DNA of 64,000 bases from Candidatus Adlerbacteria bacterium. GTDB lineage: Bacteria; Patescibacteriota; Minisyncoccia; Phycocordibacterales; SBAW01. Shown here piece after piece: positions 1-64,000 of the stretch. Positions within the stretch are counted from its first letter, which is position 1. Every line of letters begins with the position of its first letter. The notes under the pieces were generated by a model. It was not told where the DNA came from. It saw only the letters and a list, made by a program, of their open reading frames with translations, and did no database searches. Made by a program: the position numbers and the translations under genes. The DNA lies in assembly GCA_026397405.1 (NCBI GenBank), contig JAPLUW010000001.1, positions 171,138 to 235,137 of the forward strand. Direction: 5' to 3'.

Positions 1-384
1 TTCCAGGAATTGCAGCGATAGCTTTAATCTCGTCTGCGCTGACATATGTTCCACCAAACACGCCGCCTGCAAAGGCCAAGTGCTCGGGGAACTTTTTGAC
101 AAAGACTGCAAGTTCGCGCGCTGGCGCTAGTTCGTCTTTTCCGTACGCCATAGCAATTTCGCCATCAAGTTCAGGGAACGAGCCTGCAAAATTTGCTGCA
201 TCAAGTGCACGACGGACAAGGGTCTTTTTTGCTACCGTGTAGCCTACGTCCTCCTTGCGCAGCGCACGGCGGAGTTCGGTCTGTTCAGCAACTGTCAGGC
301 TTTTGAACTTTGCAAACACGAGAGTCGACGCATCTCCTATGATGCCGTTCATGCGTTCTACAATTTCTGCCTTTTTTTGTTTTG
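1..384 (-). CDS. rplJ: 50S ribosomal protein L10, N-terminal part (gene continues beyond window start)
   Basis: Minus-strand ATG at 384..382; translation MAITKQKKAEIVERMNGIIGDASTLVFAKFKSLTVAEQTELRRALRKEDVGYTVAKKTLVRRAL... is a typical L10 N-terminus; absent from ORF track because truncated by the window edge. Confidence 0.8.
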
Positions 385-681
385 TAATTGCCATAGGAAA
401 AACCTATTTCTTGTAGTGCCACAGCACCCTCGCGGGACTGTGTATAAGGGCTTTTGAGTTCGACCTCTCGGCAGGAGTTCTTGTGTATTACTTCCCTTTT
501 CGGGAATCCTGCTGTCTTCGCGGCCCTTGTTTTGTAGACTACTGGGGTAACGCGACATTGTCAACCGGCCGTGGCTGCCCCTCTGCCACAAACGTGATGA
601 TAGAAAATGCCACTATAATAATCACCAAAAAACCGAAGAGAAACTTGAAAAAAGTCTTCGTAAAATATCGTTCCATGTATG
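385..681 (-). promoter_or_regulatory. Long 5' leader/promoter region of rplJ (candidate L10-leader autoregulatory RNA)
   Basis: ~300 nt non-coding with GC-rich helices directly upstream of rplJ; bacterial rplJ genes are known to carry a structured autoregulatory leader; not verified with a covariance model. Confidence 0.3.
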
Positions 682-1356
682 TTACTGGAGCGCAGCAAGA
701 GCCTTCTTCAGGTCGGCATTATTTGGGTTTGCAGTAAGACCCGCTTGCAGTGTTGTTTTTGCACCCGCAGCGTCATGCATGTTGATGTTGTACATCGTTG
801 CCAAATTTAAGTACGCACCAATGTTGTCGGGCTGGAGCAAAATAAGTTTGTTCCAGTAAATTCCCGCCTGTGCATATTGGTGCAGATAATTTTCGTACAA
901 GTCAGCTAAGTTGTTGTACGCAATAGGGTCCTTCGGCCAGCGCTTAGTTGTAAAAATCCAGATTTCTTCTGCACCCGTAAAGTCATTTGCGCCCTTGCGA
1001 AGTGCGGCCAACTGCAGCCAGTACCCAATATGGGTTGGGTCAAACTTCAACTGTGCCACTGCGGTTGCTACCAATTTTTTATTATCATCTTGCACACTTT
1101 GCGGCAAGGTAGAAAGTGGTGTGTATGGCCGGGTTAGGTCAGGCGCTTTAATGCCCGACGTGTCGACAACTCCCCCAACGTGCACTCCCCCGTTCGCGTC
1201 AGTTCCCGTCGGTACTGTTGTAGATGCTGTTCCGCCTGTGTCAGTAGTTGTAGGTGCTATTACTTTGCGTGTGTGGGCTATATATATAGTTGCTGCTATA
1301 GCAATAATAACTACTGTGCCGACTATGCCGTACCATTTCCGTGTTTGTGGTTCCAT
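682..1356 (-). CDS. Membrane-anchored TPR-repeat protein (N-terminal TM helix, T/G-rich linker, C-terminal TPR-like repeats)
   Basis: ORF 224 aa; hydrophobic segment VGTVVIIAIAATIYIAH, low-complexity TTTDTGGTASTTVPTGTD linker, repeated A/Y/L-rich TPR-like helices (NLADLYENYLHQYAQAGIYWNK, AYLNLATMYNINMHD). Confidence 0.55.
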   Translation of the reverse strand: MEPQTRKWYGIVGTVVIIAIAATIYIAHTRKVIAPTTTDTGGTASTTVPTGTDANGGVHVGGVVDTSGIKAPDLTRPYTPLSTLPQSVQDDNKKLVATAVAQLKFDPTHIGYWLQLAALRKGANDFTGAEEIWIFTTKRWPKDPIAYNNLADLYENYLHQYAQAGIYWNKLILLQPDNIGAYLNLATMYNINMHDAAGAKTTLQAGLTANPNNADLKKALAALQ

Positions 1357-1390
1357 ACATCTATTTTACCCCCTGGAGAACAGAGAGCAA

Positions 1391-3277
1391 CTAGTGCGCT
1401 TGTAGCTCATCAAACCAGAGGTTTGCACCAAGGTCATTGCGATAGCCCGTGGTCGACCAAAGCGCCACTCCGTCAAATTGTGTGCCCGCCGTAAAACCTG
1501 TGTCTACCCATGCACAGTCGGCAACATTGCTGTCATCTTCTAACACACAACTTTGCACAAACGAGGCCCCTTGTCGCCAAGCAACATAATATTGATGCCA
1601 GACATTGTCTACAGGCGCATGATTTAAAAAATTTATTCGCTCTGCGTCCGTACACCCTAGAGCCACGCCTACACACACTGAGATTTGGGGGTCAGGACTA
1701 TTAAAACCACTCCGAGCTTTTACATATACCGTAAATGCACCTGTATCGAGCGCTGGGGGTAGCTCGACATACATACGCGGGATGAGTAGGTCGGTGCTGG
1801 TCGTGCTTAAGAAACCAACAACACACCCGCCGTGGAAACACTCGCCGTCACTACCATCGTCAAATTCAAAATTTCGAACATTACTTCCAAACGTCTGCCA
1901 CCCAAGCAGGTTGAACGAGTCAAATGTGTCCGCAATAGAACTTATCGGCGTAGGTGGTGTCGGTGGTGCTGGCGGGGAGGTTGTTGCGTCTTGAGTGCTC
2001 GATGCCACAGAAGCTAGGTTAGTAGGACTCGGTAGCGCACTCCCTCCAAACACAGGTGTCGATGTTGCTATAAAAGGTGTCGTAGTTGCACTTGTTGTGG
2101 TTGCGCTAGTCGGGACAGGCATTGCTGGACTAGAGGTCGAGCTAGAAATTGCCTCTGATGTAGAAGACGTTGGTGTTTGAACGCTCTCTGGTTCGAGTGC
2201 CATGAGCGCTGCACCTCCCTGAGTTTTGTTTAAGTCGCGGTAACTATTTGTATCAATGCTTGAGCCATACAACTCTTTTACAACAGCAAAATTCTTTTCT
2301 GCATTTTCAGGAGCCGTCGGGTTTACTGCAGGGCCAGACAGCAAACTTGCGACCGAGGTAAACACCGAATCGGCAGCTGCATATCCCGCTTGTGCCATAC
2401 CGGCAGCAGTGTTTACTACAAACACAGCGCTTCGATACGTCGCCACAACACCCGTACGTATAACAGCGGCTGTCGGGTCAGCAACAGCAAAAAGCACGTT
2501 CTGCACTTTGTCTCCAGTACTGATGTCAGGTGGAGCAAAGCAGTCCCCCGTGTCCAAACTAAATGCCGGGATAAGGGTACGTAGCTCCCCAGAAATATCG
2601 GCAATGATTCTATCTTTCGCACCTGCCACATACGCCCCATTAAAAGAATGTCCGGGGAAAAACTCTGTAGTATTTCCTGGCAAAATAGATATATCAATAT
2701 TGGGCGATAGTGGCACTGGCACATGAAGTTTTTGTGCAAGTTGTGCTACCAGCGTTACAAGTACATCATTTTTTGACGTAAGATACATCCCTCCTCCTGC
2801 GGTGTACGATGCAGGAGTTGCCACGTTATACACTCCGAGCGCTTCTCGAGGCTCTCCATGCAAAGTGAGATAGGAGTATAAGGAATTCGCATACAACGTA
2901 CCTTGCGAATGACCTACCAACAAAAGTTTTCGAGTTTTTACCTCTGTATACATTTGTCGTAAAATACTGCGTAGATCGTAGTCAGTAACGGAAGAGTTTA
3001 GGAGTTGAAATGCTGACTGTACCAAATCCCCCACTCCTTCAAGATGAGTAGCGTTATACCCAAGCTCAACAGTTAAAGGTTCTCCGTTTATTTGTTTAGG
3101 CAAAATGTATGCGAGAGTATTTTTATCCGATTGAGCCTCCTGTTCCGTATGGAATATACCGTTCACAAAAATAATACTGTATCCAGTAGCTGAACATGCA
3201 GCCTGAACAATAAAAGGCAGCCCAAAAATCAGGAGGGTGGATAGTACTGTTACAACATACGCGTATCTATATCGCAT
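1391..3277 (-). CDS. Secreted alpha/beta-hydrolase (lipase/esterase-like, GHSQG nucleophile motif) with S/T/P-rich linker and C-terminal beta-rich domain
   Basis: 628 aa; N-terminal signal peptide MRYRYAYVVTVLSTLLIFGLPFIVQAA; LLVGHSQGTLYANS matches the GxSxG serine-hydrolase nucleophile elbow; long STSEAISSSTSSPAMPVPTSATTTSATTTP linker. Confidence 0.65.
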   Translation of the reverse strand: MRYRYAYVVTVLSTLLIFGLPFIVQAACSATGYSIIFVNGIFHTEQEAQSDKNTLAYILPKQINGEPLTVELGYNATHLEGVGDLVQSAFQLLNSSVTDYDLRSILRQMYTEVKTRKLLLVGHSQGTLYANSLYSYLTLHGEPREALGVYNVATPASYTAGGGMYLTSKNDVLVTLVAQLAQKLHVPVPLSPNIDISILPGNTTEFFPGHSFNGAYVAGAKDRIIADISGELRTLIPAFSLDTGDCFAPPDISTGDKVQNVLFAVADPTAAVIRTGVVATYRSAVFVVNTAAGMAQAGYAAADSVFTSVASLLSGPAVNPTAPENAEKNFAVVKELYGSSIDTNSYRDLNKTQGGAALMALEPESVQTPTSSTSEAISSSTSSPAMPVPTSATTTSATTTPFIATSTPVFGGSALPSPTNLASVASSTQDATTSPPAPPTPPTPISSIADTFDSFNLLGWQTFGSNVRNFEFDDGSDGECFHGGCVVGFLSTTSTDLLIPRMYVELPPALDTGAFTVYVKARSGFNSPDPQISVCVGVALGCTDAERINFLNHAPVDNVWHQYYVAWRQGASFVQSCVLEDDSNVADCAWVDTGFTAGTQFDGVALWSTTGYRNDLGANLWFDELQAH

Positions 3278-3843
3278 GGGCTATCTTGAAGACTTCCGTA
3301 GCTAGTAGTAAACGAGTAGCTATAGTTTTCCTGTTTTTTGCGAATTTCAGTGTTGAAAACTAAACCCTTGACCTCATTCGTTCGAGACATATATGTTTTA
3401 AAATCTTTTGTTGTCAGACCAATACACGCATCACTTCGCGAATCTTCTTGAGCGGCAGCTTTCCATGTTTCAGTATTAAAAACTTGAGTCAAAAACATTT
3501 GCTGCGCCATGGCCGACTGCAACTCCGCTGCGCGGATTTGAGGAGAGTTGGGGTAGGCTTTAAAAATTGCTAATTCTACGTCATCACGAATGTCGTTGTG
3601 ATTTGTATCAATACCCGCAACTGTTCTGTTATTTGCCTCTACATCTGGTATAGGAGGTAGGTGCTCCCCTACGACATCATCCACGGTAATTTTTTGTGCA
3701 TGAATATGAGCCACGGCAGTGGCGGTTTTTTGCTTCTCCCCTACTGCAGGAATTCGGTATAAAACAAGTCCACTATATAAAAATAGAAGTATGCCGAGAG
3801 GCCAACGAGCGACGAGCCAAAGCTGTAAAAGCCTAGACTTCAC
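3250..3843 (-). CDS. Hypothetical membrane-anchored protein
   Basis: 197 aa ORF with N-terminal TM helix (LLQLWLVARWPLGILLFLYSGLVLY); 28-nt overlap with downstream hydrolase gene suggests an operon. Confidence 0.45.
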   Translation of the reverse strand: MKSRLLQLWLVARWPLGILLFLYSGLVLYRIPAVGEKQKTATAVAHIHAQKITVDDVVGEHLPPIPDVEANNRTVAGIDTNHNDIRDDVELAIFKAYPNSPQIRAAELQSAMAQQMFLTQVFNTETWKAAAQEDSRSDACIGLTTKDFKTYMSRTNEVKGLVFNTEIRKKQENYSYSFTTSYGSLQDSPCDIDTRML

Positions 3844-3888
3844 ATAAAAATTGTATCACGCAAAAAAAATGGCTGCGCCCACATACGA

Positions 3889-3918
3889 AAAAGCCCCCTC
3901 GTGAGAGGGGGCTTTTTC
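3889..3918. terminator. Rho-independent terminator (bidirectional hairpin) downstream of the giant surface-protein gene
   Basis: aaaaagccccctcgtgagagggggcttttt: 9-bp GC stem flanked by A- and T-tracts. Confidence 0.6.
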
Positions 3919-3947
3919 TGAGCTGAATCAGCTTACGCTAGGTCGAA

Positions 3948-6900
3948 TTACTTCGAGATAGTGTTGCTGAAGCAGTCCTGACCAAGGCCTGAAGATGCAA
4001 AGCATCCGCCGAGACCGTAGCCGTTTGTCCAGTCATTATTGGTTGTTGGAGTCAACACTGTTGATGTTGATTCTGGTGACCAGATAATGTTGCTTGCCTG
4101 GAGAGTACCTGCTGTTGTCGTAGCCAAGCCATTGCCGTTTGAGACAATGAGTGGGAGAGACGTGTCAGCCTTGAGGAAGGTCGAGACTGAACCTGTCGTG
4201 TTTGTACCTGTAAGGGTAACGTTTGCACGGAGGTTGTAAGTCTTGGTTGTTCCTGCTGCCACAACCGCATCAGACGTGTTCGATGAGCTGTCGAAGTAAA
4301 CTACGAGGTTGTTACCTGCAGTTGTAGTCGCAAGCGTGGTCGAAGCGACGTTACCGTTAGGACCTGTGAAGGTCGGGCTGGTGATCGAAGCTGTCGATGT
4401 GTTGATTGTGAAGGTGAGCTTGTTGAGCGTTACGTCACCCTTTGAGTCCGCACCGACGGTGAGGATCAAGAGAGTTTGTGTACCGCTACCAGCCACAGCG
4501 CCTGTTGTGCTGTATGTGAAGGTTGGGAACGATTTGTAGATCGTTGCACCGTTCACTGCAGTCGTTGCGCTTGAAGGCTGACGATTCTGGCCAGATGCGA
4601 CACCAACACCGTAGGTACCGTTTGTACCAGAGACGTTAGAACCATCGTAGTTGACCTTTATAGTGTCACCTGAAGCTGTCAAAGGACCATTGGTGCTGAT
4701 AGCAGCAATGTCACCCTTGATAACGAGGACACGAGAACCGTTGACCGGGATGCGGAATGCACCCGATGCAATTTGTGACGAAGTTGCATTTGTTCCAGAC
4801 GGGAATACCGCTGTACCAACTTGCGTGTTCGTTGTCTGATCCCACAGAGTGACCTGGTTGTTTACGAGGTCAGTGCGAGTACCGCTCGAAAGCTTAAGAG
4901 CAACCTGGCGGAGGTCAATTGCCTCGTTGGTGCCAGAGAAGCGGATGTGGCCGAGGTCAACACCTGTTGAACCTGCAGATACAATGCCGAAGCTTGGAGT
5001 GCTTGAGTCAAGAGCAACTGTCATAGTACCGCCTGATGATGCCGTCATAAGATTGCCGGCATTTGCAGTAAAGGTACCGTTAACTGTTGAACCGCTCGTA
5101 ACACCTGATGCACCTGCAGTTTCAGTTCCGAGGAAGCCGAACTTGTAGGTACCAGTTACACCGCTGCGTACGTCGCAGTTAAGTGCAAGGGTGACTGTTG
5201 TTCCTTTCGGTACAACGATACCACCGCTGTTGAGCGAGAAGCTTGTGTCTGTACCTGAAGCCGGCACTGTTGCCGAAGACGGGTTGAAGACATGCTGGTC
5301 AGATACGCTGGTTGAACCAGAGTAGAGCTGGCAGTTTGTCAGGTCGTTTGCGCTACCACTCCATGTGTATTCAACAGGGAGAGTTGTGAGGCGCAAATCT
5401 TCGCCAGACGCAGTTGCATCAAGAATGATGTTTGCGAATGTGAATTGGTTTGAACCTGCAATAACTGTCTGTGCAATCGGAACTGATGAGACTGTTACGT
5501 TCAACGCTGCGGCCTTTACTGTCTGCGACGCGCTCGTCAAAGAGCTTGCCGGAGAGATAGTGAGGCTGCGGCCAGTTGTCTGGCCTGTAACGGTTGTCCA
5601 CTGAGTCGACGGAGTTGTCGAAGCCTGGATAGTGTCGTTAGTTACGAAGTTGGTGCCAAGTTTACCCTTCAAGAAGAGCTGAGTTGTTCCAACTGGGATA
5701 GTAACTGTGTCGGTGAAGGTTACGAGAGCGTCAGCTGTTGTGCCACCTGTTGTAGCGTCAACTGGGCCCGCAAGCACTGCGCCATTCTGATTCACGAGCG
5801 AAACGCTTGTGATGTCAGCGTAGGTAGCTGCTGAGCTGCCGGCAGTGATCTGGAAGATCATGCGTCCGACAGTTACCGGTTCACCCTGGTCCTGGACAGA
5901 GAAGCCGCCGAAGATCTGGTTCTGCTGGTTGATAGCAACGTTTCCAGAGGTAACTGCGTTCGAAGTCGAAACAGTTATGATACCTGCTGAAATTGTTGCT
6001 GTGAAGCCAGCGTAGTAAGGATCGTCAGATGATTTAACTGCACCGCAGTATGTACCTGCAGCAACACAAGCGTTTGTTGCGTTTGTGCCAGAGCCGAACG
6101 ACGGCAAGATGCCGTAGCCGTACTGTGCACCAACAACGTTGATGTCAGCTGCCTTCTGGATGTCGAAGACAACAGTTGTAGCAGAACCGTTTGCGATGTC
6201 ACCCTGGATTGCAACATCCTTAGAAAAGCCCTTCTGCATAAGAAGACCTGTTCCTGGGAATTGTGCAGTGTAGTAGTTGTCAGTTGAAACTGTTGTCGGA
6301 TACGACACGCCATCAACTGTAACTACAACATTTGAGAGGTATGACTGAGAAACTGAACCAGTCTGGTGGAAGCGGATTGACTTCACGTATGTGTCTTCCT
6401 GTGATCCTGCTGTAAGGCGGATCGAAGAGAATACATATGCAGTCTGACCTACGTTTTCAGTGTTTGCTGAACCCGGGTCATTTGTACCGCGTGAACCTGT
6501 GACAGTACCAATGAGAGTTGTTGTCTCGTTGATTGTGTCAGCTGCACCGCTGATAGGTAGGGAGCCGCTGTTGACTGCCGCGCTGGTGTTAACCGCAACG
6601 ACAGAGAAGCTTGCGACCTGACCTGCGTAGCCACTTGTAGTACCGCGGTTAGCCGCAACCGTGAAGGTCATCGACGTACCGTTAGGGATAACAACCGGAG
6701 CACCAACCACCGCCTGGTGATTGCTGTTCAAAGTCTTGCTGATGCCAATTTGGTTACCGTTTTGGTCGAGCAACATAACGCCGCTGAAAGCTGCGTCCTG
6801 TGCAATACCATCGCGCTGAACCGTAACGTTGTTAAGCGTTACATCGCCACCTGAAGCAGTGACTGTGAAGCGAGTAAACGGAATACGTGCCGCGTTGTTC

Positions 6901-7361
6901 GGAGCAATGCCATTAGCTGGCTGTGCTGCTGCCGATACCGTTGCAGTACCGTTTGTTCCTGGAGTTGGTGTCGGAGTTGGTGTTGGGGTTGTACCTGCAC
7001 AGAGCGAGTTAAGCTTTGCGCGAGTGACAGGACCAACGTTACCAAGCTGGTCGATACCATTTGCTGCCTGGAACTTCATTACTGCTGCCTTTGTCTTTGC
7101 ACCGAAGTACATAGACTCGAGACCTGGAGAACCTGCACCCGTGCTTGAAACCATAGTGCTTGAAGTCATGTTCAAGAACTGCTGGAGCTTCATAACTTCT
7201 GAATTCGTCACTCCAACTGAGAGTGCCTTTGTCCAGACGTTCGGGCATACAGACGCAGCATGTGCTGGTGTGGCAAGAGCCGTACCAAACATTGCTGCGA
7301 CAATTGCTGCGACACCGAGTGTCAATGCAGCAAGCCGTGTAGAACTCTGAGTAATAGTCAT
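3948..7361 (-). CDS. Giant secreted/cell-surface protein with N-terminal peptidoglycan-binding (PGBD-1-like) domain followed by long T/S/G-rich beta-repeat region
   Basis: 1137 aa; signal peptide MTITQSSTRLAALTLGVAAIVAAMFGTALATPAHA; VMKLQQFLN...AAVMKFQAANGIDQLGNVGPVTRAKLN resembles PG_binding_1; (TP)5 linker; remainder low-complexity Ig-like repeats. Confidence 0.75.
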   Translation of the reverse strand: MTITQSSTRLAALTLGVAAIVAAMFGTALATPAHAASVCPNVWTKALSVGVTNSEVMKLQQFLNMTSSTMVSSTGAGSPGLESMYFGAKTKAAVMKFQAANGIDQLGNVGPVTRAKLNSLCAGTTPTPTPTPTPGTNGTATVSAAAQPANGIAPNNAARIPFTRFTVTASGGDVTLNNVTVQRDGIAQDAAFSGVMLLDQNGNQIGISKTLNSNHQAVVGAPVVIPNGTSMTFTVAANRGTTSGYAGQVASFSVVAVNTSAAVNSGSLPISGAADTINETTTLIGTVTGSRGTNDPGSANTENVGQTAYVFSSIRLTAGSQEDTYVKSIRFHQTGSVSQSYLSNVVVTVDGVSYPTTVSTDNYYTAQFPGTGLLMQKGFSKDVAIQGDIANGSATTVVFDIQKAADINVVGAQYGYGILPSFGSGTNATNACVAAGTYCGAVKSSDDPYYAGFTATISAGIITVSTSNAVTSGNVAINQQNQIFGGFSVQDQGEPVTVGRMIFQITAGSSAATYADITSVSLVNQNGAVLAGPVDATTGGTTADALVTFTDTVTIPVGTTQLFLKGKLGTNFVTNDTIQASTTPSTQWTTVTGQTTGRSLTISPASSLTSASQTVKAAALNVTVSSVPIAQTVIAGSNQFTFANIILDATASGEDLRLTTLPVEYTWSGSANDLTNCQLYSGSTSVSDQHVFNPSSATVPASGTDTSFSLNSGGIVVPKGTTVTLALNCDVRSGVTGTYKFGFLGTETAGASGVTSGSTVNGTFTANAGNLMTASSGGTMTVALDSSTPSFGIVSAGSTGVDLGHIRFSGTNEAIDLRQVALKLSSGTRTDLVNNQVTLWDQTTNTQVGTAVFPSGTNATSSQIASGAFRIPVNGSRVLVIKGDIAAISTNGPLTASGDTIKVNYDGSNVSGTNGTYGVGVASGQNRQPSSATTAVNGATIYKSFPTFTYSTTGAVAGSGTQTLLILTVGADSKGDVTLNKLTFTINTSTASITSPTFTGPNGNVASTTLATTTAGNNLVVYFDSSSNTSDAVVAAGTTKTYNLRANVTLTGTNTTGSVSTFLKADTSLPLIVSNGNGLATTTAGTLQASNIIWSPESTSTVLTPTTNNDWTNGYGLGGCFASSGLGQDCFSNTISK

Positions 7362-7914
7362 ATTTCTAATTCGAACAATTAATAATTACTTGTAATCTTG
7401 CGAATAAAAACGAACCGAAACATTTCTACCCGCCACTCTTGTAGCGAGAGTCGGCGCCTCTTGTACCCTCCTTTAGTAAAGGAAGGAGAGGTGCCGCCAC
7501 CCCGCAGAGAGAGTAGCGCTTGGTAGCAAAAAAGAAGTGGGAAACTCAACCATAGCAATCATGAAGGAATAAGGAATTTCTGGAACTGATGATCTCTATA
7601 ACCTGTATATAGAGACGCCACGAGAACGCGATACTTACCGCGCCTTAGCTTGTTTGTCTATTCTGTTGTCAATGAACATTCCCTCAGTCTGGCGTTATCT
7701 GTAACTGCCCTGTATGCCGACGTTCAGTCGCTACTTACTAGTATAGGGCGGAGAACGCCTAGACTGCAAAAATACCCTGTGGACAACAGCGCAAATGAAC
7801 CCCGAGAGGGGCTTGCGGACGTGTATCCAGAGGTAGCACAAAAGTAGCATTTGGGGCTGGTTTGGTCAATTGAAAACCCTTGCAAAAATAAAAAGGCAAA
7901 AACGGACCCATTCC
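7362..7914. other. Unusually long (~550 nt) non-coding region upstream of the giant surface-protein gene
   Basis: No ORF with coding character; contains several local hairpins (e.g. ccttt-agt-aaagg); function (5' UTR, promoter, ncRNA) undetermined. Confidence 0.3.
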
Positions 7915-8652
7915 TTATATAGGCATGTACACACTCCACCGACGCTCGCCTACTTTTTTTACCAACCCACGCTCTATAAGGACAGCGAGCTCCCGCTGTA
8001 TTGTCTTTTCGCTGCAGCCCCGGACAGCGGCAGAAATGTCCTTTATTGATGAACTTTTCTTACTAATAACAACGTCTAAAACCTTCTGGGTTCGTGCACT
8101 GATGGCCGATATGTCTGTGTCCTTTTGACCTTTAGACTGTCTTTTAAGATTGTCTTTTAGCTCTACATCGGGCAACGTTTTGGAATCAAAACCACGAGCC
8201 TCTGTACCCAGAGAAAGTGGCCCCTGCCCCGCGTCGATGTTTGGGACTGCAAAGTCGCCCGACGACGTAAAAGGCGACGGATGTATGCTTGCCGAAAATC
8301 GCTCCACAACCGTCTCGTACTCGTTCAATAAAATATAAATATTCTCCTTTGCAATAAGACCACTGGTGCCCGCAAGCCGCACCTTCGAAAGCAGCGAAAA
8401 AATATCCGCAACAACAACTGCAGGGTCTACTTCCCCTGCGGCAAAATGCACAATGGTCTGTGGCAGCTCTGCTGCAGAGAGTGCCAGCTTGTATGCCTCT
8501 CCCCTGTCCTTCAGCACACTTTGCTCGGCAAGAACAACAAGCACGTGGGCAATTTTTTCTGACTTCAGATAACAAAAATACCAATCATTTCGTCCTTTAA
8601 AAAGGATTGATTTTAAAGCAAATTCGTGGAATTTTTTTTCAATATCAGACAC
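7915..8652 (-). CDS. Putative transcriptional regulator with C-terminal winged-helix DNA-binding domain
   Basis: 245 aa; C-terminal KDISAAVRGCSEKTIQRELAVLIERGLVKKVGERRWSVY is a classic wHTH. Confidence 0.5.
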   Translation of the reverse strand: MSDIEKKFHEFALKSILFKGRNDWYFCYLKSEKIAHVLVVLAEQSVLKDRGEAYKLALSAAELPQTIVHFAAGEVDPAVVVADIFSLLSKVRLAGTSGLIAKENIYILLNEYETVVERFSASIHPSPFTSSGDFAVPNIDAGQGPLSLGTEARGFDSKTLPDVELKDNLKRQSKGQKDTDISAISARTQKVLDVVISKKSSSIKDISAAVRGCSEKTIQRELAVLIERGLVKKVGERRWSVYMPI

Positions 8653-8809
8653 AGAGTTTGTCTCTTATGCGTCCTTGAAAGTCCTTTAATTTATATAAGA
8701 CTTTTCAAAGACACCGTATGTCTTTGAGTATACTCCCGGCCAAAAAGAAAGCAAAAACGTTTCCCCACAACAGGAAACTGGAGGCGCGTGGTAGTATATT
8801 TCTATATCT

Positions 8810-11065
8810 ATGGCGCGTAAAAATAGCAAACAATCAGCAAAAGAAAGTGCGAACCCATTGCGCACACTCCCGGACGAAACAAAGCGCGCTATCATAGCTG
8901 TCTTCCTTGTGGTGGTTGGGATCATCTTTACGCTTGCCTACTTTGGTGCAGCGGGAAACGGAGGCTCAGACGTCTACAGACTTTTTAACTATCTCCTTGG
9001 TGTTGGCTACTTCCTCGTACCGGTACTTTTTTTTATCCTCGCATGGAGCGCATTGCGAGAGGAGTCTACTGGCTTCAACCCGTTCAAGTTGCTCGCGAGT
9101 GCTATTTTTATTTTTGCAGGACTTGGGTTTGTCGACATTGTGTCGGGAAGAGGCGGCCTTGTGGGAGACGCTATTGCGCACCCGGCGGTCAACTTTTTTG
9201 ACATCTACGCAGCACTTATTTTGCTCGGTGGGTTGTCACTTATTTCGCTTCTTATACTACTCGAAGGAAAAATCTCAACGGCGCCGTTTATTTTCCTCGG
9301 GCAGTCATTCGCAGCGCTGGGCAGAAAAATAATGGCGCTCATTTTTAAACCAAAAGAAGTAGGAGACCTTTCCATTGAAGAACTACCCGAAGGTGATGAA
9401 GAAGATGGACTCGCGCCCACCTACGCACGTGTCGATGAAGAAGAGGACGAACCTGCGCGCACGCCAACACCTGCCCGCGCTGCGATTGCCACAGGACCCT
9501 CAGCAAAAGACCTTCAAGCAAAAAGTGCCGCTGCCAATTTAAAGAGCTTGCTTGGGGAATATACTCCCCCACCGCTCTCACTATTGGAACGTGACAAAGG
9601 CCGCCCCGGTGTTGGCGACATCAAAGCAAATGCAAATATCATTAAACGTACACTTGCGAACTTTGGCATTGTTGTCGAACTCGACGAAATCTCTATAGGT
9701 CCGTCCGTTACCCGTTACGCTATTAAACCCGCCGAAGGCGTTCGCCTCCAAAAGATTCTCTCGCTTCAAACCAACTTGGAGCTTGCACTGGCCGCCCACC
9801 CGGTACGTATCGAGGCACCAATTCCGGGCAAGTCACTTGTGGGTATCGAAGTCCCGAACTCGGCAAAAGTTACCGTGGGGTTGGGTACCCTGCTTGAAGC
9901 AAAAGAGTTTGCCGATTCACCTAAGCCCCTCTTGGTAGCTCTTGGCCGCGACATTGTTGGCAACTCACATTTTGGCAACATCGCTAAAATGCCGCATATG
10001 CTTATTGCTGGCGCAACCGGGTCGGGTAAGTCGGTAACAATACACGCGATTATCACCTCGCTGCTCTACCGTGCCGGCCCCCAACAACTACGGTTTTTGA
10101 TGATAGACCCTAAGCGTGTCGAGTTGACGCTATACAACAAAATCCCCCATCTCCTGTCGCCTGTTATCACCGACCCTAAAAAAGCTATCATGGCACTCCG
10201 CTGGGCAGGACGGGAAATGGAAAGGCGTTACAACATTTTGGAAGAACACCGCGTCCGCGATATCGACTCCTACCATCAAAATGTGCTTACCCCTGCACTT
10301 GAACGCATTAGGAAAGAGGGCGAACCTGAAGAGGGCGAACCTGTGCCCGAAGCCATGCCCTACATTGTGGTTGTCATAGACGAACTTGCCGACATTATGC
10401 AAACCTTCCCCCGCGAGTTGGAGGCCGCTATTGTCCGCCTAGCACAGATGAGCCGTGCCGTTGGTATCCACTTGTTACTTTCAACCCAACGCCCCTCTGT
10501 AAACGTTATTACCGGCCTTATCAAAGCAAACGTCCCGTCACGTTTGGCTCTACAAGTTGCATCACAAATAGACTCCCGCACCATTTTGGACCAAGGCGGA
10601 GCCGAAAAACTGCTCGGCGCGGGCGACATGTTGTACTTGGGCGGCGACATGGGTAAACCGGTGCGCTTGCAGAGCGCATTTATAGGCGAGGGGGAGGTTA
10701 AAAAGGTGACCGACTTTATCGCAAAAAATAACGATGTAGAAATTCCTATCGACATCGCAGCCCCTGCCCCTGGCGTAACGAGCATTTCATTAAACGACAG
10801 CGGGGGCACTGGTGGTGGGTTAGACGAAGAAGTTGACGACGACATGTACGAGGCGGCACATGCAGCCGTGCTTGAAGCCGGTAAAGCGTCTACATCGTAT
10901 ATCCAGCGCAAACTCCGTGTCGGATACGCACGCGCAGCCCGCTTGGTCGACATGCTTGAAGAGCGCGGAGTTATAGGACCCGGCGACGGTGCAAAACCCC
11001 GCGAAGTGCTTGGCCGTGCCCCTGTAGCTGGCGGCGAGCCGCATGATATGAGCGAGGAGGTATGA
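8810..11065 (+). CDS. ftsK: DNA translocase FtsK/SpoIIIE
   Basis: 751 aa; N-terminal TM segments, Walker A LIAGATGSGKSV, C-terminal gamma wHTH (STSYIQRKLRVGYARAARLVDMLEERGVIGP). Confidence 0.9.
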   Translation: MARKNSKQSAKESANPLRTLPDETKRAIIAVFLVVVGIIFTLAYFGAAGNGGSDVYRLFNYLLGVGYFLVPVLFFILAWSALREESTGFNPFKLLASAIFIFAGLGFVDIVSGRGGLVGDAIAHPAVNFFDIYAALILLGGLSLISLLILLEGKISTAPFIFLGQSFAALGRKIMALIFKPKEVGDLSIEELPEGDEEDGLAPTYARVDEEEDEPARTPTPARAAIATGPSAKDLQAKSAAANLKSLLGEYTPPPLSLLERDKGRPGVGDIKANANIIKRTLANFGIVVELDEISIGPSVTRYAIKPAEGVRLQKILSLQTNLELALAAHPVRIEAPIPGKSLVGIEVPNSAKVTVGLGTLLEAKEFADSPKPLLVALGRDIVGNSHFGNIAKMPHMLIAGATGSGKSVTIHAIITSLLYRAGPQQLRFLMIDPKRVELTLYNKIPHLLSPVITDPKKAIMALRWAGREMERRYNILEEHRVRDIDSYHQNVLTPALERIRKEGEPEEGEPVPEAMPYIVVVIDELADIMQTFPRELEAAIVRLAQMSRAVGIHLLLSTQRPSVNVITGLIKANVPSRLALQVASQIDSRTILDQGGAEKLLGAGDMLYLGGDMGKPVRLQSAFIGEGEVKKVTDFIAKNNDVEIPIDIAAPAPGVTSISLNDSGGTGGGLDEEVDDDMYEAAHAAVLEAGKASTSYIQRKLRVGYARAARLVDMLEERGVIGPGDGAKPREVLGRAPVAGGEPHDMSEEV

Positions 11066-11433
11066 GCCCCGCCCCTTCTGCCAGGCGGACATTTGTTTTT
11101 TCCATAACGGTCGCGTGCGTCGTCCTGCTCGTAGGCTACGGTCTGTTTGAAGCTCGCAGGCTTATCGAAGGCCCGCGCATCGTACTAGTGTCGCCCAAGG
11201 ACGGCAGCGCGACCTCTTCCAGTGCTGTTATTATTTCAGGAACAGCGGAAAATATCTCGTTTTTGACCATAAACGACAAACCTGCGTTTACCGACGAGGA
11301 CGGCCATTTTACGCTCACATTGTCTCCGCCTGCAGGGTATACTGTATTTACCGCCCGCGGCGTGGACCGCTTTGGCCGACGCACGTCGCGGATAGTTTCA
11401 ATAAATGTGCTGAACTATTGCCCTCTTGCGTAA
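11062..11433 (+). CDS. Hypothetical membrane-anchored protein (4-nt overlap with ftsK)
   Basis: 123 aa; N-terminal TM helix FVFSITVACVVLLVGYGLF; translationally coupled to ftsK. Confidence 0.4.
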   Translation: MSPAPSARRTFVFSITVACVVLLVGYGLFEARRLIEGPRIVLVSPKDGSATSSSAVIISGTAENISFLTINDKPAFTDEDGHFTLTLSPPAGYTVFTARGVDRFGRRTSRIVSINVLNYCPLA

Positions 11434-11457
11434 CTTTATTCATTCACTTCCCCATCT

Positions 11458-12528
11458 ATGGCACCAAAAGCAAAAGAGAAAGAAAAAAAGACACCCGCAG
11501 AAGGAGGTCGCGACACCAGCGCCATTGATGCGGCAATACGTGAAATAAAAACTAAATTCGGCGAAGAGTCGATAATGAAGTTGGGCGAGACGGCAAAAGT
11601 AAACATCGACGCAATCCCCTCGGGCTCTATTGGCCTCGACTGGGCACTTGGCATTGGCGGGTACCCGCGTGGACGCATACTCGAAATTTTTGGCCCAGAA
11701 AGTTCCGGAAAGACTACTCTTACCCTGCACGCCATTGCTGAAGCGCAGAAAAAAGGCGGCATCTGCGCGTTTATAGACGCCGAACATGCGCTCGACCCGG
11801 AGTATGCAAAAAAAATCGGTGTAAAACTTGATGAGTTGCTTGTCTCGCAGCCAGACACAGGTGAGCAAGCGCTCGAGATTGTCGAAAGCCTTGTACGTTC
11901 AGGCAAAATCGACATTGTTGTTATCGACTCTGTTGCCGCACTTACACCAAAAGACGAAATCGAAGGAGACATGGGCGCGTTCCATGTGGGTAAACAGGCA
12001 CGCCTCATGAGCCAAGCGCTACGTAAGCTGACCGCCATTACCGCAAAGTCAAAAACGATTGTTATCTTTATTAACCAAATCCGTATGCAGATAGGCATGA
12101 TGTTTGGCAACCCAGAGACTACCCCGGGAGGTAAAGCATTAAAGTTTTATACATCGGTGCGTTTGGACATCCGCCGCATTGCGCAGATTAAAAAAGGCGA
12201 AGAAGTTGTCGGTGGCCGCCACCGCGTAAAAGTGGTTAAAAATAAAATTGCAGCACCGTTCCGCAAAGTGGAGTTCGATCTACTCTATAACGAAGGTATT
12301 TCCCGCGAGGGCGAGTTGTTGGCACTTGGCGAAAGTTTAGGAGTTGTCAGCAAAAGTGGCAGCTCGTACAGCTTTGGCGAAGAAAAGCTGGGCCGTGGCT
12401 ACGACGCGTCGCGAACCTTCCTGCGTGAAAACAAACCGATAGCGAATACCCTACTGAAACAGATCCGTACCGCGCTTGAAACAAACGCGCCTGCCAAAAG
12501 CGCAGGCGGTGGAGACTCGGACGAATAA
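11458..12528 (+). CDS. recA: Recombinase RecA
   Basis: 356 aa; [36 protein letters not shown] Walker A / L1-L2 region typical of RecA. Confidence 0.95.
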
Positions 12529-12531
12529 TAT

Positions 12532-12568
12532 AAAAAGAAAAACCTCCAGCGCCCGAAGGCACTGGAGG
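12532..12568 (-). terminator. Intrinsic terminator of high-GC cassette A (also serves recA on the other strand)
   Basis: Perfect hairpin cctccag-cgcccgaaggca-ctggagg (12543..12568) followed on the minus strand by T-tract (plus-strand aaaaagaaaaa 12532..12542). Confidence 0.6.
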
Positions 12569-12593
12569 TGATTGTGGCCATGAAGCCGAGAGA

Positions 12594-13025
12594 CTACTTG
12601 TCGGCCATCGCGCCCTTGTTGGCATAGGCCCGCTCGAGCATCGCTGCCAGGCCACGAGGAACCTTGGGCTCGGCGCCGTCGGTGACGTCGTAGGCCGCCG
12701 CGAAGTCGACGTAGGACTGGCGCTTCGCCTTGCTGAGCTGATCACGGCTGCTGTAGAGCGACAGATAGGCCGCGTCGACCTTGTGGAAGACACGCAACTT
12801 GTCATCGCCGATGGTCACGAGGCGCGTCTGCGCAGTGGCCAGGTCGGCATGGCCGTCGAGCAGGTGCGCGAACCGTTCCTTGCCGATCAGGCCCTTCTTG
12901 GCCATCAGCATGTCGATGGCAGCACAGATCGAGTCGGCGACGGAAACCGGTGGAAGGCTTTTCACGAGCCGATCTTCGTACGTCGCGCTCTTCTGCGGCT
13001 GACCAGTCATGGGCTTGTCGGTCAT
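12594..13025 (-). CDS. Hypothetical cytoplasmic protein encoded by compositionally foreign (high-GC, GC3-rich) cassette A
   Basis: 143 aa ORF MTDKPMTGQPQKSATYEDRLVKSLPPVSVADSICAAIDMLMAKKGLIGKERFAHLLDGHADL...; codon usage (GCC/CTC/GAG/CGC/ATC) unlike neighbours; RBS GGAAGGA upstream. Confidence 0.6.
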   Translation of the reverse strand: MTDKPMTGQPQKSATYEDRLVKSLPPVSVADSICAAIDMLMAKKGLIGKERFAHLLDGHADLATAQTRLVTIGDDKLRVFHKVDAAYLSLYSSRDQLSKAKRQSYVDFAAAYDVTDGAEPKVPRGLAAMLERAYANKGAMADK

Positions 13026-13044
13026 TTGTCTTCCTTCGTTGTGT

Positions 13045-13120
13045 GCGGGGACATCCCCGCGACTCGTTACGTCCGGATATGGACAAGAAGCAATATAAAT
13101 TACTAGTTAAAAGAAGTCAA
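13045..13120 (-). promoter_or_regulatory. Near-consensus sigma70-type promoter plus 5'-UTR palindrome driving cassette A
   Basis: Minus strand: -35 TTGACT (13120..13115), 17-nt spacer, -10 TATATT (13097..13092); 7-bp-armed palindrome GCGGGGA-ca-TCCCCGC at 13045..13060 between -10 and RBS. Confidence 0.45.
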
Positions 13121-13132
13121 GCCCCTACCCTT

Positions 13133-13462
13133 TTAGGCAGCAAAGGTGTTTTTTGGAGAATTTGCGCGCGACATATCAACACCCATAGCAACAAGTGCGC
13201 AGGCACCCACCAACAGTGCCAACTGGACTATAAGTTTGGTTCCAAGCACTGCAGAGATAATGAAAGCCTCAATACTCCCTACCCCACCGCTTGCAACGTT
13301 AGACAAGTTTGCAGCAACATGTGGCAGCGAGACAAAAAATACTGTCCCTACAAACGAAAGCACGAGCGCGTAACACTCCAGCGCAAAACGGCTTGTGAGC
13401 CTACGTGCGGTGTAGACAACCGCAACACTCGCCATTACCTGTTGTTCAATTTTACTCTTCAT
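13133..13462 (-). CDS. Small membrane protein, putative anti-sigma factor cognate to the upstream ECF sigma
   Basis: Start chosen at MKSKIEQQVMASVAVVYTARRL (ORF-track ORF 13133..13558 extends further); two predicted TM helices; position immediately downstream of ECF sigma gene. Confidence 0.4.
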   Translation of the reverse strand: MKSKIEQQVMASVAVVYTARRLTSRFALECYALVLSFVGTVFFVSLPHVAANLSNVASGGVGSIEAFIISAVLGTKLIVQLALLVGACALVAMGVDMSRANSPKNTFAA

Positions 13463-13475
13463 ATATATATACAAA

Positions 13476-14087
13476 CTATATCTTAGTGCTAATAGTTTCG
13501 TAGATCTTTTTAAACTCCTTTTTTGCACGATGGACGCGGGTTTTAATTGCCCCAACACTCACACCCTCTTCCCCCGCCATTTCTTCCTGCGACTTCCCTT
13601 CTATAAAAAAGGCATTCAATGCGCGGGCAAAAACTTCGGGCATGCGCGAGAGTACCGACGCCACCTCGTCCATAAATTCTTTTTTCTCAAATTGGCGGAG
13701 GTTTTTGTCGGGGATAAGTGCCCAGATTTCTTCATCTAACTCTACCTGTCTGCCACCCTGCTTTTTTTGTTTTTGGTAATGGGTCAGCGCAGTGTTTATA
13801 ACAATACGGTAGGCCCAGGACGAAAATGACGCGCCGTCTTGTTTTTTAAATTTCTGCGCGTTTATATAAATCTTGGTGAAGGCTTCTTGCACGACATCTT
13901 CTGCCTCTTCCTGTACGCGGACAATGTTCACCGCTTTGCGCATAAACGCTTCTTCGTACTTGCGCACAAGCAGTGCAAAAAGCGCGGGATGTGTGACAGA
14001 CGCAGCAAGTAACTCCTCGTCAGAGTAGTCTTTTCCCTCTTCTTCCAGCGAGAGATATCCTTCGTTCATGACTACACTGTATATCAT
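13476..14087 (-). CDS. ECF-type RNA polymerase sigma factor (sigma-70 family, group 4)
   Basis: 203 aa; region 2 (ALFALLVRKYEEAFMRKAVNIVRVQEEAEDVVQEAFTKIY) and region 4 HTH (GKSQEEMAGEEGVSVGAIKTRVHRAKKEF). Confidence 0.8.
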   Translation of the reverse strand: MIYSVVMNEGYLSLEEEGKDYSDEELLAASVTHPALFALLVRKYEEAFMRKAVNIVRVQEEAEDVVQEAFTKIYINAQKFKKQDGASFSSWAYRIVINTALTHYQKQKKQGGRQVELDEEIWALIPDKNLRQFEKKEFMDEVASVLSRMPEVFARALNAFFIEGKSQEEMAGEEGVSVGAIKTRVHRAKKEFKKIYETISTKI

Positions 14088-14170
14088 GGTGCCCTGTTTA
14101 CAACCACACAGAGCCCAAAAAGTTTCGCTCTAGAGCTCGACAAAGTGGCCTTTTTAAGTAGAATGCGTGG

Positions 14171-14746
14171 ATGGCAATGCTTGAATATAACGAGATTTTA
14201 AATAAAAAAGTAATTCTGCTCGACGGCGCTCCGTACGAAGTGTTGGACGCGCACGTCTTCCGCAAACAGCAGCGCAAGCCAGTTAACCAGACAAAACTCC
14301 GCCACCTTATTACCGGCAAAGTGACCGAACACGCCTTCCATGTATCGGAAAAAGCTGAAGAGGCCGACCTGTCTTTAAAGAGCGTAAAGTATCTCTACGC
14401 TGCAAAAGGCGAATACTGGTTCTGTGCCGAAAACAATCCCGCAGACCGCTTTACACTTTCGGCAGACACGGTTGGCACCGGTGCGCAATTTATGAAGACA
14501 AATTCTGTCATAGACGCGGTTGTCTTTGACGAGAAAATAATTTCTGTCCGTATCCCAATTAAAGTCGAACTTGTTGTGAAAGAAGCGCCACCCGCTGTGC
14601 GTGGCAACACATCACAAGGCGGCAACAAAATAATTACCCTCGAAACCGGCGCCACAGTAAACGCCCCTCTGTTTATAAACGAAGGAGATGTAGTGCTTAT
14701 AAACACCGAAGTTGGTAACTACGTCGAACGAGTCGATAAGAAATAA
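14171..14746 (+). CDS. efp: Translation elongation factor P
   Basis: 191 aa; three-domain EF-P pattern (LEYNEI..KPVNQTKLRHLITGKV..., KIITLETGATVNAPLFINEGDVVLINT). Confidence 0.9.
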   Translation: MAMLEYNEILNKKVILLDGAPYEVLDAHVFRKQQRKPVNQTKLRHLITGKVTEHAFHVSEKAEEADLSLKSVKYLYAAKGEYWFCAENNPADRFTLSADTVGTGAQFMKTNSVIDAVVFDEKIISVRIPIKVELVVKEAPPAVRGNTSQGGNKIITLETGATVNAPLFINEGDVVLINTEVGNYVERVDKK

Positions 14747-14750
14747 AAAA

Positions 14751-14773
14751 GCCCCCGACTCGGGGGCTTTTTT
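14751..14773 (+). terminator. Rho-independent terminator after efp
   Basis: gcccccg-act-cgggggc followed by TTTTTT. Confidence 0.7.
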
Positions 14774-14790
14774 ATTTTAATGCTGTGAAT

Positions 14791-14994
14791 TTAGCGAACA
14801 ATAAACGGCAGGAGTGCCATAAAGCGAGCGCGCTTAACAGCTTCGGCCAGGGCGCGCTGGTTTGCAGCCGAAAGGCCGGTGCGGCGGCGCGGCATAATTT
14901 TACCGTGCGGGTTTAAAAACTTCTTGAGCATCTCGACGTCTTTGTAGTCGATACGCTGGAAGTGCGCTACATAATTATCTGTTTTATTTGGCAT
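14791..14994 (-). CDS. rpsR: 30S ribosomal protein S18
   Basis: 67 aa; [54 protein letters not shown] is the S18 signature region. Confidence 0.9.
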
Positions 14995-15020
14995 AAAGGT
15001 TAGTTAATTGCTTGTGATGG

Positions 15021-15473
15021 CTAGAATGGGATGTCGTCTGGGTTAATGTCTTCCTGGGGGTAGTCTATCGCGTCGTCTTTAGGGGCTGGCTGCTCTTCTC
15101 CCCCACGGCTTGCACCTGCGCTTGTCGAAGGAGATCCTCCCCCTCCAGGCCCTGAGGTGCGCGAGCCGAACTGGACACGCTCGGCAACTACTTCTGTCCG
15201 GTACTGCTTACCTTTTTCTGGAGTCTCCCAGCTGCGGGTCTGCATACGGCCGTCGATAAGTGCTGAAGAACCTTTTTTCAAATACTGCGCCGACGTTTCT
15301 GCTTGGCGACCAAACACCACAACGTTGTGATACTCTGGCACGTCTTCCCACGTTTCGCCTTTTTTAACGCGGCGGTTTGTTGCAACACTAAACGTTGCAA
15401 CCTGCCCACCACTTGGGAGTGTTTTCAACTCCGGGTCGCGGGTCAAGTTTCCGTACAGAATGACTTTATTCAT
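15021..15473 (-). CDS. ssb: Single-stranded DNA-binding protein
   Basis: 150 aa; OB-fold N-terminus MNKVILYGNLTRDPELK, G/S-rich linker, acidic C-terminal tail ending DDIPF. Confidence 0.9.
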   Translation of the reverse strand: MNKVILYGNLTRDPELKTLPSGGQVATFSVATNRRVKKGETWEDVPEYHNVVVFGRQAETSAQYLKKGSSALIDGRMQTRSWETPEKGKQYRTEVVAERVQFGSRTSGPGGGGSPSTSAGASRGGEEQPAPKDDAIDYPQEDINPDDIPF

Positions 15474-15492
15474 ACACCTAGTATATCGCGTT

Positions 15493-16008
15493 TTACGACA
15501 CCAGCGCGTCCAGAGACTTGTCGATTTCCTCCTGCGAGATTTCTGCAGGTTTTTCTACTGGAGCGTCTTCAACAGGCTTTTTGATTGTCTCCCCTTCCAA
15601 ACGGTCAGAAGCAAAGACTGCGCGGCGTGGAGCTGCCTGAATGTCCTCGCGGACAGTTTCGATAACCAAGTAACGGAGAACATTTTTGTTTGCACGGAGT
15701 GCCTCCTGCAGTGCAGGAAGTGCCTCACGGCCAAGAGCAAATTTGATAAAACCAAAATATGCTTCTGTGCTCTTTTCGCGTTTACCTGTTTCCGAGCGGA
15801 CAATTGTGTACGCAAGGGTCATCTTCTGCGGGAACTCTTCACTAATAATTTCAGCGTCGCCAAGAGCTGACTTAATTTCGGCCACAACCGAAGCAACGCC
15901 ATCATCACCCACTGTTGGGGCAACATGAAAGCCGACCTCATATACGGGGCGGCTTTCGGAGACATTCGCTTGGGTTAAGACCTCGGCGGTCTGCGATTTT
16001 TCTACCAT
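15493..16008 (-). CDS. rpsF: 30S ribosomal protein S6 (with acidic C-terminal extension)
   Basis: Start placed at MVEKSQTAEV (ORF-track ORF 15493..16026 starts at an upstream Met); RPVYEVGFHVAPT matches S6 N-terminal core; rpsF-ssb-rpsR is the canonical order. Confidence 0.75.
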   Translation of the reverse strand: MVEKSQTAEVLTQANVSESRPVYEVGFHVAPTVGDDGVASVVAEIKSALGDAEIISEEFPQKMTLAYTIVRSETGKREKSTEAYFGFIKFALGREALPALQEALRANKNVLRYLVIETVREDIQAAPRRAVFASDRLEGETIKKPVEDAPVEKPAEISQEEIDKSLDALVS

Positions 16009-16040
16009 GCAAGGAGCGTACCACAAAGATGCAATTTTGC

Positions 16041-16080
16041 AACCAGAAAGCAGAAAGGCGAATCATTTGAGTGATTCGCC
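16041..16080 (-). terminator. Intrinsic terminator of high-GC cassette B
   Basis: Perfect 9-bp hairpin ggcgaatca-tttgag-tgattcgcc (16057..16080) followed on minus strand by T-rich run (plus aaccagaaagcagaaa). Confidence 0.55.
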
Positions 16081-16116
16081 TGGGCGTTTTAAGGAAACGC
16101 TCCTAAACCTTAACTT

Positions 16117-16347
16117 TTACCAGCCGAACTTGCGTTCGAACCAGTCGCTGGTGATCTCCCAGATCCAGGCCCCGAGAGCGAGGGGTCCCATAATGGCGAC
16201 CAGGACGGACACCGTCCGCAGCCACACATTACAGAAGATTGTGCTGCGCTGCATGCAATAGTCCTGCCAGTGGATCATACCGCCGAGGCCGAAGCCAAAG
16301 GCAATCATACCGACAAGGCCGATGACGAGAAACAAAATCGCGCGCAT
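16117..16347 (-). CDS. Small two-TM membrane protein encoded by high-GC cassette B
   Basis: 76 aa MRAILFLVIGLVGMIAFGFGLGGMIHWQDYCMQRSTIFCNVWLRTVSVLVAIMGPLALGAWIWEITSDWFERKFGW; GC visibly higher than neighbours; RBS GGAGAA. Confidence 0.5.
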   Translation of the reverse strand: MRAILFLVIGLVGMIAFGFGLGGMIHWQDYCMQRSTIFCNVWLRTVSVLVAIMGPLALGAWIWEITSDWFERKFGW

Positions 16348-16369
16348 AACATTTCTCCGTGTTGGCGAT

Positions 16370-16454
16370 ACTAGGCGGAATTGCCTAGTGTCGCAGGGAA
16401 ATCAACGTACGTGAACTCTGTATATATCATACTACTATCTTTATATTTTGTCAA
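16370..16454 (-). promoter_or_regulatory. Near-consensus sigma70-type promoter plus 5'-UTR palindrome driving cassette B
   Basis: Minus strand: -35 TTGACA (16454..16449), 17-nt spacer, -10 TATGAT (16431..16426); palindrome ACTAGGC-ggaatt-GCCTAGT at 16370..16389 in the 5' UTR. Confidence 0.45.
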
Positions 16455-16517
16455 GGGGTACAAAACCCCGCAAAATAATGCTATTTTGGGCACCTATGCG
16501 GCCTTTTGTTTAAAACC

Positions 16518-17969
16518 TTAGTGGATTGGAGTCGAATAACCCATCTCTTCTTCCAGCTCTATCCCCGCCTCTTCGAGTGGTTTATGCATCGTTTTGCGTA
16601 ATGGGAGTTCGGGTAGGAACAATACGAGGAAAAACGCTGGCACGACAACTGCCGCGGCAATTAAAAACGTTGTTGGGAGTGCCGCGCTTAGTGCCATACC
16701 GCTTGCGAGCCGCGCGTTTACGAGGCCGCCAAAAAACGCTCCTCCAACCGACGCACCAATACTGCGGAACAGCTGCACCGACGCAGTCACCACGCCAAGT
16801 TTTTCCTGCCCAAAGGCGTTTTGCACCACGATGTTAAACACCGGCAGTGTGATACCAAGCCCCGCGCCCATAAATATCATCTTCAAAATTATTTCCATTT
16901 TTGTGCTGTCGGCACCCATGCGTGAAAACAAAAACAGACCCACAGCAACCATCACCACCCCGCACACGACCAGCACTTTGTATTTGCCCGTGCGCGAAAC
17001 AATCTGCCCCGACAGGGCGCTCATGACAACAATACCAAGCATCAGCGGCGTCAAAATAAGCCCCGCGTGCGTTGCGCTAAAGCCGGCCACTTGCTGGGCA
17101 AAGAGCGGCAAGTAAATAATCGAGCCAAACATTCCAATAGCGGTTAAAAACACCGAAGATACAGAGATTGAAAATGCACGGTTACGGAACAACGACAGCG
17201 GCAACACTGGGTCTTGTGCGCGTTCTTCCACAAAGATAAATGCAACAAACGCCGCGAGTGCTGCGGCAAACAGGCACTGTATCGTGAAGGAACCCCACGC
17301 GTACGTGCTGCCGCCCCACACAAGTGCCAACAAAAAAGGCACAAGTGTCGCACCAATTAAAAACGCACCGAGGAAGTCTATCGGATACTTTTTTTGCACA
17401 TGCTTAATGCGCGGCAGCGTTAGTGCAATGACCGCAAGCGCCAAAAGCCCGAGCGGGATGTTGATATAAAATATCCAACGCCACGAGTACGAGTCGGTTA
17501 TCCATCCGCCAAGGAGAGGCCCTGCAACGGAGGCAATACCAAACATGCCGCCGAGCAGGCCCATCCACTTGCCGCGCTCGGCCGGCGGGAAAAGGTCACC
17601 TACAATGGCAAACGAGTTGACCATAATCGCCCCGCCGCCAATACCCTGTATTGCGCGGAACGCGATCAACGCAAACATCGACGTTGCCATACCCGAAAGT
17701 ACGGAACCGACGAGGAAGATAACGATGCCAAAGATATAAAAAATGCGACGGCCGTAAATGTCGGAGAGTTTGCCGTACAGCGGCACGGTTACGGTCGAGG
17801 CCAGCATGTATGCGGTAAAGACCCACGACAAATGTTCCATGCCGTGCAGGTCGGCAACAATACGCGGCAGTGCAGTTGAGACAATAGTTTGGTCGAGGGC
17901 TGAAAGCAGCATGGCAAGCATCGCCCCGCACATAGCGGCGACTTTTGGGTTGCGTAAAAATGTTGGCAT
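16518..17969 (-). CDS. MFS transporter, DHA2 (EmrB/QacA-like 14-TMS drug:H+ antiporter) family
   Basis: Start placed at [21 protein letters not shown]; [10 protein letters not shown]...[28 protein letters not shown] motifs; ORF-track ORF extends to 18056. Confidence 0.8.
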
Positions 17970-18011
17970 CGCAGTAGTATACCAAATTGGCCTTTTTACT
18001 GCCTGTTTGGG

Positions 18012-18050
18012 CAAAAAGATACCCCGAGTGTTGGAGATACTCGGGGTATC
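18012..18050 (-). terminator. Strong intrinsic terminator of high-GC cassette C
   Basis: Perfect 12-bp hairpin gataccccgagt-gttggagat-actcggggtatc (18018..18050) followed on minus strand by TTTTT. Confidence 0.65.
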
Positions 18051-18068
18051 TTCCAACGCTCGGGGCGT

Positions 18069-18605
18069 TTACTTCTGCTTGTCGATCGGCCGGCAGGTCT
18101 CGTCGCCGGTGCCGGCGTGCATCTTGGTCTGGCCCGCCGGGCACACAGCCGGCGGCTTGGCGTCGGCTGTCTTGCCGACGCGCTTGGTGTCGAGTTCGAA
18201 CTGCTCGGCCATCTTGCTGAGCTTCTCGACACCGAAGCGCTTCCGGGCCTCGATAGCTCCCATCAGGAGCTTGAGGTCCGACTCGAGCAGCTCCCTGGTC
18301 GAATAGAACTTGTCCGCCCCGAGCAGGCCGAAGTGGAACTGGTCCAGCTTGGTGCCGTTGGTCTCGTTGGTAGGACAGACCTCCGACTTCACACGCAGCG
18401 ACTTGACCGTGTCCGGCCGGCCGAATACGTCCTTCGTCCAGTCGAGCACGGTCAGCTTGTGCTCGGTATAGGGGTCGCAGTCGGCAGCGAATGCCGGCGA
18501 CACGTCGACCATCGCCAGAAAGGCGATGGTCGCGAAGACGAGCCGGAGCGGCCTGCCCTCGAGATACTCCCGGACGCGCCCGATGGCGCCAATGAAGGTG
18601 TTCAT
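18069..18605 (-). CDS. Secreted Cys-containing hypothetical protein encoded by high-GC cassette C
   Basis: 178 aa; signal peptide ...LRLVFATIAFLAMVDVSPAFAADCDP; five Cys; approx 64% GC with GC3-rich codons, unlike flanking tatD and MFS genes. Confidence 0.6.
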   Translation of the reverse strand: MNTFIGAIGRVREYLEGRPLRLVFATIAFLAMVDVSPAFAADCDPYTEHKLTVLDWTKDVFGRPDTVKSLRVKSEVCPTNETNGTKLDQFHFGLLGADKFYSTRELLESDLKLLMGAIEARKRFGVEKLSKMAEQFELDTKRVGKTADAKPPAVCPAGQTKMHAGTGDETCRPIDKQK

Positions 18606-18633
18606 CTTTTTCTCTCCACATGTTGCAACGCGT

Positions 18634-18705
18634 AGGGCCGAAATAGCCCTTTAAACCGTTGATACTACCTCTACTATTATAGCACCCTTTGGTGCTACTT
18701 GTCAA
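18634..18705 (-). promoter_or_regulatory. Consensus sigma70 promoter (overlapping 3' end of tatD) with spacer palindrome and 5'-UTR hairpin driving cassette C
   Basis: Minus strand: -35 TTGACA (18705..18700, inside last codons of tatD), 18-nt spacer containing palindrome GCACC-aaag-GGTGC (18695..18682), -10 TATAAT (18681..18676); hairpin AGGGC-n7-GCCCT in UTR (18650..18634); RBS GGAGAG. Confidence 0.5.
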
Positions 18706-19543
18706 GTCTAAAAATACGCTTAGAATTAAGGATTATTTGGGCGGCCATCGCCTCTTCAGTAATACCTTTTATACCTGCCATGGCCTTTACCACTTCCTGC
18801 ACATGCATGGGTTCGTTGCGTTGGCCGCGAAATGGCACCGGCGTAATGTAGGGCGCATCGGTTTCTGTCAGCAACATGTCGAGCGGCGTATTTTTTACCA
18901 CCTCGTCGTAGTCATGGGTAAACGTAAGCACCCCGGTAAACGAAAGTGTAAAACCTAAATTTAAAAACTGTTGCGCAATGTCCCAGTTCCCTGCAAAAAA
19001 GTGCACGTCGCCCTGTACTTTGGCGTGTGTTTTTAAAATCTCGAGCGCGTCTTTGTATGCGTTTGCATCACTCCCGCTTTGGTGGGCTCCGTCGCGGATA
19101 TGCAGCATCAGTGGTTTACCCAACTTGTTTGCAAGTTCGATATGCTGCACAAAAACTTCCCTCTGGAGTTGTTTGGTGTCTTCTTCTAGCCGGTAATAAT
19201 CCAACCCGCATTCCCCTATCGCAATCACTCTGTCTGACTTTCCTAATTCTTCGTACGCAGCAAAATCAAATTTCTCACCTCTTGATGTAAATGCTTTCCC
19301 CTCCCCTCCCAATTCTTTTTCATCGTGGTACGACTTTGCTGTATGTACCGGGTGCAGCGCTACACTTGCATAGACGTCGCCCATTTCTTTTTCTGCACAT
19401 TCTACTGCTGCACGCGAAGTGTCCAACTGGGTTCCAACCAAGTTCATCCCAACTTCTGCTTCGCGAGCACGCACAAACACCTCGTCCCGGTCTGCGTCGT
19501 ATGCAGCAAACTGCACGTGCGTATGTGCATCAAAATATTTCAC
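18695..19543 (-). CDS. tatD: TatD-family metal-dependent DNase/hydrolase
   Basis: Probable GTG start (VKYFDAHTHVQF...); HxH, GECGLDY, LHIRDA and ETDAPY motifs of TatD family. Confidence 0.8.
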   Translation of the reverse strand: MKYFDAHTHVQFAAYDADRDEVFVRAREAEVGMNLVGTQLDTSRAAVECAEKEMGDVYASVALHPVHTAKSYHDEKELGGEGKAFTSRGEKFDFAAYEELGKSDRVIAIGECGLDYYRLEEDTKQLQREVFVQHIELANKLGKPLMLHIRDGAHQSGSDANAYKDALEILKTHAKVQGDVHFFAGNWDIAQQFLNLGFTLSFTGVLTFTHDYDEVVKNTPLDMLLTETDAPYITPVPFRGQRNEPMHVQEVVKAMAGIKGITEEAMAAQIILNSKRIFRLDK

Positions 19544-19544
19544 A

Positions 19545-20987
19545 CTAGTCTTTACGCGCAAACAGGTTCTCCGGTTTTTTGTTTGCCACAACTGCGGCTT
19601 TTATTTTTTCTGACGTCTCAGGCATAAACGGGTTTAACATGCGGGCAATAGAATAAAGTTCTTGTGTTAGGTCGAAGATAATTTTCTTTGCTTGTTCGGG
19701 CTCTGTTTTTATAAGTTTAAACGGCTCGGTTTCTGTAATAGTGCGGTCGAGTGCTTGTACTTTTGTAAACACAAAGTCGAGCGCTTTGTGTACTTCAAAA
19801 CTCTCAAGCGCGTGCGTGTATTCTTCCTCAAACCCGGCAGGCTCCGGCCGTGTTCCTACATCTAAATGTTTTTCCGCCAATGTCATAATACGGGCCGAAA
19901 GGTTCCCTAGCCCGTTTGCCAAATTGGCATTATAAATTTCTTTAAAACTCTCTCGTGTTATGTCGCCGTCTTCAAACGGTGTTATGTGGCGCGCCAAAAA
20001 ATACCGCACCGCTTCACCGCCATACTCTTCTATAAGTTCTTCCGGGTCGATAATATTACCGAGCGTTTTGGACATCTTTTTACCACCTGACGTGATAAAC
20101 CCGTGTACAAGCAACGACTTTGGCAGCGGCACCCCGGCCGAAAGTAACATCCCCGGCCAGATTGCCGCATGGAAGCGCAAAATATCTTTGCCTATAACAT
20201 GCACGTTTGCAGGCCAAAATTCTTTGTACAACACTTCATCCTGTCCGTAGCCTAGGGCTGTTACGTAGTTGGCAAGCGCGTCGCACCACACGTACATTAC
20301 CTGGCTGTCATCGCCCGGCACGGGTATACCCAAACCTTGCGGCCACGCGGCTTTGCGCGGGCGCGAAAAACTTACATCTTCAAGGCCTTCGTTTTGTATA
20401 AACGAAAGGATCTCATGTTTGCGGCTTTCCGGCACAATACGAAACTCGTCCGTTTCTATTTTCTCTTGTATCTGTGGAGCATATTTTGAAAGACGGAAGA
20501 AGTAATTTTCCTCTTTAATGAATTCGGGCACCGTGCCGTGGTCGGGGCATTTTCCGTCAACCAAATCTTTTTCAGTAATAAATGCTTCGTGGCCCACACA
20601 GTACAGACCTTCATATGCTTTTTTATAGATGTCCCCCGCAGCAACAAGTTTCTGCCACAATGCTTGGGCGCCTGGCCAATGTTTTTTCTGGTCAGTGGTG
20701 CGGATAAATTGGTCATATGAAATGTCGAGGCCTTTGTAGAGCGAGGCAAAATTTTCGACAATACCGTCCAAAAATACCAATGGTTCTTTCCCCTCTTTTA
20801 CTGCCGAGTCCACCATTTTTTGTGTATTCTCGTCCGAGCCGGTTAAAAAATATACGTGGTCACCTACTAGGCGATGGTAGCGGGCAATAATGTCGGAGAG
20901 CGTTGTTGTATATGCATGGCCCAAATGCAATTTTGCGTTCGGGTAAAAAATTGGTGTGGTTATATAAAACGGTTTCTTTTCGGACAT
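19545..20987 (-). CDS. metG: Methionyl-tRNA synthetase (short form)
   Basis: 480 aa; class I HIGH (PIFYPNAKLHLGHAYT) and KMSKS (KMSKTLGN) motifs. Confidence 0.9.
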   Translation of the reverse strand: MSEKKPFYITTPIFYPNAKLHLGHAYTTTLSDIIARYHRLVGDHVYFLTGSDENTQKMVDSAVKEGKEPLVFLDGIVENFASLYKGLDISYDQFIRTTDQKKHWPGAQALWQKLVAAGDIYKKAYEGLYCVGHEAFITEKDLVDGKCPDHGTVPEFIKEENYFFRLSKYAPQIQEKIETDEFRIVPESRKHEILSFIQNEGLEDVSFSRPRKAAWPQGLGIPVPGDDSQVMYVWCDALANYVTALGYGQDEVLYKEFWPANVHVIGKDILRFHAAIWPGMLLSAGVPLPKSLLVHGFITSGGKKMSKTLGNIIDPEELIEEYGGEAVRYFLARHITPFEDGDITRESFKEIYNANLANGLGNLSARIMTLAEKHLDVGTRPEPAGFEEEYTHALESFEVHKALDFVFTKVQALDRTITETEPFKLIKTEPEQAKKIIFDLTQELYSIARMLNPFMPETSEKIKAAVVANKKPENLFARKD

Positions 20988-20996
20988 GTATTAAAA

Positions 20997-22073
20997 CTAC
21001 TTTGCTGCGCCGTTGTCTGCAAGGCCTTGTTTTGCAAGCGCCCGCTTTTTTTCGCGGTCGATGTCGGCGACATATTCCTGTATTGCGCCAGCAATTGGGA
21101 CCGAAAGTAACACACCCAAAAATCCCACTAGTTTAAAGCCAATGAGTAATGAGAGGATAACCAGCAGCGGCGGTACGCCCACCACTTTTTTAACAACCAC
21201 GGGATAAATTAAATGTGCCTCAAACTGCTGCACAATGGTGTAGAGGCCTGCAATAAGAAGCGCTTCTGTGACACCGCCCGTAGTAAAGCCAATTGCAATT
21301 GCAGGTATCATCGCCAAAATTTGGCCGAACACAGGAATAAGCTCAAACACAGCCGCAAGCAGGGCGAGCAGCAGCGCATGTTGTACACCCAAAATTAGGA
21401 GCCCTAAGTAGAGCAGCACGCCGACAATAACCGCGAGTATAAGCTGCCCTTGCATCCACTTCCCTATTTTTTCTTGCGAGCGGCGCCACAAGTTTAAGAC
21501 ATAGGCCTGCTCTTTTATCGGGGTGATAACGCGCAAAAAGTCGTCGACACCAGTTTCCTGCACTGAAAAATAAAACGAAAACACAACTATCAAAATAAAT
21601 GACGTAACCCCGCCAAAGAAAGCGGACAGTGCATTGAACGCGCCACCTGTTGAGTCTTGGAGCGAGATAGAAAGGTTTTGCAACACATTTGCCGAGGAAA
21701 GTGTGTCGCTGACGTTACCCCACGGAAGCAGGCCGTGCGTCGCATCGGAAATATTTAAATTAGAAAGTGTCGTCGGGAGCTGTGTCAGGAAATTTGCCGC
21801 GTCGCTCAAAATCGGCGGGATAAAGAAAAAGAGTACACCAAAAAATGTACCTATCACCACAAGGTAAATGGTGAGTACCGACAGCAGACGCGGGAACTTA
21901 CGCTTCATCAGGCCGTGTACACCTGGCTCTATAGCCGAGGCAATAACAACAGCTGCAAGCACAATAAGCACTATGTCGCGCAAAAACCACAACAAGGCTA
22001 CAAGCGTCAGAAAAAGAATCGTTTTTATGATGCTTCCCGACGTGATGTGGACGTTTATATCACGGTCTGCCAT
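20997..22073 (-). CDS. AI-2E family (PerM/UPF0118) transporter
   Basis: Start placed at MADRDINV; eight predicted TMS with characteristic large first loop. Confidence 0.7.
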   Translation of the reverse strand: MADRDINVHITSGSIIKTILFLTLVALLWFLRDIVLIVLAAVVIASAIEPGVHGLMKRKFPRLLSVLTIYLVVIGTFFGVLFFFIPPILSDAANFLTQLPTTLSNLNISDATHGLLPWGNVSDTLSSANVLQNLSISLQDSTGGAFNALSAFFGGVTSFILIVVFSFYFSVQETGVDDFLRVITPIKEQAYVLNLWRRSQEKIGKWMQGQLILAVIVGVLLYLGLLILGVQHALLLALLAAVFELIPVFGQILAMIPAIAIGFTTGGVTEALLIAGLYTIVQQFEAHLIYPVVVKKVVGVPPLLVILSLLIGFKLVGFLGVLLSVPIAGAIQEYVADIDREKKRALAKQGLADNGAAK

Positions 22074-22091
22074 AGGCCAAATATAGCACAA

Positions 22092-23498
22092 TTAGGAGTT
22101 TATTTGGTTTTTGATGAACGCAGCCAAGTCAGAAACTGCCATGCGCTCTTGCTCGCCGGTGTCGCGGTGGCGCACAGTTACCGTGTCTTTTAATTCAGGT
22201 TTTTCTCCCAAGGTGTCAAAGTCGACAGTAATGCACCACGGCGTGCCAATTTCGTCCTGCCTGCGGTACCGCTTGCCGATGTTGCCGTTATCGTCCCACA
22301 TAATTTGTGGAATTTCTTTTTTAAGCGCCACGTACACTTCACGCGCTTTTTCTACCAATTCTGGTTTGTTTTTGAGCAATGGAAATACTGCCGCCTTTAC
22401 AGGAGCCACGTGTGGAGCAAGTTTCAATACCACACGCGTCTCCCCTTCCATTTCGTCTTCGTGGTACGCATCACACAATACTGCAAGGAAGACACGCCCC
22501 ATACCCATTGATGTTTCAAGAATCCACGGTATGTACTTCTCGGCCGTAGCAGGGTCGGTATATCGCAAATCAACACCGGAGAATTTCATATGTTGAGAAA
22601 GGTCATAGTCAGTACGGTCATGGATACCCTCAACCTCGTCGAACCCTGAAGGAAATTCATACTCAATATCCCATGCATCTTTTGCATAAAAAACAAGATT
22701 TTCGTGCTGCTTAAATCGCAGTTTTTTCTCACTGATACCGAGCGAAAGATACCAGTTCAGGCGTTCTTGTTTTAGCGCTTCGTACGCATTTTTATTTTCG
22801 TTTGGACGTATAAAAAGCTGCGTATCCGCTTGCTCAAACTCACGAGTTCGAAAGAGAAAGTTACGCGGCGAAATTTCATTACGAAACGCCTTACCTATTT
22901 GTGCAATGCCAAACGGAATCTTTGGCTGCATAGTGTCGACGATATTTTTATAGTCGAGATAAATACCCTGACATGCCTCCCCAGGCAAATATACAGGCTC
23001 ACTTCCCTCCGACGTAAAATCACCGAGGTTACTTTTTACCAGCAAATTAAAAGCGCGTGCGCGGGTAAAATCTTTTTTACCACATACAGGGCATTTGATT
23101 TTGTCGCGATACTGGTCAAACAAAGCATTAATTGAATCTTCGGACATTTTTTCATCCGCTTCAACATTAAGAGCTCCTAGTTCTTTGTCGACGCGAATAC
23201 GCGCGTGGCAGTTACGACATTCTGCAAGAGGGTCTGCAAAACCACCCACATGACCGCTTGCCTCCCATACTTTCGGATGTTTGAACATCCCAGCATCAAG
23301 ACCAAAATAATTTTCTTTACTATAAACGTTGGCATTCCACCACGACTTTTTTATATTGTTTAAAAGCTCTACACCTCGGGGACCAAAATCATAAATTCCC
23401 GCCAAGCCGCCGTAAATTTCTGAACCTTGGTATACAAAACCGCGTCGCTTGCACAGCGAGACTATTTTTTCCATCACGTTTTGTTCTTTTTCAGACAT
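22092..23498 (-). CDS. glyQS: Glycyl-tRNA synthetase (class II, homodimeric alpha2 type)
   Basis: 468 aa; RGFVYQGSEIYGGLAGIYDFGPRG and class II motifs; C-terminal anticodon-binding domain. Confidence 0.9.
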   Translation of the reverse strand: MSEKEQNVMEKIVSLCKRRGFVYQGSEIYGGLAGIYDFGPRGVELLNNIKKSWWNANVYSKENYFGLDAGMFKHPKVWEASGHVGGFADPLAECRNCHARIRVDKELGALNVEADEKMSEDSINALFDQYRDKIKCPVCGKKDFTRARAFNLLVKSNLGDFTSEGSEPVYLPGEACQGIYLDYKNIVDTMQPKIPFGIAQIGKAFRNEISPRNFLFRTREFEQADTQLFIRPNENKNAYEALKQERLNWYLSLGISEKKLRFKQHENLVFYAKDAWDIEYEFPSGFDEVEGIHDRTDYDLSQHMKFSGVDLRYTDPATAEKYIPWILETSMGMGRVFLAVLCDAYHEDEMEGETRVVLKLAPHVAPVKAAVFPLLKNKPELVEKAREVYVALKKEIPQIMWDDNGNIGKRYRRQDEIGTPWCITVDFDTLGEKPELKDTVTVRHRDTGEQERMAVSDLAAFIKNQINS

Positions 23499-23504
23499 AG
23501 AAAA

Positions 23505-25451
23505 TTACTGTTTTGGGGCGACCTGGCCCATGCCATCGGTAAATCCAGTTTCTTGTAGTGCTGTGGTTGGCCCTGCAGCAGTCGCCTGTACACCAACTTG
23601 TGCGAATCTATCTTGGCCCGAGAGGGTCGCTGGGCTCGTCAATGCCGGGGTCTGCCCTACTTGAGACAAGCTGGCAGAAAGCCCTACTTGGAACTGTACG
23701 GTGCGAGTAGGTGCAGAATACCCCGCCCCCGCTTTAATGTCACCAAGAGCCCACGTCACCGTACGGCTTGGCCCGTCGTAGGTAACACCACTCCCTGCAG
23801 GTGCCGCGATAAACGTAACGTACGGCGGCAGCGTTGCCGAGACGACTCCGTTTGCAATAGTATTTGAAGAATTCGTGACCGTCCAGGCGACAGTGTACGA
23901 CGTGCGCTGGTCGGCAACTGGCGGCATAGGCCCCACATTTTGCAGCGAGCCGCTAAAATGCAGCGCCTTGGCAGTGAGGGCAACTATAGACGACACAAGC
24001 AGCTGAGTTGTTGCCGCAGAAGACACCGTTTGCGGCACGTTGTCTTGGCCCTGTCTCACTCCTTTTATTTTAAGCGCGAGGTCGATGGTCGGGTTCGAAT
24101 AGAGCGTGCCTCCGGTTGCCGTTGGGAGGGTGGTAAAAGTAAACGTCAATGTACCAGTGCCTCCGGGCGGCACCGACGCCAATGCAGCCTCTTGGTCTTT
24201 TGACCACGTAATAGTGGAATTAGCCGACTGATAAAAACCGTTTTGGGAAAGGACCGAACCTGTGTCGAGCATTGGCCCCGACAACGACAGTGTTGCCTCA
24301 ACATTGGAAACAGAGTCGGGTAAATTGTTTGTCCAGGTGATAATTCCTTGCATTAAACCTCCTGGTGTAACCGCAATAGTTTTATTTGTTTTGCCGTTAA
24401 CCGCAATGTCTGCGCTGATAAATGCGCGCCGCACCGTAAGGGTTTGCGGCACCGAGAGGAACGGGACTTTTATCTGCGTGTCGGTTTGGTCAGAATCGGA
24501 GCCACCTAAAAAGTAAAAAACTCGGGCGTCGCCGTCTTGACCGTCTATAGTTCCCACAATGTGTATCGTTTTAGATACTCCCGGCGACATAGTCCCCAAC
24601 CGCCACACCGTTCCCCCGGCAACCGGAGCAGGAGCCGCTTTTGCAATCGTAAACCCAAACGGGTACTGTGCCTGGATTACCACATCACTAACCGGAGTAA
24701 GTGCATTGCTCTGCACCGTTAGGTCCATAGCAAATTGCTGGCCGGCAATTGCCTCGCTTGGTGCCGACACGTTAATAGAAATCGGCGACGAGCCCACTGT
24801 AAAATGAGTGGAGGCCTCTTTTTCAAACACAGCATTAGACCCTTCGATACTGTACTGGAGGCTTATAGTTACGTCCTGCGGCGTCCCTTCCTGGCCATAA
24901 AAAATTGCTTGCGCAGTGCGGGTTAATTGCTGACCCGCAGCTATGGAACCAATAGACACCCTGTCGTGTGTCAGTCCTTGCGAAGGAGCGAGAGGGTCAC
25001 GTGTACCTACGGGGTAGTTAATAATGAGGTCGACTAGTTTTAGGTTTGCTTGGTTGCGATTGTTAATGAGTACTTGCAGTGTCGTTGCCTTACCACCGTC
25101 AACAACCGACGGCATCACTACTTGCAGGTCAATATTTTGCGGCGAAATACTCCCTCCGCCGACAAACAACATGTATGCAGCAGCAGCAGCGGCAATACAA
25201 AAAAATACAACCGAGCCGATGAAGAATTTTGTCGTAAACGACATGCCTGGTTTTTTTATACGTGGGGTCAATGTGTATGTTTGGGCAGGTGCGTGGGTGG
25301 GAGTTTCAACAGGCTCAGTCCAATGAGAGGCTGTATGGACGTCACTAAACGTCAAAGGTGTACGTTCTGCCGTGTCCACAGTAGGCGCGTCTTTCCTTGA
25401 ATAGAGCGCGGTCTTAAGGCCGTCGATGGAGTCTTTTTTTTCGGCCGCCAT
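23505..25451 (-). CDS. Hypothetical single-pass membrane protein with large extracellular beta-rich domain
   Basis: Start placed at MAAEKKDSIDG to avoid overlap with recO; TM helix FFIGSVVFFCIAAAAAAYMLFV; ~550 aa extracellular region of unknown fold. Confidence 0.5.
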   Translation of the reverse strand: MAAEKKDSIDGLKTALYSRKDAPTVDTAERTPLTFSDVHTASHWTEPVETPTHAPAQTYTLTPRIKKPGMSFTTKFFIGSVVFFCIAAAAAAYMLFVGGGSISPQNIDLQVVMPSVVDGGKATTLQVLINNRNQANLKLVDLIINYPVGTRDPLAPSQGLTHDRVSIGSIAAGQQLTRTAQAIFYGQEGTPQDVTISLQYSIEGSNAVFEKEASTHFTVGSSPISINVSAPSEAIAGQQFAMDLTVQSNALTPVSDVVIQAQYPFGFTIAKAAPAPVAGGTVWRLGTMSPGVSKTIHIVGTIDGQDGDARVFYFLGGSDSDQTDTQIKVPFLSVPQTLTVRRAFISADIAVNGKTNKTIAVTPGGLMQGIITWTNNLPDSVSNVEATLSLSGPMLDTGSVLSQNGFYQSANSTITWSKDQEAALASVPPGGTGTLTFTFTTLPTATGGTLYSNPTIDLALKIKGVRQGQDNVPQTVSSAATTQLLVSSIVALTAKALHFSGSLQNVGPMPPVADQRTSYTVAWTVTNSSNTIANGVVSATLPPYVTFIAAPAGSGVTYDGPSRTVTWALGDIKAGAGYSAPTRTVQFQVGLSASLSQVGQTPALTSPATLSGQDRFAQVGVQATAAGPTTALQETGFTDGMGQVAPKQ

Positions 25452-25470
25452 TCCAGAAGTATACAATACC

Positions 25471-26052
25471 CTACAGTCCGCTTGCCCCGAGAGACTCATT
25501 AATAACGCGTATAAGCGCCGGACGGAGCGCCCGCGCTTCTGTAGTTACCGTAGGAGAAAATTCATTGTTTGCAACAAACGGCATACTTATTTCAGTCTGT
25601 TCCAAATATCCCAAATGCGAAAGCACGCGCAGTACAAGTACGCATTCTGCATTCTCAATCTCTGCCTCATCCAAACCCCCTGCCATATACGCAAACCCTC
25701 CACGCACAGTTGTATACAATTCTGGCACTGGCTCTTCCCCGTTAATAAGCCGCAGAAGCAAACGTGCAACACGACCCGATGCCCGACGCTGTAAAAGTGT
25801 CTGTCCAAAATACGCACGCGACAACTGCTCGACACCGGTTAACTTCCATTCATAGCGACCACGCAGCATGGCAAACCTACCCTGCGTCAGGGGCTCCAGC
25901 CCGTAGCGCAACTTCGAATGTTCAACACGGGCCGAACGAGCCGACGCACGCACCAGCCCCACATCTTTCGTTAGGAGAAAGATACTCGTATTGGCCTCAC
26001 CAATACCACGCTTCCCAAGCACTATGCCGTCTGTTGCGACAATGGTATGCAT
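25471..26052 (-). CDS. recO: DNA repair protein RecO (short form)
   Basis: 193 aa; N-terminal OB-fold region DGIVLGKRGIGEANTSIFLLTKDVGLV...GRFAMLRGRYEWKLTGVEQL typical of RecO. Confidence 0.7.
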   Translation of the reverse strand: MHTIVATDGIVLGKRGIGEANTSIFLLTKDVGLVRASARSARVEHSKLRYGLEPLTQGRFAMLRGRYEWKLTGVEQLSRAYFGQTLLQRRASGRVARLLLRLINGEEPVPELYTTVRGGFAYMAGGLDEAEIENAECVLVLRVLSHLGYLEQTEISMPFVANNEFSPTVTTEARALRPALIRVINESLGASGL

Positions 26053-26053
26053 C

Positions 26054-29000
26054 TTACTTCACCACCAACTGCAGGTCCTCTAGGCCAGTCTGGGCCATAA
26101 GAGCTGTTTTATTTTTTTCAGCAACTATTTTTTCTTCCGCAGAAACTAGAAGTGTGCAAACGGGCCGGTCGGCAATAGTTAGTTTTTGCTCTTTGCGCCA
26201 CTCTTGTATACGGCGCGCCAAGTCGCGTACGACACCCTCCTCCTTTAATTCTGGAGTCAGTTCTGTGTCGAGCGAAACATCGTCTACTTGTGCGACATCT
26301 TCTACTACTTTTTTTACATTTAATTCGTCTTTAATAAGTGCGCGTAGGCCGTCGTCGTTGGGAAGTTGTTTTGCCACAAGCGCAGCAAGAGGCTGGCGAA
26401 TTTTTATACCCGCAGACTCGCGCAACTCCAACCCCTTAGACGCAACTTCGCGCACGCGGACCATGTCGGCAAGCAGCGCTGTATCTACTTTTTCTGCGGC
26501 AGGCCAAACCGACAAATGGACACTCTCTGGGTCACCTTCTTCCTTCATGCGGCCGAACAGCTCGTCGGCAAAAAACGGCATCACGGGCGCCATAGTGTGT
26601 GCAAGCGTGTGTAACACAAAGCGCAGTGTAGCGAGTGCCTGCACCTTCCCTTCCCCATCTGTTTTAAAACGGTCGCGAGAACGGCGCAGGTACCAGGTAG
26701 AAAGGTCGTCGATAAACAATGCGAGCGGGCGTGTCGCTGCATCAAGCTCATAACTTTCAAACCCTGCAGTAGTTTGTGTGGTCAACTCGCCAAGCCGCGA
26801 CAAAATCCATCGGTCGAGTGGGTGTGTACTTGTATTTGAACGCACCGTGCCGTCTGCATACAACTCATAGAAGGACACGACGTTGTCCAAACGCATCAGG
26901 AGTTTTTTTGAAACCTCTTCAACCCCTTGTTCTTTAAAACTCAGGTCTTCACCGCGGACAAGTTGCGACGACAGAATGTAATAGCGGAGCGAGTCTACTC
27001 CGTATTTGTCGATAAGATCAAGCGGGTCAGGATAATTTTTCAATCGTTTACTCATCTTCTTACCGTCGCTCGCGTTAATGAGCCCTGTCGTAATGACATT
27101 TTTGTATGGCGACCTCCCAAAGAGTGCAGTCCCGAGCACAATAAGCGAGTAGAACCAGCCGCGTGTCTGGTCAACAGCTTCTGCAATAAAGTCGGCTGGG
27201 TATCCTTTTGGCATCAATCCAAACATTTTTTTCGGATTGAAATTGTTTTTTTGAAACGGATAGTGGTTAGACCCGTACGGCATCGAGCCCGACTCAAACC
27301 AACAATCAAACACATCGGGGACACGCTTCCACTCACCCGCCAAAGAGTCCCCGAGCAGGATGTCGTCAATAAACGGCCGGTGCAGGTCAAGTTCGTACTG
27401 TTCGTTATGTGGGAACGGTACAAACGGTAATTCTGCGCACTCTGCATTACCAAGCATAGCTGTGCGGTAAAAACCTGTCGTCGGTTGGCGCCCAACTACT
27501 TGCTGCAATGCCCAAATAGCACCACCGTGCGAAACTACAAGTATGTTTTTGCCGCTGTAACGCCTCTCAATTTCAAAAATAAATTCGCCTACATTGCGGC
27601 AAAGTTCAGGTGTTACATGGGCTACTTCTCCCAAACGAGTGTCCACCATAACTGCAGACTCAGGCAGGCCAAACTCGTTCGCCAAGAGGTGCGCTGTTTC
27701 TTTAGTCCGGACAAAAGGCGACGTAACTATCATGTCTATTTTTTTTGAAGCAAGTGCTCGTGCGGCAGACAACACCTGTGCCCTACCTTTCTTGGTGAGG
27801 TGGTTATTTGGGTCACCTTCAATATCTTCTACATTGTCGACATTTGACTGTGCTTCGCCGTGGCGCATTACAAAATATTTGTTGCCTGAGCGGCGTACAA
27901 CCTGTAACAGCTCTTCAACAGAGCCCATCACTTTCAATTCTTTGGTTTTGCTGTGGCGCCAAACTGGTAGAGGTGCGCCCCAGTAACGGCTGCGGGAAAT
28001 TGCCCAGTCAGGCGCACTTTCAAGACCTTTTTGGAAACGCCCTTCTCCCGTGCTTTTCGGCACCCAAGAAACTTTTTTATTTTGTGCCAACAATTTTGGT
28101 TTTATTTTTGAAACACTTACAAACCAGGAATTTGCAGCCCAGTTGAGGAGCGGTGTGTCGCAGCGCCAGCAGTGCGGGTATGAGTGAGTTATTTTTTCCT
28201 GATGGAAAAGCAACCCACGGGCGTGCAGGTTCTCTACAATCTTTGCATCCGTTTCCATATGGCGACCTTTTGGTTTGACCGGGAGCCCTACAAAGTCGGT
28301 GACCGTTGCAATAAATTTACCTTCGTCAGTGACGTGTTGGATAAGCGGAATTTTTTCTTTCTGGGCAAAGATCAAGTCTTCTGCGCCGTAGGCAGGTGCA
28401 AGGTGGACAATGCCCGTGCCGTCTTCAAGCGTCACATATGGTGCGGCATATATTTTATACGCGTGGCTTTTATGTTTATGGAGCGTATGTTCGAAATAGC
28501 TAAATGGTGGCTTGTATCGTTTGCCTACCAGGTCTTTGCCCAGTATCTCGGCAAATATTTTTGCATCTTCGCCAAGCACTTTTGCCATAAGCTCTTTCGC
28601 AACAACAACAAAGCCTTCGTCTGTGCGGACTTTTACATACACAGCGTCGGCGTTCACTGCAGCCGCAGTGTTGCCCGGCAATGTCCACGGAGTGGTAGTC
28701 CAAATAAGTATGGATGTTTCCGGTTCGTCTACAAGTGGAAACTTTACTGTCACCGCAATATCTTCAATGTCCATGTAGCCTTGGGCTACTTCGTTGTTGG
28801 AAAGCGTCGTTCCGCAACGAGGACAAAAATGCATACCCTTGAAGCCCTCGTAAATAAGTCCGCGACTGTGCAAATTTTTAAACGCCCACCAGACCGACTC
28901 GGTATAGGTCGAGTCCATCGTCTTGTAGTCGTTCTCCATGTCAGCCCAGCGCCCGATGCGCGGGATGATACGCTTCCAGTCCGCAACATCTTTCATGATG

Positions 29001-29404
29001 CTTGTTCGAGCAGCTTTGTTGAAATTTGCAATGCCAAACTCTTCAATGTCGCGCTTTGACTTAAACCCCAATTCTTTTTCTACCAAGTTTTCAACCGGTA
29101 GACCGTGGCAGTCCCATCCCCAGCGGCGCGGCACACGGTACCCCCGCATTGTGCGGTAGCGAGGTATGGCGTCTTTTATTGTGCTTTGCAGCAAGTGCCC
29201 ATAGTGAGGCAACCCGTTGGCAAACGGTGGGCCGTCGTAGAAAACAAATTCGCCCTTGGGTGCAGGTTTTTCCAGCGTTTTTTTAAATATGTCCTGTGCT
29301 TCCCAAAAGCGAAGAGTCTTTTCCTCTCGTACAGCAAAAGCACTTTTTGGTTTATGCACCGCTTCTGGGTGCAGCTCTTCCCCGCCCTGCTTCAAATCAT
29401 CCAT
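26054..29404 (-). CDS. ileS: Isoleucyl-tRNA synthetase carrying an internal histidine-phosphatase (PGAM-like) domain insertion
   Basis: 1116 aa; HIGH (PHYGHLL), editing CP1 domain, KMSKS (KMSKRLKN); ~190-aa insert between ...GAPLPVWR and ELDLHRPFIDD containing FVMRHGEAQSN and LVVSHGGAI. Confidence 0.9.
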   Translation of the reverse strand: MDDLKQGGEELHPEAVHKPKSAFAVREEKTLRFWEAQDIFKKTLEKPAPKGEFVFYDGPPFANGLPHYGHLLQSTIKDAIPRYRTMRGYRVPRRWGWDCHGLPVENLVEKELGFKSKRDIEEFGIANFNKAARTSIMKDVADWKRIIPRIGRWADMENDYKTMDSTYTESVWWAFKNLHSRGLIYEGFKGMHFCPRCGTTLSNNEVAQGYMDIEDIAVTVKFPLVDEPETSILIWTTTPWTLPGNTAAAVNADAVYVKVRTDEGFVVVAKELMAKVLGEDAKIFAEILGKDLVGKRYKPPFSYFEHTLHKHKSHAYKIYAAPYVTLEDGTGIVHLAPAYGAEDLIFAQKEKIPLIQHVTDEGKFIATVTDFVGLPVKPKGRHMETDAKIVENLHARGLLFHQEKITHSYPHCWRCDTPLLNWAANSWFVSVSKIKPKLLAQNKKVSWVPKSTGEGRFQKGLESAPDWAISRSRYWGAPLPVWRHSKTKELKVMGSVEELLQVVRRSGNKYFVMRHGEAQSNVDNVEDIEGDPNNHLTKKGRAQVLSAARALASKKIDMIVTSPFVRTKETAHLLANEFGLPESAVMVDTRLGEVAHVTPELCRNVGEFIFEIERRYSGKNILVVSHGGAIWALQQVVGRQPTTGFYRTAMLGNAECAELPFVPFPHNEQYELDLHRPFIDDILLGDSLAGEWKRVPDVFDCWFESGSMPYGSNHYPFQKNNFNPKKMFGLMPKGYPADFIAEAVDQTRGWFYSLIVLGTALFGRSPYKNVITTGLINASDGKKMSKRLKNYPDPLDLIDKYGVDSLRYYILSSQLVRGEDLSFKEQGVEEVSKKLLMRLDNVVSFYELYADGTVRSNTSTHPLDRWILSRLGELTTQTTAGFESYELDAATRPLALFIDDLSTWYLRRSRDRFKTDGEGKVQALATLRFVLHTLAHTMAPVMPFFADELFGRMKEEGDPESVHLSVWPAAEKVDTALLADMVRVREVASKGLELRESAGIKIRQPLAALVAKQLPNDDGLRALIKDELNVKKVVEDVAQVDDVSLDTELTPELKEEGVVRDLARRIQEWRKEQKLTIADRPVCTLLVSAEEKIVAEKNKTALMAQTGLEDLQLVVK

Positions 29405-29443
29405 ATCAAAAATATAGCACTGTGGGGCTATTTTTGCCCGTCC

Positions 29444-31030
29444 CTACATTTCCTCCGGTGCCGGTATGCCCAAAACGACTAGACCTTTGTGCAACGTATG
29501 TTCAACAGCAGTAACAAGCGCCAATGCGTGGGCAGAGACTTTTCCGTCGACTATCAAACGCGTCTGTGCATACCAGCTGTTAAATGCCGCAGCCAGTTCG
29601 GTACTGTATGTAATAACGTAATGTGGTTCAAGTTCAAGCGACGCACGAGCAATAACATCCGGGAAATGCACAAGCAGGCGCTCGAGTTCACTGGGTGCAG
29701 TTTCTTTTTGCACTACTTCCGCTTCAGTGGCTTTCCGCAAAAGTGCACGAGCACGCACAAGTGCATACTGCACATAGGGCCCTGAGTCGCCTTCGAGGGA
29801 AAGAGATTTTTCCGGATCAAACACAATATCTTTCCCCGTCCCCTGTCGTAACACCATGTACTTGATAGCACCAACAGCCACATCTTCCCGACCACGTGCT
29901 TCTTCTGTCAGATCTTTAATCAATGATTCTCCTGTGATGACATTCCCCAGTCGCGACGACATTTTCCCAGTCGTGAGCTTCATAAAGCCGTGGAAACGAG
30001 TCAACATTTTGTCTTCCAAGTCTGGGAAGATTTTTTCTGCAGCTGCACGTACAACTTTAAAGTAGTCTCGCGTTTCGTTGGCAGTAACAGTAAGAGAAAG
30101 GTCAAACTGTCCCTTCTTCTTTTTTGCAACAACAAGACCAAGCTCCTTTGCTTCGTAGGTTGGGATTCCTTTACTGTTTACGAAGACACGCGTGTGCAGC
30201 CCCACATCCTCACCTCGAAAAATAATAGCTCCTTCACTTTGTGTAAAAACTTCCGGATGCTGTTCTACAAGTTGTAAGCCGAGCGGTCCGGTTTCGTGTT
30301 CGAAGAAATAGTAATCAAACTTCGTACCGAGGATTTTATAAATCTCCTCAAAATGCGCGAGCGACTCTTCTCGACCTTCGTCATAGAGCTTGTTTACTGT
30401 CGCGTCACTCTTTTCATAAATAGTCTTGTTGAGCTCGTCTATTTCCTGCTTGTGAGTTTCATATTCTGCCGAGCCATGCACATACGCTTGGCCCCACGAA
30501 TCTCCAGGCTTTTGCTGTTTGCCCCAAATGGCTTTAGCAACATGCACACCAACATCACCTTGGTAGTTCGACCGCTTAACATCTGCACCACCAGCTGCAA
30601 ATAACCGCGCGATACTTTCGCCAATTGCATTGCTCATCAAGTGGCCAATATGAAATTCTTTGAACGGGTTCGGGTCCGTATATTCCACCAATACTTTTTT
30701 ACCTATATACAAATCATTGCTACCCCAGCCTTCCTTGTTCGCTTCCTGTACAACCTCAGCAAGTGTCTCGGCTGAAAGATAAAAATTTATAAAACCTGCG
30801 CCGGCGACTTCTACTTTTTCTACACCTTGTATATTTCCTACTGCTTCTTGCAGCTCTGCTGCGACATCACGTGGATTCTTTTTTAAAATTTTGGCAGCCG
30901 CGAGTGCTGCATTGGTGGCATAGTCGCCATGCGCCATGTCAGTAGGCCTCTCCACCACAAAAGCTACTTCCTCGGCCCCCATAGCCTTCAGTGCATTTTG
31001 TACTGCCTGTTCAATATCATTCCGGACCAT
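29444..31030 (-). CDS. argS: Arginyl-tRNA synthetase
   Basis: Start placed at MVRNDIEQ; Arg_tRNA_synt_N fold, HVGH-like HIGHLMSNAIGE motif, C-terminal DALR anticodon-binding domain. Confidence 0.85.
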   Translation of the reverse strand: MVRNDIEQAVQNALKAMGAEEVAFVVERPTDMAHGDYATNAALAAAKILKKNPRDVAAELQEAVGNIQGVEKVEVAGAGFINFYLSAETLAEVVQEANKEGWGSNDLYIGKKVLVEYTDPNPFKEFHIGHLMSNAIGESIARLFAAGGADVKRSNYQGDVGVHVAKAIWGKQQKPGDSWGQAYVHGSAEYETHKQEIDELNKTIYEKSDATVNKLYDEGREESLAHFEEIYKILGTKFDYYFFEHETGPLGLQLVEQHPEVFTQSEGAIIFRGEDVGLHTRVFVNSKGIPTYEAKELGLVVAKKKKGQFDLSLTVTANETRDYFKVVRAAAEKIFPDLEDKMLTRFHGFMKLTTGKMSSRLGNVITGESLIKDLTEEARGREDVAVGAIKYMVLRQGTGKDIVFDPEKSLSLEGDSGPYVQYALVRARALLRKATEAEVVQKETAPSELERLLVHFPDVIARASLELEPHYVITYSTELAAAFNSWYAQTRLIVDGKVSAHALALVTAVEHTLHKGLVVLGIPAPEEM

Positions 31031-31047
31031 ACTGCATACAGTAGCAG

Positions 31048-32145
31048 CTAGAGGGTGGTTGTGGAAAGTGCTGGTGTACTGCTGGAAATGACTGCCGTAA
31101 ATGTGATGCTTCCAATAATTTGACCTTTTGTTGTCTCTACCATGCAGCGCCATTGGCCCGGCACAAGTGCCTCGGTAATGCTAAAACCTCGATACCCTTC
31201 TGCCCTTCCACCGTTTATAGGAAACTGCACACGCGAAATTTGCTGCCAGTTGTTGCTTGGTACATCAAAATATTCCCACACATGTACCACCGGGGTCGAC
31301 AAGTCGCCCGGTGCAAACACCGCACTAAAACAGTAAGCAGGGCTCCCTACTGCTGCGGTGTAGGTGTCGGCTGTGTCGCGCCAAAATTCGTACCACTTCT
31401 TTTTTTCGTACACTCCTGCGTAGTCGCCTGTGCTGGTGCGCGTTACGGAATGGTAAATTCCTGCACTTTTAAGCGACAGGGGCACCGGCGGTATAACGTT
31501 TAAAAAATAAAATATATTAAACACCACAAATATTGCGACAATGACTGCGCGCATTTCCCACAGTTGGCGTTTTTTGTCGGGCCCCCGCAGTGCAAATATT
31601 CTAAGCAGCGACAGTACGCCAGCCATAACAGCAAGACTTACCGCAGTGCTTATCAAAAATGTACTTGTACCTATTGTGTGCAAAACAAAGGTTGGCAATG
31701 CGATAACTATGTACGTCAGCAGCAAAAAGTAATACACCGCGATGTTAAAACGCAGCTGTGCGTAGCGGCTTTTGAGCAGTTCGTTGCCGACAAGCAAACA
31801 CACCAACAGTGCCAAGAAAAATACACTGCCGCCAAACGACCCACTTTTACCGTAGAGGATAAGCAAGTTACTTGCCAACCCTCCAAAACAAAACTGGAGC
31901 ACGAGCAGCAAAAAGAGCGGTTCTACTTTTTTGTCGCCTGTCGCCTCTTCCATACTGCGGCGGTTCAAGAAAATAATTATTGTCGCAGCAGTAGACAGGT
32001 AAAAAAGCAGCAGAATATTATCCGGGATACTGTCTGGCCGTTTGGCAAGAATAAGGTCAAACGTAAAACCACACAGGACCGTAACGGCCGCCAAGCGCTT
32101 TTCGTATCGGCTCCAGAGTTCTACCAGTCTATTGAGGCGTGCCAT
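31048..32145 (-). CDS. Multi-pass membrane protein with C-terminal extracytoplasmic domain (hypothetical)
   Basis: 365 aa; six or more predicted TMS followed by ~140-aa soluble C-terminal domain. Confidence 0.5.
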   Translation of the reverse strand: MARLNRLVELWSRYEKRLAAVTVLCGFTFDLILAKRPDSIPDNILLLFYLSTAATIIIFLNRRSMEEATGDKKVEPLFLLLVLQFCFGGLASNLLILYGKSGSFGGSVFFLALLVCLLVGNELLKSRYAQLRFNIAVYYFLLLTYIVIALPTFVLHTIGTSTFLISTAVSLAVMAGVLSLLRIFALRGPDKKRQLWEMRAVIVAIFVVFNIFYFLNVIPPVPLSLKSAGIYHSVTRTSTGDYAGVYEKKKWYEFWRDTADTYTAAVGSPAYCFSAVFAPGDLSTPVVHVWEYFDVPSNNWQQISRVQFPINGGRAEGYRGFSITEALVPGQWRCMVETTKGQIIGSITFTAVISSSTPALSTTTL

Positions 32146-32154
32146 GCCTATACT

Positions 32155-33459
32155 TTACACGAAGGAGTCCGGTATAGGGAATTTGCCGCACAGCTCTTTT
32201 ATCTCTACATGTATGCTGTCGAGCTTGCTTTGGTCGGCGCGGTCACGCAATGCGTCGAGCATCAACTCTGCAACGCGCGCGCTTTCTGCCTCCATCAATT
32301 TACGGGTTGTAATGGCCGGCGTACCAAGACGAATGCCCGAAGGGTTAAATGGTGAGCGTGTGTCGTCGGCAATACTATTTTTGTTAAGCGTAATACCAAC
32401 CCTGTCCAAAACTTCCTCAGCTTCTTTACCGGGGATACCAAGCGAGCCAAACACGTCGGCAAGTATAAGGTGGTTTGATGTGCCGCCGGCAAGCATGCGG
32501 ACTTCCCTATTCCGAAACACTTCCTCCATCGCTTTTGCATTTTTAAGTATCTGCGCCGCATATGTTTTAAACGACGGATGCAGGGCTTCCCCAAACGCAA
32601 TTGCTTTTGCTGCAGTGGTGTTCATATGCGGGCCACCCTGCAACCCCGGGAAGACTGCGCGGTCAATGAGTGTCGGCAAATTTTCTATCGTTTTCTCCGG
32701 TGCCTTCATCGGGTTGCTGACAATCCCTTTCGACATAATCATGCCACCGCGCGGCCCACGTAGTGTTTTATGTGTGGTTGTTGTCACAATCTGGAAGCCG
32801 TAGTCAAACGGGTTTTTGTGTACCCCACCAGCTATAAGCCCCGCAACATGCGCCATGTCAGCCATAGCAACGGCGCCCACTTCTTTTGCTATCTCACCTA
32901 TTATTTTGTAGTCGAGCTCGCGCGAATAGCCCGAGTAACCCGCAAGAATCATTTTTGGTTTTTCACGCTTTGCGACTTCGCGCATTTCGTCGTAGTCAAT
33001 TTCGCCAGTCTCGGGGTCTTTCATTTTGTAGCGAACAAAGTTAAACAACTTCGACATGTAGGTAACCGGGTGGCCGTGGGTTAAGTGCCCGCCGTGCGAG
33101 AGGTCCATACCAAGCACGGTGTCGCCCGGTTCAAGCCACGCAAAATATGCACCAATGTTTGCATTTGCACCGCCTAAAGGCTGCACGTTTGCATGGTCGC
33201 AGCCAAAGAGTTTTTTAGCGCGTTCAATAGCAATAAGTTCAACCTGGTCGGTGTATGTCTGCCCTCCGTAGTAGCGCTTGCCGGGGTAGCCTTCGGAATA
33301 TTTGTTGGTAAAGACCGAGCCGTTTGCTTCGCGCACTGCTTTGGAAACATAGTTTTCCGAAGGGATAAGTTCGAGCCCTTCCCGCTCGCGGGTTTCTTCC
33401 CCTTCCAATGTTGCAAATACTTCAGCGTCTTGTTTTTTGATGTGGTCGTAAGAATCCAT
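32155..33459 (-). CDS. glyA: Serine hydroxymethyltransferase
   Basis: 434 aa; LIPSENYVSKAVREANGSVFTNKYSEGYPGKRYYGG and PLP-lysine region of SHMT. Confidence 0.9.
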   Translation of the reverse strand: MDSYDHIKKQDAEVFATLEGEETREREGLELIPSENYVSKAVREANGSVFTNKYSEGYPGKRYYGGQTYTDQVELIAIERAKKLFGCDHANVQPLGGANANIGAYFAWLEPGDTVLGMDLSHGGHLTHGHPVTYMSKLFNFVRYKMKDPETGEIDYDEMREVAKREKPKMILAGYSGYSRELDYKIIGEIAKEVGAVAMADMAHVAGLIAGGVHKNPFDYGFQIVTTTTHKTLRGPRGGMIMSKGIVSNPMKAPEKTIENLPTLIDRAVFPGLQGGPHMNTTAAKAIAFGEALHPSFKTYAAQILKNAKAMEEVFRNREVRMLAGGTSNHLILADVFGSLGIPGKEAEEVLDRVGITLNKNSIADDTRSPFNPSGIRLGTPAITTRKLMEAESARVAELMLDALRDRADQSKLDSIHVEIKELCGKFPIPDSFV

Positions 33460-33515
33460 AGTGATGACTAGTTAATCAGTAAAAAAGAATTGTCAGAAAC
33501 TTAGATCATAAAATA

Positions 33516-33851
33516 TTATCGATTGTCGCCTGCCCCCTTGGTTACTACTCCTCGCTCTGCCCTGTCGGCAAGCTTTGCAATATTTTTTTGAGCAACTTCT
33601 TCGAGAGAGCTCCCGAACCTCGCTGCTAATTGTGAAATGTACCACAATACATCACCCAGTTCGGTGACAAGTGCTGAACGCAACTCTTCGGTCGATCCTT
33701 TTTCGTAATCAACAAGCTTTTTTATTTTGTCTGCCGCCTCTCCAGCTTCGCCCGCAAGACCAAGCCCTAATATCATCAGTTGGTAGTCAGCATCCTCTTT
33801 ACTGAATTTTGCCGTCTTTGCCGCCGCCATTTGATACTCCTGAAAATCCAT
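33516..33851 (-). CDS. MazG-like all-alpha nucleotide pyrophosphohydrolase (candidate dUTP/dNTP pyrophosphatase)
   Basis: 111 aa; EEAGEAADKIKK...ELGDVLWYISQLA is the MazG/NTP-PPase EEXXE/D signature. Confidence 0.65.
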   Translation of the reverse strand: MDFQEYQMAAAKTAKFSKEDADYQLMILGLGLAGEAGEAADKIKKLVDYEKGSTEELRSALVTELGDVLWYISQLAARFGSSLEEVAQKNIAKLADRAERGVVTKGAGDNR

Positions 33852-33861
33852 ACAAATAATC

Positions 33862-34560
33862 TTACCGCGCTACTAGCGGCTCCACAATTGACCAGATTTT
33901 TACGTGTATGTCCTCGCGCGACAGTATCCCTTTCTTGGTAGAGCAAATAATCTTTTTCCAATTATTAGACCCTTGAATAAGTTTGAGCGCGCTCTGTTGA
34001 GAATCCAGAAGATGCTTTACATTATTTTCTGCCTGATCTTTCGCACCCTTGGTTAAATATTTCTTTTTTGATGCAAGGTGTTTTTCTTTCAAAAGCTCGA
34101 GCGCCATTTCAACCGGTAATGCCAAATATAAAATAACGTCAGGGCGTGGGAGACCAAACACCTCGTGTTCCATGCGGTCGAGCCATTGCAAGAACTGTTT
34201 GCGTTCTTTGGCCTCATGGATTTTACCCCCTTGGTGCATCTGGTTGGCGCTGACATACCTGTCGAGCACCACCGTCTTCCCTGCTGCAAGCCACTTCTCT
34301 ATTTTCTGTTTCGACTCAAACCGATCTGCTGCATAGAGCACTGATGCAATTTTTGGGTCGAGCCCAATAAAGTCACCATGTAGACCTGCAAGGCATTCAC
34401 CTATGAGTTTCCCAAAAAGATTTGATTCGTATTGAGGGAAATCAAGTGTTTCAACAGGGATCTTTTCTTTTTTCAGCCGTTCAACAAGTAGTTTAGTTTG
34501 GGTGGCCTTACCCACCCCGTCGGAACCATCAATAACAATCAATTTCCCTTTTCTTTTCAT
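33862..34560 (-). CDS. tmk: Thymidylate kinase
   Basis: 232 aa; P-loop IVIDGSDGVGKATQ, DRY-like motif. Confidence 0.85.
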   Translation of the reverse strand: MKRKGKLIVIDGSDGVGKATQTKLLVERLKKEKIPVETLDFPQYESNLFGKLIGECLAGLHGDFIGLDPKIASVLYAADRFESKQKIEKWLAAGKTVVLDRYVSANQMHQGGKIHEAKERKQFLQWLDRMEHEVFGLPRPDVILYLALPVEMALELLKEKHLASKKKYLTKGAKDQAENNVKHLLDSQQSALKLIQGSNNWKKIICSTKKGILSREDIHVKIWSIVEPLVAR

Positions 34561-35090
34561 GCGAAATCTTTTCCTACTCTACTATCAGGATGTTCGCGAT
34601 TATAGATGCGTTCACTTCCTTCCATCAAGTACACATTTTTAATACCTCCAGCAATAACTGCATTCCAACACGGCTCACACGCCCACCAATGGCCATACAA
34701 ATAAAGATCTGCACCGTTCGTGTCATGACCATGCGCTTGTGCGTCAGCAACAGCTTTTGGTTCACTGTGATTCTTCGGATGGCATCCTTCACAGAGTTCG
34801 TATCCTTGACCTGTTGGAATTTTTTGCTTCACGCGTTCGCATTCATGTGTCTTGTGATAGTCGCTTCCATTAGCCCCCCGACCGATAACTGCGCCGTCTT
34901 TTACGATGACAGAACCAGTAGGAACTTTACGGTCAAGCGAATGCTCTCGTGAATATTCTTTCGCTTCTTGGATAAATGGATTACTCTCGGGAACATACTG
35001 AATAATGCGACCTTCCGGGAGATAAGGATAGTGTATTAGTTCCACATCAAATTTATACCACCCGGGCTCCAACCTGGCTATTTGCCCCAC
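34557..35090 (-). CDS. Deoxycytidylate (dCMP) deaminase, zinc-dependent
   Basis: 177 aa; H-S-E (HSEPKAV) and C-E-P-C (CEPCWNA) zinc-binding motifs of the CDA/dCMP deaminase fold. Confidence 0.75.
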   Translation of the reverse strand: MGQIARLEPGWYKFDVELIHYPYLPEGRIIQYVPESNPFIQEAKEYSREHSLDRKVPTGSVIVKDGAVIGRGANGSDYHKTHECERVKQKIPTGQGYELCEGCHPKNHSEPKAVADAQAHGHDTNGADLYLYGHWWACEPCWNAVIAGGIKNVYLMEGSERIYNREHPDSRVGKDFA

Positions 35091-35116
35091 CGCTCCCCCG
35101 CCCCTATAATTGCGCC

Positions 35117-35953
35117 ATGGCCCGATTTGACTCTATCTACCAAGAACTATTGGGCACTATTGTAAAGAAAGGCATTCGAGAAATGTCGGAGCGAACGAAG
35201 CACGAAACTGCCGCCATTCCCGGCATGCATTTTTCTATCGATATTGAAAAAGAAGGGTTTCCTATTCTCACACTCAGAAAAATTCCTATCAAAATGTTCG
35301 TCGCCGAGCAAATCTGGTTTATCGCAGGCGTTCGCAAACCAGCAGATTTTTTACGGGACTACACAAAAATTTGGGACAACTTCACGAACCCGGCAGACGT
35401 CGTGACTGTTGCCTACGGATATCGTTGGCGAAAACATTTCGGCCGCGACCAACTCGGCCTTCTTGTTGATCTTTTGAAAAAAGAGCCAAGTTCAAGACAC
35501 GGCGTCGTGGTGACGTGGGACCCAGCAACCGACGGGCTCAGTTTGTTCAAGAAAAAAAACGTTCCCTGTCCGTATACATTCACGGTCAATATTATTGGCG
35601 GCAGACTTCACTTTCATAACATTGTCCGTTCAAACGATGTCATCTTAGGTCTCCCCGCAGACGTGGCAGGATTTGCATTGCTTCAGATAATCTTGGCGCA
35701 GAAGCTTGGCGTCAAACCAGGAGTCTATTCTCACTCTATTTCAAACGCTCATATATATGACAATCAATACGAAGCAGCAAAAGAAATTCTGAAACGGGAA
35801 AGCACCCACAAACCTATTCACATCACGTTGCCAAAAAATGCCTACGATCGTGCAGAGAAAAAAGATAAAAAACTTCTCGACGAGATCGTAGAAAATATTA
35901 CCGCTCAATACAAACCCCTGGAAGCGATCAAAGGTTTACAAGTAGTCTTATAA
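35117..35953 (+). CDS. thyA: Thymidylate synthase
   Basis: 278 aa; RRWKHFGRDQL-like region, catalytic PCPYTFTVN (Cys nucleophile) motif. Confidence 0.9.
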   Translation: MARFDSIYQELLGTIVKKGIREMSERTKHETAAIPGMHFSIDIEKEGFPILTLRKIPIKMFVAEQIWFIAGVRKPADFLRDYTKIWDNFTNPADVVTVAYGYRWRKHFGRDQLGLLVDLLKKEPSSRHGVVVTWDPATDGLSLFKKKNVPCPYTFTVNIIGGRLHFHNIVRSNDVILGLPADVAGFALLQIILAQKLGVKPGVYSHSISNAHIYDNQYEAAKEILKRESTHKPIHITLPKNAYDRAEKKDKKLLDEIVENITAQYKPLEAIKGLQVVL

Positions 35954-35955
35954 CT

Positions 35956-36588
35956 ATGTCTATACTTACAAAAGAAGAAATTCTAAAGCGTGTTCGAGAA
36001 AAAAATATTGTATTTTCACCTAGTCTGGATAGCTTCCAATTGCAGGCTCATGCAGTCGACCTGCGGCTCGGATTTACGTTCCTTGTACCAAAAGCATGGC
36101 GTTTGACCGACAAAGGCCGCGAAGCAATTACCATAGACCCCCTCAAAGACCATGGCCCCGAGTATTTTGATATAGTCGAGCTCGAACAAGGTCAACATTT
36201 TGACTTACTACCGGAAGAATATGTACTTGTTTCAACGTTCGAAACAATAAAAATCCCTGACGATTTAATGGCAATCCTCTATCCTCGTTCTTCCGTAAAT
36301 AGGAAAGGGCTTTCGGTAGATTTAACTGGGATTATCGATTCGGGATACGAAGGACCCCTTACATTACCTATCCGCAATAACACGCGCTCGCAAGTAATCC
36401 AGCTCCATCCTGGAGAACGCTTCTGTCAGATTGTATTTGAAGAACTTTCTCACAAAGTGGTTGCGCGAAAGAGCCGTTGGCACCAGAAAGACGTTGTTGA
36501 AAAAGGAAAAAAAGAAAAATCCTCTGAAATGAAATTTGTTTTCAATGGTGACATAAAAAAACTTAAGAAAGATTTCCCTGCAGAATAA
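35956..36588 (+). CDS. dcd: dCTP deaminase (dUTPase-fold)
   Basis: 210 aa; GIIDSGYEGPLTL motif of the dCTP deaminase/dUTPase superfamily. Confidence 0.75.
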   Translation: MSILTKEEILKRVREKNIVFSPSLDSFQLQAHAVDLRLGFTFLVPKAWRLTDKGREAITIDPLKDHGPEYFDIVELEQGQHFDLLPEEYVLVSTFETIKIPDDLMAILYPRSSVNRKGLSVDLTGIIDSGYEGPLTLPIRNNTRSQVIQLHPGERFCQIVFEELSHKVVARKSRWHQKDVVEKGKKEKSSEMKFVFNGDIKKLKKDFPAE

Positions 36589-36589
36589 T

Positions 36590-37090
36590 ATGACTGCTCG
36601 TATTTCTATAGTTGTCGCTATTGGTAAAAACCGAGAGATTGGAAAAAACGGCAAGCTCCTCTGGTATATCCCAGAAGACTTGAAACGTTTTAAAGCTCTT
36701 ACCTTAGGCCACCCTGTTATCATGGGGCGCAAGACGTTTGAATCTATTTTGCAGATACTGGGCAAGCCCTTGCCCGGGCGAACCAATATTGTTGTGACAC
36801 GAGACACAAGTTGGGCCCATGAGGGCGTGTTGGTTTTTCATTCTCTTGAAGATGCTCTGGCAAAAGCCCGCGAGCTTGATGGAGAAGAAATTCATATCGG
36901 CGGTGGCGCAGACTTATACAAACAAGCGCTCCCCCATGTCGACCGGCTTTACTTAACACTCATCGACGACGCACAAGATGCAGATACGTTTTTCCCTGAA
37001 TACGAGACAGAATTCACAAAAAAAGTTTCGGAGGAAAGCCGCAAATACGGAGATTTAAAATATTCTTGGATGACTCTCGAAAGAGCTTAA
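36590..37090 (+). CDS. folA: Dihydrofolate reductase
   Basis: 166 aa; ISIVVAIGKNREIGKNGKLLWYIPEDLKRFKALTLGHPVIMGRKTFESI. Confidence 0.85.
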   Translation: MTARISIVVAIGKNREIGKNGKLLWYIPEDLKRFKALTLGHPVIMGRKTFESILQILGKPLPGRTNIVVTRDTSWAHEGVLVFHSLEDALAKARELDGEEIHIGGGADLYKQALPHVDRLYLTLIDDAQDADTFFPEYETEFTKKVSEESRKYGDLKYSWMTLERA

Positions 37091-37814
37091 CGCTTCCCTT
37101 TTCTCCACGGGGCGTTTTTAAAGAAAGGTGCGTACAGGTCGCGTTCGAGCGGGACAACAAATTCGTCATCTTTTTTCGCAGGCTTCGCATCCCACACCAC
37201 TTTAGGCACGTCGCGCAAAAGTGCGAGAGGTGTTTGCTCGCCCGCTTCGCCCATGCAAAGCACCGCGGCGGCGGCAAGCCCGTCGACTATGTTTGCCTGT
37301 TCAACTTTTATAGGCCGACCAAAAATGTCAGGCGTACCGCGGTAGTCATATACCGGGTTAAACCCTGCCCACGCAAGTGCAAATCCAGAAGCTCCGCGAC
37401 GCAGCGGCCGAGAAGTTGAGTCGGTAATAACAATGCCAAGCTTCTTCAATTTATATGTTTTCATTAAAGCCGTACGCAAACGCGCAGCCGACGCAAACGG
37501 GTCCTTAGGCCAGACAATGTAGTAACCATTGCCGTTGCTTTGGTCTATGCCAGCACTCCCTTGGTTAGCGTAAATATGTATCCCCATTGTTTAGTAAATT
37601 TTGGCGCGTAGTACAAGTCAGCTTCTTTTTTAATTAATTGTTCTTTCGTAATCGCATCTCCCGGAATGCACTGCCCTTCGTCTATGCTCACAACTTTTGC
37701 AGAAATAGCGAGCACATCTCCATCTGTAAGTTTGAGTTTTGACGCAGCAATTTTCTTCAACAGGTCGTCCTTGGGCGGCACAAGCTTGCCGAGCTTTATA
37801 GACGTAACCTGCAT
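37087..37814 (-). pseudogene. F420-0:gamma-glutamyl ligase (CofE)-like gene interrupted by a frameshift at a C4/G4 homopolymer
   Basis: Two overlapping ORFs 37545..37814 (N-terminal part, ...PKFTKQWGYIFTLTKGVLA*) and 37087..37587 (MGIHIYANQGSAGIDQSNGNGYYIV...); together ~242 aa matching CofE family; adding one C to the cccc run at 37582..37585 restores ...FTKQWGIHIYANQGSAGIDQSNG... Confidence 0.6.
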
Positions 37815-37815
37815 C

Positions 37816-38163
37816 TTAGTTAGAACGGAAAACCGTAATCCCTGGCGTGCCGTTATACCATGCTGCCGGTTTTTTAATCGTCAGTTCAATATTTTTAATG
37901 CGTTTGTCTTCCAAAATTTCAGTGCAAATATCTTCAGCAAGTTTTTCTACCAAGTAGCAGGTGTTCCCTTCTATGCGGTCGCCTATTATTTTGCGCACTT
38001 TTTGATAGTCGAGCGTATCTTTTAACTTATCGCTCACGCCCGCGGGCGCGGTGTCAAACGCCATTTTGACCGATACGGCAAACTCCTGTTCGGTCCGGCG
38101 CTCTGCAATGTAGTAGCCGTGCTTGCCGCGGAAGACGAGGCCGTCGATATGCACATAATCCAT
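37816..38163 (-). CDS. folB: Dihydroneopterin aldolase
   Basis: 115 aa; MDYVHIDGLVFRGKHGYYIAERRTEQEFAVSVKM matches FolB. Confidence 0.8.
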   Translation of the reverse strand: MDYVHIDGLVFRGKHGYYIAERRTEQEFAVSVKMAFDTAPAGVSDKLKDTLDYQKVRKIIGDRIEGNTCYLVEKLAEDICTEILEDKRIKNIELTIKKPAAWYNGTPGITVFRSN

Positions 38164-38190
38164 GCACCCACACTACCCTAAAAATAAAAC

Positions 38191-38235
38191 CCCCGCACTC
38201 TTTTCTATTTTCTTACAAAACTGTATAGTGCGGGG
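38191..38235 (+). promoter_or_regulatory. 9-bp-armed palindrome bracketing the promoter/5' region of the downstream oxygenase-like gene
   Basis: ccccgcact-N27-agtgcgggg; A/T-rich 27-nt centre contains a TATAGT -10-like hexamer; strong RBS AGGGAGG follows. Confidence 0.35.
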
Positions 38236-38262
38236 CAGAACGTTCCCCACAGGGAGGCAGCG

Positions 38263-38871
38263 ATGTCGAGCTTTAACGATAGGGCGAGTGCTTTGAAGGG
38301 CTGCGTGGAAGAGATCAAGAAGTACGGGGCCGGTACTGTGTCCGATTTTCTCAAACTAGATGTCCGTCAGGCTTTGTTGGGTGAACTTTCGCAGCATGCG
38401 ATGGTAAGGCAGCCTGCAGAGTGGGGTCCACACAAAGTAAAGCAAGCTCTCAAGATGGTCGGGCTTTTGCCCGAAGGAAGTCTGTTTCTCCAAGTCCGAG
38501 ACGAACTGGCGCTGTGGTTAAACAATGAATTCTCAACCAAGTTCCCTAACCATCTTTCCCTCCCGCTCTGTTTTACCGAGATGTCGGTCCAGGCATACGA
38601 CCCTGGCCCCATTGGCGTCGAGCCTCATTACGACGGAGTAAGCGTAATAAATCTTATTGCCCTGTTGGTACTTGAGGGCAACGGGCAATTCTGCACGTGC
38701 GAGGATAGGGCGGGAACCATCACTCATCCTATCCGCAATGAGCCGGGCGACTTGCTCTTAATGCGCGGACCAGGTTTTTTAGGTTCTCCGCAGCAAGTAC
38801 TGCACCGTATCAATAACATCACAGTAAAACGCACCGTCGTTGTGTGCCGCCACGATGTTCCCGTGTCCTAG
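38263..38871 (+). CDS. Hypothetical protein, possible Fe(II)/2-oxoglutarate-dependent oxygenase fold
   Basis: 202 aa; H-x-D...H arrangement (EPHYDGVSV ... ITHPIRNEPGDLLLMRG); assignment tentative. Confidence 0.4.
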   Translation: MSSFNDRASALKGCVEEIKKYGAGTVSDFLKLDVRQALLGELSQHAMVRQPAEWGPHKVKQALKMVGLLPEGSLFLQVRDELALWLNNEFSTKFPNHLSLPLCFTEMSVQAYDPGPIGVEPHYDGVSVINLIALLVLEGNGQFCTCEDRAGTITHPIRNEPGDLLLMRGPGFLGSPQQVLHRINNITVKRTVVVCRHDVPVS

Positions 38872-38879
38872 ATTGCAAA

Positions 38880-38906
38880 AGCCGCCCCATACGGAGCGGC
38901 TTTTTT
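38880..38906. terminator. Bidirectional intrinsic terminator between oxygenase-like gene and rplK
   Basis: aaaagccgc-cccatacgga-gcggctttttt. Confidence 0.65.
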
Positions 38907-39016
38907 CTTTTGTAAATTTTTTAAACTATTTCACATCAACCCACACATATTTTCCTGCTGGAAAATTGCGCCGGGCCCGCCTCGACACCGTCGTGTCTCC
39001 GGCTCGTAGACGTGAA

Positions 39017-39439
39017 TTATTTCACGTCTACGCCCATTGAACGTGCAGAGCCGGCGATGATCTTCATTGCGCCTTCGATGTCGTTTGCGTTTAGGTCAGA
39101 CATCTTTTCCTCTGCAATTTCACGCAACTGCGCTTTGGTAAGGGTACCGATTTTTGCAGTGTTTGGTTTACCCGAACCCTTTTCCTGGCCGAGCTTCTTC
39201 ATAATAAGGTTCGAGGCTGGTGATGTCTTAAGTACAAAGTCGTACGAGCGGTCTTCGTAAATAGTTATTTCAACCGGCACCAAGCTGCCCAAGCGGTCCT
39301 GGGTTGCCTCGTTAAACTTCTTTACGAACTCGCCGATGTTAATACCAGCGGGACCAAGGGTTGTACCAAGCGGAGGCGCAGGGGTTGCCTTGCCGGCCGG
39401 GGCTACGATTTTGAGTTTTTTAGTTATTTTCTTTGCCAT
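39017..39439 (-). CDS. rplK: 50S ribosomal protein L11
   Basis: 140 aa; [41 protein letters not shown]. Confidence 0.9.
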
Positions 39440-39460
39440 AAAGGTAATGGGGATAGTACG

Positions 39461-40012
39461 TTAAATTCTTTTGACTTGCAAGAAGTCGAGCTCAACAGGG
39501 GTTTCGCGACCGAACATCGAAACAAGCACTTTAATTTTGCCGCGGCTTTCGTCCACCTCACCTACTTTGCCGTCGAGCTCTTTAAATGGTCCGTCGACAA
39601 TGACAACTGAGTCGCCGACAGTGACATCAATTGCATGTTTAATGGAACCTTCCTTCTCCTGCATGCGACCAAGGAGTGTGTCGACTTCCGACTGCTTCAA
39701 GGGCACCGGGTTAACACCTGAGCCAACGAACCCTGTCACGCGTGGTGTGTTGCGGACAACAAACCATGACTGGTCGTCTACCAACATGTCCACAAGTACG
39801 TACCCTGGGTACACCTTTTCTTCCTCTTCTACGCGGCGGCCACCTTTAATTTTAACGGTGCGCTCTGTTGGCACAACGACATTAAAAATTTTGTCCGTAA
39901 GGCCAAGCGAGTCGATGCGCTGCTTTAGGTTACGAGCAACGGCATTTTCGTACCCTGCGTAGGTGTGTATCGCGTACCATGCTCGCCCAACTGTTGAGTC
40001 TTGTTTTGACAT
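39461..40012 (-). CDS. nusG: Transcription termination/antitermination factor NusG
   Basis: Start placed at MSKQDSTVGRAWYAIHTYAGYENAV (NGN domain); C-terminal KOW (GDSVVIVDGPFKELDGKVGEV). Confidence 0.85.
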   Translation of the reverse strand: MSKQDSTVGRAWYAIHTYAGYENAVARNLKQRIDSLGLTDKIFNVVVPTERTVKIKGGRRVEEEEKVYPGYVLVDMLVDDQSWFVVRNTPRVTGFVGSGVNPVPLKQSEVDTLLGRMQEKEGSIKHAIDVTVGDSVVIVDGPFKELDGKVGEVDESRGKIKVLVSMFGRETPVELDFLQVKRI

Positions 40013-40040
40013 AGGTGTGTGAAGTGAACGAGTAATTAGA

Positions 40041-40206
40041 TTACTTTTTTGATGATGAGCGAAAACACATAGTCCCATGCACCGAGGTAGAGTGCCGTGA
40101 GAATAGAAATAGCAATAACCACAACGGTATACGTAATAGCCTGGCGGCGTGTTGGCCACGACACGTGCTTCATCTCTGCGCGAACGTCTTTAAAGTAGTT
40201 AAACAT
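40041..40206 (-). CDS. secE: Preprotein translocase subunit SecE (55 aa, below ORF-track cutoff)
   Basis: Minus-strand ORF MFNYFKDVRAEMKHVSWPTRRQAITYTVVVIAISILTALYLGAWDYVFSLIIKKVI; canonical position upstream of nusG. Confidence 0.7.
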
Positions 40207-40296
40207 ATAGATTTTTTGGCATTTTTAAAAGCCCTCTCGGGCCCTTATATGCGTTCTATAATACTGCCATTTGGGCTTTGCGTCAAGCAACAAAAA

Positions 40297-40320
40297 AGCC
40301 CCACAATAGGGGGCTTTTTT
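40297..40320. terminator. Intrinsic terminator downstream of SIMPL gene
   Basis: aaaaagcccc-acaatag-ggggctttttt. Confidence 0.6.
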
Positions 40321-40338
40321 GAACAAGATGCAGTTTGA

Positions 40339-41142
40339 TTACCGGATTTCGTAGGTGACAGAGACATCGTCGGTGACATTGTTTTGTCCGACAGAAATTT
40401 CTGGGGCTACTGCCTTAGCATCCATGGCTTGGTTGCCTGCCATGCTGTACATCATTGGGCGTGGGTAGCTGCCTCCGCTGCTTTCGCTAAATGCAGTCAC
40501 ACGTACAAGCGAGACACCGAGCTGTTTTGCCAACACTTCGGCTTTTTGCTTTGCATCAACAATTGCTTTGTCGCGTGCGCCAGTCTGCACCGCAGTCGGG
40601 TCGTCAAACGTAAAATTCAAACCACTTACCTCTGTTGCGCCCTTCCCGCCCACACCTGCAAGCAATGCGCCTGCTTTTGCAGTGTCGCGGACTTTTACTG
40701 TTGTTGTCTGGCGTACTTCGTAACCACGCAACACCTGCTTGCCGCCCGGGCAGTAGCCGTTTGCAGTACATGCCTGGTTTACGTAGTCGTATTGTGGCTG
40801 TACCGAGTAGTCTGATGTTTGGATGTCTTTGTCTGCTACTCCTTGGCCTTTCAAGTACGCAGTTGTTGCATTAGCTTTTGCAGTTGCATCTGCTTGTGCA
40901 GCATCAACAGTTGGCTTGTCGGACACTACCGAAAACGTAAATGTTGCAATGTCTGGCACACCAACATGTTCGCCGTGGCCAGAGACAGTAATGGTGTTTG
41001 TTGCAACAACGCCGGCACCAATGTAGCGCAGGCCCATAATACCCGCGAGCACCTGCACCGCCAGGAACACGCCGAGCAATATAACAGCGACCCACAGCGC
41101 TTGCTGCAACCTATGACCTGTTTGACCTTCAAATAATTCCAT
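40339..41142 (-). CDS. SIMPL (DUF541, YggE-like) periplasmic/secreted protein
   Basis: 267 aa; N-terminal TM anchor, SIMPL-type repeats (TITVSGHGEHVGVPDIATFTFSV..., DKAIVDAKQKAEVLAKQLG). Confidence 0.7.
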   Translation of the reverse strand: MELFEGQTGHRLQQALWVAVILLGVFLAVQVLAGIMGLRYIGAGVVATNTITVSGHGEHVGVPDIATFTFSVVSDKPTVDAAQADATAKANATTAYLKGQGVADKDIQTSDYSVQPQYDYVNQACTANGYCPGGKQVLRGYEVRQTTTVKVRDTAKAGALLAGVGGKGATEVSGLNFTFDDPTAVQTGARDKAIVDAKQKAEVLAKQLGVSLVRVTAFSESSGGSYPRPMMYSMAGNQAMDAKAVAPEISVGQNNVTDDVSVTYEIR

Positions 41143-41192
41143 ACTAAAAACTAATTAGATAATTAATGCAAACTTCATCGGCTGTGATGACG

Positions 41193-41882
41193 CTACTGCA
41201 CGTTCTTTATTACCGACATAATCTGCGCGTACGGTAGCGCACCCGACGCAGGGAGTGCTTTGTGTGTTTTAGTATTTAATACAACGGTAAACGGCGTACC
41301 GTTCCCTCCCAAACTTTCGGCCTCGGCCGTGTCTGCGTCAATTACTTTTTGGTATGTTGACGCCGCAACACACGCGGCATATTTTGCTGGGTCGGCACCA
41401 AATTGCTTAGCAAGCCCTGCCGAATATTCAGCCGAGAGTGCTTTTTGGTTACCAAACACTGCGTCGGTGTATTTCCAAAAGCCGGCGTTCCCAAGCTGCG
41501 CTGCGATACACTCTGCTGCATTTGCGGCGGGTGCTGCTTGTGGGTGGATACTCGTTAGTGGGAATTCGCGATACACCCAAGCAATTTGGCCGTTCGACTC
41601 TGTTACAATTTTTTTCAATGTTGGGTAGATAACCGAACAAAACGGGCATTGGAAGTCCGAATATTCTATCAAGACAATGGGTGCTGTAGGCGAGCCAAGG
41701 ATGTGGTCCCCTGCAGTCGGTGGACGCACTTCCACAGTTGTAGGCGCCGGGGCCCCTGCACCTGCCTCGACACCAGCTGCAGGGGCCCGGTTGTTTGTAA
41801 AAAGTATCGCGCCCGCAATAATAACGCCGGCCACAAGTATCGCGACCGACGGAGATATCTCCATTTTTGTATGTTCAGACAT
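41193..41882 (-). CDS. DsbA-like thiol:disulfide oxidoreductase (thioredoxin fold, CPFC)
   Basis: 229 aa; TM anchor; IVLIEYSDFQCPFCSVIYPTL active site. Confidence 0.75.
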   Translation of the reverse strand: MSEHTKMEISPSVAILVAGVIIAGAILFTNNRAPAAGVEAGAGAPAPTTVEVRPPTAGDHILGSPTAPIVLIEYSDFQCPFCSVIYPTLKKIVTESNGQIAWVYREFPLTSIHPQAAPAANAAECIAAQLGNAGFWKYTDAVFGNQKALSAEYSAGLAKQFGADPAKYAACVAASTYQKVIDADTAEAESLGGNGTPFTVVLNTKTHKALPASGALPYAQIMSVIKNVQ

Positions 41883-41908
41883 AGAGCCCAGTATATCACT
41901 GCCCTGCC

Positions 41909-42277
41909 CTACTTTTTCAGTAAGTCGCGGATCTCTTCGAGTAACACAACTTCAGCATTTTTCTTCTGCACTTCAGGCGTACCTTGGAAGCGTGCAACCA
42001 GTTTGTTGACCGGCAACACCACAAAAAAATAAATCGTCGTTGCAATAATCAAAAACGAGATAAGTGCGTTGATAAAGTCACCGTAGAGAAATTCGCTGCC
42101 GCGGATAGTAAATATCATTTTAGAAAAATCCGGCTCGTGCACAACCGCTGCGATAAACGGGGTCATTAGGTCTTTAACAAGCGAGTTGACCACGGCACTA
42201 AACGCCGAACCAACCATAACGCCGACCGCCAGGTCGACCACGTTGCCGCGCAATATAAAATTTCTAAATCCTTTCAT
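41909..42277 (-). CDS. mscL: Large-conductance mechanosensitive channel
   Basis: 122 aa; MKGFRNFILRGNVVDLAVGVMVGSAFSAVVNSLVKDLMTPFIA. Confidence 0.9.
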   Translation of the reverse strand: MKGFRNFILRGNVVDLAVGVMVGSAFSAVVNSLVKDLMTPFIAAVVHEPDFSKMIFTIRGSEFLYGDFINALISFLIIATTIYFFVVLPVNKLVARFQGTPEVQKKNAEVVLLEEIRDLLKK

Positions 42278-42294
42278 ACAAGCAGTGTAGGAAA

Positions 42295-42768
42295 TTAGTT
42301 CTTGTTTTGCAATTGCTCGATGTCGGTAATAAGTTTTTTGAGGCCTAGCTGAATTTCTTCCAACGTTTTTTTCTGGCCCGCATGCAGAGCCTCCTCTTCC
42401 TTTTCGTCTTCGGTCATCTCTTCGACATCTTCCTGAATCTCATCAACGTCCTCCTGGATCTCGTCCACGTCTTCTTGAATTTCGTCGATGTCTTCCTGGA
42501 TCTCGTCGATGTCGTGCTCAACTTCTTCAAGAGAAGCTGCTTGGTAGTTAATAGACATCTGGATAAAAATAGAAAGGTAGATAGCTTCGAGTGACACAAT
42601 TGTTGTCAGCACCAAAAGCATCCGATCAAACGGAATAAAGCCGCTCCACACCGCAGCAAAGCTTGCTGCAAATAAAATAGAGTGCACAACAATAGACGCG
42701 AGCGAACCCACGAAGCGGGTTACCACTAATGCAAACTCCTGCAATTTTTGTTTCGGCTTTTTGGACAT
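42295..42768 (-). CDS. DUF1003-like small membrane protein with acidic heptad-repeat tail
   Basis: 157 aa; two TM helices then DIDEIQE-DIDEIQE-DVDEIQE-DVDEIQE-DVEEMTE. Confidence 0.55.
   Translation of the reverse strand: MSKKPKQKLQEFALVVTRFVGSLASIVVHSILFAASFAAVWSGFIPFDRMLLVLTTIVSLEAIYLSIFIQMSINYQAASLEEVEHDIDEIQEDIDEIQEDVDEIQEDVDEIQEDVEEMTEDEKEEEALHAGQKKTLEEIQLGLKKLITDIEQLQNKN
42424..42531. repeat. Five tandem 21-nt repeats encoding the acidic heptads of the DUF1003-like protein
   Basis: Units atcttcctgaatctcatcaacgtc / ctcctggatctcgtccacgtc / ttcttgaatttcgtcgatgtc / ttcctggatctcgtcgatgtc seen directly. Confidence 0.6.
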
Positions 42769-42816
42769 AAAATTGAGACAGTTTTAATCTAGCACTGAAT
42801 AGAGGAAAGTAGAAAG

Positions 42817-42830
42817 GCCTACTGGGAATC
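42817..42830. repeat. Left direct repeat (att core) GCCTACTGGGAATC, copy of the 3' part of tRNA-His
   Basis: Exact 14-mer also present at 52784..52797 inside tRNA-His; sits where local composition switches toward AT-rich island. Confidence 0.55.
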
Positions 42831-43236
42831 CTTTTTGCCCGTTGGCTCCAGTCGCAAAGCGACATAGTCGCCTGCCTCCTCAAAAAGCCTCTGGCCCTCG
42901 CCTATTCGCTCCGCGGGCTCGGGTCCAGTTCGATTCCCAGGCAAACGCTCGCGTTGCAAAATACCCCGACCAAATGGCCGAGGTATTTTGTCACCGTGGG
43001 TGCCTGACGGTTCAAAACTCAAAACCAATAGTAGATTTCCTTATGGGCTTGAGTTCTGCGGCGTCTAAATTGCACCACTTCCAGAATAGGCTTATTTCTG
43101 CACACAAGCAAACATAGACTAATGTTTCTACTTGTTTTTATCTTCCCAGTCCCATTTGGCAAGCAAATCAAAGATTTTCGCTAGTTGAGCTATATCCTCT
43201 TCCTTAAATTTTAAATTACTATCTTTCTGCATATCA

Positions 43237-44106
43237 CTACAAAGTGGACTCGTAGGAAGCTTTTACAAGACTGAAAATATAGTCAATATCGCTCTCAGGG
43301 GTAAATTTGACCACACCTCTAAATCCCCACCTGTGAGTAGTCACGTCTCTTACAATGCCTTTACTATCTCCTTCATAAGAAGGATCCCTGAGAAGAAGCT
43401 GTATCCAAGCTCCCTTAAACTCAAGACGGGTAAAACTTTTAGTTGTGCGATAAGTGATTCCGGTTTTTTGTCCAGCCACTTCTTCTACTGACGGAAGTTG
43501 GAGAAGTTTTTCTTGCAATGTAAGGAATGCTTTCTGCATTTCTGGAGTAGCTATATCAAGATGATAGTCTAGGTTATATTCGGTCTCCTCCTTTTCTTTT
43601 TTCGTTATACGTTTTTTCTCAGGTCGAGGGCTATATTCATTCTCAATATTAAGAACGTTTCCTTCATAGAGGGAATATGTTTTCAGCTCGACTCTTTGAT
43701 GGGTAGGAGCTGCTTCTCTAGTTCGCTTATCGAAACCTTGTGCTATTAAGATGACACGTGGATTATCCCAGATTACATCCATCTCCTTCCCTAATTTGTT
43801 TTGAACCAATAGTTCAAATTCTCGTTTATTTTTGAGTAGCCACCCTAAATACGAAAGGCTTTGCGTAAAAATTTCCTTATTTTCATGCCATTTGTATTCA
43901 ATAATTACAGGAGAATTATTTTCATCGATTCCCAAAGTATCAATTCTTCCGTCTGTAGTAGGATACTCTTTTTCAAGGAACCTCACACCAAGTATTTCCT
44001 CTAAATTTTCTGCAAAAAAATCACGCAGATTAAACTCATTACCAAAACCTTCTGTTTTAAGACTAAGCTGCTGAACTTTTTTTGTATCTATTTTAAAAAT
44101 AGCCAT
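43237..44106 (-). CDS. PD-(D/E)xK nuclease-fold protein (NucS/Mrr-like N-terminal core, unknown C-terminal domain); candidate restriction/defence endonuclease
   Basis: 289 aa; GRIDTLGIDENNSPVIIEYKW fits D...(E)xK catalytic arrangement. Confidence 0.5.
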   Translation of the reverse strand: MAIFKIDTKKVQQLSLKTEGFGNEFNLRDFFAENLEEILGVRFLEKEYPTTDGRIDTLGIDENNSPVIIEYKWHENKEIFTQSLSYLGWLLKNKREFELLVQNKLGKEMDVIWDNPRVILIAQGFDKRTREAAPTHQRVELKTYSLYEGNVLNIENEYSPRPEKKRITKKEKEETEYNLDYHLDIATPEMQKAFLTLQEKLLQLPSVEEVAGQKTGITYRTTKSFTRLEFKGAWIQLLLRDPSYEGDSKGIVRDVTTHRWGFRGVVKFTPESDIDYIFSLVKASYESTL

Positions 44107-44112
44107 ATAAAT

Positions 44113-45528
44113 TTGAATTATGAGCTGGGCAGAAGTTGTTACCTCTATACAATATTTTTTACATTATACATCCATCAAAGTATTGCAAAAAAGCTAGAAC
44201 ATGGCATAGTTTTGGCACATATGCACGAGATAAAGTTGCCGAAGGTACTATTCCTAGTTTTAGTGATAGCACGCCATTTTCACAAAAAGCATATCATAAA
44301 TACAAACGATCTAGCTGATTTGGCCAATAAGTTTGCCAGTGAGCTAGTTAGGCTCAAAAAGACAAAGAAGGACTACAAATCCTTGGAGGATACTAAGTTT
44401 GGAGGCCTGCGAGGTAATTTTTCAACCGTGCTCACTTTTCGTGGCATGGTAAAGAGAGGTAGCCGCATTATTTCTTACTATGGGATAGGTCGGGACGACC
44501 GCATTCTTAATGCACTTCTGAAAGGAGAGATCGTTTTACGCGAATCAGACTTTACAGCTCATACAAACAATGAAAAATTGAAGGATCTACTTGAAACAGA
44601 AGCCCATCTGTTAAATGTCCGTGAGGATCAGGCACATATAAAGTTGCGTCTTGAAAAAGGAGATATCCCTCTCAAGAGGGATGATGTGAGTTTCCCAAAA
44701 GAATCTGTCGTATATAGTCCATCGGGACAATATTTCATACGTGGTTTATTCAACAATTACATAAACCGAGGGAAAAACTTGGTGGAGTACAATATTACAA
44801 ATTTGTGGTTTGGAACAAAGTTTAAAAAGAAAAATATACATCTCCTCTTAGCTGTACCTTCTGCATCTGATTCGTGGGATAAAATTTATGCAGTAAAAAA
44901 CGAGGAACTTATTAAACACAAACCACTTCTTTTGATAGTGGATGTCGATAAATTGTCCTGTACGGACAAAGATGGAAATAATTATAGGCTTTATCCCCTC
45001 GAAGAAGCCCTATTAAGTTTCTCAAAAGCAGAAGAAAATATTTCCGAGCGACTAGCCTATAATTCCAAAAAGGTGGTTGAGGACAATTGTGAAGATGAAG
45101 TTGAGGATAGAGAGATGCAGGAAGATGAATTTTCTATATTTCTCGAAAAGTTCTTACACTGGGGAAAGCTTTTTTCTATAGATAAGAAAGATGTGATCGA
45201 TATAAAAGTCTCAAGTTCCGGAGGTCCCGATGTTCGCTTAATATTTTCTGGAGGTACAACGCAGGCTTTAGAGTTGGAGCATAATTGGAAAAACTATATT
45301 GATCACGGTCATCCCACTAACGGGGCATTCTCTAACTGTTGGATATTTGCAGAAGAAAATTGGGATCCACAGAGAATCCTAAAACTCTTCAGAGAACTCA
45401 AAAAAATACATGGTGTACGTATTCCGGATGTTTTTCTTTGTTTGGATAATGGGGTACGAAAGGCTTATAGAGCCAATTGGGATGAAGAGACCTTCGAAGA
45501 AATAGATTTAGATTTTCCTATCTCTTAA
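44113..45528 (+). CDS. Large hypothetical protein, candidate restriction endonuclease/specificity partner of the adjacent methyltransferases (true start possibly at 44221, MHEIK...)
   Basis: 471-aa ORF only 6 nt from the divergent nuclease gene start, so an internal start is likely; C-terminal PDVRLIFSGGTTQALELEHNWK weakly resembles a PD-ExK core; 4-nt overlap with downstream Dam-like MTase. Confidence 0.4.
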   Translation: MNYELGRSCYLYTIFFTLYIHQSIAKKLEHGIVLAHMHEIKLPKVLFLVLVIARHFHKKHIINTNDLADLANKFASELVRLKKTKKDYKSLEDTKFGGLRGNFSTVLTFRGMVKRGSRIISYYGIGRDDRILNALLKGEIVLRESDFTAHTNNEKLKDLLETEAHLLNVREDQAHIKLRLEKGDIPLKRDDVSFPKESVVYSPSGQYFIRGLFNNYINRGKNLVEYNITNLWFGTKFKKKNIHLLLAVPSASDSWDKIYAVKNEELIKHKPLLLIVDVDKLSCTDKDGNNYRLYPLEEALLSFSKAEENISERLAYNSKKVVEDNCEDEVEDREMQEDEFSIFLEKFLHWGKLFSIDKKDVIDIKVSSSGGPDVRLIFSGGTTQALELEHNWKNYIDHGHPTNGAFSNCWIFAEENWDPQRILKLFRELKKIHGVRIPDVFLCLDNGVRKAYRANWDEETFEEIDLDFPIS

Positions 45529-46565
45529 TTTTCCCCCGTTACAAGCACTTCTCTGATATTTTTTATAGTGCCCCTACCCTGCATAGAATGAGAGTGTTTA
45601 AAATAATATACACGAACTTTTTTAAAATATTTTTTACATATGGCTTTTAATTCCGTTGAAGTTATCAACCCACTCTCTGAATAACTAATTGCTACTTTCG
45701 CGCCTATATTTGAGGCGTGGCTTACTATAAAATCAAATTCTCCACTTACTTTGCTTGGGTAACAAAAATCTGACTGAAAACGATCTTGTCTATAAAGCCC
45801 CTTGTGACTAAGCTTGGGGTAATCATATTTGACTGCTGTTTCTAGCAAATGGTAGAAACGGGAATATTGTGCAGGAGAATATGGCGGGTCAATATATACA
45901 AGCTTCACTCCCCTCAAGTATTTTTTGATATTTTTATCTGTAAATAAATTTCTGTAATCCATCGAAACTACCTTGTTTTGGAAATTAGAGAAAAGTATGT
46001 GGTTTTCCAATAATTTTTTTGTAAATGCATCAAGGATACTCAGCTTTCGAAGAGTTTTTAATCGGGGGTGATCCTTGGGCATATATTGCGCAAAATGTCC
46101 GGGACTAGATTGACAATGACCCATAGCATATATCAGCGCGGTAAGATAAATCGCTTTTTTCTTTGTATCTTTGACTTTATCTATGGCAAACCGGACATTG
46201 TCTATTTCCACACATTGCTCTTTAGTGAAATAAGTATCTGTGTAGTATTTTTGAAATAGTTTGTAAGTTTTATTTTTAGAAAGATGTGGATATATATCTC
46301 TTTCAAGATCTTCAGCAGATAGACGTACTTTGTTGTTTTCTATTCTTGCGATACCTATAACTTTTGAATACTCTTGTACATCATTGCCAATGATGGGATG
46401 GTTTGGCTTCAATGCATATCCTATCGAATGAGTGCCCGCCATCAAATCAAGAATTTTATCTCCTTTTGAAACCATTCTTTCGAGAATTGGGGCTATGCGA
46501 TCAAGTAATTTTATTTTAGACCCCATATATCTCATGATATATGTCTTGGGATATTCCTTTTTCAT
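45525..46565 (-). CDS. Dam-family (D12 class) DNA N6-adenine methyltransferase
   Basis: 346 aa; motif I-like YMGSKIKLLDRIAPIL and catalytic DPPY. Confidence 0.8.
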   Translation of the reverse strand: MKKEYPKTYIMRYMGSKIKLLDRIAPILERMVSKGDKILDLMAGTHSIGYALKPNHPIIGNDVQEYSKVIGIARIENNKVRLSAEDLERDIYPHLSKNKTYKLFQKYYTDTYFTKEQCVEIDNVRFAIDKVKDTKKKAIYLTALIYAMGHCQSSPGHFAQYMPKDHPRLKTLRKLSILDAFTKKLLENHILFSNFQNKVVSMDYRNLFTDKNIKKYLRGVKLVYIDPPYSPAQYSRFYHLLETAVKYDYPKLSHKGLYRQDRFQSDFCYPSKVSGEFDFIVSHASNIGAKVAISYSESGLITSTELKAICKKYFKKVRVYYFKHSHSMQGRGTIKNIREVLVTGEN

Positions 46566-47893
46566 TCTTCTTTCCGGAATATAAGAATCCAGTCATGATT
46601 CATAATCCCACTGTACGAATTCCTCGAGGTGAGTAAGGATCTTGAGTTTTCATCAAAGCTATCCTTGAAACAAGCTATGGATTTTAGATTGAGATCCTCT
46701 GCAATTTGCAGAAAATGCTCGTGGGTTTTTATTTTTTCATTTCTAACTGTACTATCACTAATCTTCATTACTAAGTGGCCATTCTTTTTTAGAACTCTGT
46801 TCATTTCACTCATACTTTTTCGCATATCGTTAAAATATTGAGAAACGACTTTAGCCATTTTGTGCTGACCATCTCTCTTAAGCTGAAAGATTTGTTTATC
46901 TAATTTAGGAAAGCCAGTCAGCATTGTATCCTCCAAATCTTTCTTATAGAATCGTTCTGTGCCTACAAGTTTTGTATCGAGAGAAAGGTATTCCTTCTGG
47001 TTACCTATAAAACCTAACCATCCCATTTCTATTTTTAAGGTTTCTAAGTAACGTATAGAGCTTATATACGGAGGATTCACCACTATTAAATCAATTCCTC
47101 TTATCTCCTTCGGAAGATCTCTCGAATCGCCTTCTATTGCTTTTATTTTTGCCCTATTAACGGGTAGAGCGTCTAAATAGTCCAACCGGCGCTTTATTGT
47201 TCTCGTAAAAGACGCCTTGACGTCTATTTTTCTTTTACCTTCGGCGTCTAATTTTCTCAGACGCTTACTATAGCCAGGAAATACATGTCTGGGATCTGCA
47301 TTTGAAACACCACGTAGAAATGCTGAAAAAGATGCCAGGAAGAAATCCCTAACGTCCCCCTCTGGTAGCTCCAGTATATTTTTCCTTAGTCTAAGAAGAT
47401 CTTTTTTCGCAAAATCCTTAAACCAATGGTCTATATTTATGCAATAGAATTCAGACTTAGTGGAAAGCTTTGACTTATCTGTATCTATTTTTTTCTGTAA
47501 TTTCTCCCAAGTCTGCTCTACTATTTTTCTATCAATCTTTGTGGTTTTTACTTTAGAAATGAACGTTGCTAACGGATTAATATCCACTCCAAAAGCATTC
47601 CTATTTAAATTCTTCGCCTCTAGAAGAGAGGTGCCAGATCCTGAAAAACTATCGAGTACATAATCTCCTTCCTTCGTGAAATTCTTGATAGCGAAGCCTG
47701 GTATTGCGGGTATAAGTTTGCCGAAATATCGGTGAAACGAATGCATTCCATTTCGATGAATTTCTTTCTCTTTATTTAAGAGCGCCTTGTAGTATTTATT
47801 TGCTGTGATTTCAACGTTCATTTTTGTAGAAATCGCTGGAAAAACATCGGAGGTAATTAATGTCTCGACGTCTGGCTCTCGAAGTTTACTCAT
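46562..47893 (-). CDS. DNA methyltransferase (N6-adenine or N4-cytosine; alpha-type motif order)
   Basis: 443 aa; AdoMet motif DSFSGSGTS, catalytic NPPY (LIVVNPPYIS); 4-nt overlap with Dam-like MTase. Confidence 0.75.
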   Translation of the reverse strand: MSKLREPDVETLITSDVFPAISTKMNVEITANKYYKALLNKEKEIHRNGMHSFHRYFGKLIPAIPGFAIKNFTKEGDYVLDSFSGSGTSLLEAKNLNRNAFGVDINPLATFISKVKTTKIDRKIVEQTWEKLQKKIDTDKSKLSTKSEFYCINIDHWFKDFAKKDLLRLRKNILELPEGDVRDFFLASFSAFLRGVSNADPRHVFPGYSKRLRKLDAEGKRKIDVKASFTRTIKRRLDYLDALPVNRAKIKAIEGDSRDLPKEIRGIDLIVVNPPYISSIRYLETLKIEMGWLGFIGNQKEYLSLDTKLVGTERFYKKDLEDTMLTGFPKLDKQIFQLKRDGQHKMAKVVSQYFNDMRKSMSEMNRVLKKNGHLVMKISDSTVRNEKIKTHEHFLQIAEDLNLKSIACFKDSFDENSRSLLTSRNSYSGIMNHDWILIFRKEE

Positions 47894-48078
47894 ACCTCGT
47901 AATTATACCTCTTTTAAGATAATTGGCTCCGACATTTTTGCCTGAAATTTGGTAAATTTGCTGAAGACATAGAGTTTTACAACAATTCCATGAAATGGAA
48001 AGCATTGTTTGATTAAATTCCCTATCAGTAGCGATATCTCCAATGTAGAGCTTTAATTAACTTGAAACTTGAATATCT

Positions 48079-48393
48079 ATGGAATCTACTGCACTGAAAC
48101 AGAATGCGTGGGGAGGAGCTAGAGTTGGGGCTGGCGCTCCCATTTCCTCAAGAACTCTGGAGACTCAAAAGATACGTGAGCTAATGCTGAAACGCTTGAA
48201 GCCTCGTGCAAAGAAAGTCTTCGATGCTCTCATAGACGCTGCTGAAAATGGAGACGTTGCCGCTACTCGACTACTCTTTGAATATTCTCTTGGCAAACCA
48301 AAAGAGCAGATTGAGCACACGGGAAATATGGGGATCCTTCACTTAATTTCTTCGTTAGAAAAACAAACTAATGCTCGAACGACAGAGAGCTAA
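48079..48393 (+). CDS. Hypothetical small basic protein (island cargo)
   Basis: 104 aa ORF; no recognisable motif. Confidence 0.3.
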   Translation: MESTALKQNAWGGARVGAGAPISSRTLETQKIRELMLKRLKPRAKKVFDALIDAAENGDVAATRLLFEYSLGKPKEQIEHTGNMGILHLISSLEKQTNARTTES

Positions 48394-48913
48394 CTATAGT
48401 CGCCATTTCATTATGTAGGACTGTGAGATCTGTGGAGGTAGCTGAGGGAGGAAGTATGGCAATACTCAGGCGTTCTTTGTTATCCGGCGTATTAACTATG
48501 AGCCAGTCAACATATTTCCCATATTTAACAGATATTGCCTGCTGACCACCAACTTGTATCGTTTCGTATCCTTGGGACACATCGTAGCCAGAATTAGAGC
48601 TTTTAAGCCAGTCTAGAGGCGTTTCAGATGGACTAATCTTTCTAGGGCTAATAACTATTGCTCCTGCCTCCTCAATAGCCTGATTCTTCGTGGAGGCAAT
48701 TGGCAATACATATATCCAACCTCCGTCAGTGTTGTTTGTATCATTACCAACAAGAAAATTATCTGCTGAATATTTGAAGGAGAAGCCAAATTCTGTTGCG
48801 TTATAGGTTTGGATATTTTCTGCCTTGATTGGGTGGTGGAGAATTAAAAAGATTGAAATGAATGCCACCATTATCAGAATCAAAAAGATTAAAAAACTAT
48901 GTCGTTTTTTCAT
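48368..48913 (-). CDS. Hypothetical membrane-anchored secreted protein (island cargo)
   Basis: Start placed at MKKRHSFLIFLILIMVAFISIFLIL (signal anchor); ORF-track ORF extends to 48979. Confidence 0.4.
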   Translation of the reverse strand: MKKRHSFLIFLILIMVAFISIFLILHHPIKAENIQTYNATEFGFSFKYSADNFLVGNDTNNTDGGWIYVLPIASTKNQAIEEAGAIVISPRKISPSETPLDWLKSSNSGYDVSQGYETIQVGGQQAISVKYGKYVDWLIVNTPDNKERLSIAILPPSATSTDLTVLHNEMATIVSSLSFEH

Positions 48914-49302
48914 ACTCCAAAAACAGTTATATACGCTGTTTTGATTACCCAAAAGATTACTACTAGGAAAAGAAACCAACAGAACAAACTCATTAGAAAA
49001 CTTCCAAGTGACTCTGGTTCTTGCTTCATAAACATTAGTTAACTAATAGTTCCAGAGGTGGAAACACAAATCCCACCGCTAGGAGGCTTGCGCCCTATGT
49101 AAGTTTCCCTACATAACATGCAACATGCCCTAACGATGGGGTTTCTATGTTGCATGGTTTTCAACCTTACCTCTGGACTCTTTCCAAAGGGTTAGGTTCT
49201 TTTCTCCCTATTCAATTGTCGAACCCCTTTAGTTTAACGTTCTTTTCAAAATGGCAAAGGAGGCTGTTTAGGAGCAGTTTTTGTGTGTACTATCAAAGCT
49301 AT

Positions 49303-50028
49303 ATGACATGGGTGTCAGATAAGAAAATTCTTGAGCATTTTAGTGATCTCAGAGAAAGGAAGGATTTTTTGAAGTTAGTGGCAAAAGTGCGCCACAATGC
49401 ACACCTTCCTTCTGCTGGCCTAGATATCACAAAAATCATAAAAGAGAATGGGCATTCTATCTTTTTTTGGGAAGCTCATGTATCTACGAACGATCGAAGG
49501 ATTATCGAAAAGGGCGCTAAAGAAATTTTGAAGAGACTTAATCTGGGACCGCATTTAGAAGAAATAATAATCTCTTATATTGCCAAGGGAGATGGTTATG
49601 ACAAAGGTTTGACTTCCAGTGTCTCCGTGACTGTTGGTTGTTTACTATCAGAACAGGACGATCACTTTCTCATGTATATCTATCCTGAGGCAACTCAAAA
49701 CCATACAATCCAGTTTCTGAAGGATAATTGGGACTACATAAAATATTGGCTCCAAGAAAAACATCCAGAGCGGCAAGCGTTGAAGGTTAAGAAGAGAACA
49801 CAGCGTGATCGAGATAGAAAAATTATCGAGCTTTATGATTGGGGAGTTCTAAAAGCTTCGGGAGTATATAACCTAAAAAACGCAAAAGTTTTTTTGGCCA
49901 CAAGAGGGATAGAAGTGGATGATGTTTTGGACATATATAAAAGTTTTAAAAGATTGAACTACGCACTACCCAAACCTGACGCTATCAAAAAGGTAGTTCA
50001 AAGATACAACAAACTTCGCAAGAGTTAA
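49303..50028 (+). CDS. Hypothetical protein (island cargo)
   Basis: Start placed at MTWVSDKKILEH; ORF-track ORF begins at 49147; AT-rich codon usage. Confidence 0.35.
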   Translation: MTWVSDKKILEHFSDLRERKDFLKLVAKVRHNAHLPSAGLDITKIIKENGHSIFFWEAHVSTNDRRIIEKGAKEILKRLNLGPHLEEIIISYIAKGDGYDKGLTSSVSVTVGCLLSEQDDHFLMYIYPEATQNHTIQFLKDNWDYIKYWLQEKHPERQALKVKKRTQRDRDRKIIELYDWGVLKASGVYNLKNAKVFLATRGIEVDDVLDIYKSFKRLNYALPKPDAIKKVVQRYNKLRKS

Positions 50029-50155
50029 ATTAGGGAAGTATTTTCAAAGGAAATATGTCGGCTGGCTGCCGACTCTTTTTATTTTACCGTCAGCGCATGG
50101 TCGAAATTAATAACAACCAAGCGCACACGACAGAACTTCAAGAAATTGAAGACTT

Positions 50156-50584
50156 TTGTGTGCGGTTGGCACCAGAACTCATCAAAATATGGAAGAGAAC
50201 GAAGAGCAGTCCATGAAAAGAATGGGCGAACTCATGCATACTCCTTCCTTTGTTGCAGACGACCCAGACGACGCAAAGTATTCACTAATTATGCACGGCC
50301 TCTGTAAAAAGTACGGAGTAAAAGAGCCTCTGGAGCGTCATATTTTTTCAATCATTGAAAATATGTCCAGAAATATGCTCTGTGTCTACAAATTAGAACA
50401 GTTTGCTAAATATTCAGGCGGCACACCCGAAGAGATAGAAAGGGTGCTTGAAAAGCTTGAACACCGAAACTGCATCGTCAGAGGTAAGGCAAAACAAACG
50501 AATGGTTGGAGATTGACTGAGGAAGTCCGGCGATCTGCAAAATGGTTTAAGGAGGCTATCAAACTGAAAACAAAACATGGGTAA
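50156..50584 (+). CDS. Hypothetical protein (island cargo)
   Basis: 142-aa ORF; internal Met at 50189 is an alternative start. Confidence 0.35.
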   Translation: MCAVGTRTHQNMEENEEQSMKRMGELMHTPSFVADDPDDAKYSLIMHGLCKKYGVKEPLERHIFSIIENMSRNMLCVYKLEQFAKYSGGTPEEIERVLEKLEHRNCIVRGKAKQTNGWRLTEEVRRSAKWFKEAIKLKTKHG

Positions 50585-50905
50585 AATCCTAATTAATTTT
50601 ATAACGAAGTTATAAAAAATTCTTAATTAAGCTTTTTTTAAAAGCTTCTTTATAAAAAAGCCCTAGGAAGGGAGGAAGGTTGATAAGTCTGGCGCTCCCC
50701 CGCTTCGCCTCAGAGGTTGTGGCTTCTTTACCTCCCCTAAGCCTCAAAACTGGTGTTTACGCAGAGAAAGCACGAAGGCTGGGAGGAATCACCACTCTGC
50801 ACAGGTTCCAACGTTCTAAGTGGTTTTACGCAGATTAAAAAAATTAAAAAACTCTGCGGTTTCCAGAAGGATAAAAATAACGAGGTTAACTTAAACAATA
50901 ACAAT

Positions 50906-51244
50906 ATGAAAAAAGCAATTATCTACGCTCGAACAAATTATTGGGGTGAATGGGCAGATATAAATCTATCAGTGCAAGAAAAAAGTTGCCGGCGACATGC
51001 AGAAGCCTACGGCTACACAGTAATCAAAATCTTTAGGGACAAATCCTATAGACGCAGAGAGGGACGGCGTCAGCTACCTCAACTGTTTCAGTATCTACAA
51101 AACAATCCCAACAAAGTTGACGCTCTGTTTATAGCAGAACAAAAAGTACTAGCGGCACATTGGCCGGACTACTTAGCACTCCGTGAAAGATTGAAGACAT
51201 ACGGAGTAAAAATTGAATCAATCAAGTATAGATTAAAAAGATAA
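50906..51244 (+). CDS. Small resolvase-domain protein lacking the catalytic serine (degenerate serine-recombinase paralogue)
   Basis: MKKAIIYARTNYWGEW... aligns with the YxRVSSxxQ catalytic region of the adjacent large recombinase (VIYVRVSSEEQ) but has RTN instead of RVS. Confidence 0.45.
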   Translation: MKKAIIYARTNYWGEWADINLSVQEKSCRRHAEAYGYTVIKIFRDKSYRRREGRRQLPQLFQYLQNNPNKVDALFIAEQKVLAAHWPDYLALRERLKTYGVKIESIKYRLKR

Positions 51245-51273
51245 AGGCACGTTAAAAACCAGATAAAATAATT

Positions 51274-52848
51274 ATGAAAAAGATATCAAAAGAAGTTGAA
51301 CGCCCAAATACCTGCGTCATTTATGTGCGGGTGAGTTCAGAGGAGCAAGTTAGAAATTATAGTTTAGGCAGTCAGGAAAAAGCCTGCAGAGACTACGCGG
51401 GGAGGCAGGGATGGAACGTACTTGAGGTTTTTGTTGAGAAAGGTGAATCTGCAAAAAACTCTGAAAGAACAGAGCTGCAAAAGATGCAACAGTACTGCAT
51501 AAAAAATGCGGATAGAATCGGATATTTACTCATCTATAAAGTGGATAGATTCGCTCGAAACCCTATAGACCACTTTGCAATAAAATTGCTACTCCGTAAC
51601 TGTCGTGTAGAGCTTAGATCGGTCACAGAAGAAATTGACGAAAGTCCTCAAGGGAAATTGTCCGAAGGAATGCTCGCTGTGTTTGCTGAATTTGATAACA
51701 ATATCCGCACTGAACGGAGCGTGGGAGGAATGATATCAAAAGCCCAAGATGGTTGTTGGCCAAGCGTCGCACCTTGGGGATACATGAATATAGAGAATGA
51801 AGCACAAAGAAGAATCATCGTCCCCCATCCAGAGAGAGCTCCTATCGTTAAGTTTATCTTCGAAGAGTTTGTCAGAGGGGCGGTGAGATACAAAGAACTT
51901 GCACTCAAGGTGAATAAGATGAGTGATGTACGCACTCGGCATGGCTGCAAAGTAAGCAAACAGTTGGTCTATAAAACTCTACGCAATCCAATTCATTGCG
52001 GGAGGGTGGTAATTCCAAAATGGAATGTAGATGTGCAAGGCAAACATGAGCCAATAATTTCGAAAGAATTGTTTGAGGAGGCACAGACCATCATGAACAG
52101 CGGGAAGCGGAGCAAGTTACCGAGACATCAGGATAATCCTGACTTCCCTCTTAGAGGACTAATGTGTAGGTGTGGCGCACACTTGTCTGGAGGCTTCAGT
52201 ACTGGCAGAAATCAGAAATACGCCTACTACGGATGTAGTAGAGACTGCTCTTATAGAACAGCTATACGCAAATCAGACTTTGAAGATGATTTCACTGAAT
52301 TCTTGGAATCTATCACTCCTAATCCTGTCGTGCTTGAAGCTCTCAAAGAAGCAATGGTAGTCTCGTACGAAAAAGATAAGGCGGATAATATTCAGCGGGT
52401 ACGAAAAATAGAAGTACGGTTGCAGAAGGTTGAAAAGGAAATGGAGTCGCTCTTGTCTATTAAAATACGTGGATTGATTGACGATGATTATTTCCTACGC
52501 ACGAATGAAAAATTCAAAGCGGAGAAAAGAGAACTGGAGACAGAGTGGAGGGGTATGGAAAACCCAGACGTAGAAGTTAAAAAGGCTGTTGAGTTCGGAA
52601 TTCGGGTAGTCCAAGAGTTCCCTACTATGTGGAGGGAGTTAGAACCTGGAGAGCTTCGGGTTTTAAGAGGTCTATTCTTCCCCCAGAATCTGGTCTTCCA
52701 GTATCGAGGTTTTAAAACCGCTCATTTAGCCCCAATCTACAACCTAAAATCGACAAACGCTGACCAATTGAACCATCAGGGGTGCCTACTGGGAATCGAA
52801 CCCAGATTGCGAGTTCCACAAACTCGAGTGTTAACCGTTACACCATAA
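51274..52848 (+). CDS. Large serine recombinase (phage-integrase type: resolvase catalytic domain + recombinase domain + zinc ribbon + coiled coil)
   Basis: 524 aa; VIYVRVSSEEQ nucleophile region, zinc ribbon CRCGAHLSGGFSTGRNQKYAYYGCSRDC; 3' end of ORF reads through most of tRNA-His. Confidence 0.8.
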   Translation: MKKISKEVERPNTCVIYVRVSSEEQVRNYSLGSQEKACRDYAGRQGWNVLEVFVEKGESAKNSERTELQKMQQYCIKNADRIGYLLIYKVDRFARNPIDHFAIKLLLRNCRVELRSVTEEIDESPQGKLSEGMLAVFAEFDNNIRTERSVGGMISKAQDGCWPSVAPWGYMNIENEAQRRIIVPHPERAPIVKFIFEEFVRGAVRYKELALKVNKMSDVRTRHGCKVSKQLVYKTLRNPIHCGRVVIPKWNVDVQGKHEPIISKELFEEAQTIMNSGKRSKLPRHQDNPDFPLRGLMCRCGAHLSGGFSTGRNQKYAYYGCSRDCSYRTAIRKSDFEDDFTEFLESITPNPVVLEALKEAMVVSYEKDKADNIQRVRKIEVRLQKVEKEMESLLSIKIRGLIDDDYFLRTNEKFKAEKRELETEWRGMENPDVEVKKAVEFGIRVVQEFPTMWRELEPGELRVLRGLFFPQNLVFQYRGFKTAHLAPIYNLKSTNADQLNHQGCLLGIEPRLRVPQTRVLTVTP

Positions 52849-52853
52849 GCACC
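52781..52853 (-). tRNA. tRNA-His (anticodon GTG) with genomically encoded G-1
   Basis: Minus strand GGTGCTTATGGTGTAACGGTTAACACTCGAGTTTGTGGAACTCGCAATCTGGGTTCGATTCCCAGTAGGCACC: 8-bp acceptor including G-1:C73, D-stem GTGT/ACAC, anticodon loop TTGTGGA, T-arm CTGGG-TTCGATT-CCCAG. Confidence 0.8.
52784..52797. repeat. Right direct repeat (att core) GCCTACTGGGAATC within tRNA-His
   Basis: Identical to 42817..42830. Confidence 0.55.
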
Positions 52854-52910
52854 ATATTTCGCACCTGCTGTCCCCTATATATAGCAAACTGCGGCACTAA
52901 GAGCCAGCAA

Positions 52911-53897
52911 TTACACTTGTTTGCGGCGCTCGCGCAAAGACGAGAAATATGAAGCACCTATAAACAACAAACTAATAGACCCCGCAACCGCGTCAGGTAC
53001 CGGCTTAAACAAACCTATAAACATGCACAGCGACAGCGCCCCTATCGCCCAGTAGGCACCGTGTTCCAAGTACACCAATGTTGCAAGCGTCTTTTTTTCT
53101 ACTAACAACACCGTAAACGTTCGAACAAAGTATGCGCCGATGCCAAGCCCCACGACAATAATAAGCAACTCCGATGTTAGCGTAAAAGCACCAACTACGC
53201 CGTCGAACGAAAACGCTGCGTCTAACACGTTTAGGTACATAAACAATCCAAACCCCTGTTTTGCAACCTGTGCACCCGACGTACCAAGCATGTCGACCAC
53301 GCCTTCCATCAATACAAACAACACAATTCCAACAGCGCCTGCGCCAAGTATCACAGCCGCATGCACAGGCGAAAGCCACGCACACAACAACAGCAAAGAC
53401 AGCGCGACGGCGACTTCAATGGCCTGGACTTTCCCCCACGACACAAGCCTTTGTTCGACAAACCCTATCCAGTGCACCCGCTTTGCTTCGTCAAAAAAAT
53501 ATTTGAGCGCTACCATCGCCAAAAATGCCCCGCCAAGAGCGTGTATAACCGGTGCAGCACCTTCCACCAAACGTGCGTACTCTGCAGGGTTGTTAAACAA
53601 CAGCATCAGCAGCACGTCAGGCGAAATAGCGGCTGCGAGCGACACAAGCAACACCGGGAAGACAAGCCGAGTCCCCACAACCGCGATAAACATACCCCAC
53701 GTTAAAAAACGCTTGCGCCATTTTTCGTCCATGCGCATAAGCACACGAGCATTAACGACCGCGTTGTCGAACGACAGCGACACTTCCAGCACCGTCAAAA
53801 AAAGCACCAGCGCCAAGGCCTCCATTCCGCCCCACACATAGGTTGCAACGAATGCAACGACCGACACCAGCACCGGTCCGATAAAAAGTTTTAACAT
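52911..53897 (-). CDS. DUF475/TerC-family integral membrane protein
   Basis: Start placed at MLKLFIGPVL (upstream extension overlaps tRNA-Leu); LSFDNA motif repeated (EVSLSFDNAVV, LDAAFSFDGVV). Confidence 0.65.
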   Translation of the reverse strand: MLKLFIGPVLVSVVAFVATYVWGGMEALALVLFLTVLEVSLSFDNAVVNARVLMRMDEKWRKRFLTWGMFIAVVGTRLVFPVLLVSLAAAISPDVLLMLLFNNPAEYARLVEGAAPVIHALGGAFLAMVALKYFFDEAKRVHWIGFVEQRLVSWGKVQAIEVAVALSLLLLCAWLSPVHAAVILGAGAVGIVLFVLMEGVVDMLGTSGAQVAKQGFGLFMYLNVLDAAFSFDGVVGAFTLTSELLIIVVGLGIGAYFVRTFTVLLVEKKTLATLVYLEHGAYWAIGALSLCMFIGLFKPVPDAVAGSISLLFIGASYFSSLRERRKQV

Positions 53898-53925
53898 ACC
53901 AACAACTATACTAGAGAAAACAGTG

Positions 53926-54009
53926 TGCCCAGGAGAGGACTCGAACCTCCAACCCCTTGCGGGGGCTACCACCTCAAGGTAGTGCGTCTACCAATTTCGC
54001 CACCTGGGC
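53926..54009 (-). tRNA. tRNA-Leu (anticodon GAG)
   Basis: Minus strand GCCCAGGTGGCGAAATTGGTAGACGCACTACCTTGAGGTGGTAG...GGTTCGAGTCCTCTCCTGGGCA; long variable arm; anticodon loop TTGAGGT. Confidence 0.8.
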
Positions 54010-54057
54010 ATAGGTTGCGTGTGTACTATATCGGACAGTTACTATTTTATCAATTAA

Positions 54058-54090
54058 AAAACCGCCTCGGAATTCCAGGGCGGTTTTTTG
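54058..54090 (-). terminator. Intrinsic terminator downstream of rplS
   Basis: ccgcc-tcggaattccag-ggcgg followed by T-tract on minus strand. Confidence 0.5.
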
Positions 54091-54102
54091 TTTTGATGAA
54101 AA

Positions 54103-54585
54103 TTACTCTGCTGAAACTTCTTCTGCCTGAGTTTCTAGGGTAGGTTCCTCAGGAGCGACTTCGTTGGCTGATGCCTTTGCCGACGGCTCGATGCGGATAG
54201 ACTTGCGCATCGCACGCTTAACTTCAGACGCTGCCTTGCGGCGGATAAAGTAAAGTTTTGCGCGGCGGGTACGTGCACGGCGGAGCACTTCGACTTCGTC
54301 GATCATCGGCGAGTAAAGTGGGAAGATTTTCTCAACCCCTACACCGCTGGAGACTTTGCGGACAGTAAACATAGCACCCGACTCGGCACCGTGTTTAACC
54401 GCGAGTACCAAGCCTTCAAACGCCTGGCGGCGGAGGTTTTTAGTAGTTATTTCTTTTTTGTTAGCAGCCTTGCCTTTTTTAAGTTCGACAATGTTCTGCC
54501 ACACGCGGACGGTGTCGCCCGAGCGGATACCAAGCGCCGCGCGCGCTTCTTTATTAACAGGGCTTGTTTTAACTGCGGTTTGCAT
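54103..54585 (-). CDS. rplS: 50S ribosomal protein L19
   Basis: Start placed at MQTAVKTSPV; GDTVRVWQNIVELKKGK...RRQAFEGLVLAVKHGAESG typical of L19. Confidence 0.85.
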   Translation of the reverse strand: MQTAVKTSPVNKEARAALGIRSGDTVRVWQNIVELKKGKAANKKEITTKNLRRQAFEGLVLAVKHGAESGAMFTVRKVSSGVGVEKIFPLYSPMIDEVEVLRRARTRRAKLYFIRRKAASEVKRAMRKSIRIEPSAKASANEVAPEEPTLETQAEEVSAE

Positions 54586-54608
54586 GATGAGAGGACTGTA
54601 CCACATTG

Positions 54609-55304
54609 CTACTGGCTGCGCAATTGAGCCTCCGCTGTTACAAATTCTGGAGGCAGAGGCGCGGTAAATGTCATCTCTTCACCCGACGGATGCGTAATAG
54701 TTATAGAAAGGGCGTGCAAGGCGAGCCTTTCGAACCCCAAGAGTTTCGGGCGGCCCGGCGCATAGAGGCGGTCGGACAATACCGGGTGCTGAATTGACGA
54801 AAAGTGGACACGGATCTGGTGTGTGCGGCCAGTCTTGGGGAAGACTTCAACATAGCTGGCCCGGTCGCCTTCTGTTGCAAGGGTCGTACGTGCTATCACG
54901 CGAAATGTTGTGAGGGCTTCGCGCATCTGGCCGTGCGCCTGTTTTGTCGAGCGCGGTCCCATGCCGCCGCGGGCATTACCTATGGGTTTGTCTATCACTC
55001 CCCGTTCGTCTTGTATCACTCCGTGTACAAACGCGCGGTACACCTTGCGCACTTCTCGTTCTGCAAACTGCTCTTTTAAAAATGCATGTGCCTCCTGCGT
55101 GCGGGCAACAAGCAGCACACCGGATGTTTCGCGGTCGAGCCGGTGCACAAAATGAAAATTGCCGACGCCGTACTTTTGCTCCAACCACGCGTCGAGCGCC
55201 GGGTAGTCGTGTTTGCCGTCTGGGTAGACAATAATCCCCGACGGTTTGTCTAGGGCAATAATATCCGCATCTTCGTACAGTATGTATGGCTCTTTAATAG
55301 TCAT
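54609..55304 (-). CDS. RluA-family 23S rRNA/tRNA pseudouridine synthase
   Basis: 231 aa; catalytic HRLDRETSGVLLVART motif. Confidence 0.8.
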   Translation of the reverse strand: MTIKEPYILYEDADIIALDKPSGIIVYPDGKHDYPALDAWLEQKYGVGNFHFVHRLDRETSGVLLVARTQEAHAFLKEQFAEREVRKVYRAFVHGVIQDERGVIDKPIGNARGGMGPRSTKQAHGQMREALTTFRVIARTTLATEGDRASYVEVFPKTGRTHQIRVHFSSIQHPVLSDRLYAPGRPKLLGFERLALHALSITITHPSGEEMTFTAPLPPEFVTAEAQLRSQ

Positions 55305-55305
55305 G

Positions 55306-56640
55306 TTAGCTGGTTATAACTGCCCACACGAGCCAACAGTTAAGTACTGTAATAATACCCGCAACTACGCTCGCAAGTACTGTCACCCACAGCGGGTTTA
55401 CAAACGTACCCATAATGCGTTTTTGTGAGGTGAAGTAAATAAGGGGAAAGAGTGCAAACGGCAACTGCACACTTAACACGACCTGGCTTAAGATAAGCAG
55501 TTGTGTAAGAGAGTTGCCTCCAAACCACACAACAACAAGGAGCGCAGGTATAAGTGCTAAGCCGCGGGTCAGCATGCGCGTAAGCCACGCGGGCAGACGC
55601 AGGTCGAGGAACCCTTCCATTATTATCTGTCCTGCGAGCGTCCCGGTGATTGTCGAATTTTGTCCCGACGCAAGTAGGGCCAGTGCAAACAAGACAGCCG
55701 CAAGCGTGCCCCCAAGCACCGGGGCAAGCAGCCTGTAGGCACTTTGTAGGTCAGAAACTTCTGTGAGACCGTGGGCATTAAACGCAGCCGCGGCAACAAT
55801 TAAAATTGCAGCATTTACAAAAAATGCGAGCGACAGTGCAATAGTTGAGTCGAGTGATGTGTAAAATACCGCCTCCTTTTTACCTTCTTCTGTTTCTTGG
55901 TAGTTGCGCGTCTGCACGAGCGACGAGTGCAGGTACAAATTGTGCGGCATCACGGTTGCACCAATGATACCAATAGCTACATACAACATCTCTTTGTTAA
56001 ATATAATGTCTGATGAAGGTATAAAACCCACAAACAATTGTGCAAACGCCGGGTGGGCCCACGCAACGTCTATGGCAAAACACACGCCAATAGTTGCAAT
56101 AAGTACTATGACAACTGCCTCGAGCCAACGGAAACCAAACCGCTGTAACATGAGCAACAACAACACGTCGGCACCAGTTATAAGCACGCCCCACATAAGT
56201 GGGATGTGGAACAAAAGTAACAATGCTATAGCCGAACCAATAACTTCAGCCAAGTCGCACGCAACTATCATCACCTGCGCCATCACCCACAAAAAAATAA
56301 CTGCGGGTTTTGGAAAATGGTCGCGACACAGCTGTGCCAAGTCGCGCCCGGTTGCGATACCAAGTTTTGCACATAGGTGCTGAAAGAGCACCGCTGCTAA
56401 GTTGGAAAGCAAAATAACCGACAGCAGTTTGTATGCAAATGCCGAACCGCCGACCAAGTCGGTTGCCCAGTTCCCTGGGTCCATATAGCCCACTGCTACA
56501 AGGTAGCCGGGCCCCGAAAACGCGAGCAACTTCCACAGCCAGTGGCCGCCCGTAGGTACAGAGACAGAACGATGGGATTCTTTCCCGTCGCCTTCTGCCC
56601 CGCCCCAGCCTTTTGCTGCAAGTAAATTACGATGTGTCAT
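55306..56640 (-). CDS. mntH: NRAMP-family divalent metal (Mn2+/Fe2+) transporter
   Basis: Start placed at MTHRNLLAAKG (ORF-track N-terminal extension overlaps tRNA-Val); GPGYLVAVGYMDPGNWATDL signature. Confidence 0.8.
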   Translation of the reverse strand: MTHRNLLAAKGWGGAEGDGKESHRSVSVPTGGHWLWKLLAFSGPGYLVAVGYMDPGNWATDLVGGSAFAYKLLSVILLSNLAAVLFQHLCAKLGIATGRDLAQLCRDHFPKPAVIFLWVMAQVMIVACDLAEVIGSAIALLLLFHIPLMWGVLITGADVLLLLMLQRFGFRWLEAVVIVLIATIGVCFAIDVAWAHPAFAQLFVGFIPSSDIIFNKEMLYVAIGIIGATVMPHNLYLHSSLVQTRNYQETEEGKKEAVFYTSLDSTIALSLAFFVNAAILIVAAAAFNAHGLTEVSDLQSAYRLLAPVLGGTLAAVLFALALLASGQNSTITGTLAGQIIMEGFLDLRLPAWLTRMLTRGLALIPALLVVVWFGGNSLTQLLILSQVVLSVQLPFALFPLIYFTSQKRIMGTFVNPLWVTVLASVVAGIITVLNCWLVWAVITS

Positions 56641-56668
56641 GACACAAACACCTTTCAAACAGTGGATG

Positions 56669-56741
56669 TGGGCGATACAGGACTCGAACCTGTGACCTTC
56701 TTGGTGTAAACAAGTTGCTCTACCAACTGAGCTAATCGCCC
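56669..56741 (-). tRNA. tRNA-Val (anticodon TAC)
   Basis: Minus strand GGGCGATTAGCTCAGTTGGTAGAGCAACTTGTTTACACCAAGAAGGTCACAGGTTCGAGTCCTGTATCGCCCA. Confidence 0.8.
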
Positions 56742-56792
56742 GAACGCTACGCTCCCAAGATACCGCATTATGCCGTCTAAAACAACGCGCTT

Positions 56793-57866
56793 CTACTTTG
56801 TCATCGTAAACGGCCGCGCTGCTGCCCAATCAGTAGTAAACGTAGCTTGTAGTGATGCAATAACCGCAGGGGCAGAAAGTACTAGCCCTAGTTCCCTATT
56901 TTTGCTCATCGAGTTGTTGGAAAAATTTTCCGAACCGAGAAATGCGGTCGTGTTGTCGACCATAATCATCTTTGCATGTATGTACAACTTGCCTTTGGTC
57001 GATGGAAACGTACGCACACCAACTCCCGCAGCCTGGAGTTCCATAAATGCTTTTTTCCAGTTAGTGGCGTAGGTCATCACAACCTGTACGTGCACGCCGC
57101 GTCTTGCAGCTGCCACAAGTGCTGCAGTGATGTCAGCGTCTGCCATTTCTTCGTTATAAATTTTTAACGACGACGTTGCGGAATTAATTAAATAGAGAAG
57201 TTCGTCTTCCGAACCAGGGCTCCACACTAAGTCGTCACCCTCTTTCGCGATCGCACCACTTCCCTCCCAGTCCGAATTAAACGCCTCTTCTATTGCGCGC
57301 ACGTCGGCTGGGTCGGTGTCGTGTACGCCAAAGTCGCGACCAGTCGCGTAATATTTTTGTACCAAGTTAAAGGTCATAATAAATGCCTCGGAGCCGTCGA
57401 CAATAATAGTTTTTTGGTGCGTCAAGGCAAAGTATGTCGGCGTCCACTTCACGGACACGTTTACTTTTTGCAGCGCAGCGTACGCTCCGTCATTTCCTTT
57501 TTCCTTTTTTGCGTAGTACCCGCCGTTTAACATAACGCGCACCGCGACACCACGTGCCTGTGCTGCTGCCAGCGCTTGAACAACGGCCTGGTCGTCGAGT
57601 TGATACATCACCAGGTCAATAGACTTCTGCGCGTTTTGTATAAGCGCGAGCACGGGCGCGACTCCTGCCGCAGGTTCGGTAACAAGCGAAAAATATTCAG
57701 GCGGCGCAGCCTTAATTTCAACGGGCGAAACAAGTACACCCGCCCCTGTCGCGGCGGTTTGCTTAATAACCCGGTCGTAATGCGCAAAAAAGTCGCCCGA
57801 CACTGCCGCACCGCCAGCCGAAAGCAGCAACAAAAGCCCGGCAATAAAAAGATATTTTCTATACAC
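56793..57866 (-). CDS. Secreted phospholipase D-family protein (two HKD motifs)
   Basis: 357 aa; signal peptide; HQKTIIVDG...FNL and HAKMIMVDN...GSENFS. Confidence 0.7.
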   Translation of the reverse strand: MYRKYLFIAGLLLLLSAGGAAVSGDFFAHYDRVIKQTAATGAGVLVSPVEIKAAPPEYFSLVTEPAAGVAPVLALIQNAQKSIDLVMYQLDDQAVVQALAAAQARGVAVRVMLNGGYYAKKEKGNDGAYAALQKVNVSVKWTPTYFALTHQKTIIVDGSEAFIMTFNLVQKYYATGRDFGVHDTDPADVRAIEEAFNSDWEGSGAIAKEGDDLVWSPGSEDELLYLINSATSSLKIYNEEMADADITAALVAAARRGVHVQVVMTYATNWKKAFMELQAAGVGVRTFPSTKGKLYIHAKMIMVDNTTAFLGSENFSNNSMSKNRELGLVLSAPAVIASLQATFTTDWAAARPFTMTK

Positions 57867-57892
57867 TGCTAATAGTATAGACTGACTGCACA

Positions 57893-57964
57893 GCCCCTGT
57901 AGTTAAACGGATATAACCGCGGACTTCTAAGCCGCTGTTCGAGGTTCGATTCCTCGCGGGGGCA
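57893..57964 (+). tRNA. tRNA-Arg (anticodon TCT)
   Basis: GCCCCTGTAGTTAAACGGATATAACCGCGGACTTCTAAGCCGCTGTTCGAGGTTCGATTCCTCGCGGGGGCA; anticodon loop CTTCTAA. Confidence 0.75.
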
Positions 57965-58039
57965 CAAAATATGTGGGTCACAGAAAAATACTTGTGACCA
58001 AAACAACATCTCATTAAAGATATATACTACCTAGTATCC

Positions 58040-58543
58040 ATGGTACGCCATATATTTACTCAAAAGTTTTGGCACCAGCTGTTTGAAGCAGGCGTTTTTT
58101 TGAAAGCGCTCAACAGCGTGTGGGAGACAGGTGCAGGAATTTTTTTGCTGTTTTCGACACACCCCATGCTTCGGGATCGATTCGTTTTCTTGACCCAGGA
58201 AGAGTTTGTGGGTGGGCGGCACGAATATATCTTCCGTCTTGCAAGCGAACAGCTTAACCATTTGTCTGTCAGTACAAAAAACTTTGTTGGCGTATATCTA
58301 CTGCTGCACGGCCTGCTCAACATGTTCCTTGCATACAACTTATACAAAAACCGGCTGTGGGCGTACCCTGTTGCTATTGGTATAACCTGCCTCTTTTTGG
58401 TGTACCAGCTCTACCGGCTCCTCCACACACATTCCCCTATTCTCTTGTGCGTCACCGCGTTCGATATTTTATTTATTGTACTGACATGGCACGAGTACCG
58501 TCATCAACAAAAGAAACAACACCATGCCAACCTTCCATCTTGA
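58040..58543 (+). CDS. Hypothetical integral membrane protein
   Basis: 167 aa; four predicted TMS. Confidence 0.45.
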   Translation: MVRHIFTQKFWHQLFEAGVFLKALNSVWETGAGIFLLFSTHPMLRDRFVFLTQEEFVGGRHEYIFRLASEQLNHLSVSTKNFVGVYLLLHGLLNMFLAYNLYKNRLWAYPVAIGITCLFLVYQLYRLLHTHSPILLCVTAFDILFIVLTWHEYRHQQKKQHHANLPS

Positions 58544-59135
58544 CCCTCTGCAGATAATTACCACGCTGGGGTACCTTGGTATTTTTTGTATCGTACTTGC
58601 CGAGTCAGGTGTACTTATTGGGTTTTTCCTCCCCGGCGACTCGCTACTGCTAACCGCAGGGCTGCTTGCGTCACAGGGCGTGCTTTCGCTGCCCGCGCTA
58701 CTTCTTATTATTCCTATAGCCGCAATTATGGGCGACAGTGTTGGCTATTCGTTTGGACGTTTTATCGGCCCACGGCTGTTCACTAAAAAAGATTCGTTAT
58801 TGTTTAACCAAAAACACATCACGCGCTCGCAAGAATTTTATGAACGATACGGAACGCGGGCACTCGTGCTTGCCCGCTTTATGCCGGCAGTACGCACCTT
58901 TGTCCCTATTGTTGCCGGGGTGGGCCGTATGCACTACCGAAAGTTCCTTGTCTACAACGCTATTGGAGGTTTCCTCTGGGGCACGGTGTTTACGTTGCTT
59001 GGCTACTTTTTAGGCAAAGCAGTTCCAAACATCGAGAACTATATACTCCCTATCGTGGTGGCGGTTGTCTTTATTTCTCTCTTGCCGGTGGTGCACGAGT
59101 GGTGGAAGAGTAGAAAGAAAAAATTACTTCACTAA
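58524..59135 (+). CDS. DedA/SNARE-associated family membrane protein
   Basis: 203 aa; GFFLPGDSLLLTAGLLA ... ARFMPAVRTFVPIVAGVGRM typical DedA motifs. Confidence 0.8.
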   Translation: MPTFHLDPLQIITTLGYLGIFCIVLAESGVLIGFFLPGDSLLLTAGLLASQGVLSLPALLLIIPIAAIMGDSVGYSFGRFIGPRLFTKKDSLLFNQKHITRSQEFYERYGTRALVLARFMPAVRTFVPIVAGVGRMHYRKFLVYNAIGGFLWGTVFTLLGYFLGKAVPNIENYILPIVVAVVFISLLPVVHEWWKSRKKKLLH

Positions 59136-59453
59136 GCTGCCCGGTGCTGCGTCAGTTTCAAAAAGCGAAAGTGGTGCGTCTCCCCCGCCTGTTGCAAGTA
59201 TCATGCCCTGGCTTTCAAGGCCCATCATCATACGCGGTGCCAAATTTGTAACAAACGGAACCTTCTTCCCTACCAATACAGAAATATCAGAAAAATATGG
59301 AGCAATACCCGAAAGCACTTGGCGTTCGCCCATTTCACCAAAGTTAACCTTCAACTTTAAAAGTTTTTCGCTCCCTTCAATAGCTTCCACGCTCAAAATC
59401 TCCCCGACGCGGATTTCTATTTTTTTAAAATCATCAATTGAAATTGGTTCCAT
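59124..59453 (-). CDS. tRNA-binding protein (CsaA/Trbp111-like EMAP/OB domain)
   Basis: 109 aa; DFKKIEIRVGEILSVEAIEGSEKLLKLKVNFGE. Confidence 0.7.
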   Translation of the reverse strand: MEPISIDDFKKIEIRVGEILSVEAIEGSEKLLKLKVNFGEMGERQVLSGIAPYFSDISVLVGKKVPFVTNLAPRMMMGLESQGMILATGGGDAPLSLFETDAAPGSLVK

Positions 59454-59474
59454 AGTTTTTTGCGATTATTTTTA

Positions 59475-59897
59475 TTACTCTACATCAGGTCGTTGCTTCA
59501 TTCGGTCTAAATAATTTTGCAAAATAAGTGCCGCGGCAGAAGAATCTAAGTTTTCCTGGCTTGGGTTTTGCTTCCGTGAGCCGTCGGGCGCAAACTGTCG
59601 CGCAGCCGCCATACTGCTCATAAACTCCGGTTCAAACTCTACCAACAATTCTGCATCTTCAAGTTTTTGTTTAAACAGCTCCACATACTTCATCACCGGA
59701 TTAGGTGTCCCACTGTAGTCGCGCGACTCGCCGAGGATAATTTTCTGCACGCCATTTTCGTGTGCAATATCCAGTACCTCTTTTATTGCATTCTCCCCTG
59801 CTTTTACGGTACCCAGCGGAAAGGCCAGAGTTGCCGTTTCGTCTGAAACCGCAACGCCAATGCGTTTGGTTCCGTAATCAATCCCGAGATATTTCAT
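59475..59897 (-). CDS. ruvX: Putative pre-16S rRNA nuclease / Holliday-junction resolvase-like YqgF
   Basis: Start placed at MKYLGIDYGTKRIGVAVSD (RNase H-like fold signature). Confidence 0.8.
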   Translation of the reverse strand: MKYLGIDYGTKRIGVAVSDETATLAFPLGTVKAGENAIKEVLDIAHENGVQKIILGESRDYSGTPNPVMKYVELFKQKLEDAELLVEFEPEFMSSMAAARQFAPDGSRKQNPSQENLDSSAAALILQNYLDRMKQRPDVE

Positions 59898-59926
59898 TAG
59901 AGGACAGCATAACATATTTGATATAA

Positions 59927-60712
59927 TTGAGTGGTTTAAAGAACACCATGTCTACCCTCTCCACTCTATGTACACAATGCAAAAAATCTTTTCAAAAAAG
60001 ATACACAAAACAATTATTTTGCAGTGTTGGATGTTCAAATCGCAAACATCTTAACAACAAAAATAATGAGGTCGTTTTGCCCGCTGCGTACTCCCCCGAG
60101 TTAGCCGAACTATTCGGTATTTTGCTTGGAGACGGTAGCGTTGAAACATACTTTACAAAAGTGTATCTAAATCGAGTGGTGGACAAACCATACGTCTCAT
60201 TTGTTTTTAAACTCTGCAAAAGACTTTTTCCAAAAGCATCAGTAACCCGATACGACCGACCAGCAAAAGGGGTGGTCGAGGTCCAGATTTCTTCCAAGGC
60301 AGTGTCTGATTATCTCTTTTCAATTGGTTTTAAACCGAAAGAACGCACCGTCCCTGCTTGGATATCTTCCAACGTGCCCTTCACTAAACGCACTCTTCGA
60401 GGACTTTTTGATACGGAAGGCTCTGTTTCTTTCAAATTTTATAGAGGTGCGCTTGGAGATACTTTCTATAGGCAACTAACCTGCACTAATTCTAATAAAA
60501 ATATTTTATCATTTTTGGAAAAGAAACTGACTCTGCTAGGTTTCAAACCGACCAAAAATTCGAGGAAAAATATCTACATAAGTAACCGACTTGATATTAA
60601 GAAGTTTTTAGATGATATTGGTAGCAGCAATCCAAAAATTCTACGAAAACTCAGGGCTAAAAACCTAACAGAATTTCGCCAGAAAGTGATTGTGCAGAAA
60701 GGCAATATATAA
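59927..60712 (+). CDS. Free-standing double-motif LAGLIDADG homing-endonuclease-like protein with N-terminal C4 zinc finger
   Basis: 261 aa; LAGLIDADG-type helices ELFGILLGDGSVE and LRGLFDTEGSVSF; N-terminal CTQCKK...CSVGCSNRKH; AT-rich relative to neighbours. Confidence 0.6.
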   Translation: MSGLKNTMSTLSTLCTQCKKSFQKRYTKQLFCSVGCSNRKHLNNKNNEVVLPAAYSPELAELFGILLGDGSVETYFTKVYLNRVVDKPYVSFVFKLCKRLFPKASVTRYDRPAKGVVEVQISSKAVSDYLFSIGFKPKERTVPAWISSNVPFTKRTLRGLFDTEGSVSFKFYRGALGDTFYRQLTCTNSNKNILSFLEKKLTLLGFKPTKNSRKNIYISNRLDIKKFLDDIGSSNPKILRKLRAKNLTEFRQKVIVQKGNI

Positions 60713-60713
60713 C

Positions 60714-60798
60714 GGAGAGGTGGCAGAGTGGTCTATCGCACCGCACTTGAAATGCGGCGTACCGCAAGGTACCGTGAGTTCGAATCTCACCCTCTCCG
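60714..60798 (+). tRNA. tRNA-Ser (anticodon TGA)
   Basis: GGAGAGGTGGCAGAGTGGTCTATCGCACCGCACTTGAAATGCGGCGTACCGCAAGGTACCGTGAGTTCGAATCTCACCCTCTCCG; long variable arm. Confidence 0.8.
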
Positions 60799-60805
60799 CA
60801 AAATG

Positions 60806-60840
60806 AAAAACAGGTGCTTCTGCACCTGTTTTTTTATTTC
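60806..60840 (+). terminator. Intrinsic terminator after tRNA-Ser
   Basis: aaaaacaggtgc-ttct-gcacctgtttttttatt. Confidence 0.65.
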
Positions 60841-61259
60841 TGTGGAATGAAGATGGAGAGATTCGAAAGACGGAAAAAATTTGTTCGGGGAACGAATTTT
60901 TGAGTCGGGGTCGAGGATGCCAGGCTTTTTCAAACATGCGAAGAAAAAGCCGGCAGACCGTGACCGAATCTCACCTCCTCCGCCAGGCACAGATTCTGGT
61001 TCTTTACGCGAAACTTCAAACAGAGGAGGTCTCATGAGTCTCTCTAATATGTTTCGAAAATATCGGGGTTTGATTGATGGGATTGTAGGAGTAGGTTTTA
61101 TATGCGCCATGGTCCTCTTCTTTTTCATAGTGGGGACCGTAAAGTAGCGCGGACCGGCTACACATCAGCCGGTTTTTCTTTTGTAATTACCTCCCACCTA
61201 AACCGTCATCATGTATGTTGCCCTTATTCGGCAACGGTTTACTGGCCTAAACAATACAT

Positions 61260-61745
61260 ATGAAAAAAATAAATTACTACCTCGCAACAAGCACCGTGGC
61301 ACTTGCACTTATTGCAGTAGCGGCTCCTGCACTTGCCAGCGCAAATGAAGGTTCTAAACATGCATCAGTACAAACTGGAGCACGTGCCTCTCTCCACATT
61401 GGGGGCGATAAAGACAAAAATCATGACACTGATAAAAAAACACGCCGCGCAGAAGGTACAAAAAACTTCCTCGCAGCAATAGGTGCTGCCGGCGCAGGTG
61501 TTGTGACATCGGTCAACGGTTCAACCGTCACACTCAAGTCGTTCGGCACAAAAGCAACAACTACTGTCACAACTAACGCCTCGACTGTGTACAAAGTAAA
61601 CGGCCAAGCAACAACCTCAGCCGCAGTGGCTGCCGGTTCGCACGTAATTGTTACTGGTACGACAAATGCTGACACCAGCATTACCGCGTCCATCATAAGC
61701 ATCTTCACTGGTTGGTTTGGATTCTTCAAACACCTCTTCCGCTAA
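61260..61745 (+). CDS. Hypothetical secreted protein (signal peptide, T/A/G-rich)
   Basis: 161 aa; MKKINYYLATSTVALALIAVAAPALASA signal. Confidence 0.45.
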   Translation: MKKINYYLATSTVALALIAVAAPALASANEGSKHASVQTGARASLHIGGDKDKNHDTDKKTRRAEGTKNFLAAIGAAGAGVVTSVNGSTVTLKSFGTKATTTVTTNASTVYKVNGQATTSAAVAAGSHVIVTGTTNADTSITASIISIFTGWFGFFKHLFR

Positions 61746-61821
61746 CCAACAGTGGAGTAAAGCAACCGGCCCCCGCATCCATACATGCGGGGGCTTTTGC
61801 TATGTGCCCTATACTGGGCAG

Positions 61822-62787
61822 ATGCAACTCGGGCAAAACAAAAAAATTATATCTGTGGCAACCCTAGTACTGCTGTGTATGGGAGTAGCCGTGGTTCTGT
61901 GGCTGCGGACACATCCCGCAACACCCACAGGCGATACTACTCAAATCGCATACTGGAAGGGGCGTATTGAAATAGAAGGCGCAGGGAAAGCGTACGCTGG
62001 CTTAGCATGCAGTTTAAAAAACAAAACGGGAGTACAAGGGCATACAGAGGCGCACTACTTTGGCGCAGCACTGTATCAAGAAGTTGGGTTGGCCGGTGCG
62101 TTTACATGCGACGACCGGTTTCAATATGGCTGCCTGCACGAACTGCTCGGGCGTGCACTGCATGCACAAGGTGTGTCTGTACTGCCAGCATTGCACGCCT
62201 TGTGTGTACAGTCGGAAGCGGCGGACCCATATTCGCTATGCGAACATGGTATTGGCCACGGCCTACTTTCATATGTTGGATACGATGCACAGGCACTCAC
62301 CCGCGCTCTTTCATTATGCAAAAATTCTTCAACACCGGCTGCTGCGGGCAAATGCGAAGCAGGTGTATTTATGGAATATTTTGATCAGACAATGCTGGGC
62401 GCAGACACTCCCCCATTCAAAATATCTAAAGACAGTCCATTTGCCCCTTGCAGTGGGTTTTCGGCATCCGAACACGCGCAGTGTGTCAGTTTTATGCCAC
62501 GAGTCTGGAGGAAAAATTTCTGGCCCACCTCTGCCACAAGCACTGCGGCAGTAACCGCAACAGGCCGCTACTGCGAGTCGTTGCCTGAACATTTTTTACA
62601 AATTTCCTGCTTTGCAGGTATTGGAAATGAAATATACATACATGCACAAGGAAATACTGCCATTGCAGATGCACTGTGTTCACAGTACAGCAACGAACAG
62701 TCTTTGGTTGCCTCATGCATACAAGAAGTGGCACACCTTGCGGCCATAGACACAAGTTCTACTCACCCAGATGCATGCACACCCTAG
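61822..62787 (+). CDS. Hypothetical membrane-anchored Cys-rich extracytoplasmic protein
   Basis: Start placed at MQLGQNKKIISVATLVLLCMGVAVVLWL; about 16 Cys in extracellular part. Confidence 0.45.
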   Translation: MQLGQNKKIISVATLVLLCMGVAVVLWLRTHPATPTGDTTQIAYWKGRIEIEGAGKAYAGLACSLKNKTGVQGHTEAHYFGAALYQEVGLAGAFTCDDRFQYGCLHELLGRALHAQGVSVLPALHALCVQSEAADPYSLCEHGIGHGLLSYVGYDAQALTRALSLCKNSSTPAAAGKCEAGVFMEYFDQTMLGADTPPFKISKDSPFAPCSGFSASEHAQCVSFMPRVWRKNFWPTSATSTAAVTATGRYCESLPEHFLQISCFAGIGNEIYIHAQGNTAIADALCSQYSNEQSLVASCIQEVAHLAAIDTSSTHPDACTP

Positions 62788-62790
62788 ATA

Positions 62791-63906
62791 TTACCCAAAC
62801 GTAAACGTATATGCGTCCAGCCCCGGTGAGGAAACTTTAATTTCTATAACGTGCTCTGCCTGTGTTGCGCCTTCAACTAATTTATAGAGCCTCGACTCTT
62901 GTACATGCACCTGTCCTTGCACATCGACGTCAGCACCTTTGTTTGCAGTAATTATTTTGCCGTCTACATATATAGTTAGCGTCACGTCCTTTGCAGCACT
63001 TGCAACCAAATACACATCTTTTGCACTGTAGTGGTACGTGATAGTTGCATGTGCAGATATGTTTTCTGCATACTCGCTTCCAAAATTCCACATACCGCCC
63101 AGGTACAGCGTGTTTGGTGCAGCATTAGCTAGAGCGGGTGCCACAAGAGTCTGTGTACCTTGTGTTTGCTGCGCGCCGTTTCCTAAATATTGGTTCCGCG
63201 CAAATCCAAAATATGTTTCTGGGCTCGCAGTTTGTATCGTGCTCGTGACGTCGACAAATCCAGTCGGAATTGGTGCCACTAACCCGAGTGTTTGGTTGCG
63301 TTCTGCAAGTAGTTTTTGAATAGCACTTTCAGTTTCTTCATAGTTTCCCTCCCCAATAGAGTGTTCGCGCACCAAACCGTCGGTGTCGATAAGATATTCT
63401 GCTGGCCAATATTGGTTGTGGTACGCACCCCACGTGTATAAGTTACTATCCAAAATAACTGGGTAGGTAATACCAAATTTCTGTACTGCCGCTTGCACAT
63501 TGGCGAGCACTTTTTCAAATGCAAATTCTGGAGCGTGCACACCAACAATGGTAAACCCGTAGTTTTTATACTTCTGGTACCACGCTTCCAGATATGGAAT
63601 AGTGCGCATGCAGTTGATGCAGCTGTATGTCCAAAAATCCACAAGTACAACCCTGTGTTGCTGGTTAATAAGTGTGTCGAGTGTGGTTGTTGCCGGCGTA
63701 TTTATATATCCGTCGGGCGATACAAACTCATTCGCCTTGGAGTACAACACACTGTTGGCCGCAAAGTTTGCCGAATGTGCACCTACTGCAACAGGCACGC
63801 CAGAAGGGCCCGGACCCGCCTTCCCGCTTTCCAAATACCAGATGATCGCTGCAATAAGTACAAGAACCACGACAAGTGTAGTAGTGCGTTTTGTTGTGGC
63901 GTTCAT
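62791..63906 (-). CDS. Membrane-anchored TlpA/ResA-like thioredoxin-fold oxidoreductase with C-terminal beta domain
   Basis: 371 aa; TM anchor; VLVDFWTYSCINCMRTIPYL (CxxC) redoxin motif. Confidence 0.7.
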   Translation of the reverse strand: MNATTKRTTTLVVVLVLIAAIIWYLESGKAGPGPSGVPVAVGAHSANFAANSVLYSKANEFVSPDGYINTPATTTLDTLINQQHRVVLVDFWTYSCINCMRTIPYLEAWYQKYKNYGFTIVGVHAPEFAFEKVLANVQAAVQKFGITYPVILDSNLYTWGAYHNQYWPAEYLIDTDGLVREHSIGEGNYEETESAIQKLLAERNQTLGLVAPIPTGFVDVTSTIQTASPETYFGFARNQYLGNGAQQTQGTQTLVAPALANAAPNTLYLGGMWNFGSEYAENISAHATITYHYSAKDVYLVASAAKDVTLTIYVDGKIITANKGADVDVQGQVHVQESRLYKLVEGATQAEHVIEIKVSSPGLDAYTFTFG

Positions 63907-64000
63907 ACTGTTATTTCAAAAAGAAGTTATTAATAACATCTAAGTTACCTAATAGTGAAAGGTCGTTTGTAAACACGAGTATGCCAAGGAGCACGAGTAG

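Follow-up and report, generated by a model that had tools for sequence, protein, structure and literature searches.

Can the unusual base composition of one small gene beside recA be taken as the mark of a recent arrival? The gene, hereafter gene A, lies in a Candidatus Adlerbacteria (CPR/Patescibacteria) MAG, within a 64,000-nucleotide stretch of one contig that was analysed as a whole and is called the window. An earlier note on this DNA had read the gene, together with its own expression signals, as a foreign, self-contained unit, and had taken two further loci of the same architecture as a sign of repeated acquisition from a high-GC donor.

Architecture and coding status of cassette A

Gene A and its signals form cassette A, which fills a slot between recA and an ECF sigma factor with its small membrane protein. 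The features used below, including the two further cassettes, are listed in window coordinates.

11458..12528, plus strand: recA, the convergent flank of the slot
12532..12569, minus strand: predicted intrinsic terminator of cassette A, with a 12-bp stem, UUCG loop and T-tract TTTTTCTTTTT; the top terminator match in the region
12594..13025, minus strand: ORF A (NCBI locus tag NT019_00885), 143 aa, predicted all-alpha, without signal peptide, GC3 0.84
13026..13085, minus strand: 5' leader of about 60 nt from the inferred transcription start (RNAfold and alignment of eight leaders)
about 13030..13037, minus strand: Shine-Dalgarno-like GAAGGAAG, 4-5 nt before the ATG, aligning with ACGAGGAA in relatives
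13045..13060, minus strand: palindrome GCGGGGA-tg-TCCCCGC, as RNA a 6-bp stem with a 4-nt loop
13092..13097, minus strand: predicted -10 hexamer TATATT after a 17-nt spacer (promoter scan), aligning with TGTATnnT of relatives
13115..13120, minus strand: predicted -35 hexamer TTGACT (promoter scan), homologous to TTGAC[T/A/G] in seven other family A loci
13133..13462, minus strand: small membrane protein, putative anti-sigma; the upstream, co-oriented flank of the slot
13476..14087, minus strand: ECF-type sigma factor (Pfam Sigma70_r2, Sigma70_r4_2 and Sigma70_ECF)
about 16030..16520, minus strand: cassette C, with a predicted promoter matching at 11 of 12 positions (16454..16426), a leader hairpin and a terminator (16081..16056)
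16117..16347, minus strand: ORF of cassette C, a 76-aa membrane protein, GC3 0.80 (0.73 stop-to-stop)
18010..18715, minus strand: cassette B, with a predicted promoter matching at 12 of 12 positions (18705..18676), a structured leader and a terminator (18016..18052)
18069..18605, minus strand: ORF of cassette B, 178 aa with a signal-peptide-like N-terminus, GC3 0.90

ORF A is indeed far richer in G+C than its neighbours, as had been noticed. Its GC content is 0.634, with 0.64, 0.42 and 0.84 at the first, second and third codon positions. When its GC3 is quantified against the genes of the window, as the earlier note had proposed, the ORF is an outlier: the window mean is 0.483 (s.d. 0.10; 66 plausible genes), which places it about 3.6 s.d. 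out. Base frequencies at third positions are A 0.03, T 0.12, C 0.47 and G 0.37. Codon counts confirm the suspected GC3 bias and show it to be the reverse of the host preference, with AAG over AAA by 12:1, GCC and GCG over GCA, and TTC and ATC over TTT and ATT. The three positions rank GC3 >> GC1 > GC2. An origin de novo from GC-rich non-coding DNA is rejected, because the excess is confined to third positions.

Several lines of evidence identify the ORF as coding. It shows codon periodicity across GC1, GC2 and GC3, and the ORFs antisense to it have the composition of shadow frames. Comparison with the orthologue in the related genome L001 gives dN 0.20 and dS 0.49 (dN/dS 0.41). An AlphaFold (AF2) model, built from four sequences only, reaches pLDDT ~90 over residues 30-110 and is all-alpha, with seven helices. 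The protein is thus modelled as a folded all-alpha product without a signal peptide.

Cassette A carries the predicted parts of an independent bacterial transcription unit, namely a sigma70-type promoter, a Shine-Dalgarno sequence, an ORF under purifying selection and an intrinsic terminator. The near-consensus promoter TTGACT-N17-TATATT reported earlier is present on the minus strand, where it and the promoters of cassettes B and C make up the top three matches in 8-27 kb. The hairpin terminator with its T-tract was likewise found; it begins 14 nt past the recA stop, and an A-tract lies on its side towards recA. The ribosome-binding site had been given as GGAAGGA, which is corrected here to the string listed above. 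From its composition, conservation and predicted signals, cassette A is a real protein-coding gene and, by prediction, a separately transcribed unit.

Family A and its slot beside recA

Homologues of protein A are few. A search of 5.8 billion proteins with protein A returned only two relatives, at 72-73% identity, and its repetition with a profile added nothing further. A profile search of 1.8 billion cluster representatives gave one additional, remote member, and a profile of the three close members found no homologue in IMG/VR or the JGI metagenomes. In these four collections, no family A homologue occurs outside Adlerbacteria-type CPR genomes, which speaks against the repeated acquisition from a high-GC donor that had been proposed. 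The earlier impression that protein A belongs to no recognised family was borne out: scans of the products of A, B and C against Pfam, PHROGs, PADLOC and NCBIfam gave no match. For protein A, the PDB sequence profile matched only a de novo designed protein, at E 8.4, and a fold search returned generic helical-repeat matches only. By these searches and the alignments below, family A is a new, unannotated, clade-restricted family of predicted all-alpha proteins of about 125-170 aa.

We surveyed the junction in 27 species-representative genomes and 53 metagenome contigs, and searched all their ORFs for family A by HMM. The family was found only in the slot between the sigma/membrane protein pair and recA, in eight distinct genomes (the window, L001, L007, L010, L012, L033 (=L037), L036 and L038). 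All eight carriers belong to a subclade whose membrane protein is 61-72% identical to that of the window. Each relative with readable context has the gene order of the window: ECF sigma factor, small membrane protein, the family A gene and a convergent recA.

Within this fixed position the protein is hypervariable. Pairwise identity in family A is 21-49%, with 72% for the window and L001, vs 86-97% for RecA, and it is uncorrelated with that of host markers (Spearman 0.02 and 0.30). The contrast is sharpest at the DNA level between L033 and L036, where the flanks are 80-97% identical and the core of promoter and leader mostly 60-88%, while the ORF and 3' UTR fall to 30-60% (about 45% on average) before identity returns to 93% at the recA stop. 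The eight carriers all share a homologous promoter and leader, with TTGAC[T/A/G], a 17-18-nt spacer, TGTATnnT, an AGGGAWGTWC block and ACGAGGAA before the start codon. Put simply, the shell of the cassette is kept and its content varies.

The leader of the window copy contains a 5'-proximal GUCC/GGAC hairpin (RNAfold) and a block homologous to the family-wide AGGGAWGTWC motif. It also holds the GCGGGGA/TCCCCGC palindrome, which had been pointed out as a likely operator or regulatory hairpin. Perfect GC-rich palindromes with 7-nt arms occur at four places in the window vs about 1.2 expected. A G4-loop-C4 hairpin stands at the same leader position in L001, L033, L036 and L038, with differing loops, so that five genomes including the window have it. 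Its recurrence in orthologous leaders supports a regulatory hairpin; an operator is the less likely form, because relatives keep the G4/C4 arms but differ in the distance between them (2 to 5 nt), and an RNA element is therefore more likely. RNAalifold on the eight leaders found no covariation support for the hairpin and gave a weak consensus (-5 kcal/mol) of which the G4/C4 hairpin is not part. An Rfam scan of the leaders matched no family. Weak Rfam 'leader peptide' matches at 14.7 kb were rejected, as they correspond to the EF-P/S18 terminator. We suggest that a strong predicted promoter is followed by a leader hairpin that would act at the RNA level, on stability or translation.

The slot is variable in the wider clade. 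The closest relative, L004/L008 (RecA 98%, sigma 98%), has no cassette A, and its anti-sigma and recA stop codons lie 3 bp apart; in L004, cassette C is also absent and B is retained. Many deeper relatives have nothing in the slot, its flanking genes being -41 to about 80 bp apart. In others it holds different cargo: a 373-aa gene, which we take from recognised sequence resemblance to be CFA-synthase-like; paired genes, presumably RelE/ParE-like toxin-antitoxin genes on the same grounds; or a diversity-generating retroelement (DGR). The slot of L030/L083 contains a complete DGR, with target gene, Avd, RT and a TR/VR pair mismatched only at adenines of the TR, and that of L027 contains a similar RT/Avd set. 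By this distribution, cassette A is accessory and dispensable.

Module component, recent import or regional conversion

The constant position of gene A is suggestive, as judged from the surveyed loci, and raises the reading that it is a third component of the ECF sigma/membrane protein module, a regulator or a sigma-dependent effector, read through from the operon. In all eight carriers the gene is directly downstream of the sigma pair and co-oriented with it. In seven relatives, moreover, a long hairpin, CGCCCCTTGAC...GTCCCWAGGGGCG, encloses the -35 and -10 hexamers; with a T-run behind it, it resembles a terminator of the sigma operon. In the window copy the 3' arm of this hairpin is lost to a 19-nt deletion, which would allow read-through. 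Against such a role, the co-occurrence is not reciprocal: dozens of sigma-pair loci have an empty slot or other cargo, and most such modules in the wider clade, that of the closest relative included, are without gene A. The promoter is sigma70-like rather than ECF-like, and protein A diverges far faster than the sigma factor or the membrane protein. The latter has no Pfam or NCBIfam match, and is called anti-sigma from its position only. Membership of the sigma module is, on balance, unlikely.

If a high-GC donor had recently supplied a ready-made expression unit by horizontal transfer, and had done so three times in the window, several observations would be accounted for at once. The GC3 of the three ORFs, 0.80-0.90 vs 0.48, matches the codon usage usual in genomes with about 65% GC; A and C are missing from the closest relative; and the products of the three cassettes are unrelated to one another. 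The units are self-contained, atypical in composition and, in the case of A, accessory, as had been claimed; it is their foreign, high-GC origin that is not supported. No donor homologue was found in any collection searched. The GC excess is confined to the ORFs of cassettes A, B and C, whereas their promoters, leaders and terminators are host-like in composition, so a GC-rich donor did not supply the complete units. A repeat search found neither direct repeats flanking the cassettes nor repeats common to A, B and C, and inspection of the ORF list showed no obvious integrase- or transposase-like gene beside them. Cassette B is orthologous in L004, with a dS comparable to that of its neighbours and a dN of 0.42 vs 0.03-0.06 in adjacent genes; its protein is 51% identical between the two genomes, and its leader differs at about 2 of 70 nt. 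Cassette B thus repeats what is seen in family A, a conserved leader next to a fast-diverging protein.

The age of the anomaly also speaks against a recent import. Seven other related genomes carry gene A at the same position, with homologous promoter and leader and with similar or higher GC3, an outcome that the earlier note had itself named as contrary to its reading, and the older orthologues show no fading. GC3 of the eight members against their local background is 0.84/0.51, 0.92/0.63, 0.65/0.42, 0.87/0.62, 0.97/0.59, 0.89/0.48, 0.93/0.42 and 0.93/0.47, that is, 0.65-0.97 vs 0.42-0.63. Amelioration was roughly estimated from host genes, using the S<->W rate at their 4-fold sites without correction. 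Decay from a GC3 of 1.0 since the split of the window and L001 would have brought the gene down to about 0.81-0.86, and five of the eight members are higher. Gene A differs between the window and L001 by 12 S<->W changes, fewer than the 21.4 expected from the host process (p = 0.009). In cassette B, by comparison, the window and L004 differ by 12 S<->W changes at 4-fold sites vs a host-like expectation of 13.3, which gives no sign of maintenance on that timescale. The pairwise evidence for active maintenance of GC3 is thus mixed, and persistence across the family is the stronger argument. The dS of gene A between the window and L001 is 0.49 (vs 1.2-1.8), a low value that could stem from later lateral exchange rather than constraint.

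High GC3 is also found elsewhere. Related loci amounting to about 425 kb contain few GC3 outliers, nearly all of them small ORFs without annotation: family A, C, a DGR target, B in two genomes and two ORFs of L033. Cargo other than family A in the slot has GC3 at background or lower, except for two DGR target genes (0.91 in L030/L083 and 0.83 in L027). Other small, fast-evolving orphan genes of these genomes share the GC3 style and other slot cargo does not; the style is thus not a fading trace of recent import. These comparisons of sequence point instead to a stable, gene-specific and long-standing property of gene A. Recent import is, by this reckoning, distinctly unlikely. Translational selection as the cause of the high GC3 is provisionally rejected, because the genes for S6, S18, EF-P and SSB have GC3 of only 0.48-0.59.

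A third reading places the cause in the site rather than the gene: the slot would be a recombination hotspot where regional GC-biased gene conversion raises the GC of whatever gene is present. The slot is highly variable among relatives, the window and L004 show a mosaic of identity, and the order of GC content over the codon positions fits a fixation bias acting on a coding gene. However, the CFA-synthase-like gene, the toxin-antitoxin pairs and the RT and Avd of the DGR occupy the same slot with GC3 at or below background. Nor is GC3 unusual in recombinant blocks elsewhere, ProRS at 22400-23470 among them, and the GC excess ends at the ends of the ORF. Regional conversion is, accordingly, highly improbable. 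An artefact, be it a chimeric assembly, a contaminant insert or an accidental ORF in a non-coding GC-rich stretch, deserves almost no credence despite the sharp compositional step at ORF A, since both junctions are reproduced by independent Logan assemblies of two sequencing runs (99.98-100% match over window 9594..16025 and 12358..16025), orthologues are present in MAGs from other studies, and the codon periodicity, dN/dS, confidently modelled core and shadow-frame antisense ORFs all mark a gene.

Proposed history and comparison with known systems

We consider it probable that cassette A is an old, dispensable and hypervariable orphan cassette with a stable, gene-specific GC3 style, which arose once at the slot and has since changed through allele exchange, fast evolution or both. 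The whole unit, comprising the promoter, the leader with its AGGGAWGTWC block and G4/C4 hairpin, the Shine-Dalgarno sequence, the ORF and the terminator, would share this single origin. The closest relative would then have lost the cassette, and in deeper relatives the slot would be empty or refilled with other cargo. Divergent alleles may be swapped by homologous recombination through the conserved flanks; alternatively, or in addition, the ORF may evolve very fast under diversifying or relaxed selection. The GC3 excess would be kept up by a gene-specific pressure, for which selection on mRNA or translation, and GC-biased fixation linked to frequent allele exchange, are candidates. An ancient import of the cassette from an unsampled GC-rich source is possible.

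As for function, the model and the pattern of divergence suggest that protein A is probably a cytoplasmic helical binding partner in a fast-changing interaction, which may involve phage or host. The family, defence-system and structural searches gave no match that points to a specific function.

A wider proposal, which we offer tentatively and with a limited expectation that it will hold, is that Adlerbacteria, and perhaps other CPR bacteria, possess a class of small hypervariable genes of which family A, B, C and the DGR targets are examples. Each would combine a conserved promoter-leader-terminator shell with an ORF whose sequence is nearly randomised even among close relatives, while a process specific to the gene keeps GC3 at 0.8-0.97. 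Selection favouring mRNAs poor in A and U is one candidate; localised GC-biased conversion or targeted mutagenesis, coupled to the turnover of alleles, is another. If such a class exists, high GC3 would mark ongoing diversification and not foreign origin. Atypical GC content is routinely taken as evidence of recent horizontal transfer; at this locus that shortcut would mislead, because the anomaly persists in positional homologues across the clade and tracks hypervariability. Should the pattern prove general, GC3-rich mini-cassettes would offer an easy sequence marker for fast-evolving interaction genes in uncultured CPR bacteria, genes that could act against phages or on host bacteria, and would provide a natural test case for gene-specific GC-biased fixation in bacteria. 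Should it not, a false call of horizontal transfer has still been removed, and a new orphan protein family and a variable slot beside recA have been defined.

Known systems resemble cassette A in part. RecX and other RecA-adjacent regulators are likewise small, all-helical proteins encoded beside recA. RecX has the PF02631 domain and a three-repeat helical fold, and is co-transcribed with recA. Gene A differs in being convergent with recA rather than in its operon, and in its absence from many relatives; protein A has no Pfam match, and RecX was not among its PDB sequence or fold matches. The RecX reading is rejected on these matches and on orientation.

Integron gene cassettes, too, are compact units of one ORF, differing from strain to strain at a fixed position. 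An integron cassette consists of a promoterless ORF followed by an attC recombination site of shared structure, whereas A, B and C each have their own near-consensus promoter and an ordinary terminator and lie at three separate sites; comparison of their repeats found no attC-like element common to the three. The integron reading is rejected for the cassettes' own promoters and the lack of a shared attC-like site.

DGR target genes are closer in kind, being small and hypervariable; a DGR occupies the same slot in L030/L083 and L027, and its target is GC3-rich. Variation in family A, on the other hand, extends over the whole ORF instead of a C-terminal variable region. Tblastn with the L083 RT and the L030 Avd found neither gene in the 64-kb window. 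A repeat search that recovered the L030 TR/VR pair as a positive control found no TR/VR repeats in the window and no repeat involving ORF A. A DGR target is therefore rejected within the window, where RT, Avd and TR/VR were all sought and not found.

The amelioration model of Lawrence and Ochman reportedly describes compositionally atypical, horizontally acquired genes. Cassette A shares with such genes the outlying GC3 and codon usage and the accessory distribution, including absence from a close relative. It differs in that the anomaly is undiminished in older positional orthologues, that only the ORF is atypical and that no donor homologue or insertion scar was seen, repeats having been searched and adjoining ORFs inspected.

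By analogy, cassette A would come closest to the orphan genes that vary between strains and lie in hypervariable islets flanked by core genes. As in such islets, a single small gene sits at a fixed core-gene junction, is present or absent among close relatives, has alleles far more divergent than its flanks and is without obvious mobility genes. As far as we could find, no description exists of a conserved expression shell combined with a hypervariable ORF and a lasting GC3 excess, and a literature search on GC3-rich genes in CPR bacteria or Adlerbacteria returned nothing relevant. Islets of this kind are usually AT-rich, whereas the GC3 of cassette A lies strongly and persistently above that of the genome. 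Cassette A differs further in the conserved shell around its hypervariable ORF, and in a style that it shares with at least two nearby cassettes.

Other occupants of the anti-sigma–recA junction

In other species, the junction between the putative anti-sigma gene and the convergent recA, which in the window houses the GC3-rich cassette A, is taken by a diversity-generating retroelement (DGR). Related loci (L-numbers; genomes and metagenome contigs) also carry further small GC3-rich ORFs, within this slot and elsewhere.

L030 4473-6865 (= L083): DGR, in the slot
L027 5671-8131: DGR-like reverse transcriptase/Avd set, in the slot
L001 2200-2830: second single-gene cassette, in the same slot as family A
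L009 4336-4858: GC3-rich ORF broken across two frames, in the slot, long-read MAG
L033 605-895 and 2921-3265: two small GC3-rich ORFs, at sites other than the slot

The L030 variable repeat (4848-4958) matches its template repeat (5304-5414) at 87%, and every mismatch falls on a template adenine. Its target gene has a GC3 of 0.91, with ordinary GC3 in both the reverse transcriptase gene and the accessory (Avd-like) four-helix-bundle gene. The L027 set resembles that of L030, and its putative target is likewise GC3-rich (0.83).

The second cassette of L001 encodes 146 aa (GC3 0.74 versus 0.63) and has a private TTGACC-N17-TATAGT promoter and a terminator. Its protein is weakly similar to family A, the cassette A homologues (E 0.2-0.95), and the cassette may thus be a diverged tandem paralogue. 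The split ORF of L009 is probably a family-A relative, frameshifted or mis-assembled, since it has the LNGSY motif in common with L012. The extra ORFs of L033 have GC3 values of 0.76 and 0.84, versus 0.47, and one of the two has a signal-peptide-like N-terminus.

A hairpin around the family-A promoter

Seven relative loci have a hairpin with the conserved motif GTCCCWAGGGGCGTTTTTT.

L001 1585-1645
L010 4350-4403
L011 4345-4396
L012 4345-4395
L033 4345-4395
L036 470-512
L038 1470-1512

In these loci GTCCCWAGGGGCGTTTTTT base-pairs with CGCCCCTTGAC, which overlaps the -35 of the cassette promoter; the promoter therefore lies within a terminator-like hairpin closing the sigma operon. In the window, a 19-nt deletion has removed the 3' arm.

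Cassettes B and C

The window holds two other GC3-rich single-gene units.

18010-18715, minus: cassette B (counterpart in L004, the closest relative, at 7900-8600)
16030-16520, minus: cassette C, between an MFS transporter gene and rpsF

Cassette B has a promoter matching the consensus at 12/12 positions, with an extended -10, and a secreted-looking product of 178 aa that is 51% identical between the window and L004 (dN 0.42, dS 0.61). From -10 to RBS, its leader differs at only ~2/70 nt; because this conservation far exceeds that of synonymous sites in neighbouring genes, the leader is probably a functional RNA or regulatory site. Cassette C (GC3 0.80) encodes 76 aa with two TM segments; its promoter matches at 11/12 positions, the leader contains a hairpin, and a terminator closes the unit. 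It is not present in L004, where the MFS transporter gene and rpsF lie ~45 bp apart.

Mosaicism and other features of the window

Across 9113-26617, identity to L004 is mosaic, with blocks of 97-100%, 80-88% and near 50%, a pattern that indicates frequent recombination with diverged relatives.

22400-23470: near-50% block (prolyl-tRNA synthetase)
19600-19900: near-50% block
43237-47893: low-GC island (GC 0.35-0.38, GC3 0.30-0.36)
14741-14777: perfect 18-bp palindrome flanked by A- and T-tracts, between efp and rpsR

The low-GC island, probably a restriction-modification locus, encodes a D12-class N6-adenine methyltransferase, an N6_N4_Mtase DNA methyltransferase and a NucS-like nuclease-domain protein. 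Among the window's candidates for recent transfer it is the more conventional one. The palindrome is a predicted bidirectional terminator and accounts for the sub-threshold Rfam 'leader peptide' matches there.

Follow-up and report, generated by a model that had tools for sequence, protein, structure and literature searches.

Phage morons, in the concept of Hendrix and Juhala, are pieces of extra DNA placed between neighboring genes, with deviant GC content, insertion at hotspots and their own promoter, terminator or both (PMC2920897). Integron cassettes are short single-ORF units of deviant composition, often ORFans, and different cassettes occupy one position across strains. They are promoterless, end in attC, are arrayed beside intI/attI and are transcribed from Pc. 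Type I toxin-antitoxin (TA) units of the Hok/Ldr/TisB/Fst kind stand alone in intergenic regions and combine a small hydrophobic protein, with one TM helix and fewer than 60 aa, with a 5' leader that occludes the Shine-Dalgarno (SD) sequence. Class II holins have a two-TM layout and a charged, usually basic, tail, and they are encoded in lysis cassettes with an endolysin. Small membrane proteins also occur as transporter subunits of the AcrZ/KdpF type.

The locus described here, cassette B, lies on the minus strand of a 64-kb stretch of DNA (64,000 nt, referred to as the window) from a MAG of Candidatus Adlerbacteria, an uncultured lineage of the CPR. Its product is annotated by NCBI as a hypothetical protein (locus tag NT019_00920). 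It is flanked by an MFS gene (16518..18056), the product of which matched Pfam MFS_1 with E = 4.5e-60, and by rpsF (15493..16008), in agreement with the location originally predicted. We interpreted B to be a real, autonomous, single-gene accessory unit, moron-like in kind, which was added at a hotspot beside rpsF in one Adlerbacteria lineage, and we put the probability of this reading at roughly 60%. What Table 1 gives for the transcription signals (promoter, start site and terminator) and for the leader fold is predicted from the sequence.

Table 1. Coordinates of cassette B, its boundaries and the ORFs of cassettes A and C in the window
Feature	Position	Strand	Remarks
MFS stop codon TAA	16520..16518	-	sequence
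Spacer DNA, 63 nt, from MFS stop to B -35	16455..16517	-	within the ~462-bp segment that relatives lack
Predicted sigma70-type promoter of B, TTGACA-17-TATGAT	16426..16454	-	scan 11/12
B -35 TTGACA; 17-nt spacer; -10 TATGAT	16454..16449; 16431..16426	-	
Predicted leader, ~72 nt	16348..16419	-	inferred transcription start
Leader palindrome GCGACACTAGGC-AATTCC-GCCTAGTATCGC, 12-bp stem with one mismatch	16365..16394	-	unique in window
Shine-Dalgarno GGAG	16355..16358	-	7 nt 5' of ATG
B CDS, 76 aa	16117..16347	-	ORF; predicted two-helix membrane hairpin
Two tandem hairpins after B stop	16056..16103	-	joint fold z = -3.1
First B 3' hairpin	16103..16082	-	
Predicted intrinsic terminator, perfect 10-bp stem AGGCGAATCA/TGATTCGCCT plus T-rich tail	16081..16056	-	
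rpsF native promoter TTGCAA; 16 nt; TACGCT	16042..16037; 16020..16015	-	downstream boundary, outside the cassette
Cassette A ORF	12594..13025	-	slot antisigma-recA
Cassette C ORF	18069..18605	-	slot tatD-MFS

The promoter, ribosome-binding site, ORF and hairpin terminator of B were all found at the places claimed for them, and B was a discrete unit with its own predicted promoter, leader and terminator. The ORF exactly occupied the interval between the leader and the terminator. The terminator hairpin, originally given as 9 bp, was indeed perfect, with a longer stem. The architecture had also been said to match that of cassette A. This was borne out for the kinds of parts, but no sequence similarity was found between the units A, B and C.

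The pattern TTGACA-N16-18-TATNAT was found at only two sites in the 64 kb (both strands), against 0.03 expected, and these two sites preceded cassettes B and C. Among all the sigma70-like sites of the window, the C promoter ranked first and the B promoter second. The spacer upstream of the B promoter (16455..16517) contained no significant structure (fold z = -1.0).

The leader palindrome had been proposed with 7-bp arms. The motif ACTAGGC-N6-GCCTAGT was present at 16370-16389, as a single occurrence in the window, where chance would give 0, and it turned out to be part of a longer stem (arms 16365-16376 and 16383-16394). Folding of the single leader sequence gave -26.8 kcal/mol (z = -2.6), and 4 of 200 shuffled sequences were as stable. 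In the minimum-energy fold, the SD sequence and the AUG were paired with the stretch AUUUCCC/CGU farther upstream, enclosing the 12-bp hairpin. Translation of B may thus be damped by this fold, if it forms as predicted. The palindrome could act as an RNA hairpin or, equally, as a DNA operator. A permissive Rfam scan of 12-19 kb found no family in the B leader; its sole matches were terminator-like, at the efp/rpsR junction.

The evidence that B is an addition came from the relatives. The backbone metG-tatD-(slot C)-MFS-(slot B)-rpsF-ssb-rpsR-efp-sigma-antisigma-(slot A)-recA-x-ftsK was conserved in related MAGs and metagenome contigs (denoted by L numbers). In the closest relative (L002/L006/L015), the S6 protein was 88% and the MFS protein 92-95% identical to those of the window. 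The distance from the MFS stop to the rpsF -35 was 13 nt in this relative and 475 nt in the window, so the window carries about 462 bp extra.

Slot B was likewise empty elsewhere. The gap between MFS and rpsF was 47-60 bp in L002/L006/L015, L008 and L017, and the gap between tatD and rpsF was about 45 bp in L009, L010, L012, L016, L018, L020 and L023. The rpsF ATG lay 45-60 bp past the upstream gene in L006/L015, L008, L009, L010, L012, L016, L017, L018, L020 and L023. The rpsF promoter (TTGCAA-16-TACACT-type) was conserved in six species (alignment A1) and resumed directly after the B terminator. Alignment of this promoter between WR and the empty site scored 43, against 11.5 +/- 2. With the site empty in ten relatives and the rpsF promoter resuming after B, parsimony suggested that B was added in the lineage of the window. 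B therefore did not behave as a conserved native gene, the finding that would have spoken against the original prediction. Judged from these sequences, it is the empty sites, not the composition, that are the real evidence for B being derived.

By this reading, the MFS gene and the rpsF promoter would originally have been separated by a spacer of 13 bp, which a segment of about 462 bp containing B then entered. The B mRNA would be monocistronic and transcribed independently of MFS and rpsF. The ends of B showed no significant target-site duplication or terminal inverted repeat. A flank repeat, CAAAAT[A/T]GCAT, had p ~0.03, and the 8-mer TAAGGTTT was at chance level. The resemblance of the left flank of B to the rpsF promoter was not significant when compared with the empty site (p = 0.46). 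No integrase or transposase was found near B (20 kb of syntenic context was searched for integrase), and no tRNA. There were also no phage or lysis genes near B, the neighbors being metG, tatD, MFS, rpsF, ssb, rpsR, efp, a sigma factor, recA and ftsK.

The resemblance to phage morons is considerable. B is one ORF with a predicted sigma70-type promoter and intrinsic terminator of its own, it lies between genes that are adjacent in ten relatives, and its GC3 of 0.79 exceeds the native maximum of 0.69, though in the CDS only. The hotspots hold different units in different genomes. Many phage morons encode small membrane or exclusion proteins, and B is predicted to encode a small membrane protein. 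On the other hand, B lies among core chromosomal genes and not in a phage or prophage, has no PHROG or viral-contig match, has not been seen in a second genome or element class, and has non-coding parts of host-like composition. By this comparison B would work like a moron without being a member of the class, two of whose defining features it lacks.

B differs from integron cassettes in having its own promoter and terminator. No attC-like structure was found at its 3' end beyond the terminator hairpins, and no intI. The absence of attC and intI, with the presence of its own promoter, excluded an integron cassette.

The composition test called for by the original prediction showed B to be an outlier. 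Its GC3 of 0.792 was above that of all 14,114 native windows (mean 0.47, sd 0.088, maximum 0.688), the null being in-frame 77-codon windows from 60 native ORFs. The total GC of 0.576 was a weaker signal, within the top 3% of 231-nt windows. The GC1, GC2 and GC3 values were 0.51, 0.43 and 0.79, respectively, a period-3 GC signal in the frame of the ORF. The GC3 of cassettes A and C was 0.84 and 0.90, and the remaining long ORFs in the window reached at most 0.60. The native highly expressed genes rpsR, ssb, efp and rpsF had values of only 0.48-0.59, so that the GC3 of 0.79-0.90 is unexplained by ordinary translational selection.

The shift was limited to the CDS. In the three units the flanks had a GC content of 0.41-0.47 and the CDS 0.58-0.67. 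The flanks of B were at 0.41-0.44, and the host-like composition of its non-coding parts is hard to reconcile with a simple piece of foreign GC-rich DNA. An independent Logan assembly of SRR20698644 (L001) was 100% identical over 6,312 bp, and the three cassettes were arranged in it as in the window. This identity and the seamless fit of B, with a stop codon on one side and a conserved promoter on the other, made an assembly chimera very unlikely.

The claim that B is a foreign cassette was thus upheld in part. B was compositionally deviant and inserted, but its composition alone does not show recent import, because the shift was in the CDS only, the high GC3 of A and C persisted in their orthologs, and no homolog of B in a donor lineage was found in the searched collections. 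High GC3 alone is no proof of a foreign origin or recent import of B. In the Adlerbacteria clade, a compositional outlier by itself should not be taken as a demonstration of recent horizontal transfer.

These same observations fit another explanation, in which B is native. B would belong to a fast-evolving, GC3-rich accessory class of Adlerbacteria, moved or created in this lineage, with its GC3 kept high by codon or mRNA selection or by biased gene conversion. Besides the shift limited to the CDS and the lack of a donor homolog, this is consistent with the confinement of the A and C families to Adlerbacteria and with the GC3 of 0.84-0.92 held by the A and C ortholog pairs, while the synonymous sites of their neighbors were 50-80% randomized. 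The genome L019 also has another small hydrophobic GC3-rich ORF at the site of B. Against it, no paralog or relative of B was found in any sampled Adlerbacteria genome, and the GC3 of the highly expressed native genes was far from that of B. We consider a native origin unlikely.

The ORF of L019 (243-380, minus strand) encodes 45 aa, is hydrophobic and has a GC3 of 0.74. Located immediately upstream of rpsF but in the opposite orientation, it is served by a TTGACA-16-TACACT promoter of its own and by a bidirectional terminator. It is not related to B.

The other slots were also variable in content. At slot C, the promoter and leader had a mean column identity of 80% across the window, L006 and L007, with about 2 differences in 68 nt between the window and L006 (by eye), whereas the C proteins in the same comparison were 51% identical or unrelated. 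The slot-C promoter (window 18676-18705, minus strand; L006 7765-7800; L007 9505-9545) matched the consensus at 12/12 with an extended TG. A palindrome, TAGCAC-N6-GTGCTA, within the promoter spacer was conserved in the three genomes and was followed by a conserved leader hairpin, GGGCTATTTCGGCCC. These two elements are probably an operator and a regulatory leader.

At slot A, the promoters and terminators could be aligned in four genomes (window 12594-13132, minus strand; L005 1585-2215; L007 12880-13520; L008 13365-14115). The slot-A ORF of L005 was 72% identical to that of the window, and those of L007 and L008 were undetectably related to it, despite about equal genome distances. Slot A in L009 (6078-7577) contained a 377-aa methyltransferase-like ORF (by eye) and a HicA/HicB-like pair, which indicated that this slot also accepts ordinary accessory genes. 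In L008, the efp-sigma divergent intergenic region, which is about 83 bp in the window, contained a GC-rich ORF of about 115 aa with an SD sequence and a strong terminator (11971-12330, minus strand). The ORF lengths in L007 (CAWCNA010000003.1) should be treated with caution, since its metG, recA, ftsK and slot-A ORFs were split by apparent frameshifts that are likely sequencing or assembly errors.

The slots in the metG-ftsK core region are hotspots for such units in the Adlerbacteria clade. The source of the high GC3 is a puzzle, with values of 0.8-0.9 kept within a genome of 47% GC. A simple import of foreign DNA followed by amelioration does not explain them. A simple old transfer with later amelioration does not fit, because the shift is limited to the CDS and the GC3 of 0.84-0.92 persists in orthologs. 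Either related alleles are re-acquired time and again from a GC-rich pool via the conserved flanks, or some force keeps the GC3 high. Nothing relevant to GC content and HGT in Adlerbacteria turned up in a literature search.

A more ambitious reading, which we hold to be rather improbable, is that B is the newest case of an undescribed cassette system of Adlerbacteria, in which intergenic expression slots are refilled with GC3-rich ORFans. Each slot would supply its ORF with a consensus promoter, a terminator and a structured leader, and the ORFs within would be unrelated or extremely diverged. Such a system would imply either a hidden pool of GC-rich genes exchanged via the conserved flanks without a known integrase, or a process that drives the GC3 as well as the divergence of the proteins.

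Along the metG-ftsK core genes, this reduced CPR genome carries several stand-alone GC3-rich genes with strong predicted promoters. The genes turn over between species, and their promoters, leaders and terminators are conserved. If the pattern proves general, it would point to a defined route by which these episymbiotic bacteria acquire and exchange membrane and secreted proteins specific to a lineage, likely factors of interaction. B alone is one more orphan small membrane protein, and its context matters more.

The protein was a strict ORFan in the collections searched. Both a word-indexed search of 5.8 billion clusters and an exhaustive phmmer (HMMER) search of 1.84 billion representatives returned only B itself. 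No match was found in Pfam, PHROGs, PADLOC or NCBIfam, by tblastn against annotated phages and plasmids, or in IMG/VR, which was scanned with the proteins of all three cassettes and with two DNA motifs. When the flanks and CDS of B were compared by BLAST with the window and 30 related loci, the only matches were chance ones of 11-14 nt.

The prediction of a two-TM membrane protein held. The hydropathy profile of B showed two hydrophobic spans (residues ~1-25 and 44-66), and AlphaFold2, run on the single sequence, gave a two-helix hairpin (H2-33 and H36-74) with a mean pLDDT of 85. TM1 was predicted at about residues 2-25 and TM2 at about residues 44-62. TM1 contained the small-xxx-small motifs G10xxG13, A16xxxG20 and G18xxxG22G23. 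C31 and C39 flanked the turn, as read from the sequence, and the C-terminal tail was 14 aa long with a net charge of about -1. Protein B would insert into the cytoplasmic membrane, where it would probably self-associate via the TM1 motifs.

A Foldseek search of the PDB with the model found generic hairpins with E > 5, none of them significant. The best look-alikes were hairpins of the F/V-ATPase c-subunit type (E 6-9, no Pfam match). This candidate was rejected: the mid-TM2 carboxylate of c-subunits was missing, the sole acidic residue near TM2 being E63, at its end.

As a best guess, held with low confidence, B would be a membrane factor that is neither toxic nor essential, and its role would lie in immunity, exclusion or envelope interaction. 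The position of B beside an MFS transporter gene recalls the AcrZ/KdpF-type subunits. However, B is equipped with a promoter and a terminator of its own, an arrangement not designed for co-transcription, and the L006 MFS protein, which is 92-95% identical, is found without B, so that B is not an obligate MFS partner.

A quite improbable alternative, which takes up the toxin/holin-like suggestion of the original prediction, is that B is a membrane toxin, belonging to type I or forming holin-like pores, with its translation restrained by the structured leader. B is small and hydrophobic, with glycine-zipper-like motifs and the two-TM layout of class II holins, and its SD sequence and AUG are sequestered in the predicted leader fold, as in many type I toxin mRNAs. 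However, with 76 aa and two TM helices B exceeds the length of typical type I toxins. No plus-strand promoter-like site of at least 9/12, a threshold that lies above weak promoters, was found in 16040-16420, an interval that covers the ORF and its 3' side, and Rfam matched neither an sRNA nor an antitoxin RNA near B. The atypical size and topology and the lack of an antisense RNA signal left a type I toxin unsupported. A class II holin was equally unsupported, with no endolysin or other lysis context in the neighborhood and a short, acidic or neutral tail in place of the usual basic one. A near-consensus promoter suggests constitutive expression. This strong, apparently constitutive predicted promoter, with no antidote or lysis partner, made a toxin or holin less likely than an accessory factor. 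The original suggestion of a toxin/holin-like or immunity component therefore gained nothing from the family, antisense and neighborhood searches.

B had also been proposed as a partner of A and C, which amounts to the three being one co-acquired system, such as a toxin, an immunity protein and a secreted effector. The three lie within 6.5 kb on the same strand, are alike in their list of parts and in GC3, and have no further ORF like them in the 64-kb window. However, core genes lie between them, all three have promoters and terminators to themselves, and the co-occurrence check in relatives showed independent distributions. C had one homolog, 51% identical, in the same tatD-MFS slot of L002/L006/L015, a genome without A or B. 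The homologs of A were 72-73% identical, and one of these likewise occupied the antisigma-recA slot, in L005, the contig of which stops short of slots B and C. L007 lacked B, and its slots A and C were taken up by other ORFs. Among the genomes sampled, B was present in that of the window only. Going by this distribution, a common system is very improbable and appears largely refuted.

The slot A and C ORFs of L007 and L008 were GC3-rich, with no detectable relation to A or C (BLASTP E = 2.3 and 16; all-versus-all). The A family profile matched the slot-A ORF of L008 with a non-significant hhalign E of 0.27, so that this ORF reflects either replacement or extreme divergence. No homologs of A, B or C outside Adlerbacteria were found in the searched collections. 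An AlphaFold2 model of A from a three-sequence alignment had a pLDDT of 48 and was unusable.

A and C evolved faster than their surroundings and were conserved as ORFs. The dN of C was 0.42, against 0.00-0.12 for its neighbors, and that of A was 0.20, against 0.10-0.15; dN/dS was below 1 for both. The value for C (0.71, Nei-Gojobori) is too high, because the GC3 bias brings dS near saturation, and it is no sign of positive selection.

That the ORF of B is spurious, the unit being a non-coding RNA or an assembly artefact, is scarcely credible: B is a single sequence and chance long ORFs do arise in GC-rich DNA, but the in-frame GC pattern, the correct SD spacing, the fit of the ORF between leader and terminator, the two clean TM helices with a confident AlphaFold2 hairpin, the lack of an Rfam match, the two identical assemblies and the conservation of the analogous A and C ORFs all contradict it.

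Other features of the region were also noted. The ssb gene (15021-15473) had a dS of 0.04 relative to L006, with 100% protein identity, and the dS of its neighbors was 0.26-1.3. This low value suggested a recent recombination tract between the lineages of the window and L006. Farther away, an island of about 9 kb (43000-52000) had a GC content of 0.35-0.40, against 0.47 for the whole window, and a GC3 of 0.30-0.38; this gene cluster was probably acquired separately.

The ATG of rpsF follows its -10 by 6 nt (ATG at 16008). ATG codons 6-7 nt past a -10-like hexamer were found in rpsF (16006-16042, minus strand), efp (14137-14173, plus strand) and the gene at 35117 (35082-35119, plus strand). This suggested that these three genes probably produce leaderless mRNAs. 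The rpsF arrangement, TTGCAA-16/17-TGTGGTAnnCT-ATG, was conserved in six species. Unlike rpsF and efp, the cassettes have SD-containing leaders of 70-90 nt.

Follow-up and report, generated by a model that had tools for sequence, protein, structure and literature searches.

A proposed moron-like accessory unit in the tatD-rpsF slot of Candidatus Adlerbacteria, with a predicted exported and rapidly diversifying product

The intergenic slot between tatD and rpsF of a Candidatus Adlerbacteria (CPR) MAG harbors a small gene, here called X, that is probably a moron-like autonomous accessory unit of the chromosome, encoding a Sec-exported protein that diversifies rapidly. It lies in a stretch of 64,000 nucleotides analysed as a whole (the window), where the original prediction had described it as cassette C, a separately transcribed gene with a Cys-containing product and a signal peptide. 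This description agrees with the consensus promoter, the terminator and the outlier composition reported below. Judging from its sequence, X is a genuine self-contained gene with its own predicted promoter, leader, export signal and terminator, arranged as follows.

18700..18705, minus strand: -35 hexamer TTGACA, within the final sense codons of tatD (cTT GAC Aag TAG)
18680..18697, no strand assigned: inverted repeat TAGCACC-AAAG-GGTGCTA, a candidate operator or hairpin
18676..18681, minus strand: TATAAT as -10 hexamer, with TGc ahead of it (extended -10)
18606..18669, minus strand: 5' leader of about 64 nt, its start placed about 7 nt past the -10
18650-18634, minus strand: stem-loop AGGGC-UAUUUCG-GCCCU in the leader
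18617-18612, minus strand: Shine-Dalgarno (SD) sequence GGAGAG, 6 nt ahead of the ATG
18069..18605, minus strand: gene X, a 178-aa ORF (NT019_00930)
18486..18605, minus strand: codons 1-40, a signal-peptide-like N-terminus identified by inspection
18069..18485, minus strand: putative mature protein, 138 aa plus stop, from homologue alignment and predicted secondary structure
18013..18065, minus strand: compound intrinsic terminator, two competing hairpins followed by U5

The neighbourhood of X comprises metG, tatD, an MFS gene, rpsF, ssb and rpsR. Among 80 GTDB relatives, the succession of tatD and rpsF is ancestral, and the gap between both genes ranges from 32 to 4927 bp with variable contents. 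The slot appears to be an insertion hot spot, and X seems to belong to a new and very narrow family confined to it. Only three solid relatives were found, all of them in related Ca. Adlerbacteria genomes and in the slot that follows tatD: P0002 (51% identical to X) and P0003 (47%), both directly after tatD, and L007b (HMM E 2e-10, BLASTP 3e-10), which is separated from tatD by one unrelated cassette. An additional candidate at locus L009 is proposed on its position, its promoter and a weak similarity only (pairwise E about 1e-3; HMM E 1.2). X is present in the L001 type, in P0003, in L007 and probably in L009, and is absent from L005 and L008, where tatD adjoins the MFS gene. The slot of L007 also holds an unrelated 174-aa ORF, a secreted-protein gene, behind a similar promoter and terminator. 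No homologue was found outside the slot among 1.84 billion representatives, nor in other taxa among 5.8 billion clusters; IMG/VR scans for X and for cassette A, another mini-gene of the window, returned nothing, and a metagenome scan for X retrieved only another copy of the L001-type allele.

Transcription would start at a near-ideal sigma-70-type promoter that reaches with its -35 into the 3' end of tatD. TTGACA (18705-18700) and TATAAT (18681-18676), separated by an 18-nt spacer, match the consensus at 12/12 positions, with an extended -10 TGn in addition; this is the sole 12/12 match in 18 kb, and by our own arithmetic about 0.02 perfect matches are expected by chance per 64 kb. The sequence thus bears out the TTGACA-N18-TATAAT promoter originally described, with the -35 in the last codons of tatD, the stop codon of which (TAG) occupies 18697-18695. 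The TTGACA is found at the same position in L001 and L009 and reads TTGACG in L007. The palindrome announced in the spacer is also present, in a single copy, as no second one was found in the window with up to two mismatches allowed. It runs from the tatD stop through the promoter spacer and the TG of the extended -10 up to the second base of the -10 hexamer. Among 91 loci, the exact motif TAGCAC-N6-GTGCTA occurs only at the X promoter, in three lineages (window type, L001 type and L009) that keep the arms around different centres (CAAAGG, TGTTTG and TTTATA). The tatD stop, the TG of the extended -10 and the initial TA of the -10 hexamer already account for most of both arms, the remainder being CAC on the left and a single G on the right. 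No regulator gene was seen adjoining X.

The resulting mRNA would begin with a strongly conserved leader carrying a stem-loop and a 5'-proximal SD-like element, AGAGGU. From TATAAT to just before the SD, a segment that includes the first 51 nt of the leader, 62/64 positions are identical in the window and in L001, the closest relative, which served as the main comparison for divergence (conserved leader sequence: GTAGAGGTAGTATCAACGGTTTAA). Given that flanking 4-fold sites are 60-64% identical between the two, such leader identity has a P of about 1e-10. The AGGGC/GCCCT hairpin that had been predicted in the 5' UTR is located at 18650-18634, and it is kept in L009 and L007a with altered stems (GGGC/GCCC, GUGCC/GGCAU, GAACC/GGUUC); leader and terminator stems covary over five to six loci. 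Rfam covariance models run on 17900-18800 (E<=10) yielded no relevant match, the RRE alone appearing as a spurious hit below threshold, and neither leader, terminator nor palindrome recurs elsewhere in the window. The leader probably stabilises the mRNA or regulates it. Stabilisers of the mRNA 5' end are known in Gram-positive bacteria, the STAB-SD element of Bacillus cryIIIA being an example. The X leader resembles them by its conserved 5' stem-loop and by an SD-like AGAGGU at the predicted 5' end, far upstream of the real SD; this is a resemblance of sequence alone, drawn with a predicted start site, and L007a departs from the STAB-SD pattern in having no SD-like element.

Translation from the GGAGAG would yield a 178-aa precursor, which may then be exported by Sec and cut after AFA. 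By inspection, the N-terminus agrees with the signal peptide and the AFA/AD cleavage previously proposed: a basic n-region (R10, R12, R18, R21), an h-region (LVFATIAFLAMV, KD 2.63) with the sole strongly hydrophobic N-terminal stretch (VFATIAFLAMV), and a c-region (DVSPAFA) with predicted cleavage at AFA|AD. The features expected for Sec and SPase I, i.e., a basic n-region, 10-15 residues forming a hydrophobic h-region, and small side chains at -3/-1, are all recognizable in the same way, in the homologues as well as in X. The n-region is unusually long (about 21 aa before the h-region), and the segment could instead be an uncleaved anchor. A lipoprotein processed by SPase II was considered and rejected, as X has no lipobox L-[AS]-[GA]-C with its Cys at +1. 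All homologues present a single N-terminal hydrophobic segment and a small-x-small site followed 3-5 residues later by the first Cys (AFA-ADC, ALA-TEC and AHA-VTC).

The protein has four cysteines (43, 77, 155 and 171), not five as initially counted. The spacing of the first pair, 34 residues, is identical in four homologues. Secondary structure prediction, taken by itself, suggests for the mature part a beta-rich portion with Cys43 and Cys77, a long helix around residues 104-143 and a C-terminal hairpin, CPxGQ...GTGDExC, with Cys155 and Cys171. The mature protein of about 138 aa would thus carry a family-wide disulfide, C43-C77, and an allele-specific second pair, C155-C171, and would act extracellularly, with a putative role at the cell surface or at a host interface. 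AlphaFold2 models from alignments of two and three sequences reached a pLDDT of 40 and 42, too poor for a fold search. Scans of X and of cassettes A and B against Pfam, NCBIfam, PHROGs and PADLOC gave no matches, and a PDB sequence profile search with X gave noise only (best E 0.55), so that by these comparisons X appears to have no known family match.

Downstream of the ORF, transcription would stop at a conserved compound terminator. A perfect hairpin of 12 bp had been described there; the perfect hairpin stands, but its arms are 14 nt long (AAGATACCCCGAGT/ACTCGGGGTATCTT, 18052-18039 with 18029-18016, 9-nt loop), and there is a longer competing hairpin. The latter pairs 18065-18052 with 18035-18022 and is mutually exclusive with the one proximal to the T5/U5 tract (18017-18013), with energies of -31.5 vs. 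-25.0 kcal/mol. The terminator is 58/60 identical between the window and L001, and its three-arm layout, with compensatory changes, is also found in L007b, L009, L007a and L006.

The conservation of these signals is set against a rapid divergence of the product. Between the window and L001, protein identity is 90% for TatD and 95.7% for MFS, vs. 51% for X overall and about 39% in its mature core, whereas codons 22-44 of X are 87% identical. The dN/dS ratio amounts to 0.68 for X and 0.60 for its mature core, compared to 0.02-0.19 for neighbouring genes; in the MFS gene, 144/184 differences fall at third positions. Such values suggest that the expression and export signals of X are under strong purifying selection and that the mature part diversifies fast, a pattern typical, by analogy, of surface proteins or of those at a host, phage or competitor interface. 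As the DNA covers three solid alleles and dN/dS, though high, stays below 1, positive selection and relaxed constraint are inseparable in these figures. A diversity-generating retroelement was rejected as the source of the changes, which spread across the whole mature part; neither a template repeat nor a reverse transcriptase lies nearby.

The composition of X was calculated and is indeed an outlier, as claimed: GC is 0.641 (GC1/2/3 of 0.60/0.42/0.90), surrounding genes have a GC of about 0.48-0.53, and 19 neighbouring core genes pooled give GC1/2/3 of 0.57/0.42/0.49. The limits of the shift are the start and stop codons, beyond which lie flanks of about 45% GC that are homologous across the clade. 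It mainly concerns third positions, since GC2 (0.42) is native, GC1 (0.60-0.61 vs. 0.57) is nearly so and the amino-acid composition is native-like, with 7.1% Lys. Proteomes of genomes of about 65% GC, following the trends of Muto and Osawa, would not be expected to have such GC1, GC2 and Lys values. Thirteen cassettes of the clade pooled present a similar profile (0.61/0.42/0.84). Among X alleles GC3 stays at 0.87-0.90 despite saturated synonymous sites (7/17 core 4-fold sites identical, with 0.43 expected). The extreme GC3 of X is therefore a maintained property, which it has in common with other small accessory cassettes of the clade.

Could this anomaly reflect an artefact, whether a chimera introduced by assembly or binning or a spurious ORF within a GC-rich non-coding insert? 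The sharp composition boundaries, a Logan contig that stops at 18669, within the promoter and leader, and an antisense ORF picked by a gene caller in L090 might suggest so. However, Logan contig SRR20698652_2464 reproduces window positions 5493-26008 at 99.995% and spans both junctions of X; such agreement of an independent assembly over 20.5 kb excludes the chimerism that had been named as a possible refutation. The L001-type locus is moreover recovered in NCBI, Logan, ENA and JGI assemblies. The sense frame shows frame-specific GC periodicity, dN/dS below 1, gaps mostly in-frame in alignments with homologues, and a signal segment and 34-residue Cys spacing conserved among the latter. The antisense ORF, by contrast, was rejected as a true gene, with a non-coding profile (GC1/2/3 of 0.86/0.42/0.61), and its frame is open merely because A-ending codons are avoided in X. 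An artefact has, in our view, a negligible probability. The original prediction had rather taken X as clearly foreign, and a recent horizontal acquisition from a high-GC donor, with GC3 of 0.90 as un-ameliorated signature, would fit the contrast to the 0.49 of the neighbours, the hot spot character of the slot, the lack of X in L005 and L008 and the insertion of cassettes A and B relative to L001. Yet homologues, the finding that was to speak against foreignness, exist in the same post-tatD slot of related Adlerbacteria of about 50% GC and are equally GC3-rich, and no donor emerged outside the slot from the 1.84 billion representatives, the 5.8 billion clusters or IMG/VR. Promoter, leader and terminator are typical of the lineage and conserved in it. 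Had GC3 decayed neutrally for as long as the flanks have diverged, its ancestral value would have to lie above 1. The saturation of synonymous sites with retained GC3, together with the native GC1, GC2 and amino acids and the confinement of the shift between start and stop codons, therefore argues against such an import. Of the marks of high-GC transfer, X displays neither a shift at all positions, nor homologues in a donor taxon, nor absence from this locus in close relatives at large, and we regard this origin as improbable.

Even less credit can be given to the proposal that X is one part of a dispersed system, co-acquired and co-regulated by a shared operator, made of cytoplasmic A, membrane B and secreted C, which we judge very unlikely. 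Three GC3-rich mini-genes do lie within 6.5 kb, each with a strong promoter, a leader hairpin and a terminator. Nevertheless, the L001-type genome has C without A and B, B is a singleton with zero homologues, and A has a homologue in L086, at a sigma/recA site of its own. The three promoters, leaders and terminators have no sequence in common, no operator consensus emerged from the promoters and palindromes of the three cassettes, the palindrome being confined to C, and none of A, B and C has PADLOC, Pfam, NCBIfam or PHROGs matches. A and B are thus not inherited together with C, and there is no evidence for a three-part system. Another possibility is a pool of swappable cassettes, in which X alleles and unrelated genes are exchanged among Adlerbacteria by homologous recombination, the conserved promoter, leader and signal on one side and the terminator on the other acting as recombination arms, variability arising by allele replacement and frequent recombination raising GC3 through GC-biased gene conversion. 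The conserved ends around a hypervariable centre speak for it, as do a mosaic kinship (the signal peptide of the window matches P0002, the N-terminal part of the mature protein is nearer P0003), the non-homologous secreted-protein gene of L007 with the same type of promoter and terminator, the dS mosaic of neighbouring genes (0.04 to 2.5), indicative of rampant recombination, and the site of cassette A, where by eye a related terminator follows a diverged or replaced coding sequence. On the other side, alleles are few and without demonstrated breakpoints, biased gene conversion is not known from CPR bacteria, and the conserved stretches are patchy, with variable SD-to-start region and n-region. 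Selection on function therefore fits better than plain homology arms, and we hold exchange from such a pool to be unlikely, though less so than a foreign donor.

The autonomous accessory unit that we favour resembles phage morons, which are independent transcription units inserted amid conserved genes (PMC3594210; Cumby, Davidson and Maxwell, 2012). Similarly, X is a single gene that separates two genes found side by side in relatives, some related genomes have it and others do not, it is flanked by its own predicted promoter and terminator, both conserved in relatives, and its GC (0.64) differs from that of surrounding genes (about 0.48-0.53). On the contrary, X resides in a chromosomal housekeeping setting (metG-tatD / rpsF-ssb-rpsR), outside any phage or prophage, and has no PHROG or IMG/VR relatives; its GC shift affects synonymous sites only and persists over long divergence, and is therefore no simple marker of horizontal transfer. 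Secreted, quickly evolving effectors or surface proteins of symbionts and pathogens offer a functional analogy, not a family assignment, through the small size, the Sec-type signal, the conserved Cys pairs, the narrow lineage and the raised dN/dS of X, the latter drawn from three DNA alleles only. Integron cassettes are likewise small single-gene units in a fixed slot whose gene content differs between genomes. They are usually promoterless, whereas each unit of the tatD slot has its own promoter and terminator, and the slot has no attC, attI or integrase.

A wider reading may be advanced tentatively, namely that X exemplifies a class of autonomous mini-genes of Adlerbacteria, each placed in a fixed slot among core genes and made of a single small ORF that a consensus promoter and a structured leader precede and a compound terminator follows. 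Their synonymous sites would be actively kept at about 85-90% GC in a genome of about 48% GC, with native amino-acid composition, by selection on mRNA stability or expression or by GC-biased gene conversion at hot spots of recombination. The member in the tatD slot would be a secreted effector facing the host or competitors under diversifying selection, and the compound terminator might link termination to translation of the ORF.

An attached life on host cells is generally assumed for CPR/Patescibacteria, and to our knowledge almost nothing is known of the proteins that they deploy at this interface. X provides a concrete candidate, being small, strongly expressed to judge from its signals, predicted to be exported and diversifying faster than the surrounding genome. 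Its promoter, leader and terminator could directly serve expression studies in a lineage for which genetics is lacking. The anomaly restricted to GC3, common to unrelated accessory mini-genes and kept despite saturated synonymous sites, is a clean case provided by nature that could help to tell biased gene conversion apart from selection on the composition of codons or mRNA, and it warns that equating GC-rich with foreign can mislead.

The 178-aa ORF between tatD and an MFS gene (cassette C, hereafter X) comes with its own set of signals:

18705-18700, minus strand: -35 box TTGACA, inside the last tatD codons given the position of the tatD stop
18697-18695, minus strand: tatD stop codon
18697-18680: inverted repeat TAGCACC-AAAG-GGTGCTA in the promoter spacer of X
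18681-18676, minus strand: -10 box TATAAT with a TGn extended -10, 18 nt from the -35 box
18650-18634, minus strand: leader stem-loop AGGGC/GCCCT
6 nt before the ATG, minus strand: Shine-Dalgarno sequence GGAGAG of the leader
18069..18605, minus strand: X, encoding 178 aa
18065-18052 with 18035-18022, minus strand: long hairpin, MFE -31.5 kcal/mol
18052-18039 with 18029-18016, minus strand: U-tract-proximal hairpin with perfect 14-nt arms and U5 directly after

The protein is identical to the hypothetical protein NT019_00930 (MCX6819841.1) from the 495-kb contig of a Candidatus Adlerbacteria MAG, belongs to no described protein family and represents a new orphan family. Its N-terminus carries one strongly hydrophobic segment followed by AFA/AD; an assignment as lipoprotein was rejected. 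The description of the cassette in the original prediction was confirmed in the sequence with two small corrections; five cysteines had been reported, and the actual count is four (positions 43, 77, 155, and 171), and the terminator arms measure 14 nt where 12 bp had been given.

Only one other homologue was found in 5.8 billion protein clusters (P0002, 51% identical, another Ca. Adlerbacteria MAG), and the sole addition from an exhaustive HMMER scan, covering 1.84 billion representatives, was P0003 (147 aa, E 5e-26). The P0002 gene occurs in the order tatD - X - MFS - rpsF - ssb - rpsR, which is also that of the window, and on a short contig from JGI the P0003 gene lies 94 nt downstream of a tatD gene. 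Among 80 GTDB relatives retrieved via TatD, the tatD to rpsF neighbourhood is ancestral, and the two genes are 32 to 4927 bp apart, with varied small genes in the gap, which makes it an insertion hot spot. In the subclade nearest to the window (TatD identity of 77% or more), locus L007 encodes a clear homologue (L007b; 148 aa listed, 134 aa from an internal Met; HMM E 2e-10, BLASTP 3e-10), preceded by an unrelated GC3-rich gene for a 174-aa secreted protein (L007a) with the same kind of promoter. Locus L009 holds a probable, very divergent member with the promoter TTGACA-AATAGCACTTTATAGTGC-TATAAT upstream, L006 encodes a 96-aa secreted protein sharing solely the 'PCPEGQ' motif with X, and L005 and L008 are without X, their tatD abutting the MFS gene.

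Assembly chimerism, a concern raised in the original prediction, is excluded by independent assemblies of this locus and of its closest relative. A Logan contig from another run (SRR20698652_2464) covers the 20,516 bases of window positions 5493-26008 with a single mismatch, crossing both cassette junctions, and the locus carrying P0002 (L001 type) was independently assembled by NCBI, Logan, ENA, and JGI. The long antisense ORF over X is one gene caller's choice; it is open in all homologues solely because A-ending codons are avoided in X, and its GC profile (0.86/0.42/0.61) is of non-coding type.

Divergence between the window and the L001 type
TatD protein: 90% identical
MFS protein: 95.7% identical
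S6 protein: 88-93% identical, alignment-dependent
Neighbour genes: dN/dS 0.02-0.19
X overall: 51% identical, dN/dS 0.68
X codons 22-44 (signal h/c-region): 87% identical
X codons 45-144 (mature core): 39% identical, dN/dS 0.60
X C-terminal tail: 69% identical

Outside the coding sequence, the stretch from the -10 box to the Shine-Dalgarno sequence is identical at 62/64 positions and the terminator at 58/60, compared to only 60-64% of the four-fold sites in tatD and the MFS gene on either side (binomial P ~1e-10 for the non-coding excess). Since neither the 12 nt leading up to the start codon nor the 30 nt that separate the X terminator from the MFS promoter are conserved between these two types, the conservation is element-specific and not due to a recent recombination tract. 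Divergence between both Adlerbacteria genomes is a mosaic. At window 22092-23498 (L001 5119-6501), identity drops to 60% (dS ~2.5) for a class II aminoacyl-tRNA synthetase gene (Pfam tRNA-synt_2b), whereas dS is 0.04 for the neighbouring ssb and 0.19 for recO; elsewhere, the 5' part of metG is a divergent block too (58-60% nt). This suggests frequent homologous replacement of gene-sized segments.

The leader stem-loop kept its position in the window, L009 and L007a, with changed stems (GGGC/GCCC, GUGCC/GGCAU, GAACC/GGUUC) and similar loops (AUUYCGG/AUAUCGG), and a three-arm terminator common to six cassettes presents compensatory changes, e.g., GUUGGA/UCCAAC versus GAUGGA/UCCAUC. Both are real RNA elements; the leader matched no known RNA leader. 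The two hairpins past the stop codon are mutually exclusive, and masking arm 1 in a blocked-fold test favoured the canonical U-tract-proximal terminator. The long hairpin starts 4 nt past the stop codon, so that its arm 1 would be covered by a ribosome in the act of terminating, to the advantage of this terminator; termination efficiency would thereby be coupled to translation, a model that we consider improbable.

Over the 18 kb scanned, the X promoter alone matches the sigma-70 consensus at 12/12 positions. Its palindrome has no second copy in the window, even with two mismatches allowed, and the exact TAGCAC-N6-GTGCTA is confined, among 91 loci, to the X promoter of the window type, the L001 type and L009, with wholly unlike centres (CAAAGG, TGTTTG, and TTTATA, respectively); L007 and L006 are without this repeat. 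The TAG of the palindrome is the tatD stop codon, the TG of its right arm is the extended -10 and the final TA of that arm opens the -10 box. No regulator gene adjoins it. The palindrome is a possible operator, but a 3' hairpin in the tatD mRNA is just as plausible a reading. Its 6-nt centre is apparently inverted between window 18686-18691 and L001 9915-9920: CAAAGG resembles CAAACA, the reverse complement of TGTTTG, suggesting a possible hairpin-loop flip, as would be expected from hairpin-mediated template switching. The MFS gene (window 17969-17990) apparently has a leaderless or nearly leaderless mRNA, its extended -10 TGgTATACT ending 6 nt upstream of the ATG. At L005 6850-6880, the tatD stop codon is contained in the TATAAT corresponding to this -10, and such overlap of a promoter with the end of the preceding gene seems to be widespread in this compact genome.

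With a GC of 0.641 (0.60/0.42/0.90 by codon position), X is a compositional outlier as predicted, the 19 neighbouring core genes showing 0.57/0.42/0.49. The inference of a high-GC donor did not hold, however. Homologues in the same place in related low-GC genomes (P0002, P0003, L007), which the original prediction had counted against foreign origin, do exist, and GC3 reaches 0.87 in L001, 0.82 in L009 and 0.70-0.73 in L007b (start-codon-dependent), the core GC3 of their genomes being ~0.45-0.51. Unrelated small accessory ORFs of the clade are also GC3-rich (cassette A and its homologue, L005-177, L006-114, L007a, orf76). Thirteen GC3-rich ORFs pooled (1839 codons) have GC1/2/3 of 0.61/0.42/0.84 versus 0.57/0.42/0.49 in the core, with 7.1% lysine and AAG as 93% of Lys codons versus 29% in core genes. 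By the trends of Muto and Osawa, GC1 and GC2 follow the GC of the genome, and a donor with GC3 ~0.9 should exhibit GC2 ~0.48 and little lysine; this high GC2 and low lysine are absent from the pooled ORFs. Four-fold sites of the mature core are identical at 7/17 positions between the window and L001 alleles, the saturation value for their composition (0.43), and at 7/23 between the window and L007b (0.37 expected), and neutral decay over the flanks' divergence alone would need an ancestral GC3 above 1 (Jukes-Cantor arithmetic, small n). The GC3 of X is therefore maintained and is not a fading import signature: GC3-rich homologues in the same slot, a native GC2 and saturated four-fold sites leave a foreign high-GC cassette unsupported. 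At 43.2-52.9 kb, the sole obvious mobile element of the window has an AT-rich composition. The upkeep of GC3 has two candidate causes: selection acting on mRNA stability or on expression, or else biased gene conversion at a hot spot of recombination.

A 664-aa ORF (window 23505-25499), for which NCBIfam gave no hit and the only match was a faint one to CLIPPER, is locally GC-rich in its 3' third (about 23.5-24.2 kb, 0.57-0.58); this part is not a separate cassette, being 98% identical to the L001 orthologue. The AT-rich island (window 43200-52900, GC 0.34-0.43 vs about 0.48) encodes D12-class and N6/N4 DNA methyltransferases, a NucS-like/DUF5655 protein, a small resolvase-domain ORF and a 524-aa large serine recombinase, contains a LOOT RNA (RF03000; 49082-49198, minus strand, 70 bits) and ends at a tRNA gene (52781-52852). 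It looks like a mobile element integrated at a tRNA.

Two other GC3-rich mini-genes of the window had been tentatively grouped with X into a three-part system:

12594..13025, minus strand: cassette A, 143 aa, GC3 0.84; unit 12542-13120; promoter TTGACT-N17-TATATT, leader hairpin GCGGGGA/TCCCCGC, 12-bp terminator
16117..16347, minus strand: cassette B, 76 aa with two hydrophobic segments, GC3 0.79; unit 16056-16454; promoter TTGACA-N17-TATGAT, leader hairpin, terminator

Such a functional triad is not supported, as, relative to the L001-type genome, in which C is present, A and B are insertions, the three units have no common sequence (the palindrome being found in C alone), and none matched a defence system or other family. 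Homologues of A are 72-73% identical, one being in L086 at the same site between a sigma/anti-sigma-like gene and recA; L006 has a distant relative, and the terminator of A is, by eye, closely like that of a different 177-aa ORF in L005. Cassette B has zero homologues in 5.8 billion clusters. The architecture is nevertheless common to all three (strong promoter, 60-80-nt leader with hairpin, Shine-Dalgarno sequence, terminator), and they seem to belong to a single class of accessory mini-genes.

We propose that X is an accessory gene that would be transcribed strongly and independently, its mRNA bearing a conserved leader that probably stabilises or regulates it. The product would be exported by Sec, cleaved after AFA, folded with a C43-C77 disulfide family-wide and a C155-C171 hairpin in this allele, and would act outside the cell. 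Taken as a whole, this mechanism, all of whose functional steps are inferred, seems to us somewhat probable. Invariant expression and export signals versus a fast-changing mature part point to a putative surface for interaction with a host, competitor or phage, on which selection would keep changing. Phage morons are defined by their own promoter and terminator, deviant GC and 'add-on' position between conserved genes (PMC3594210), a definition that the architecture of X fits, although X is chromosomal and without a phage link; nor is it an integron cassette. X is a new example of an already known kind of unit. Its unusual part is the GC3-only anomaly maintained across unrelated mini-genes, which stands here beside the association of conserved signals with a hypervariable product in a CPR bacterium.

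Follow-up and report, generated by a model that had tools for sequence, protein, structure and literature searches.

Few enzymes are as well studied as the aminoacyl-tRNA synthetases, and the extra domains that these carry usually serve in editing, RNA binding or moonlighting signalling. A gene in a 64,000-nucleotide stretch of a Candidatus Adlerbacteria genome (hereafter, the window) raises the question of why an isoleucyl-tRNA synthetase (IleRS) should hold what appears to be a second enzyme, and what that enzyme would do. An initial annotation, made from the letters alone, had proposed that ileS here contains an in-frame histidine-phosphatase (phosphoglycerate-mutase-like) domain. Profile matches from Pfam and NCBIfam, AlphaFold2 (AF2) models and Foldseek searches all uphold this proposal, with corrections to the extent, age and family of the domain that are described below. 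The CPR origin that it implied is likewise borne out, by a 99% match to a Candidatus Adlerbacteria MAG.

Results

A type-2 isoleucyl-tRNA synthetase

The ORF at 26054..29404 (minus strand) is one unbroken reading frame of 1116 aa, as originally read, and its sequence identifies the putative product as a type-2 (eukaryote/archaea-like) isoleucyl-tRNA synthetase of class Ia (Table 1). It passes the NCBIfam equivalog cutoff for ileS (TIGR00392; 876.8 bits versus 621.4), and Pfam finds tRNA-synt_1 (E=9.6e-132) in two pieces around His_Phos_1 (PF00300). Solved type-2 enzymes (S. cerevisiae 7d5c/8wnd, C. albicans 6ldk, T. thermophilus 1ile) match with E-values of about 1e-200 and have in common with the query the Rossmann fold with its HIGH and KMSKS signatures, the CP core, the CP1 editing domain, CP2, CP3, the anticodon-binding domain and the DUF5915 C-terminus. 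Residues 209-411 match isolated IleRS editing-domain structures (1wk8/1wny), and the CP1 residues T236-T238, W240, T241, G329-G331 and H334 are invariant among 88 relatives. Given the conservation of HYGH, KMSKR, the editing motifs and the anticodon domain, the host synthetase appears complete and is presumably working. The query misses the cutoffs of two kinds of variant model: that for NF040702 (ileS_w_GNAT; 356 bits versus 1999), there being no GNAT domain in the query, and those of the exception models for mupirocin-resistant MupA/MupB (634 and 689 versus 1900).

Table 1. Predicted features of the ileS gene and its nested domain (positions in the window)
Feature	Residues (aa)	Position	Strand	Basis
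ileS ORF	1116 aa	26054..29404	(-)	TIGR00392 876.8 bits; PF00133, PF08264, PF19302
HYGH (class I HIGH signature)	67-70	29195..29206	(-)	H67, G69, H70 invariant, 88 relatives
CP1 editing domain, TTTPWT and GTGxVH motifs	approx. 205-410	28175..28792	(-)	structure match and invariant residues
CP3 N-terminal half (WGAPLPVW strand, beta-hairpin, first helix GSVEELL)	475-502	27899..27982	(-)	aligns to ScIleRS up to 491
Nested histidine phosphatase (His_Phos_1, branch 1), short cap-less form	~503-671	27392..27898	(-)	PF00300 E=2.3e-22
RHG motif, R514 and predicted phospho-accepting H515	514-516	27857..27865	(-)	both 100% conserved, 121 relatives
R566, second phosphate-pocket arginine (SPxxRTxET motif)	566	27707..27709	(-)	100% conserved
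E593, predicted general acid (DxRLxE motif)	593	27626..27628	(-)	97% conserved
Shortened cap segment	E593 to position 604	27593..27625	(-)	12-16 aa versus 39-43 aa in long forms
H626, second catalytic-core histidine (SHGG motif)	626	27527..27529	(-)	99% conserved
CP3 C-terminal half (ELDLHRPFIDD helix, degenerate Cys-less knuckle)	672-700	27305..27391	(-)	aligns to ScIleRS from 498
KMSKR (class I KMSKS signature)	783-787	27044..27058	(-)	K783, M784, S785, K786 invariant
Anticodon-binding helical domain	864-1007	26384..26815	(-)	PF08264 E=9.3e-27
C-terminal DUF5915 region typical of type-2 IleRS	1043-1106	26087..26278	(-)	PF19302 E=3.9e-12

The insertion point lies in CP3

The phosphatase sits between two helices of the peripheral CP3 subdomain. 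Yeast IleRS (8wnd/7d5c) covers residues 22-502 and 672-1034 of the query, and its chain residues 492-497 alone fall between these blocks, in agreement with the earlier view that canonical IleRS has a short connector here. Where solved type-2 IleRSs have about 6 residues, the query has a domain of ~168 aa. The interval first assigned to the insertion, 27395-27955, corresponds exactly to aa 484-670, and the motifs said to bracket it, GAPLPVWR and ELDLHRPFIDD, are found at aa 476-483 and 671-681. The insertion itself is thereby confirmed, although its size of ~190 residues was overestimated: the net gain is about 168 residues (aa ~503-671, 27392-27898), because aa 484-502 (HSKTKELKVMGSVEELLQV) can be aligned with the hairpin and helix that CP3 has in solved type-2 IleRSs. 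The AF2 elements in this N-terminal half of CP3 are E481-484, E490-492 and H496-501. On the other side of the insert D673, H675, R676 and P677 are invariant in the 88 relatives, and after the C-terminal half of CP3 the chain re-enters the Rossmann fold (DVFDCWFESG). The Thermus IleRS CP3 carries Zn-knuckle cysteines, whereas that of the query lacks them.

The junctions are short and rigid, with conserved motifs SGNxYF and FxPFPHN, and the full-length model gives the insert a pLDDT of 90-96 with no low-confidence linker. The GC content of the insert (0.47-0.51) is the same as that of its flanks. In yeast IleRS, CP3 comprises residues 459-526, and the linker 453-465, D527 and W529 line the tRNA-CCA/reveromycin pocket (PMC7955072). 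CP3 is therefore flanked in sequence by residues of this pocket, and a role of the insert at the tRNA 3' end is possible.

The nested domain resembles small-molecule phosphatases

The profile support for an IleRS with a nested His_Phos domain, from Pfam and NCBIfam together, is far above chance. The His_Phos_1 search that had been suggested as a check on the proposal is significant (E=2.3e-22; 80.1 bits versus a Pfam gathering cutoff of 21.7), and long-form relatives reach 93-270 bits against the same model. The other suggested check, on independent folding, also had a positive outcome, in that the AF2 model of the domain alone is confident (pLDDT 95.1, pTM 0.91). All Foldseek matches of this model are His_Phos branch-1 enzymes, with GpgP, RosC, PspA, PhoE, CobC and TIGAR at the top (probability 1.00) and HFP, PGAM5, Sts-1 and 3f2i (TMt 0.71) also present; TM is about 0.65-0.73 for GpgP, RosC, HFP, PspA, PhoE and CobC. 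Profile comparison with the PDB ranks PspA (4ij5, E=2.4e-35) best, with PhoE (1ebb, 8.6e-35) and CobC (6nru, 1.7e-27) behind it. As modelled, aa ~503-671 form a bona fide His_Phos_1 fold of branch 1, and the nearest relatives of the domain are PhoE/PspA/CobC/GpgP-type small-molecule phosphatases. Stand-alone members of this group, including PhoE (B. stearothermophilus YhfR, 1ebb/1h2e), PspA (4ij5), CobC, GpgP (Rv2419c) and RosC, have the same fold as the query domain and the same catalytic set, Arg-His / Arg / Glu / His, at profile E-values of 1e-35 to 1e-22; they are free proteins of ~200 aa, whereas the query domain is nested in another enzyme.

The two motifs that first drew attention to the domain are where they had been placed, FVMRHGEAQSN at aa 511-521 (27842-27874) and LVVSHGGAI at aa 622-630 (27515-27541). 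Among 121 sequences, conservation is 100% at R514, H515 and R566, 99% at N521 and H626 and 97% at E593. The last of these positions is E in 42/46 short forms (D in 4/46) and in 75/75 long forms, and the catalytic residues are present in both forms alike. The query is a short form, found in 46/121 relatives (query counted); its cap segment of 12 aa is about 29 aa shorter than that of the long, capped PhoE-like form, to which 75/121 relatives and most cluster representatives belong. With this deletion the active site is probably more open and less selective.

The phosphoglycerate-mutase-like label was right as to superfamily but not as to family, since the domain is PhoE/PspA/CobC-like and reaches no mutase or SixA equivalog cutoff. 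Scores were 49-106 versus 225 for dPGM_arch, 34-72 versus 261 for GpmB, 24-38 versus 320 for PRK01112, 41.9-45.8 versus 74.5 bits for SixA (TIGR00249), 39-109 versus 162.9 for CobC (TIGR03162) and 32-95 versus 350 for PspA (NF045917), and phosphoglycerate mutase, SixA, CobC and PspA identities were each rejected on these curated cutoffs. The full dPGM cap region is absent from the query, and dPGM structures align at profile positions ~4-113 only. NF005567 (RNase H/acid phosphatase) is the top or near-top NCBIfam match. With no curated equivalog cutoff reached, no specific function can be transferred to the nested domain.

The architecture is old and under selection

The initial annotation had considered a recent domain insertion, and the distribution of the architecture contradicts this. 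The nested His_Phos is present in 120/120 of the closest homologues and in 95/150 of the nearest representatives of clusters at 50% identity, out to ~37-40% identity, and the architecture occurs in at least 540 GTDB species genomes, every named one of which belongs to the Parcubacteria/Paceibacteria. It is old, and it has passed by descent through much of this group. These counts, together with a GC content equal to that of the flanks, also led us to reject recent horizontal transfer. Purifying selection acts on the insert as strongly as on the synthetase body (dN/dS of 0.02-0.11 versus 0.04-0.09 for the remaining gene).

Other insertions in CPR synthetases

Other CPR IleRSs carry His_Phos at two other loops (three or more different sites overall), at times in two intact copies; R514, H515, R566 and H626 are invariant across the domains at sites A, B and C. 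This recurrence is difficult to reconcile with neutral hitchhiking and hints at a specific advantage in joining IleRS to a phosphatase, which counts against a domain that is uncoupled from its host. Nested NUDIX, GNAT, P-loop kinase and Ser_hydrolase domains also occur in these loops in related CPR IleRSs, with GNAT in three relatives (P0199, P0227, P0231) and both a P-loop kinase and His_Phos in a fourth (P0174). The presence of such unrelated enzymes in the same loops fits a permissive carrier scaffold.

Copies at sites A, B and C have nearest neighbours at just 31-46% identity, and the site-A profile gives stand-alone PhoE and PspA 129-135 bits, within the 122-195 range of the B and C copies. 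A search with the site-C domain for stand-alone relatives gave two matches, at 32-35% identity. Across 951 kb of sequence surrounding 81 related loci, all His_Phos matches lie inside ileS, with 0 stand-alone, and at the one insert-less CPR ileS locus examined (P0153) no stand-alone His_Phos gene adjoins. As a search for a separate partner gene, this carries no information on function. MetRS, ArgRS and one class II synthetase in the window have no inserted domains. No ValRS or LeuRS gene was found in the window or around the related loci, so that specificity for IleRS was checked against these three synthetases only.

Several known systems resemble parts of this arrangement. NF040702 ('isoleucine--tRNA ligase, N-acetyltransferase domain-containing') is a curated precedent for an extra enzymatic domain in a bacterial IleRS, with a GNAT passenger where the query has a phosphatase. 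In PFK-2/FBPase-2 (P-loop kinase plus His_Phos) and in NF005567 proteins (Rv2228c type), as in the query, His_Phos_1 is covalently joined to a second enzyme; however, these are end-to-end fusions, whereas the query phosphatase is inserted in a loop of its host and that host is an aminoacyl-tRNA synthetase. Synthetases are likewise elaborated by the CP1 editing domain, the LeuRS-specific domain and GST/WHEP/EMAPII appendages, and the N-terminal domains of M. penetrans MetRS are an example of an appendage (PMC13215547). Such additions are mostly editing modules, RNA- or protein-binding modules or terminal appendages, whereas the query has a catalytic-type domain nested in the body. A full-text literature search found no description of an IleRS with His_Phos or with GNAT, nor of any synthetase with a catalytic phosphomonoesterase inside its catalytic body.

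Discussion

Proposed role and alternatives

Together, these observations suggest that the gene encodes one bifunctional polypeptide, in which an autonomous PhoE/PspA-type histidine phosphatase is nested in CP3 of a type-2 IleRS. The domain is very probably a selected and catalytically competent phosphatase, and the product most likely combines, in permanent fusion, a functional IleRS and an active phosphomonoesterase. Going by the established chemistry of the family, catalysis would proceed through a phospho-His515 intermediate, with R514, R566 and H626 holding the phosphate and E593 acting as general acid. By analogy with the nearest relatives, the substrate may be a nucleotide or a small phosphorylated metabolite, and the main benefit of the fusion may be that the phosphatase is always made together with, and in equal amount to, an enzyme essential for translation; these are our least certain suggestions. 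The fusion may also bring the phosphatase to the translation machinery, and it would create no new aminoacylation step. For this proposal as a whole, a bifunctional IleRS and small-molecule phosphatase fused mainly for co-expression, we see about an even chance; that the domain is a small-molecule phosphatase with no mechanistic coupling to IleRS has slightly less than an even chance.

The phosphatase might instead be a coupled third active site, acting on something that passes through IleRS. It could repair tRNA-Ile after damage by a nuclease or toxin, where the 3' end bears a phosphate or pyrophosphate, or it could act on nucleotides released during aminoacylation or on inhibitors that mimic the aminoacyl-adenylate; on this view the NUDIX, GNAT, kinase and hydrolase domains nested in related IleRSs would have comparable tasks. 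Consistent with such coupling are the catalytically intact His_Phos domains at three or more IleRS loops across CPR lineages, their confinement to ileS in the 951 kb of related loci, the undecorated state of the other synthetases of the window, the rigid and conserved junctions, and the mostly nucleotide- or phosphate-handling character of the other nested domains (NUDIX, P-loop kinase). The cap-less short form also resembles minimal open-site phosphatases such as 3f2i. On the other hand, every one of the closest characterised relatives is a phosphatase of small molecules, and we know of no His_Phos enzyme that acts on a tRNA 3' end. PADLOC gave no defence match, which likewise led us to reject an anti-phage defence module. 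CP3 adjoins the CP2-3 linker and D527/W529 of the tRNA-CCA/reveromycin pocket, but it is described as peripheral, and in the ScIleRS-tRNA paper the acceptor stem touches the catalytic and editing domains, not CP3. We regard a coupled site as unlikely. Its broadest form, in which CPR IleRSs are carriers of extra catalytic sites that act on passing molecules and His_Phos removes a 3'-(pyro)phosphate that blocks tRNA-Ile or, where substrates enter the active site, destroys phosphorylated adenylate-like inhibitors, seems distinctly unlikely.

It is improbable that the domain is a metabolic enzyme overlooked inside ileS, such as a missing phosphoglycerate mutase (PGM) or a phosphoserine or alpha-ribazole phosphatase. 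The cap segment of mutases supplies substrate-binding residues; the query is a short form without this segment, dPGM structures match only the N-terminal ~110 residues, and the dPGM_arch, GpmB, PspA and CobC scores are all far under cutoff. Even so, dPGM_arch, CobC and PspA are among the best NCBIfam matches, the best PDB sequence match is the phosphoserine phosphatase PspA, and PGM has been reported absent from several shallow Parcubacteria clades, where its forms may be too divergent to detect (PMC7304191). A protein phosphatase or regulatory switch that dephosphorylates IleRS or a partner (SixA/PGAM5/Sts-1-like), or that senses a phospho-ligand to tune IleRS, would fit the compact cap-less form, close in size to SixA-like proteins, and the appearance of SixA (42-46 bits) among the profile matches and of PGAM5, Sts-1 and 3f2i among those of Foldseek; the intact catalytic core would favour catalysis over mere binding. 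Since the SixA cutoff is missed, most close relatives and representatives have the long, capped form, and the window shows no evident kinase partner, we hold this to be highly improbable. An inert passenger or artefact, whether an assembly chimera, a spliced intein-like element or a decaying insertion, is effectively refuted: the architecture recurs in hundreds of independent assemblies, and the low dN/dS, invariant catalytic residues and flank-like GC content all speak against it. S506 and H666-N667 at the junctions superficially recall intein termini, but Pfam finds no Hint match, the Foldseek fold is His_Phos, and N667 is followed by a variable residue (E, A, D) that is usually not Cys/Ser/Thr.

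Significance

What sets this protein apart from the usual additions to aminoacyl-tRNA synthetases is a predicted phosphomonoesterase, with its catalytic residues intact, inside the catalytic body of IleRS. At least 540 species-level genomes from a major radiation of uncultivated bacteria have this architecture, and strong purifying selection has maintained it there. If the domain is a passenger only, it shows how CPR bacteria, with their reduced genomes, place accessory enzymes inside essential genes. Enzymes placed in this way would be invisible to gene-by-gene metabolic reconstructions, which is relevant to the 'missing' enzymes that have been reported. Coupling to tRNA or adenylate chemistry would instead make it a new kind of synthetase active site, and a tRNA-end repair or antitoxin activity would be a built-in function without known precedent in aminoacyl-tRNA synthetases. 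On either reading, the protein offers a concrete, expressible target for biochemistry from organisms that are mostly uncultured.

A histidine phosphatase domain nested in IleRS

The ileS gene of the window is a single uninterrupted ORF encoding 1116 aa (Table), and its assignment is supported by the NCBIfam model TIGR00392 (877 bits vs a cutoff of 621). Pfam matches comprise an anticodon-binding domain, DUF5915 and the class I synthetase domain (PF00133, E=9.6e-132), the last divided in two by a match to His_Phos_1 (PF00300, E=2.3e-22). The HYGH, KMSKR and editing-domain motifs are retained and are invariant across 88 relatives; judged by sequence, the IleRS host is complete. The segment singled out in the initial annotation lies in frame, with all quoted motifs at their places, and its reading as a histidine phosphatase was borne out by a PF00300 score of 80 bits, far over the gathering cutoff of 21.7. 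The nested domain is real, and far beyond chance.

Coordinates of features in the window
Feature	Position	Strand	Remark
Protein with peptidoglycan-binding domain	3948-7361		1137 aa; sole domain match
MetRS	19545-20987	minus	
Class II aaRS	22092-23498	minus	
DUF11-repeat protein	23505-25499		664 aa; N-terminal hydrophobic segment
recO-like ORF	25471-26052		RecO_N, E=1.1e-10
IleRS	26054-29404	minus	
Segment initially annotated as insert	27395-27955		exactly aa 484-670
Region of shortened cap segment	27593-27625		aa 594-604
ArgRS	29444-31153	minus	

To locate the insertion, we aligned the protein with solved type-2 IleRSs (yeast 8wnd/7d5c, Candida 6ldk, Thermus 1ile), which match residues 22-502 and 672-1034. 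Between these blocks the yeast chain has residues 492-497 only, in agreement with the short connector expected in canonical IleRS. An insert of ~190 residues had been proposed; the insertion itself stands, whereas its net size is about 168 aa (~503-671), because the solved enzymes align up to residue 502 and the first ~19 residues (HSKTKELKVMGSVEELLQV) are therefore the normal beta-hairpin and first helix of CP3. This module spans residues 459-526 in yeast IleRS (PMC7955072) and is described as beta-beta-alpha-alpha in Candida (PMC7191050). In the AF2 model, strands 481-484 and 490-492 and helix 496-501 precede the alpha/beta phosphatase (strands 509-514 to 656-659), which is followed by helix 678-681, an order that places the phosphatase between the two CP3 helices. 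The phosphatase region has a pLDDT of 90-96 in the full-length model, with no floppy linker. Modelled alone, the domain reaches pLDDT 95.1 and pTM 0.91. These predicted structures show a complete, well-folded domain rigidly inserted in CP3.

Distribution, conservation and length forms

PF00300 is present in 120/120 of the best homologues, among which Candidatus Adlerbacteria, Nomurabacteria, Paceibacterota, Minisyncoccia and the Patescibacteria group are named, and in 95/150 of the nearest 50%-identity cluster representatives (37-61% identity to the query). A scan of GTDB, at one genome per species, with two narrow peptide patterns yielded at least 540 confirmed loci. These are spread over Adler-, Nomura-, Zambryski-, Taylor-, Kaiser- and Vogelbacteria and further Parcubacteria/Paceibacteria, and the top match, at 99% identity, belongs to a Ca. 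Adlerbacteria MAG. Such wide sharing refutes the suggestion of a recent insertion, and the sequence comparisons show an ancient, vertically inherited domain.

Across 121 sequences of 60-99% overall identity, R514, H515 and R566 are conserved at 100%, N521 and H626 at 99% and E593 at 97%; the R-H pair, second Arg and second His remain invariant in a 42-sequence alignment including very distant copies. The junctions carry conserved motifs, SGNxYF ahead of the RHG strand and FxPFPHN beyond the last strand. Nei-Gojobori dN/dS of the query against three close relatives was 0.02, 0.07 and 0.11 for the insert vs 0.06, 0.09 and 0.04, respectively, for the rest of the gene, values that show a domain under strong selection.

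Two length forms occur. In the long form, the catalytic Glu and the next Arg are separated by the usual 39-43 residues, a cap segment in which GxFDGK...EW...GGE occurs. In the short form, found in 46/121 sequences including the query, this stretch is reduced to 12-16 residues, and the set of catalytic residues is still complete; ~29 aa of the cap segment are absent from the query and 45/120 close relatives. The shortening seems to be a derived trait of an Adlerbacteria/Nomurabacteria-like subgroup that leaves the active site more open.

Genomic context

The ileS neighbourhood is co-directional and housekeeping in character, in the order MetRS, AI-2E transporter, class II aaRS, DUF11 protein, RecO, IleRS, ArgRS, DUF2914, SHMT, thymidylate kinase and deaminase. 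Four minus-strand aaRS genes lie inside 12 kb (19545-31153); MetRS, the class II aaRS and ArgRS carry no extra domain, leaving IleRS the only one decorated. All His_Phos matches in the window and 81 related loci (951 kb) fall inside ileS, and PADLOC gave no defence match. The recO-like start (26052) overlaps the ileS stop codon (26054-26056), which suggests translational coupling. The longest ArgRS ORF starts ~42 codons upstream of the Arg_tRNA_synt_N match (aa 46), and the true start is probably the internal Met of MVRNDIEQ. The sparsely annotated 664-aa and 1137-aa proteins are candidates for surface proteins in this CPR bacterium.

Insertion sites and passenger domains

Mapping against conserved IleRS anchors in the 150 representatives (P-numbered below) revealed that the position of the domain is not constant, and Pfam confirmed the placements.

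Placement of His_Phos domains among 150 IleRS representatives
Placement	Location	Representatives
Site A only	inside CP3, as in the query	83
Site B only	after CWFESGSMPYA..HYPF, before FIAEGLDQTRGWFY	4
Site C only	after KMSKS, directly ahead of anticodon-binding helices	4
B + C		2
A + C		1
Two copies within site A region		1
No His_Phos		55

Site B is occupied in P0167, P0183, P0199, P0226, P0227 and P0248, and site C in P0207, P0217, P0238, P0270, P0158, P0226 and P0248; P0164 has a second copy after DLHK. Catalytic residues are intact in all of these copies, which come from other lineages. Annotation assigns one site-B protein to Candidatus Peregrinibacteria and one relative that has no insert to Pacebacteria. 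A site-A profile gives 129-135 bits for stand-alone PhoE and PspA and for two 216-aa proteins from metagenomes, within the range of site-B and site-C copies (122-195 bits), so that repeated capture and a single capture followed by duplication and relocation are indistinguishable. The latter predicts two-copy intermediates, as which the four two-copy proteins (4/150) could serve; the copies within them are not each other's closest relatives.

Other in-frame enzymes occupy the same hot spots, namely the CP1 region, CP3 (site A) and site B. These include NUDIX (P0225, P0235, P0244, P0222, P0266; CP1 region, once site A), GNAT acetyltransferase (P0199, P0227, P0231), Ser_hydrolase PF06821 (P0207) and, together with His_Phos, an AAA_18/AAA_33-like P-loop kinase (P0174). 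P0214 has a further 186-aa insert with no domain assigned. Separately, P0218 (937 aa) carries an in-frame IS200-type Y1 transposase fragment (PF01797, E=7.7e-15) in the editing-domain region, at core-model position ~295 (CP1 region); possible readings are a disrupted gene or a clue to the way foreign segments come to lie in IleRS loops.

Possible function

By profile, the closest PDB sequences are Hydrogenobacter phosphoserine phosphatase PspA (4ij5, 2.4e-35), Bacillus PhoE (1ebb/1h2e, ~9e-35), CobC (~1e-27) and TIGAR; by fold, they are mycobacterial GpgP, RosC, the riboflavin-pathway HFP, PspA, PhoE and CobC, with the compact SixA-like 3f2i giving the best target-normalised TM (0.71) for the short form. 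Neither the query domain nor the long-form, site-B and site-C copies reached a curated equivalog cutoff: the best scores were 109 bits vs 163 for CobC (TIGR03162), 106 vs 225 for dPGM_arch (NF038349), 95 vs 350 for PspA (NF045917) and 46 vs 74.5 for SixA (TIGR00249). On these scores, the domain, itself a superfamily member, belongs to no characterised subfamily. PGM is reported absent in shallow Parcubacteria clades (PMC7304191); against these cutoffs, the idea that the domain is the missing PGM does not hold up, least of all for the query with its cap-less form.

By established superfamily chemistry, the phosphoryl group would be transferred to H515, with the phosphate held by R514, R566 and H626 and E593 acting as general acid, resulting in phosphomonoester hydrolysis. 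Since the near relatives are all small-molecule phosphatases and the same loops host unrelated enzymes, we tentatively favor, at close to even chances, a small-molecule or nucleotide phosphatase riding on IleRS for constitutive co-expression. The main rival, in which the phosphatase is truly coupled to the chemistry of adenylates or of the tRNA 3' end, seems unlikely; it would fit the recurrence of one phosphatase family at several loops of one synthetase, the rigid junctions, and the adjacency in sequence of CP3 to residues of the tRNA-CCA/reveromycin pocket, formed in yeast by linker 453-465, D527 and W529 (PMC7955072).

A full-text literature search returned no description of an IleRS with a histidine phosphatase, nor with GNAT. 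Databases do display the architecture through precomputed Pfam domains, with many such proteins labelled merely "class I tRNA ligase family protein", and an NCBI-curated "ileS with GNAT" exception model is a precedent for decorated IleRS. Precedents exist both for aaRSs with several domains and for His_Phos fusion enzymes; what is new is a clade-wide, predicted catalytic phosphatase nested within the body of an aaRS. In CPR bacteria, IleRS appears to have a general role in carrying accessory enzymes.
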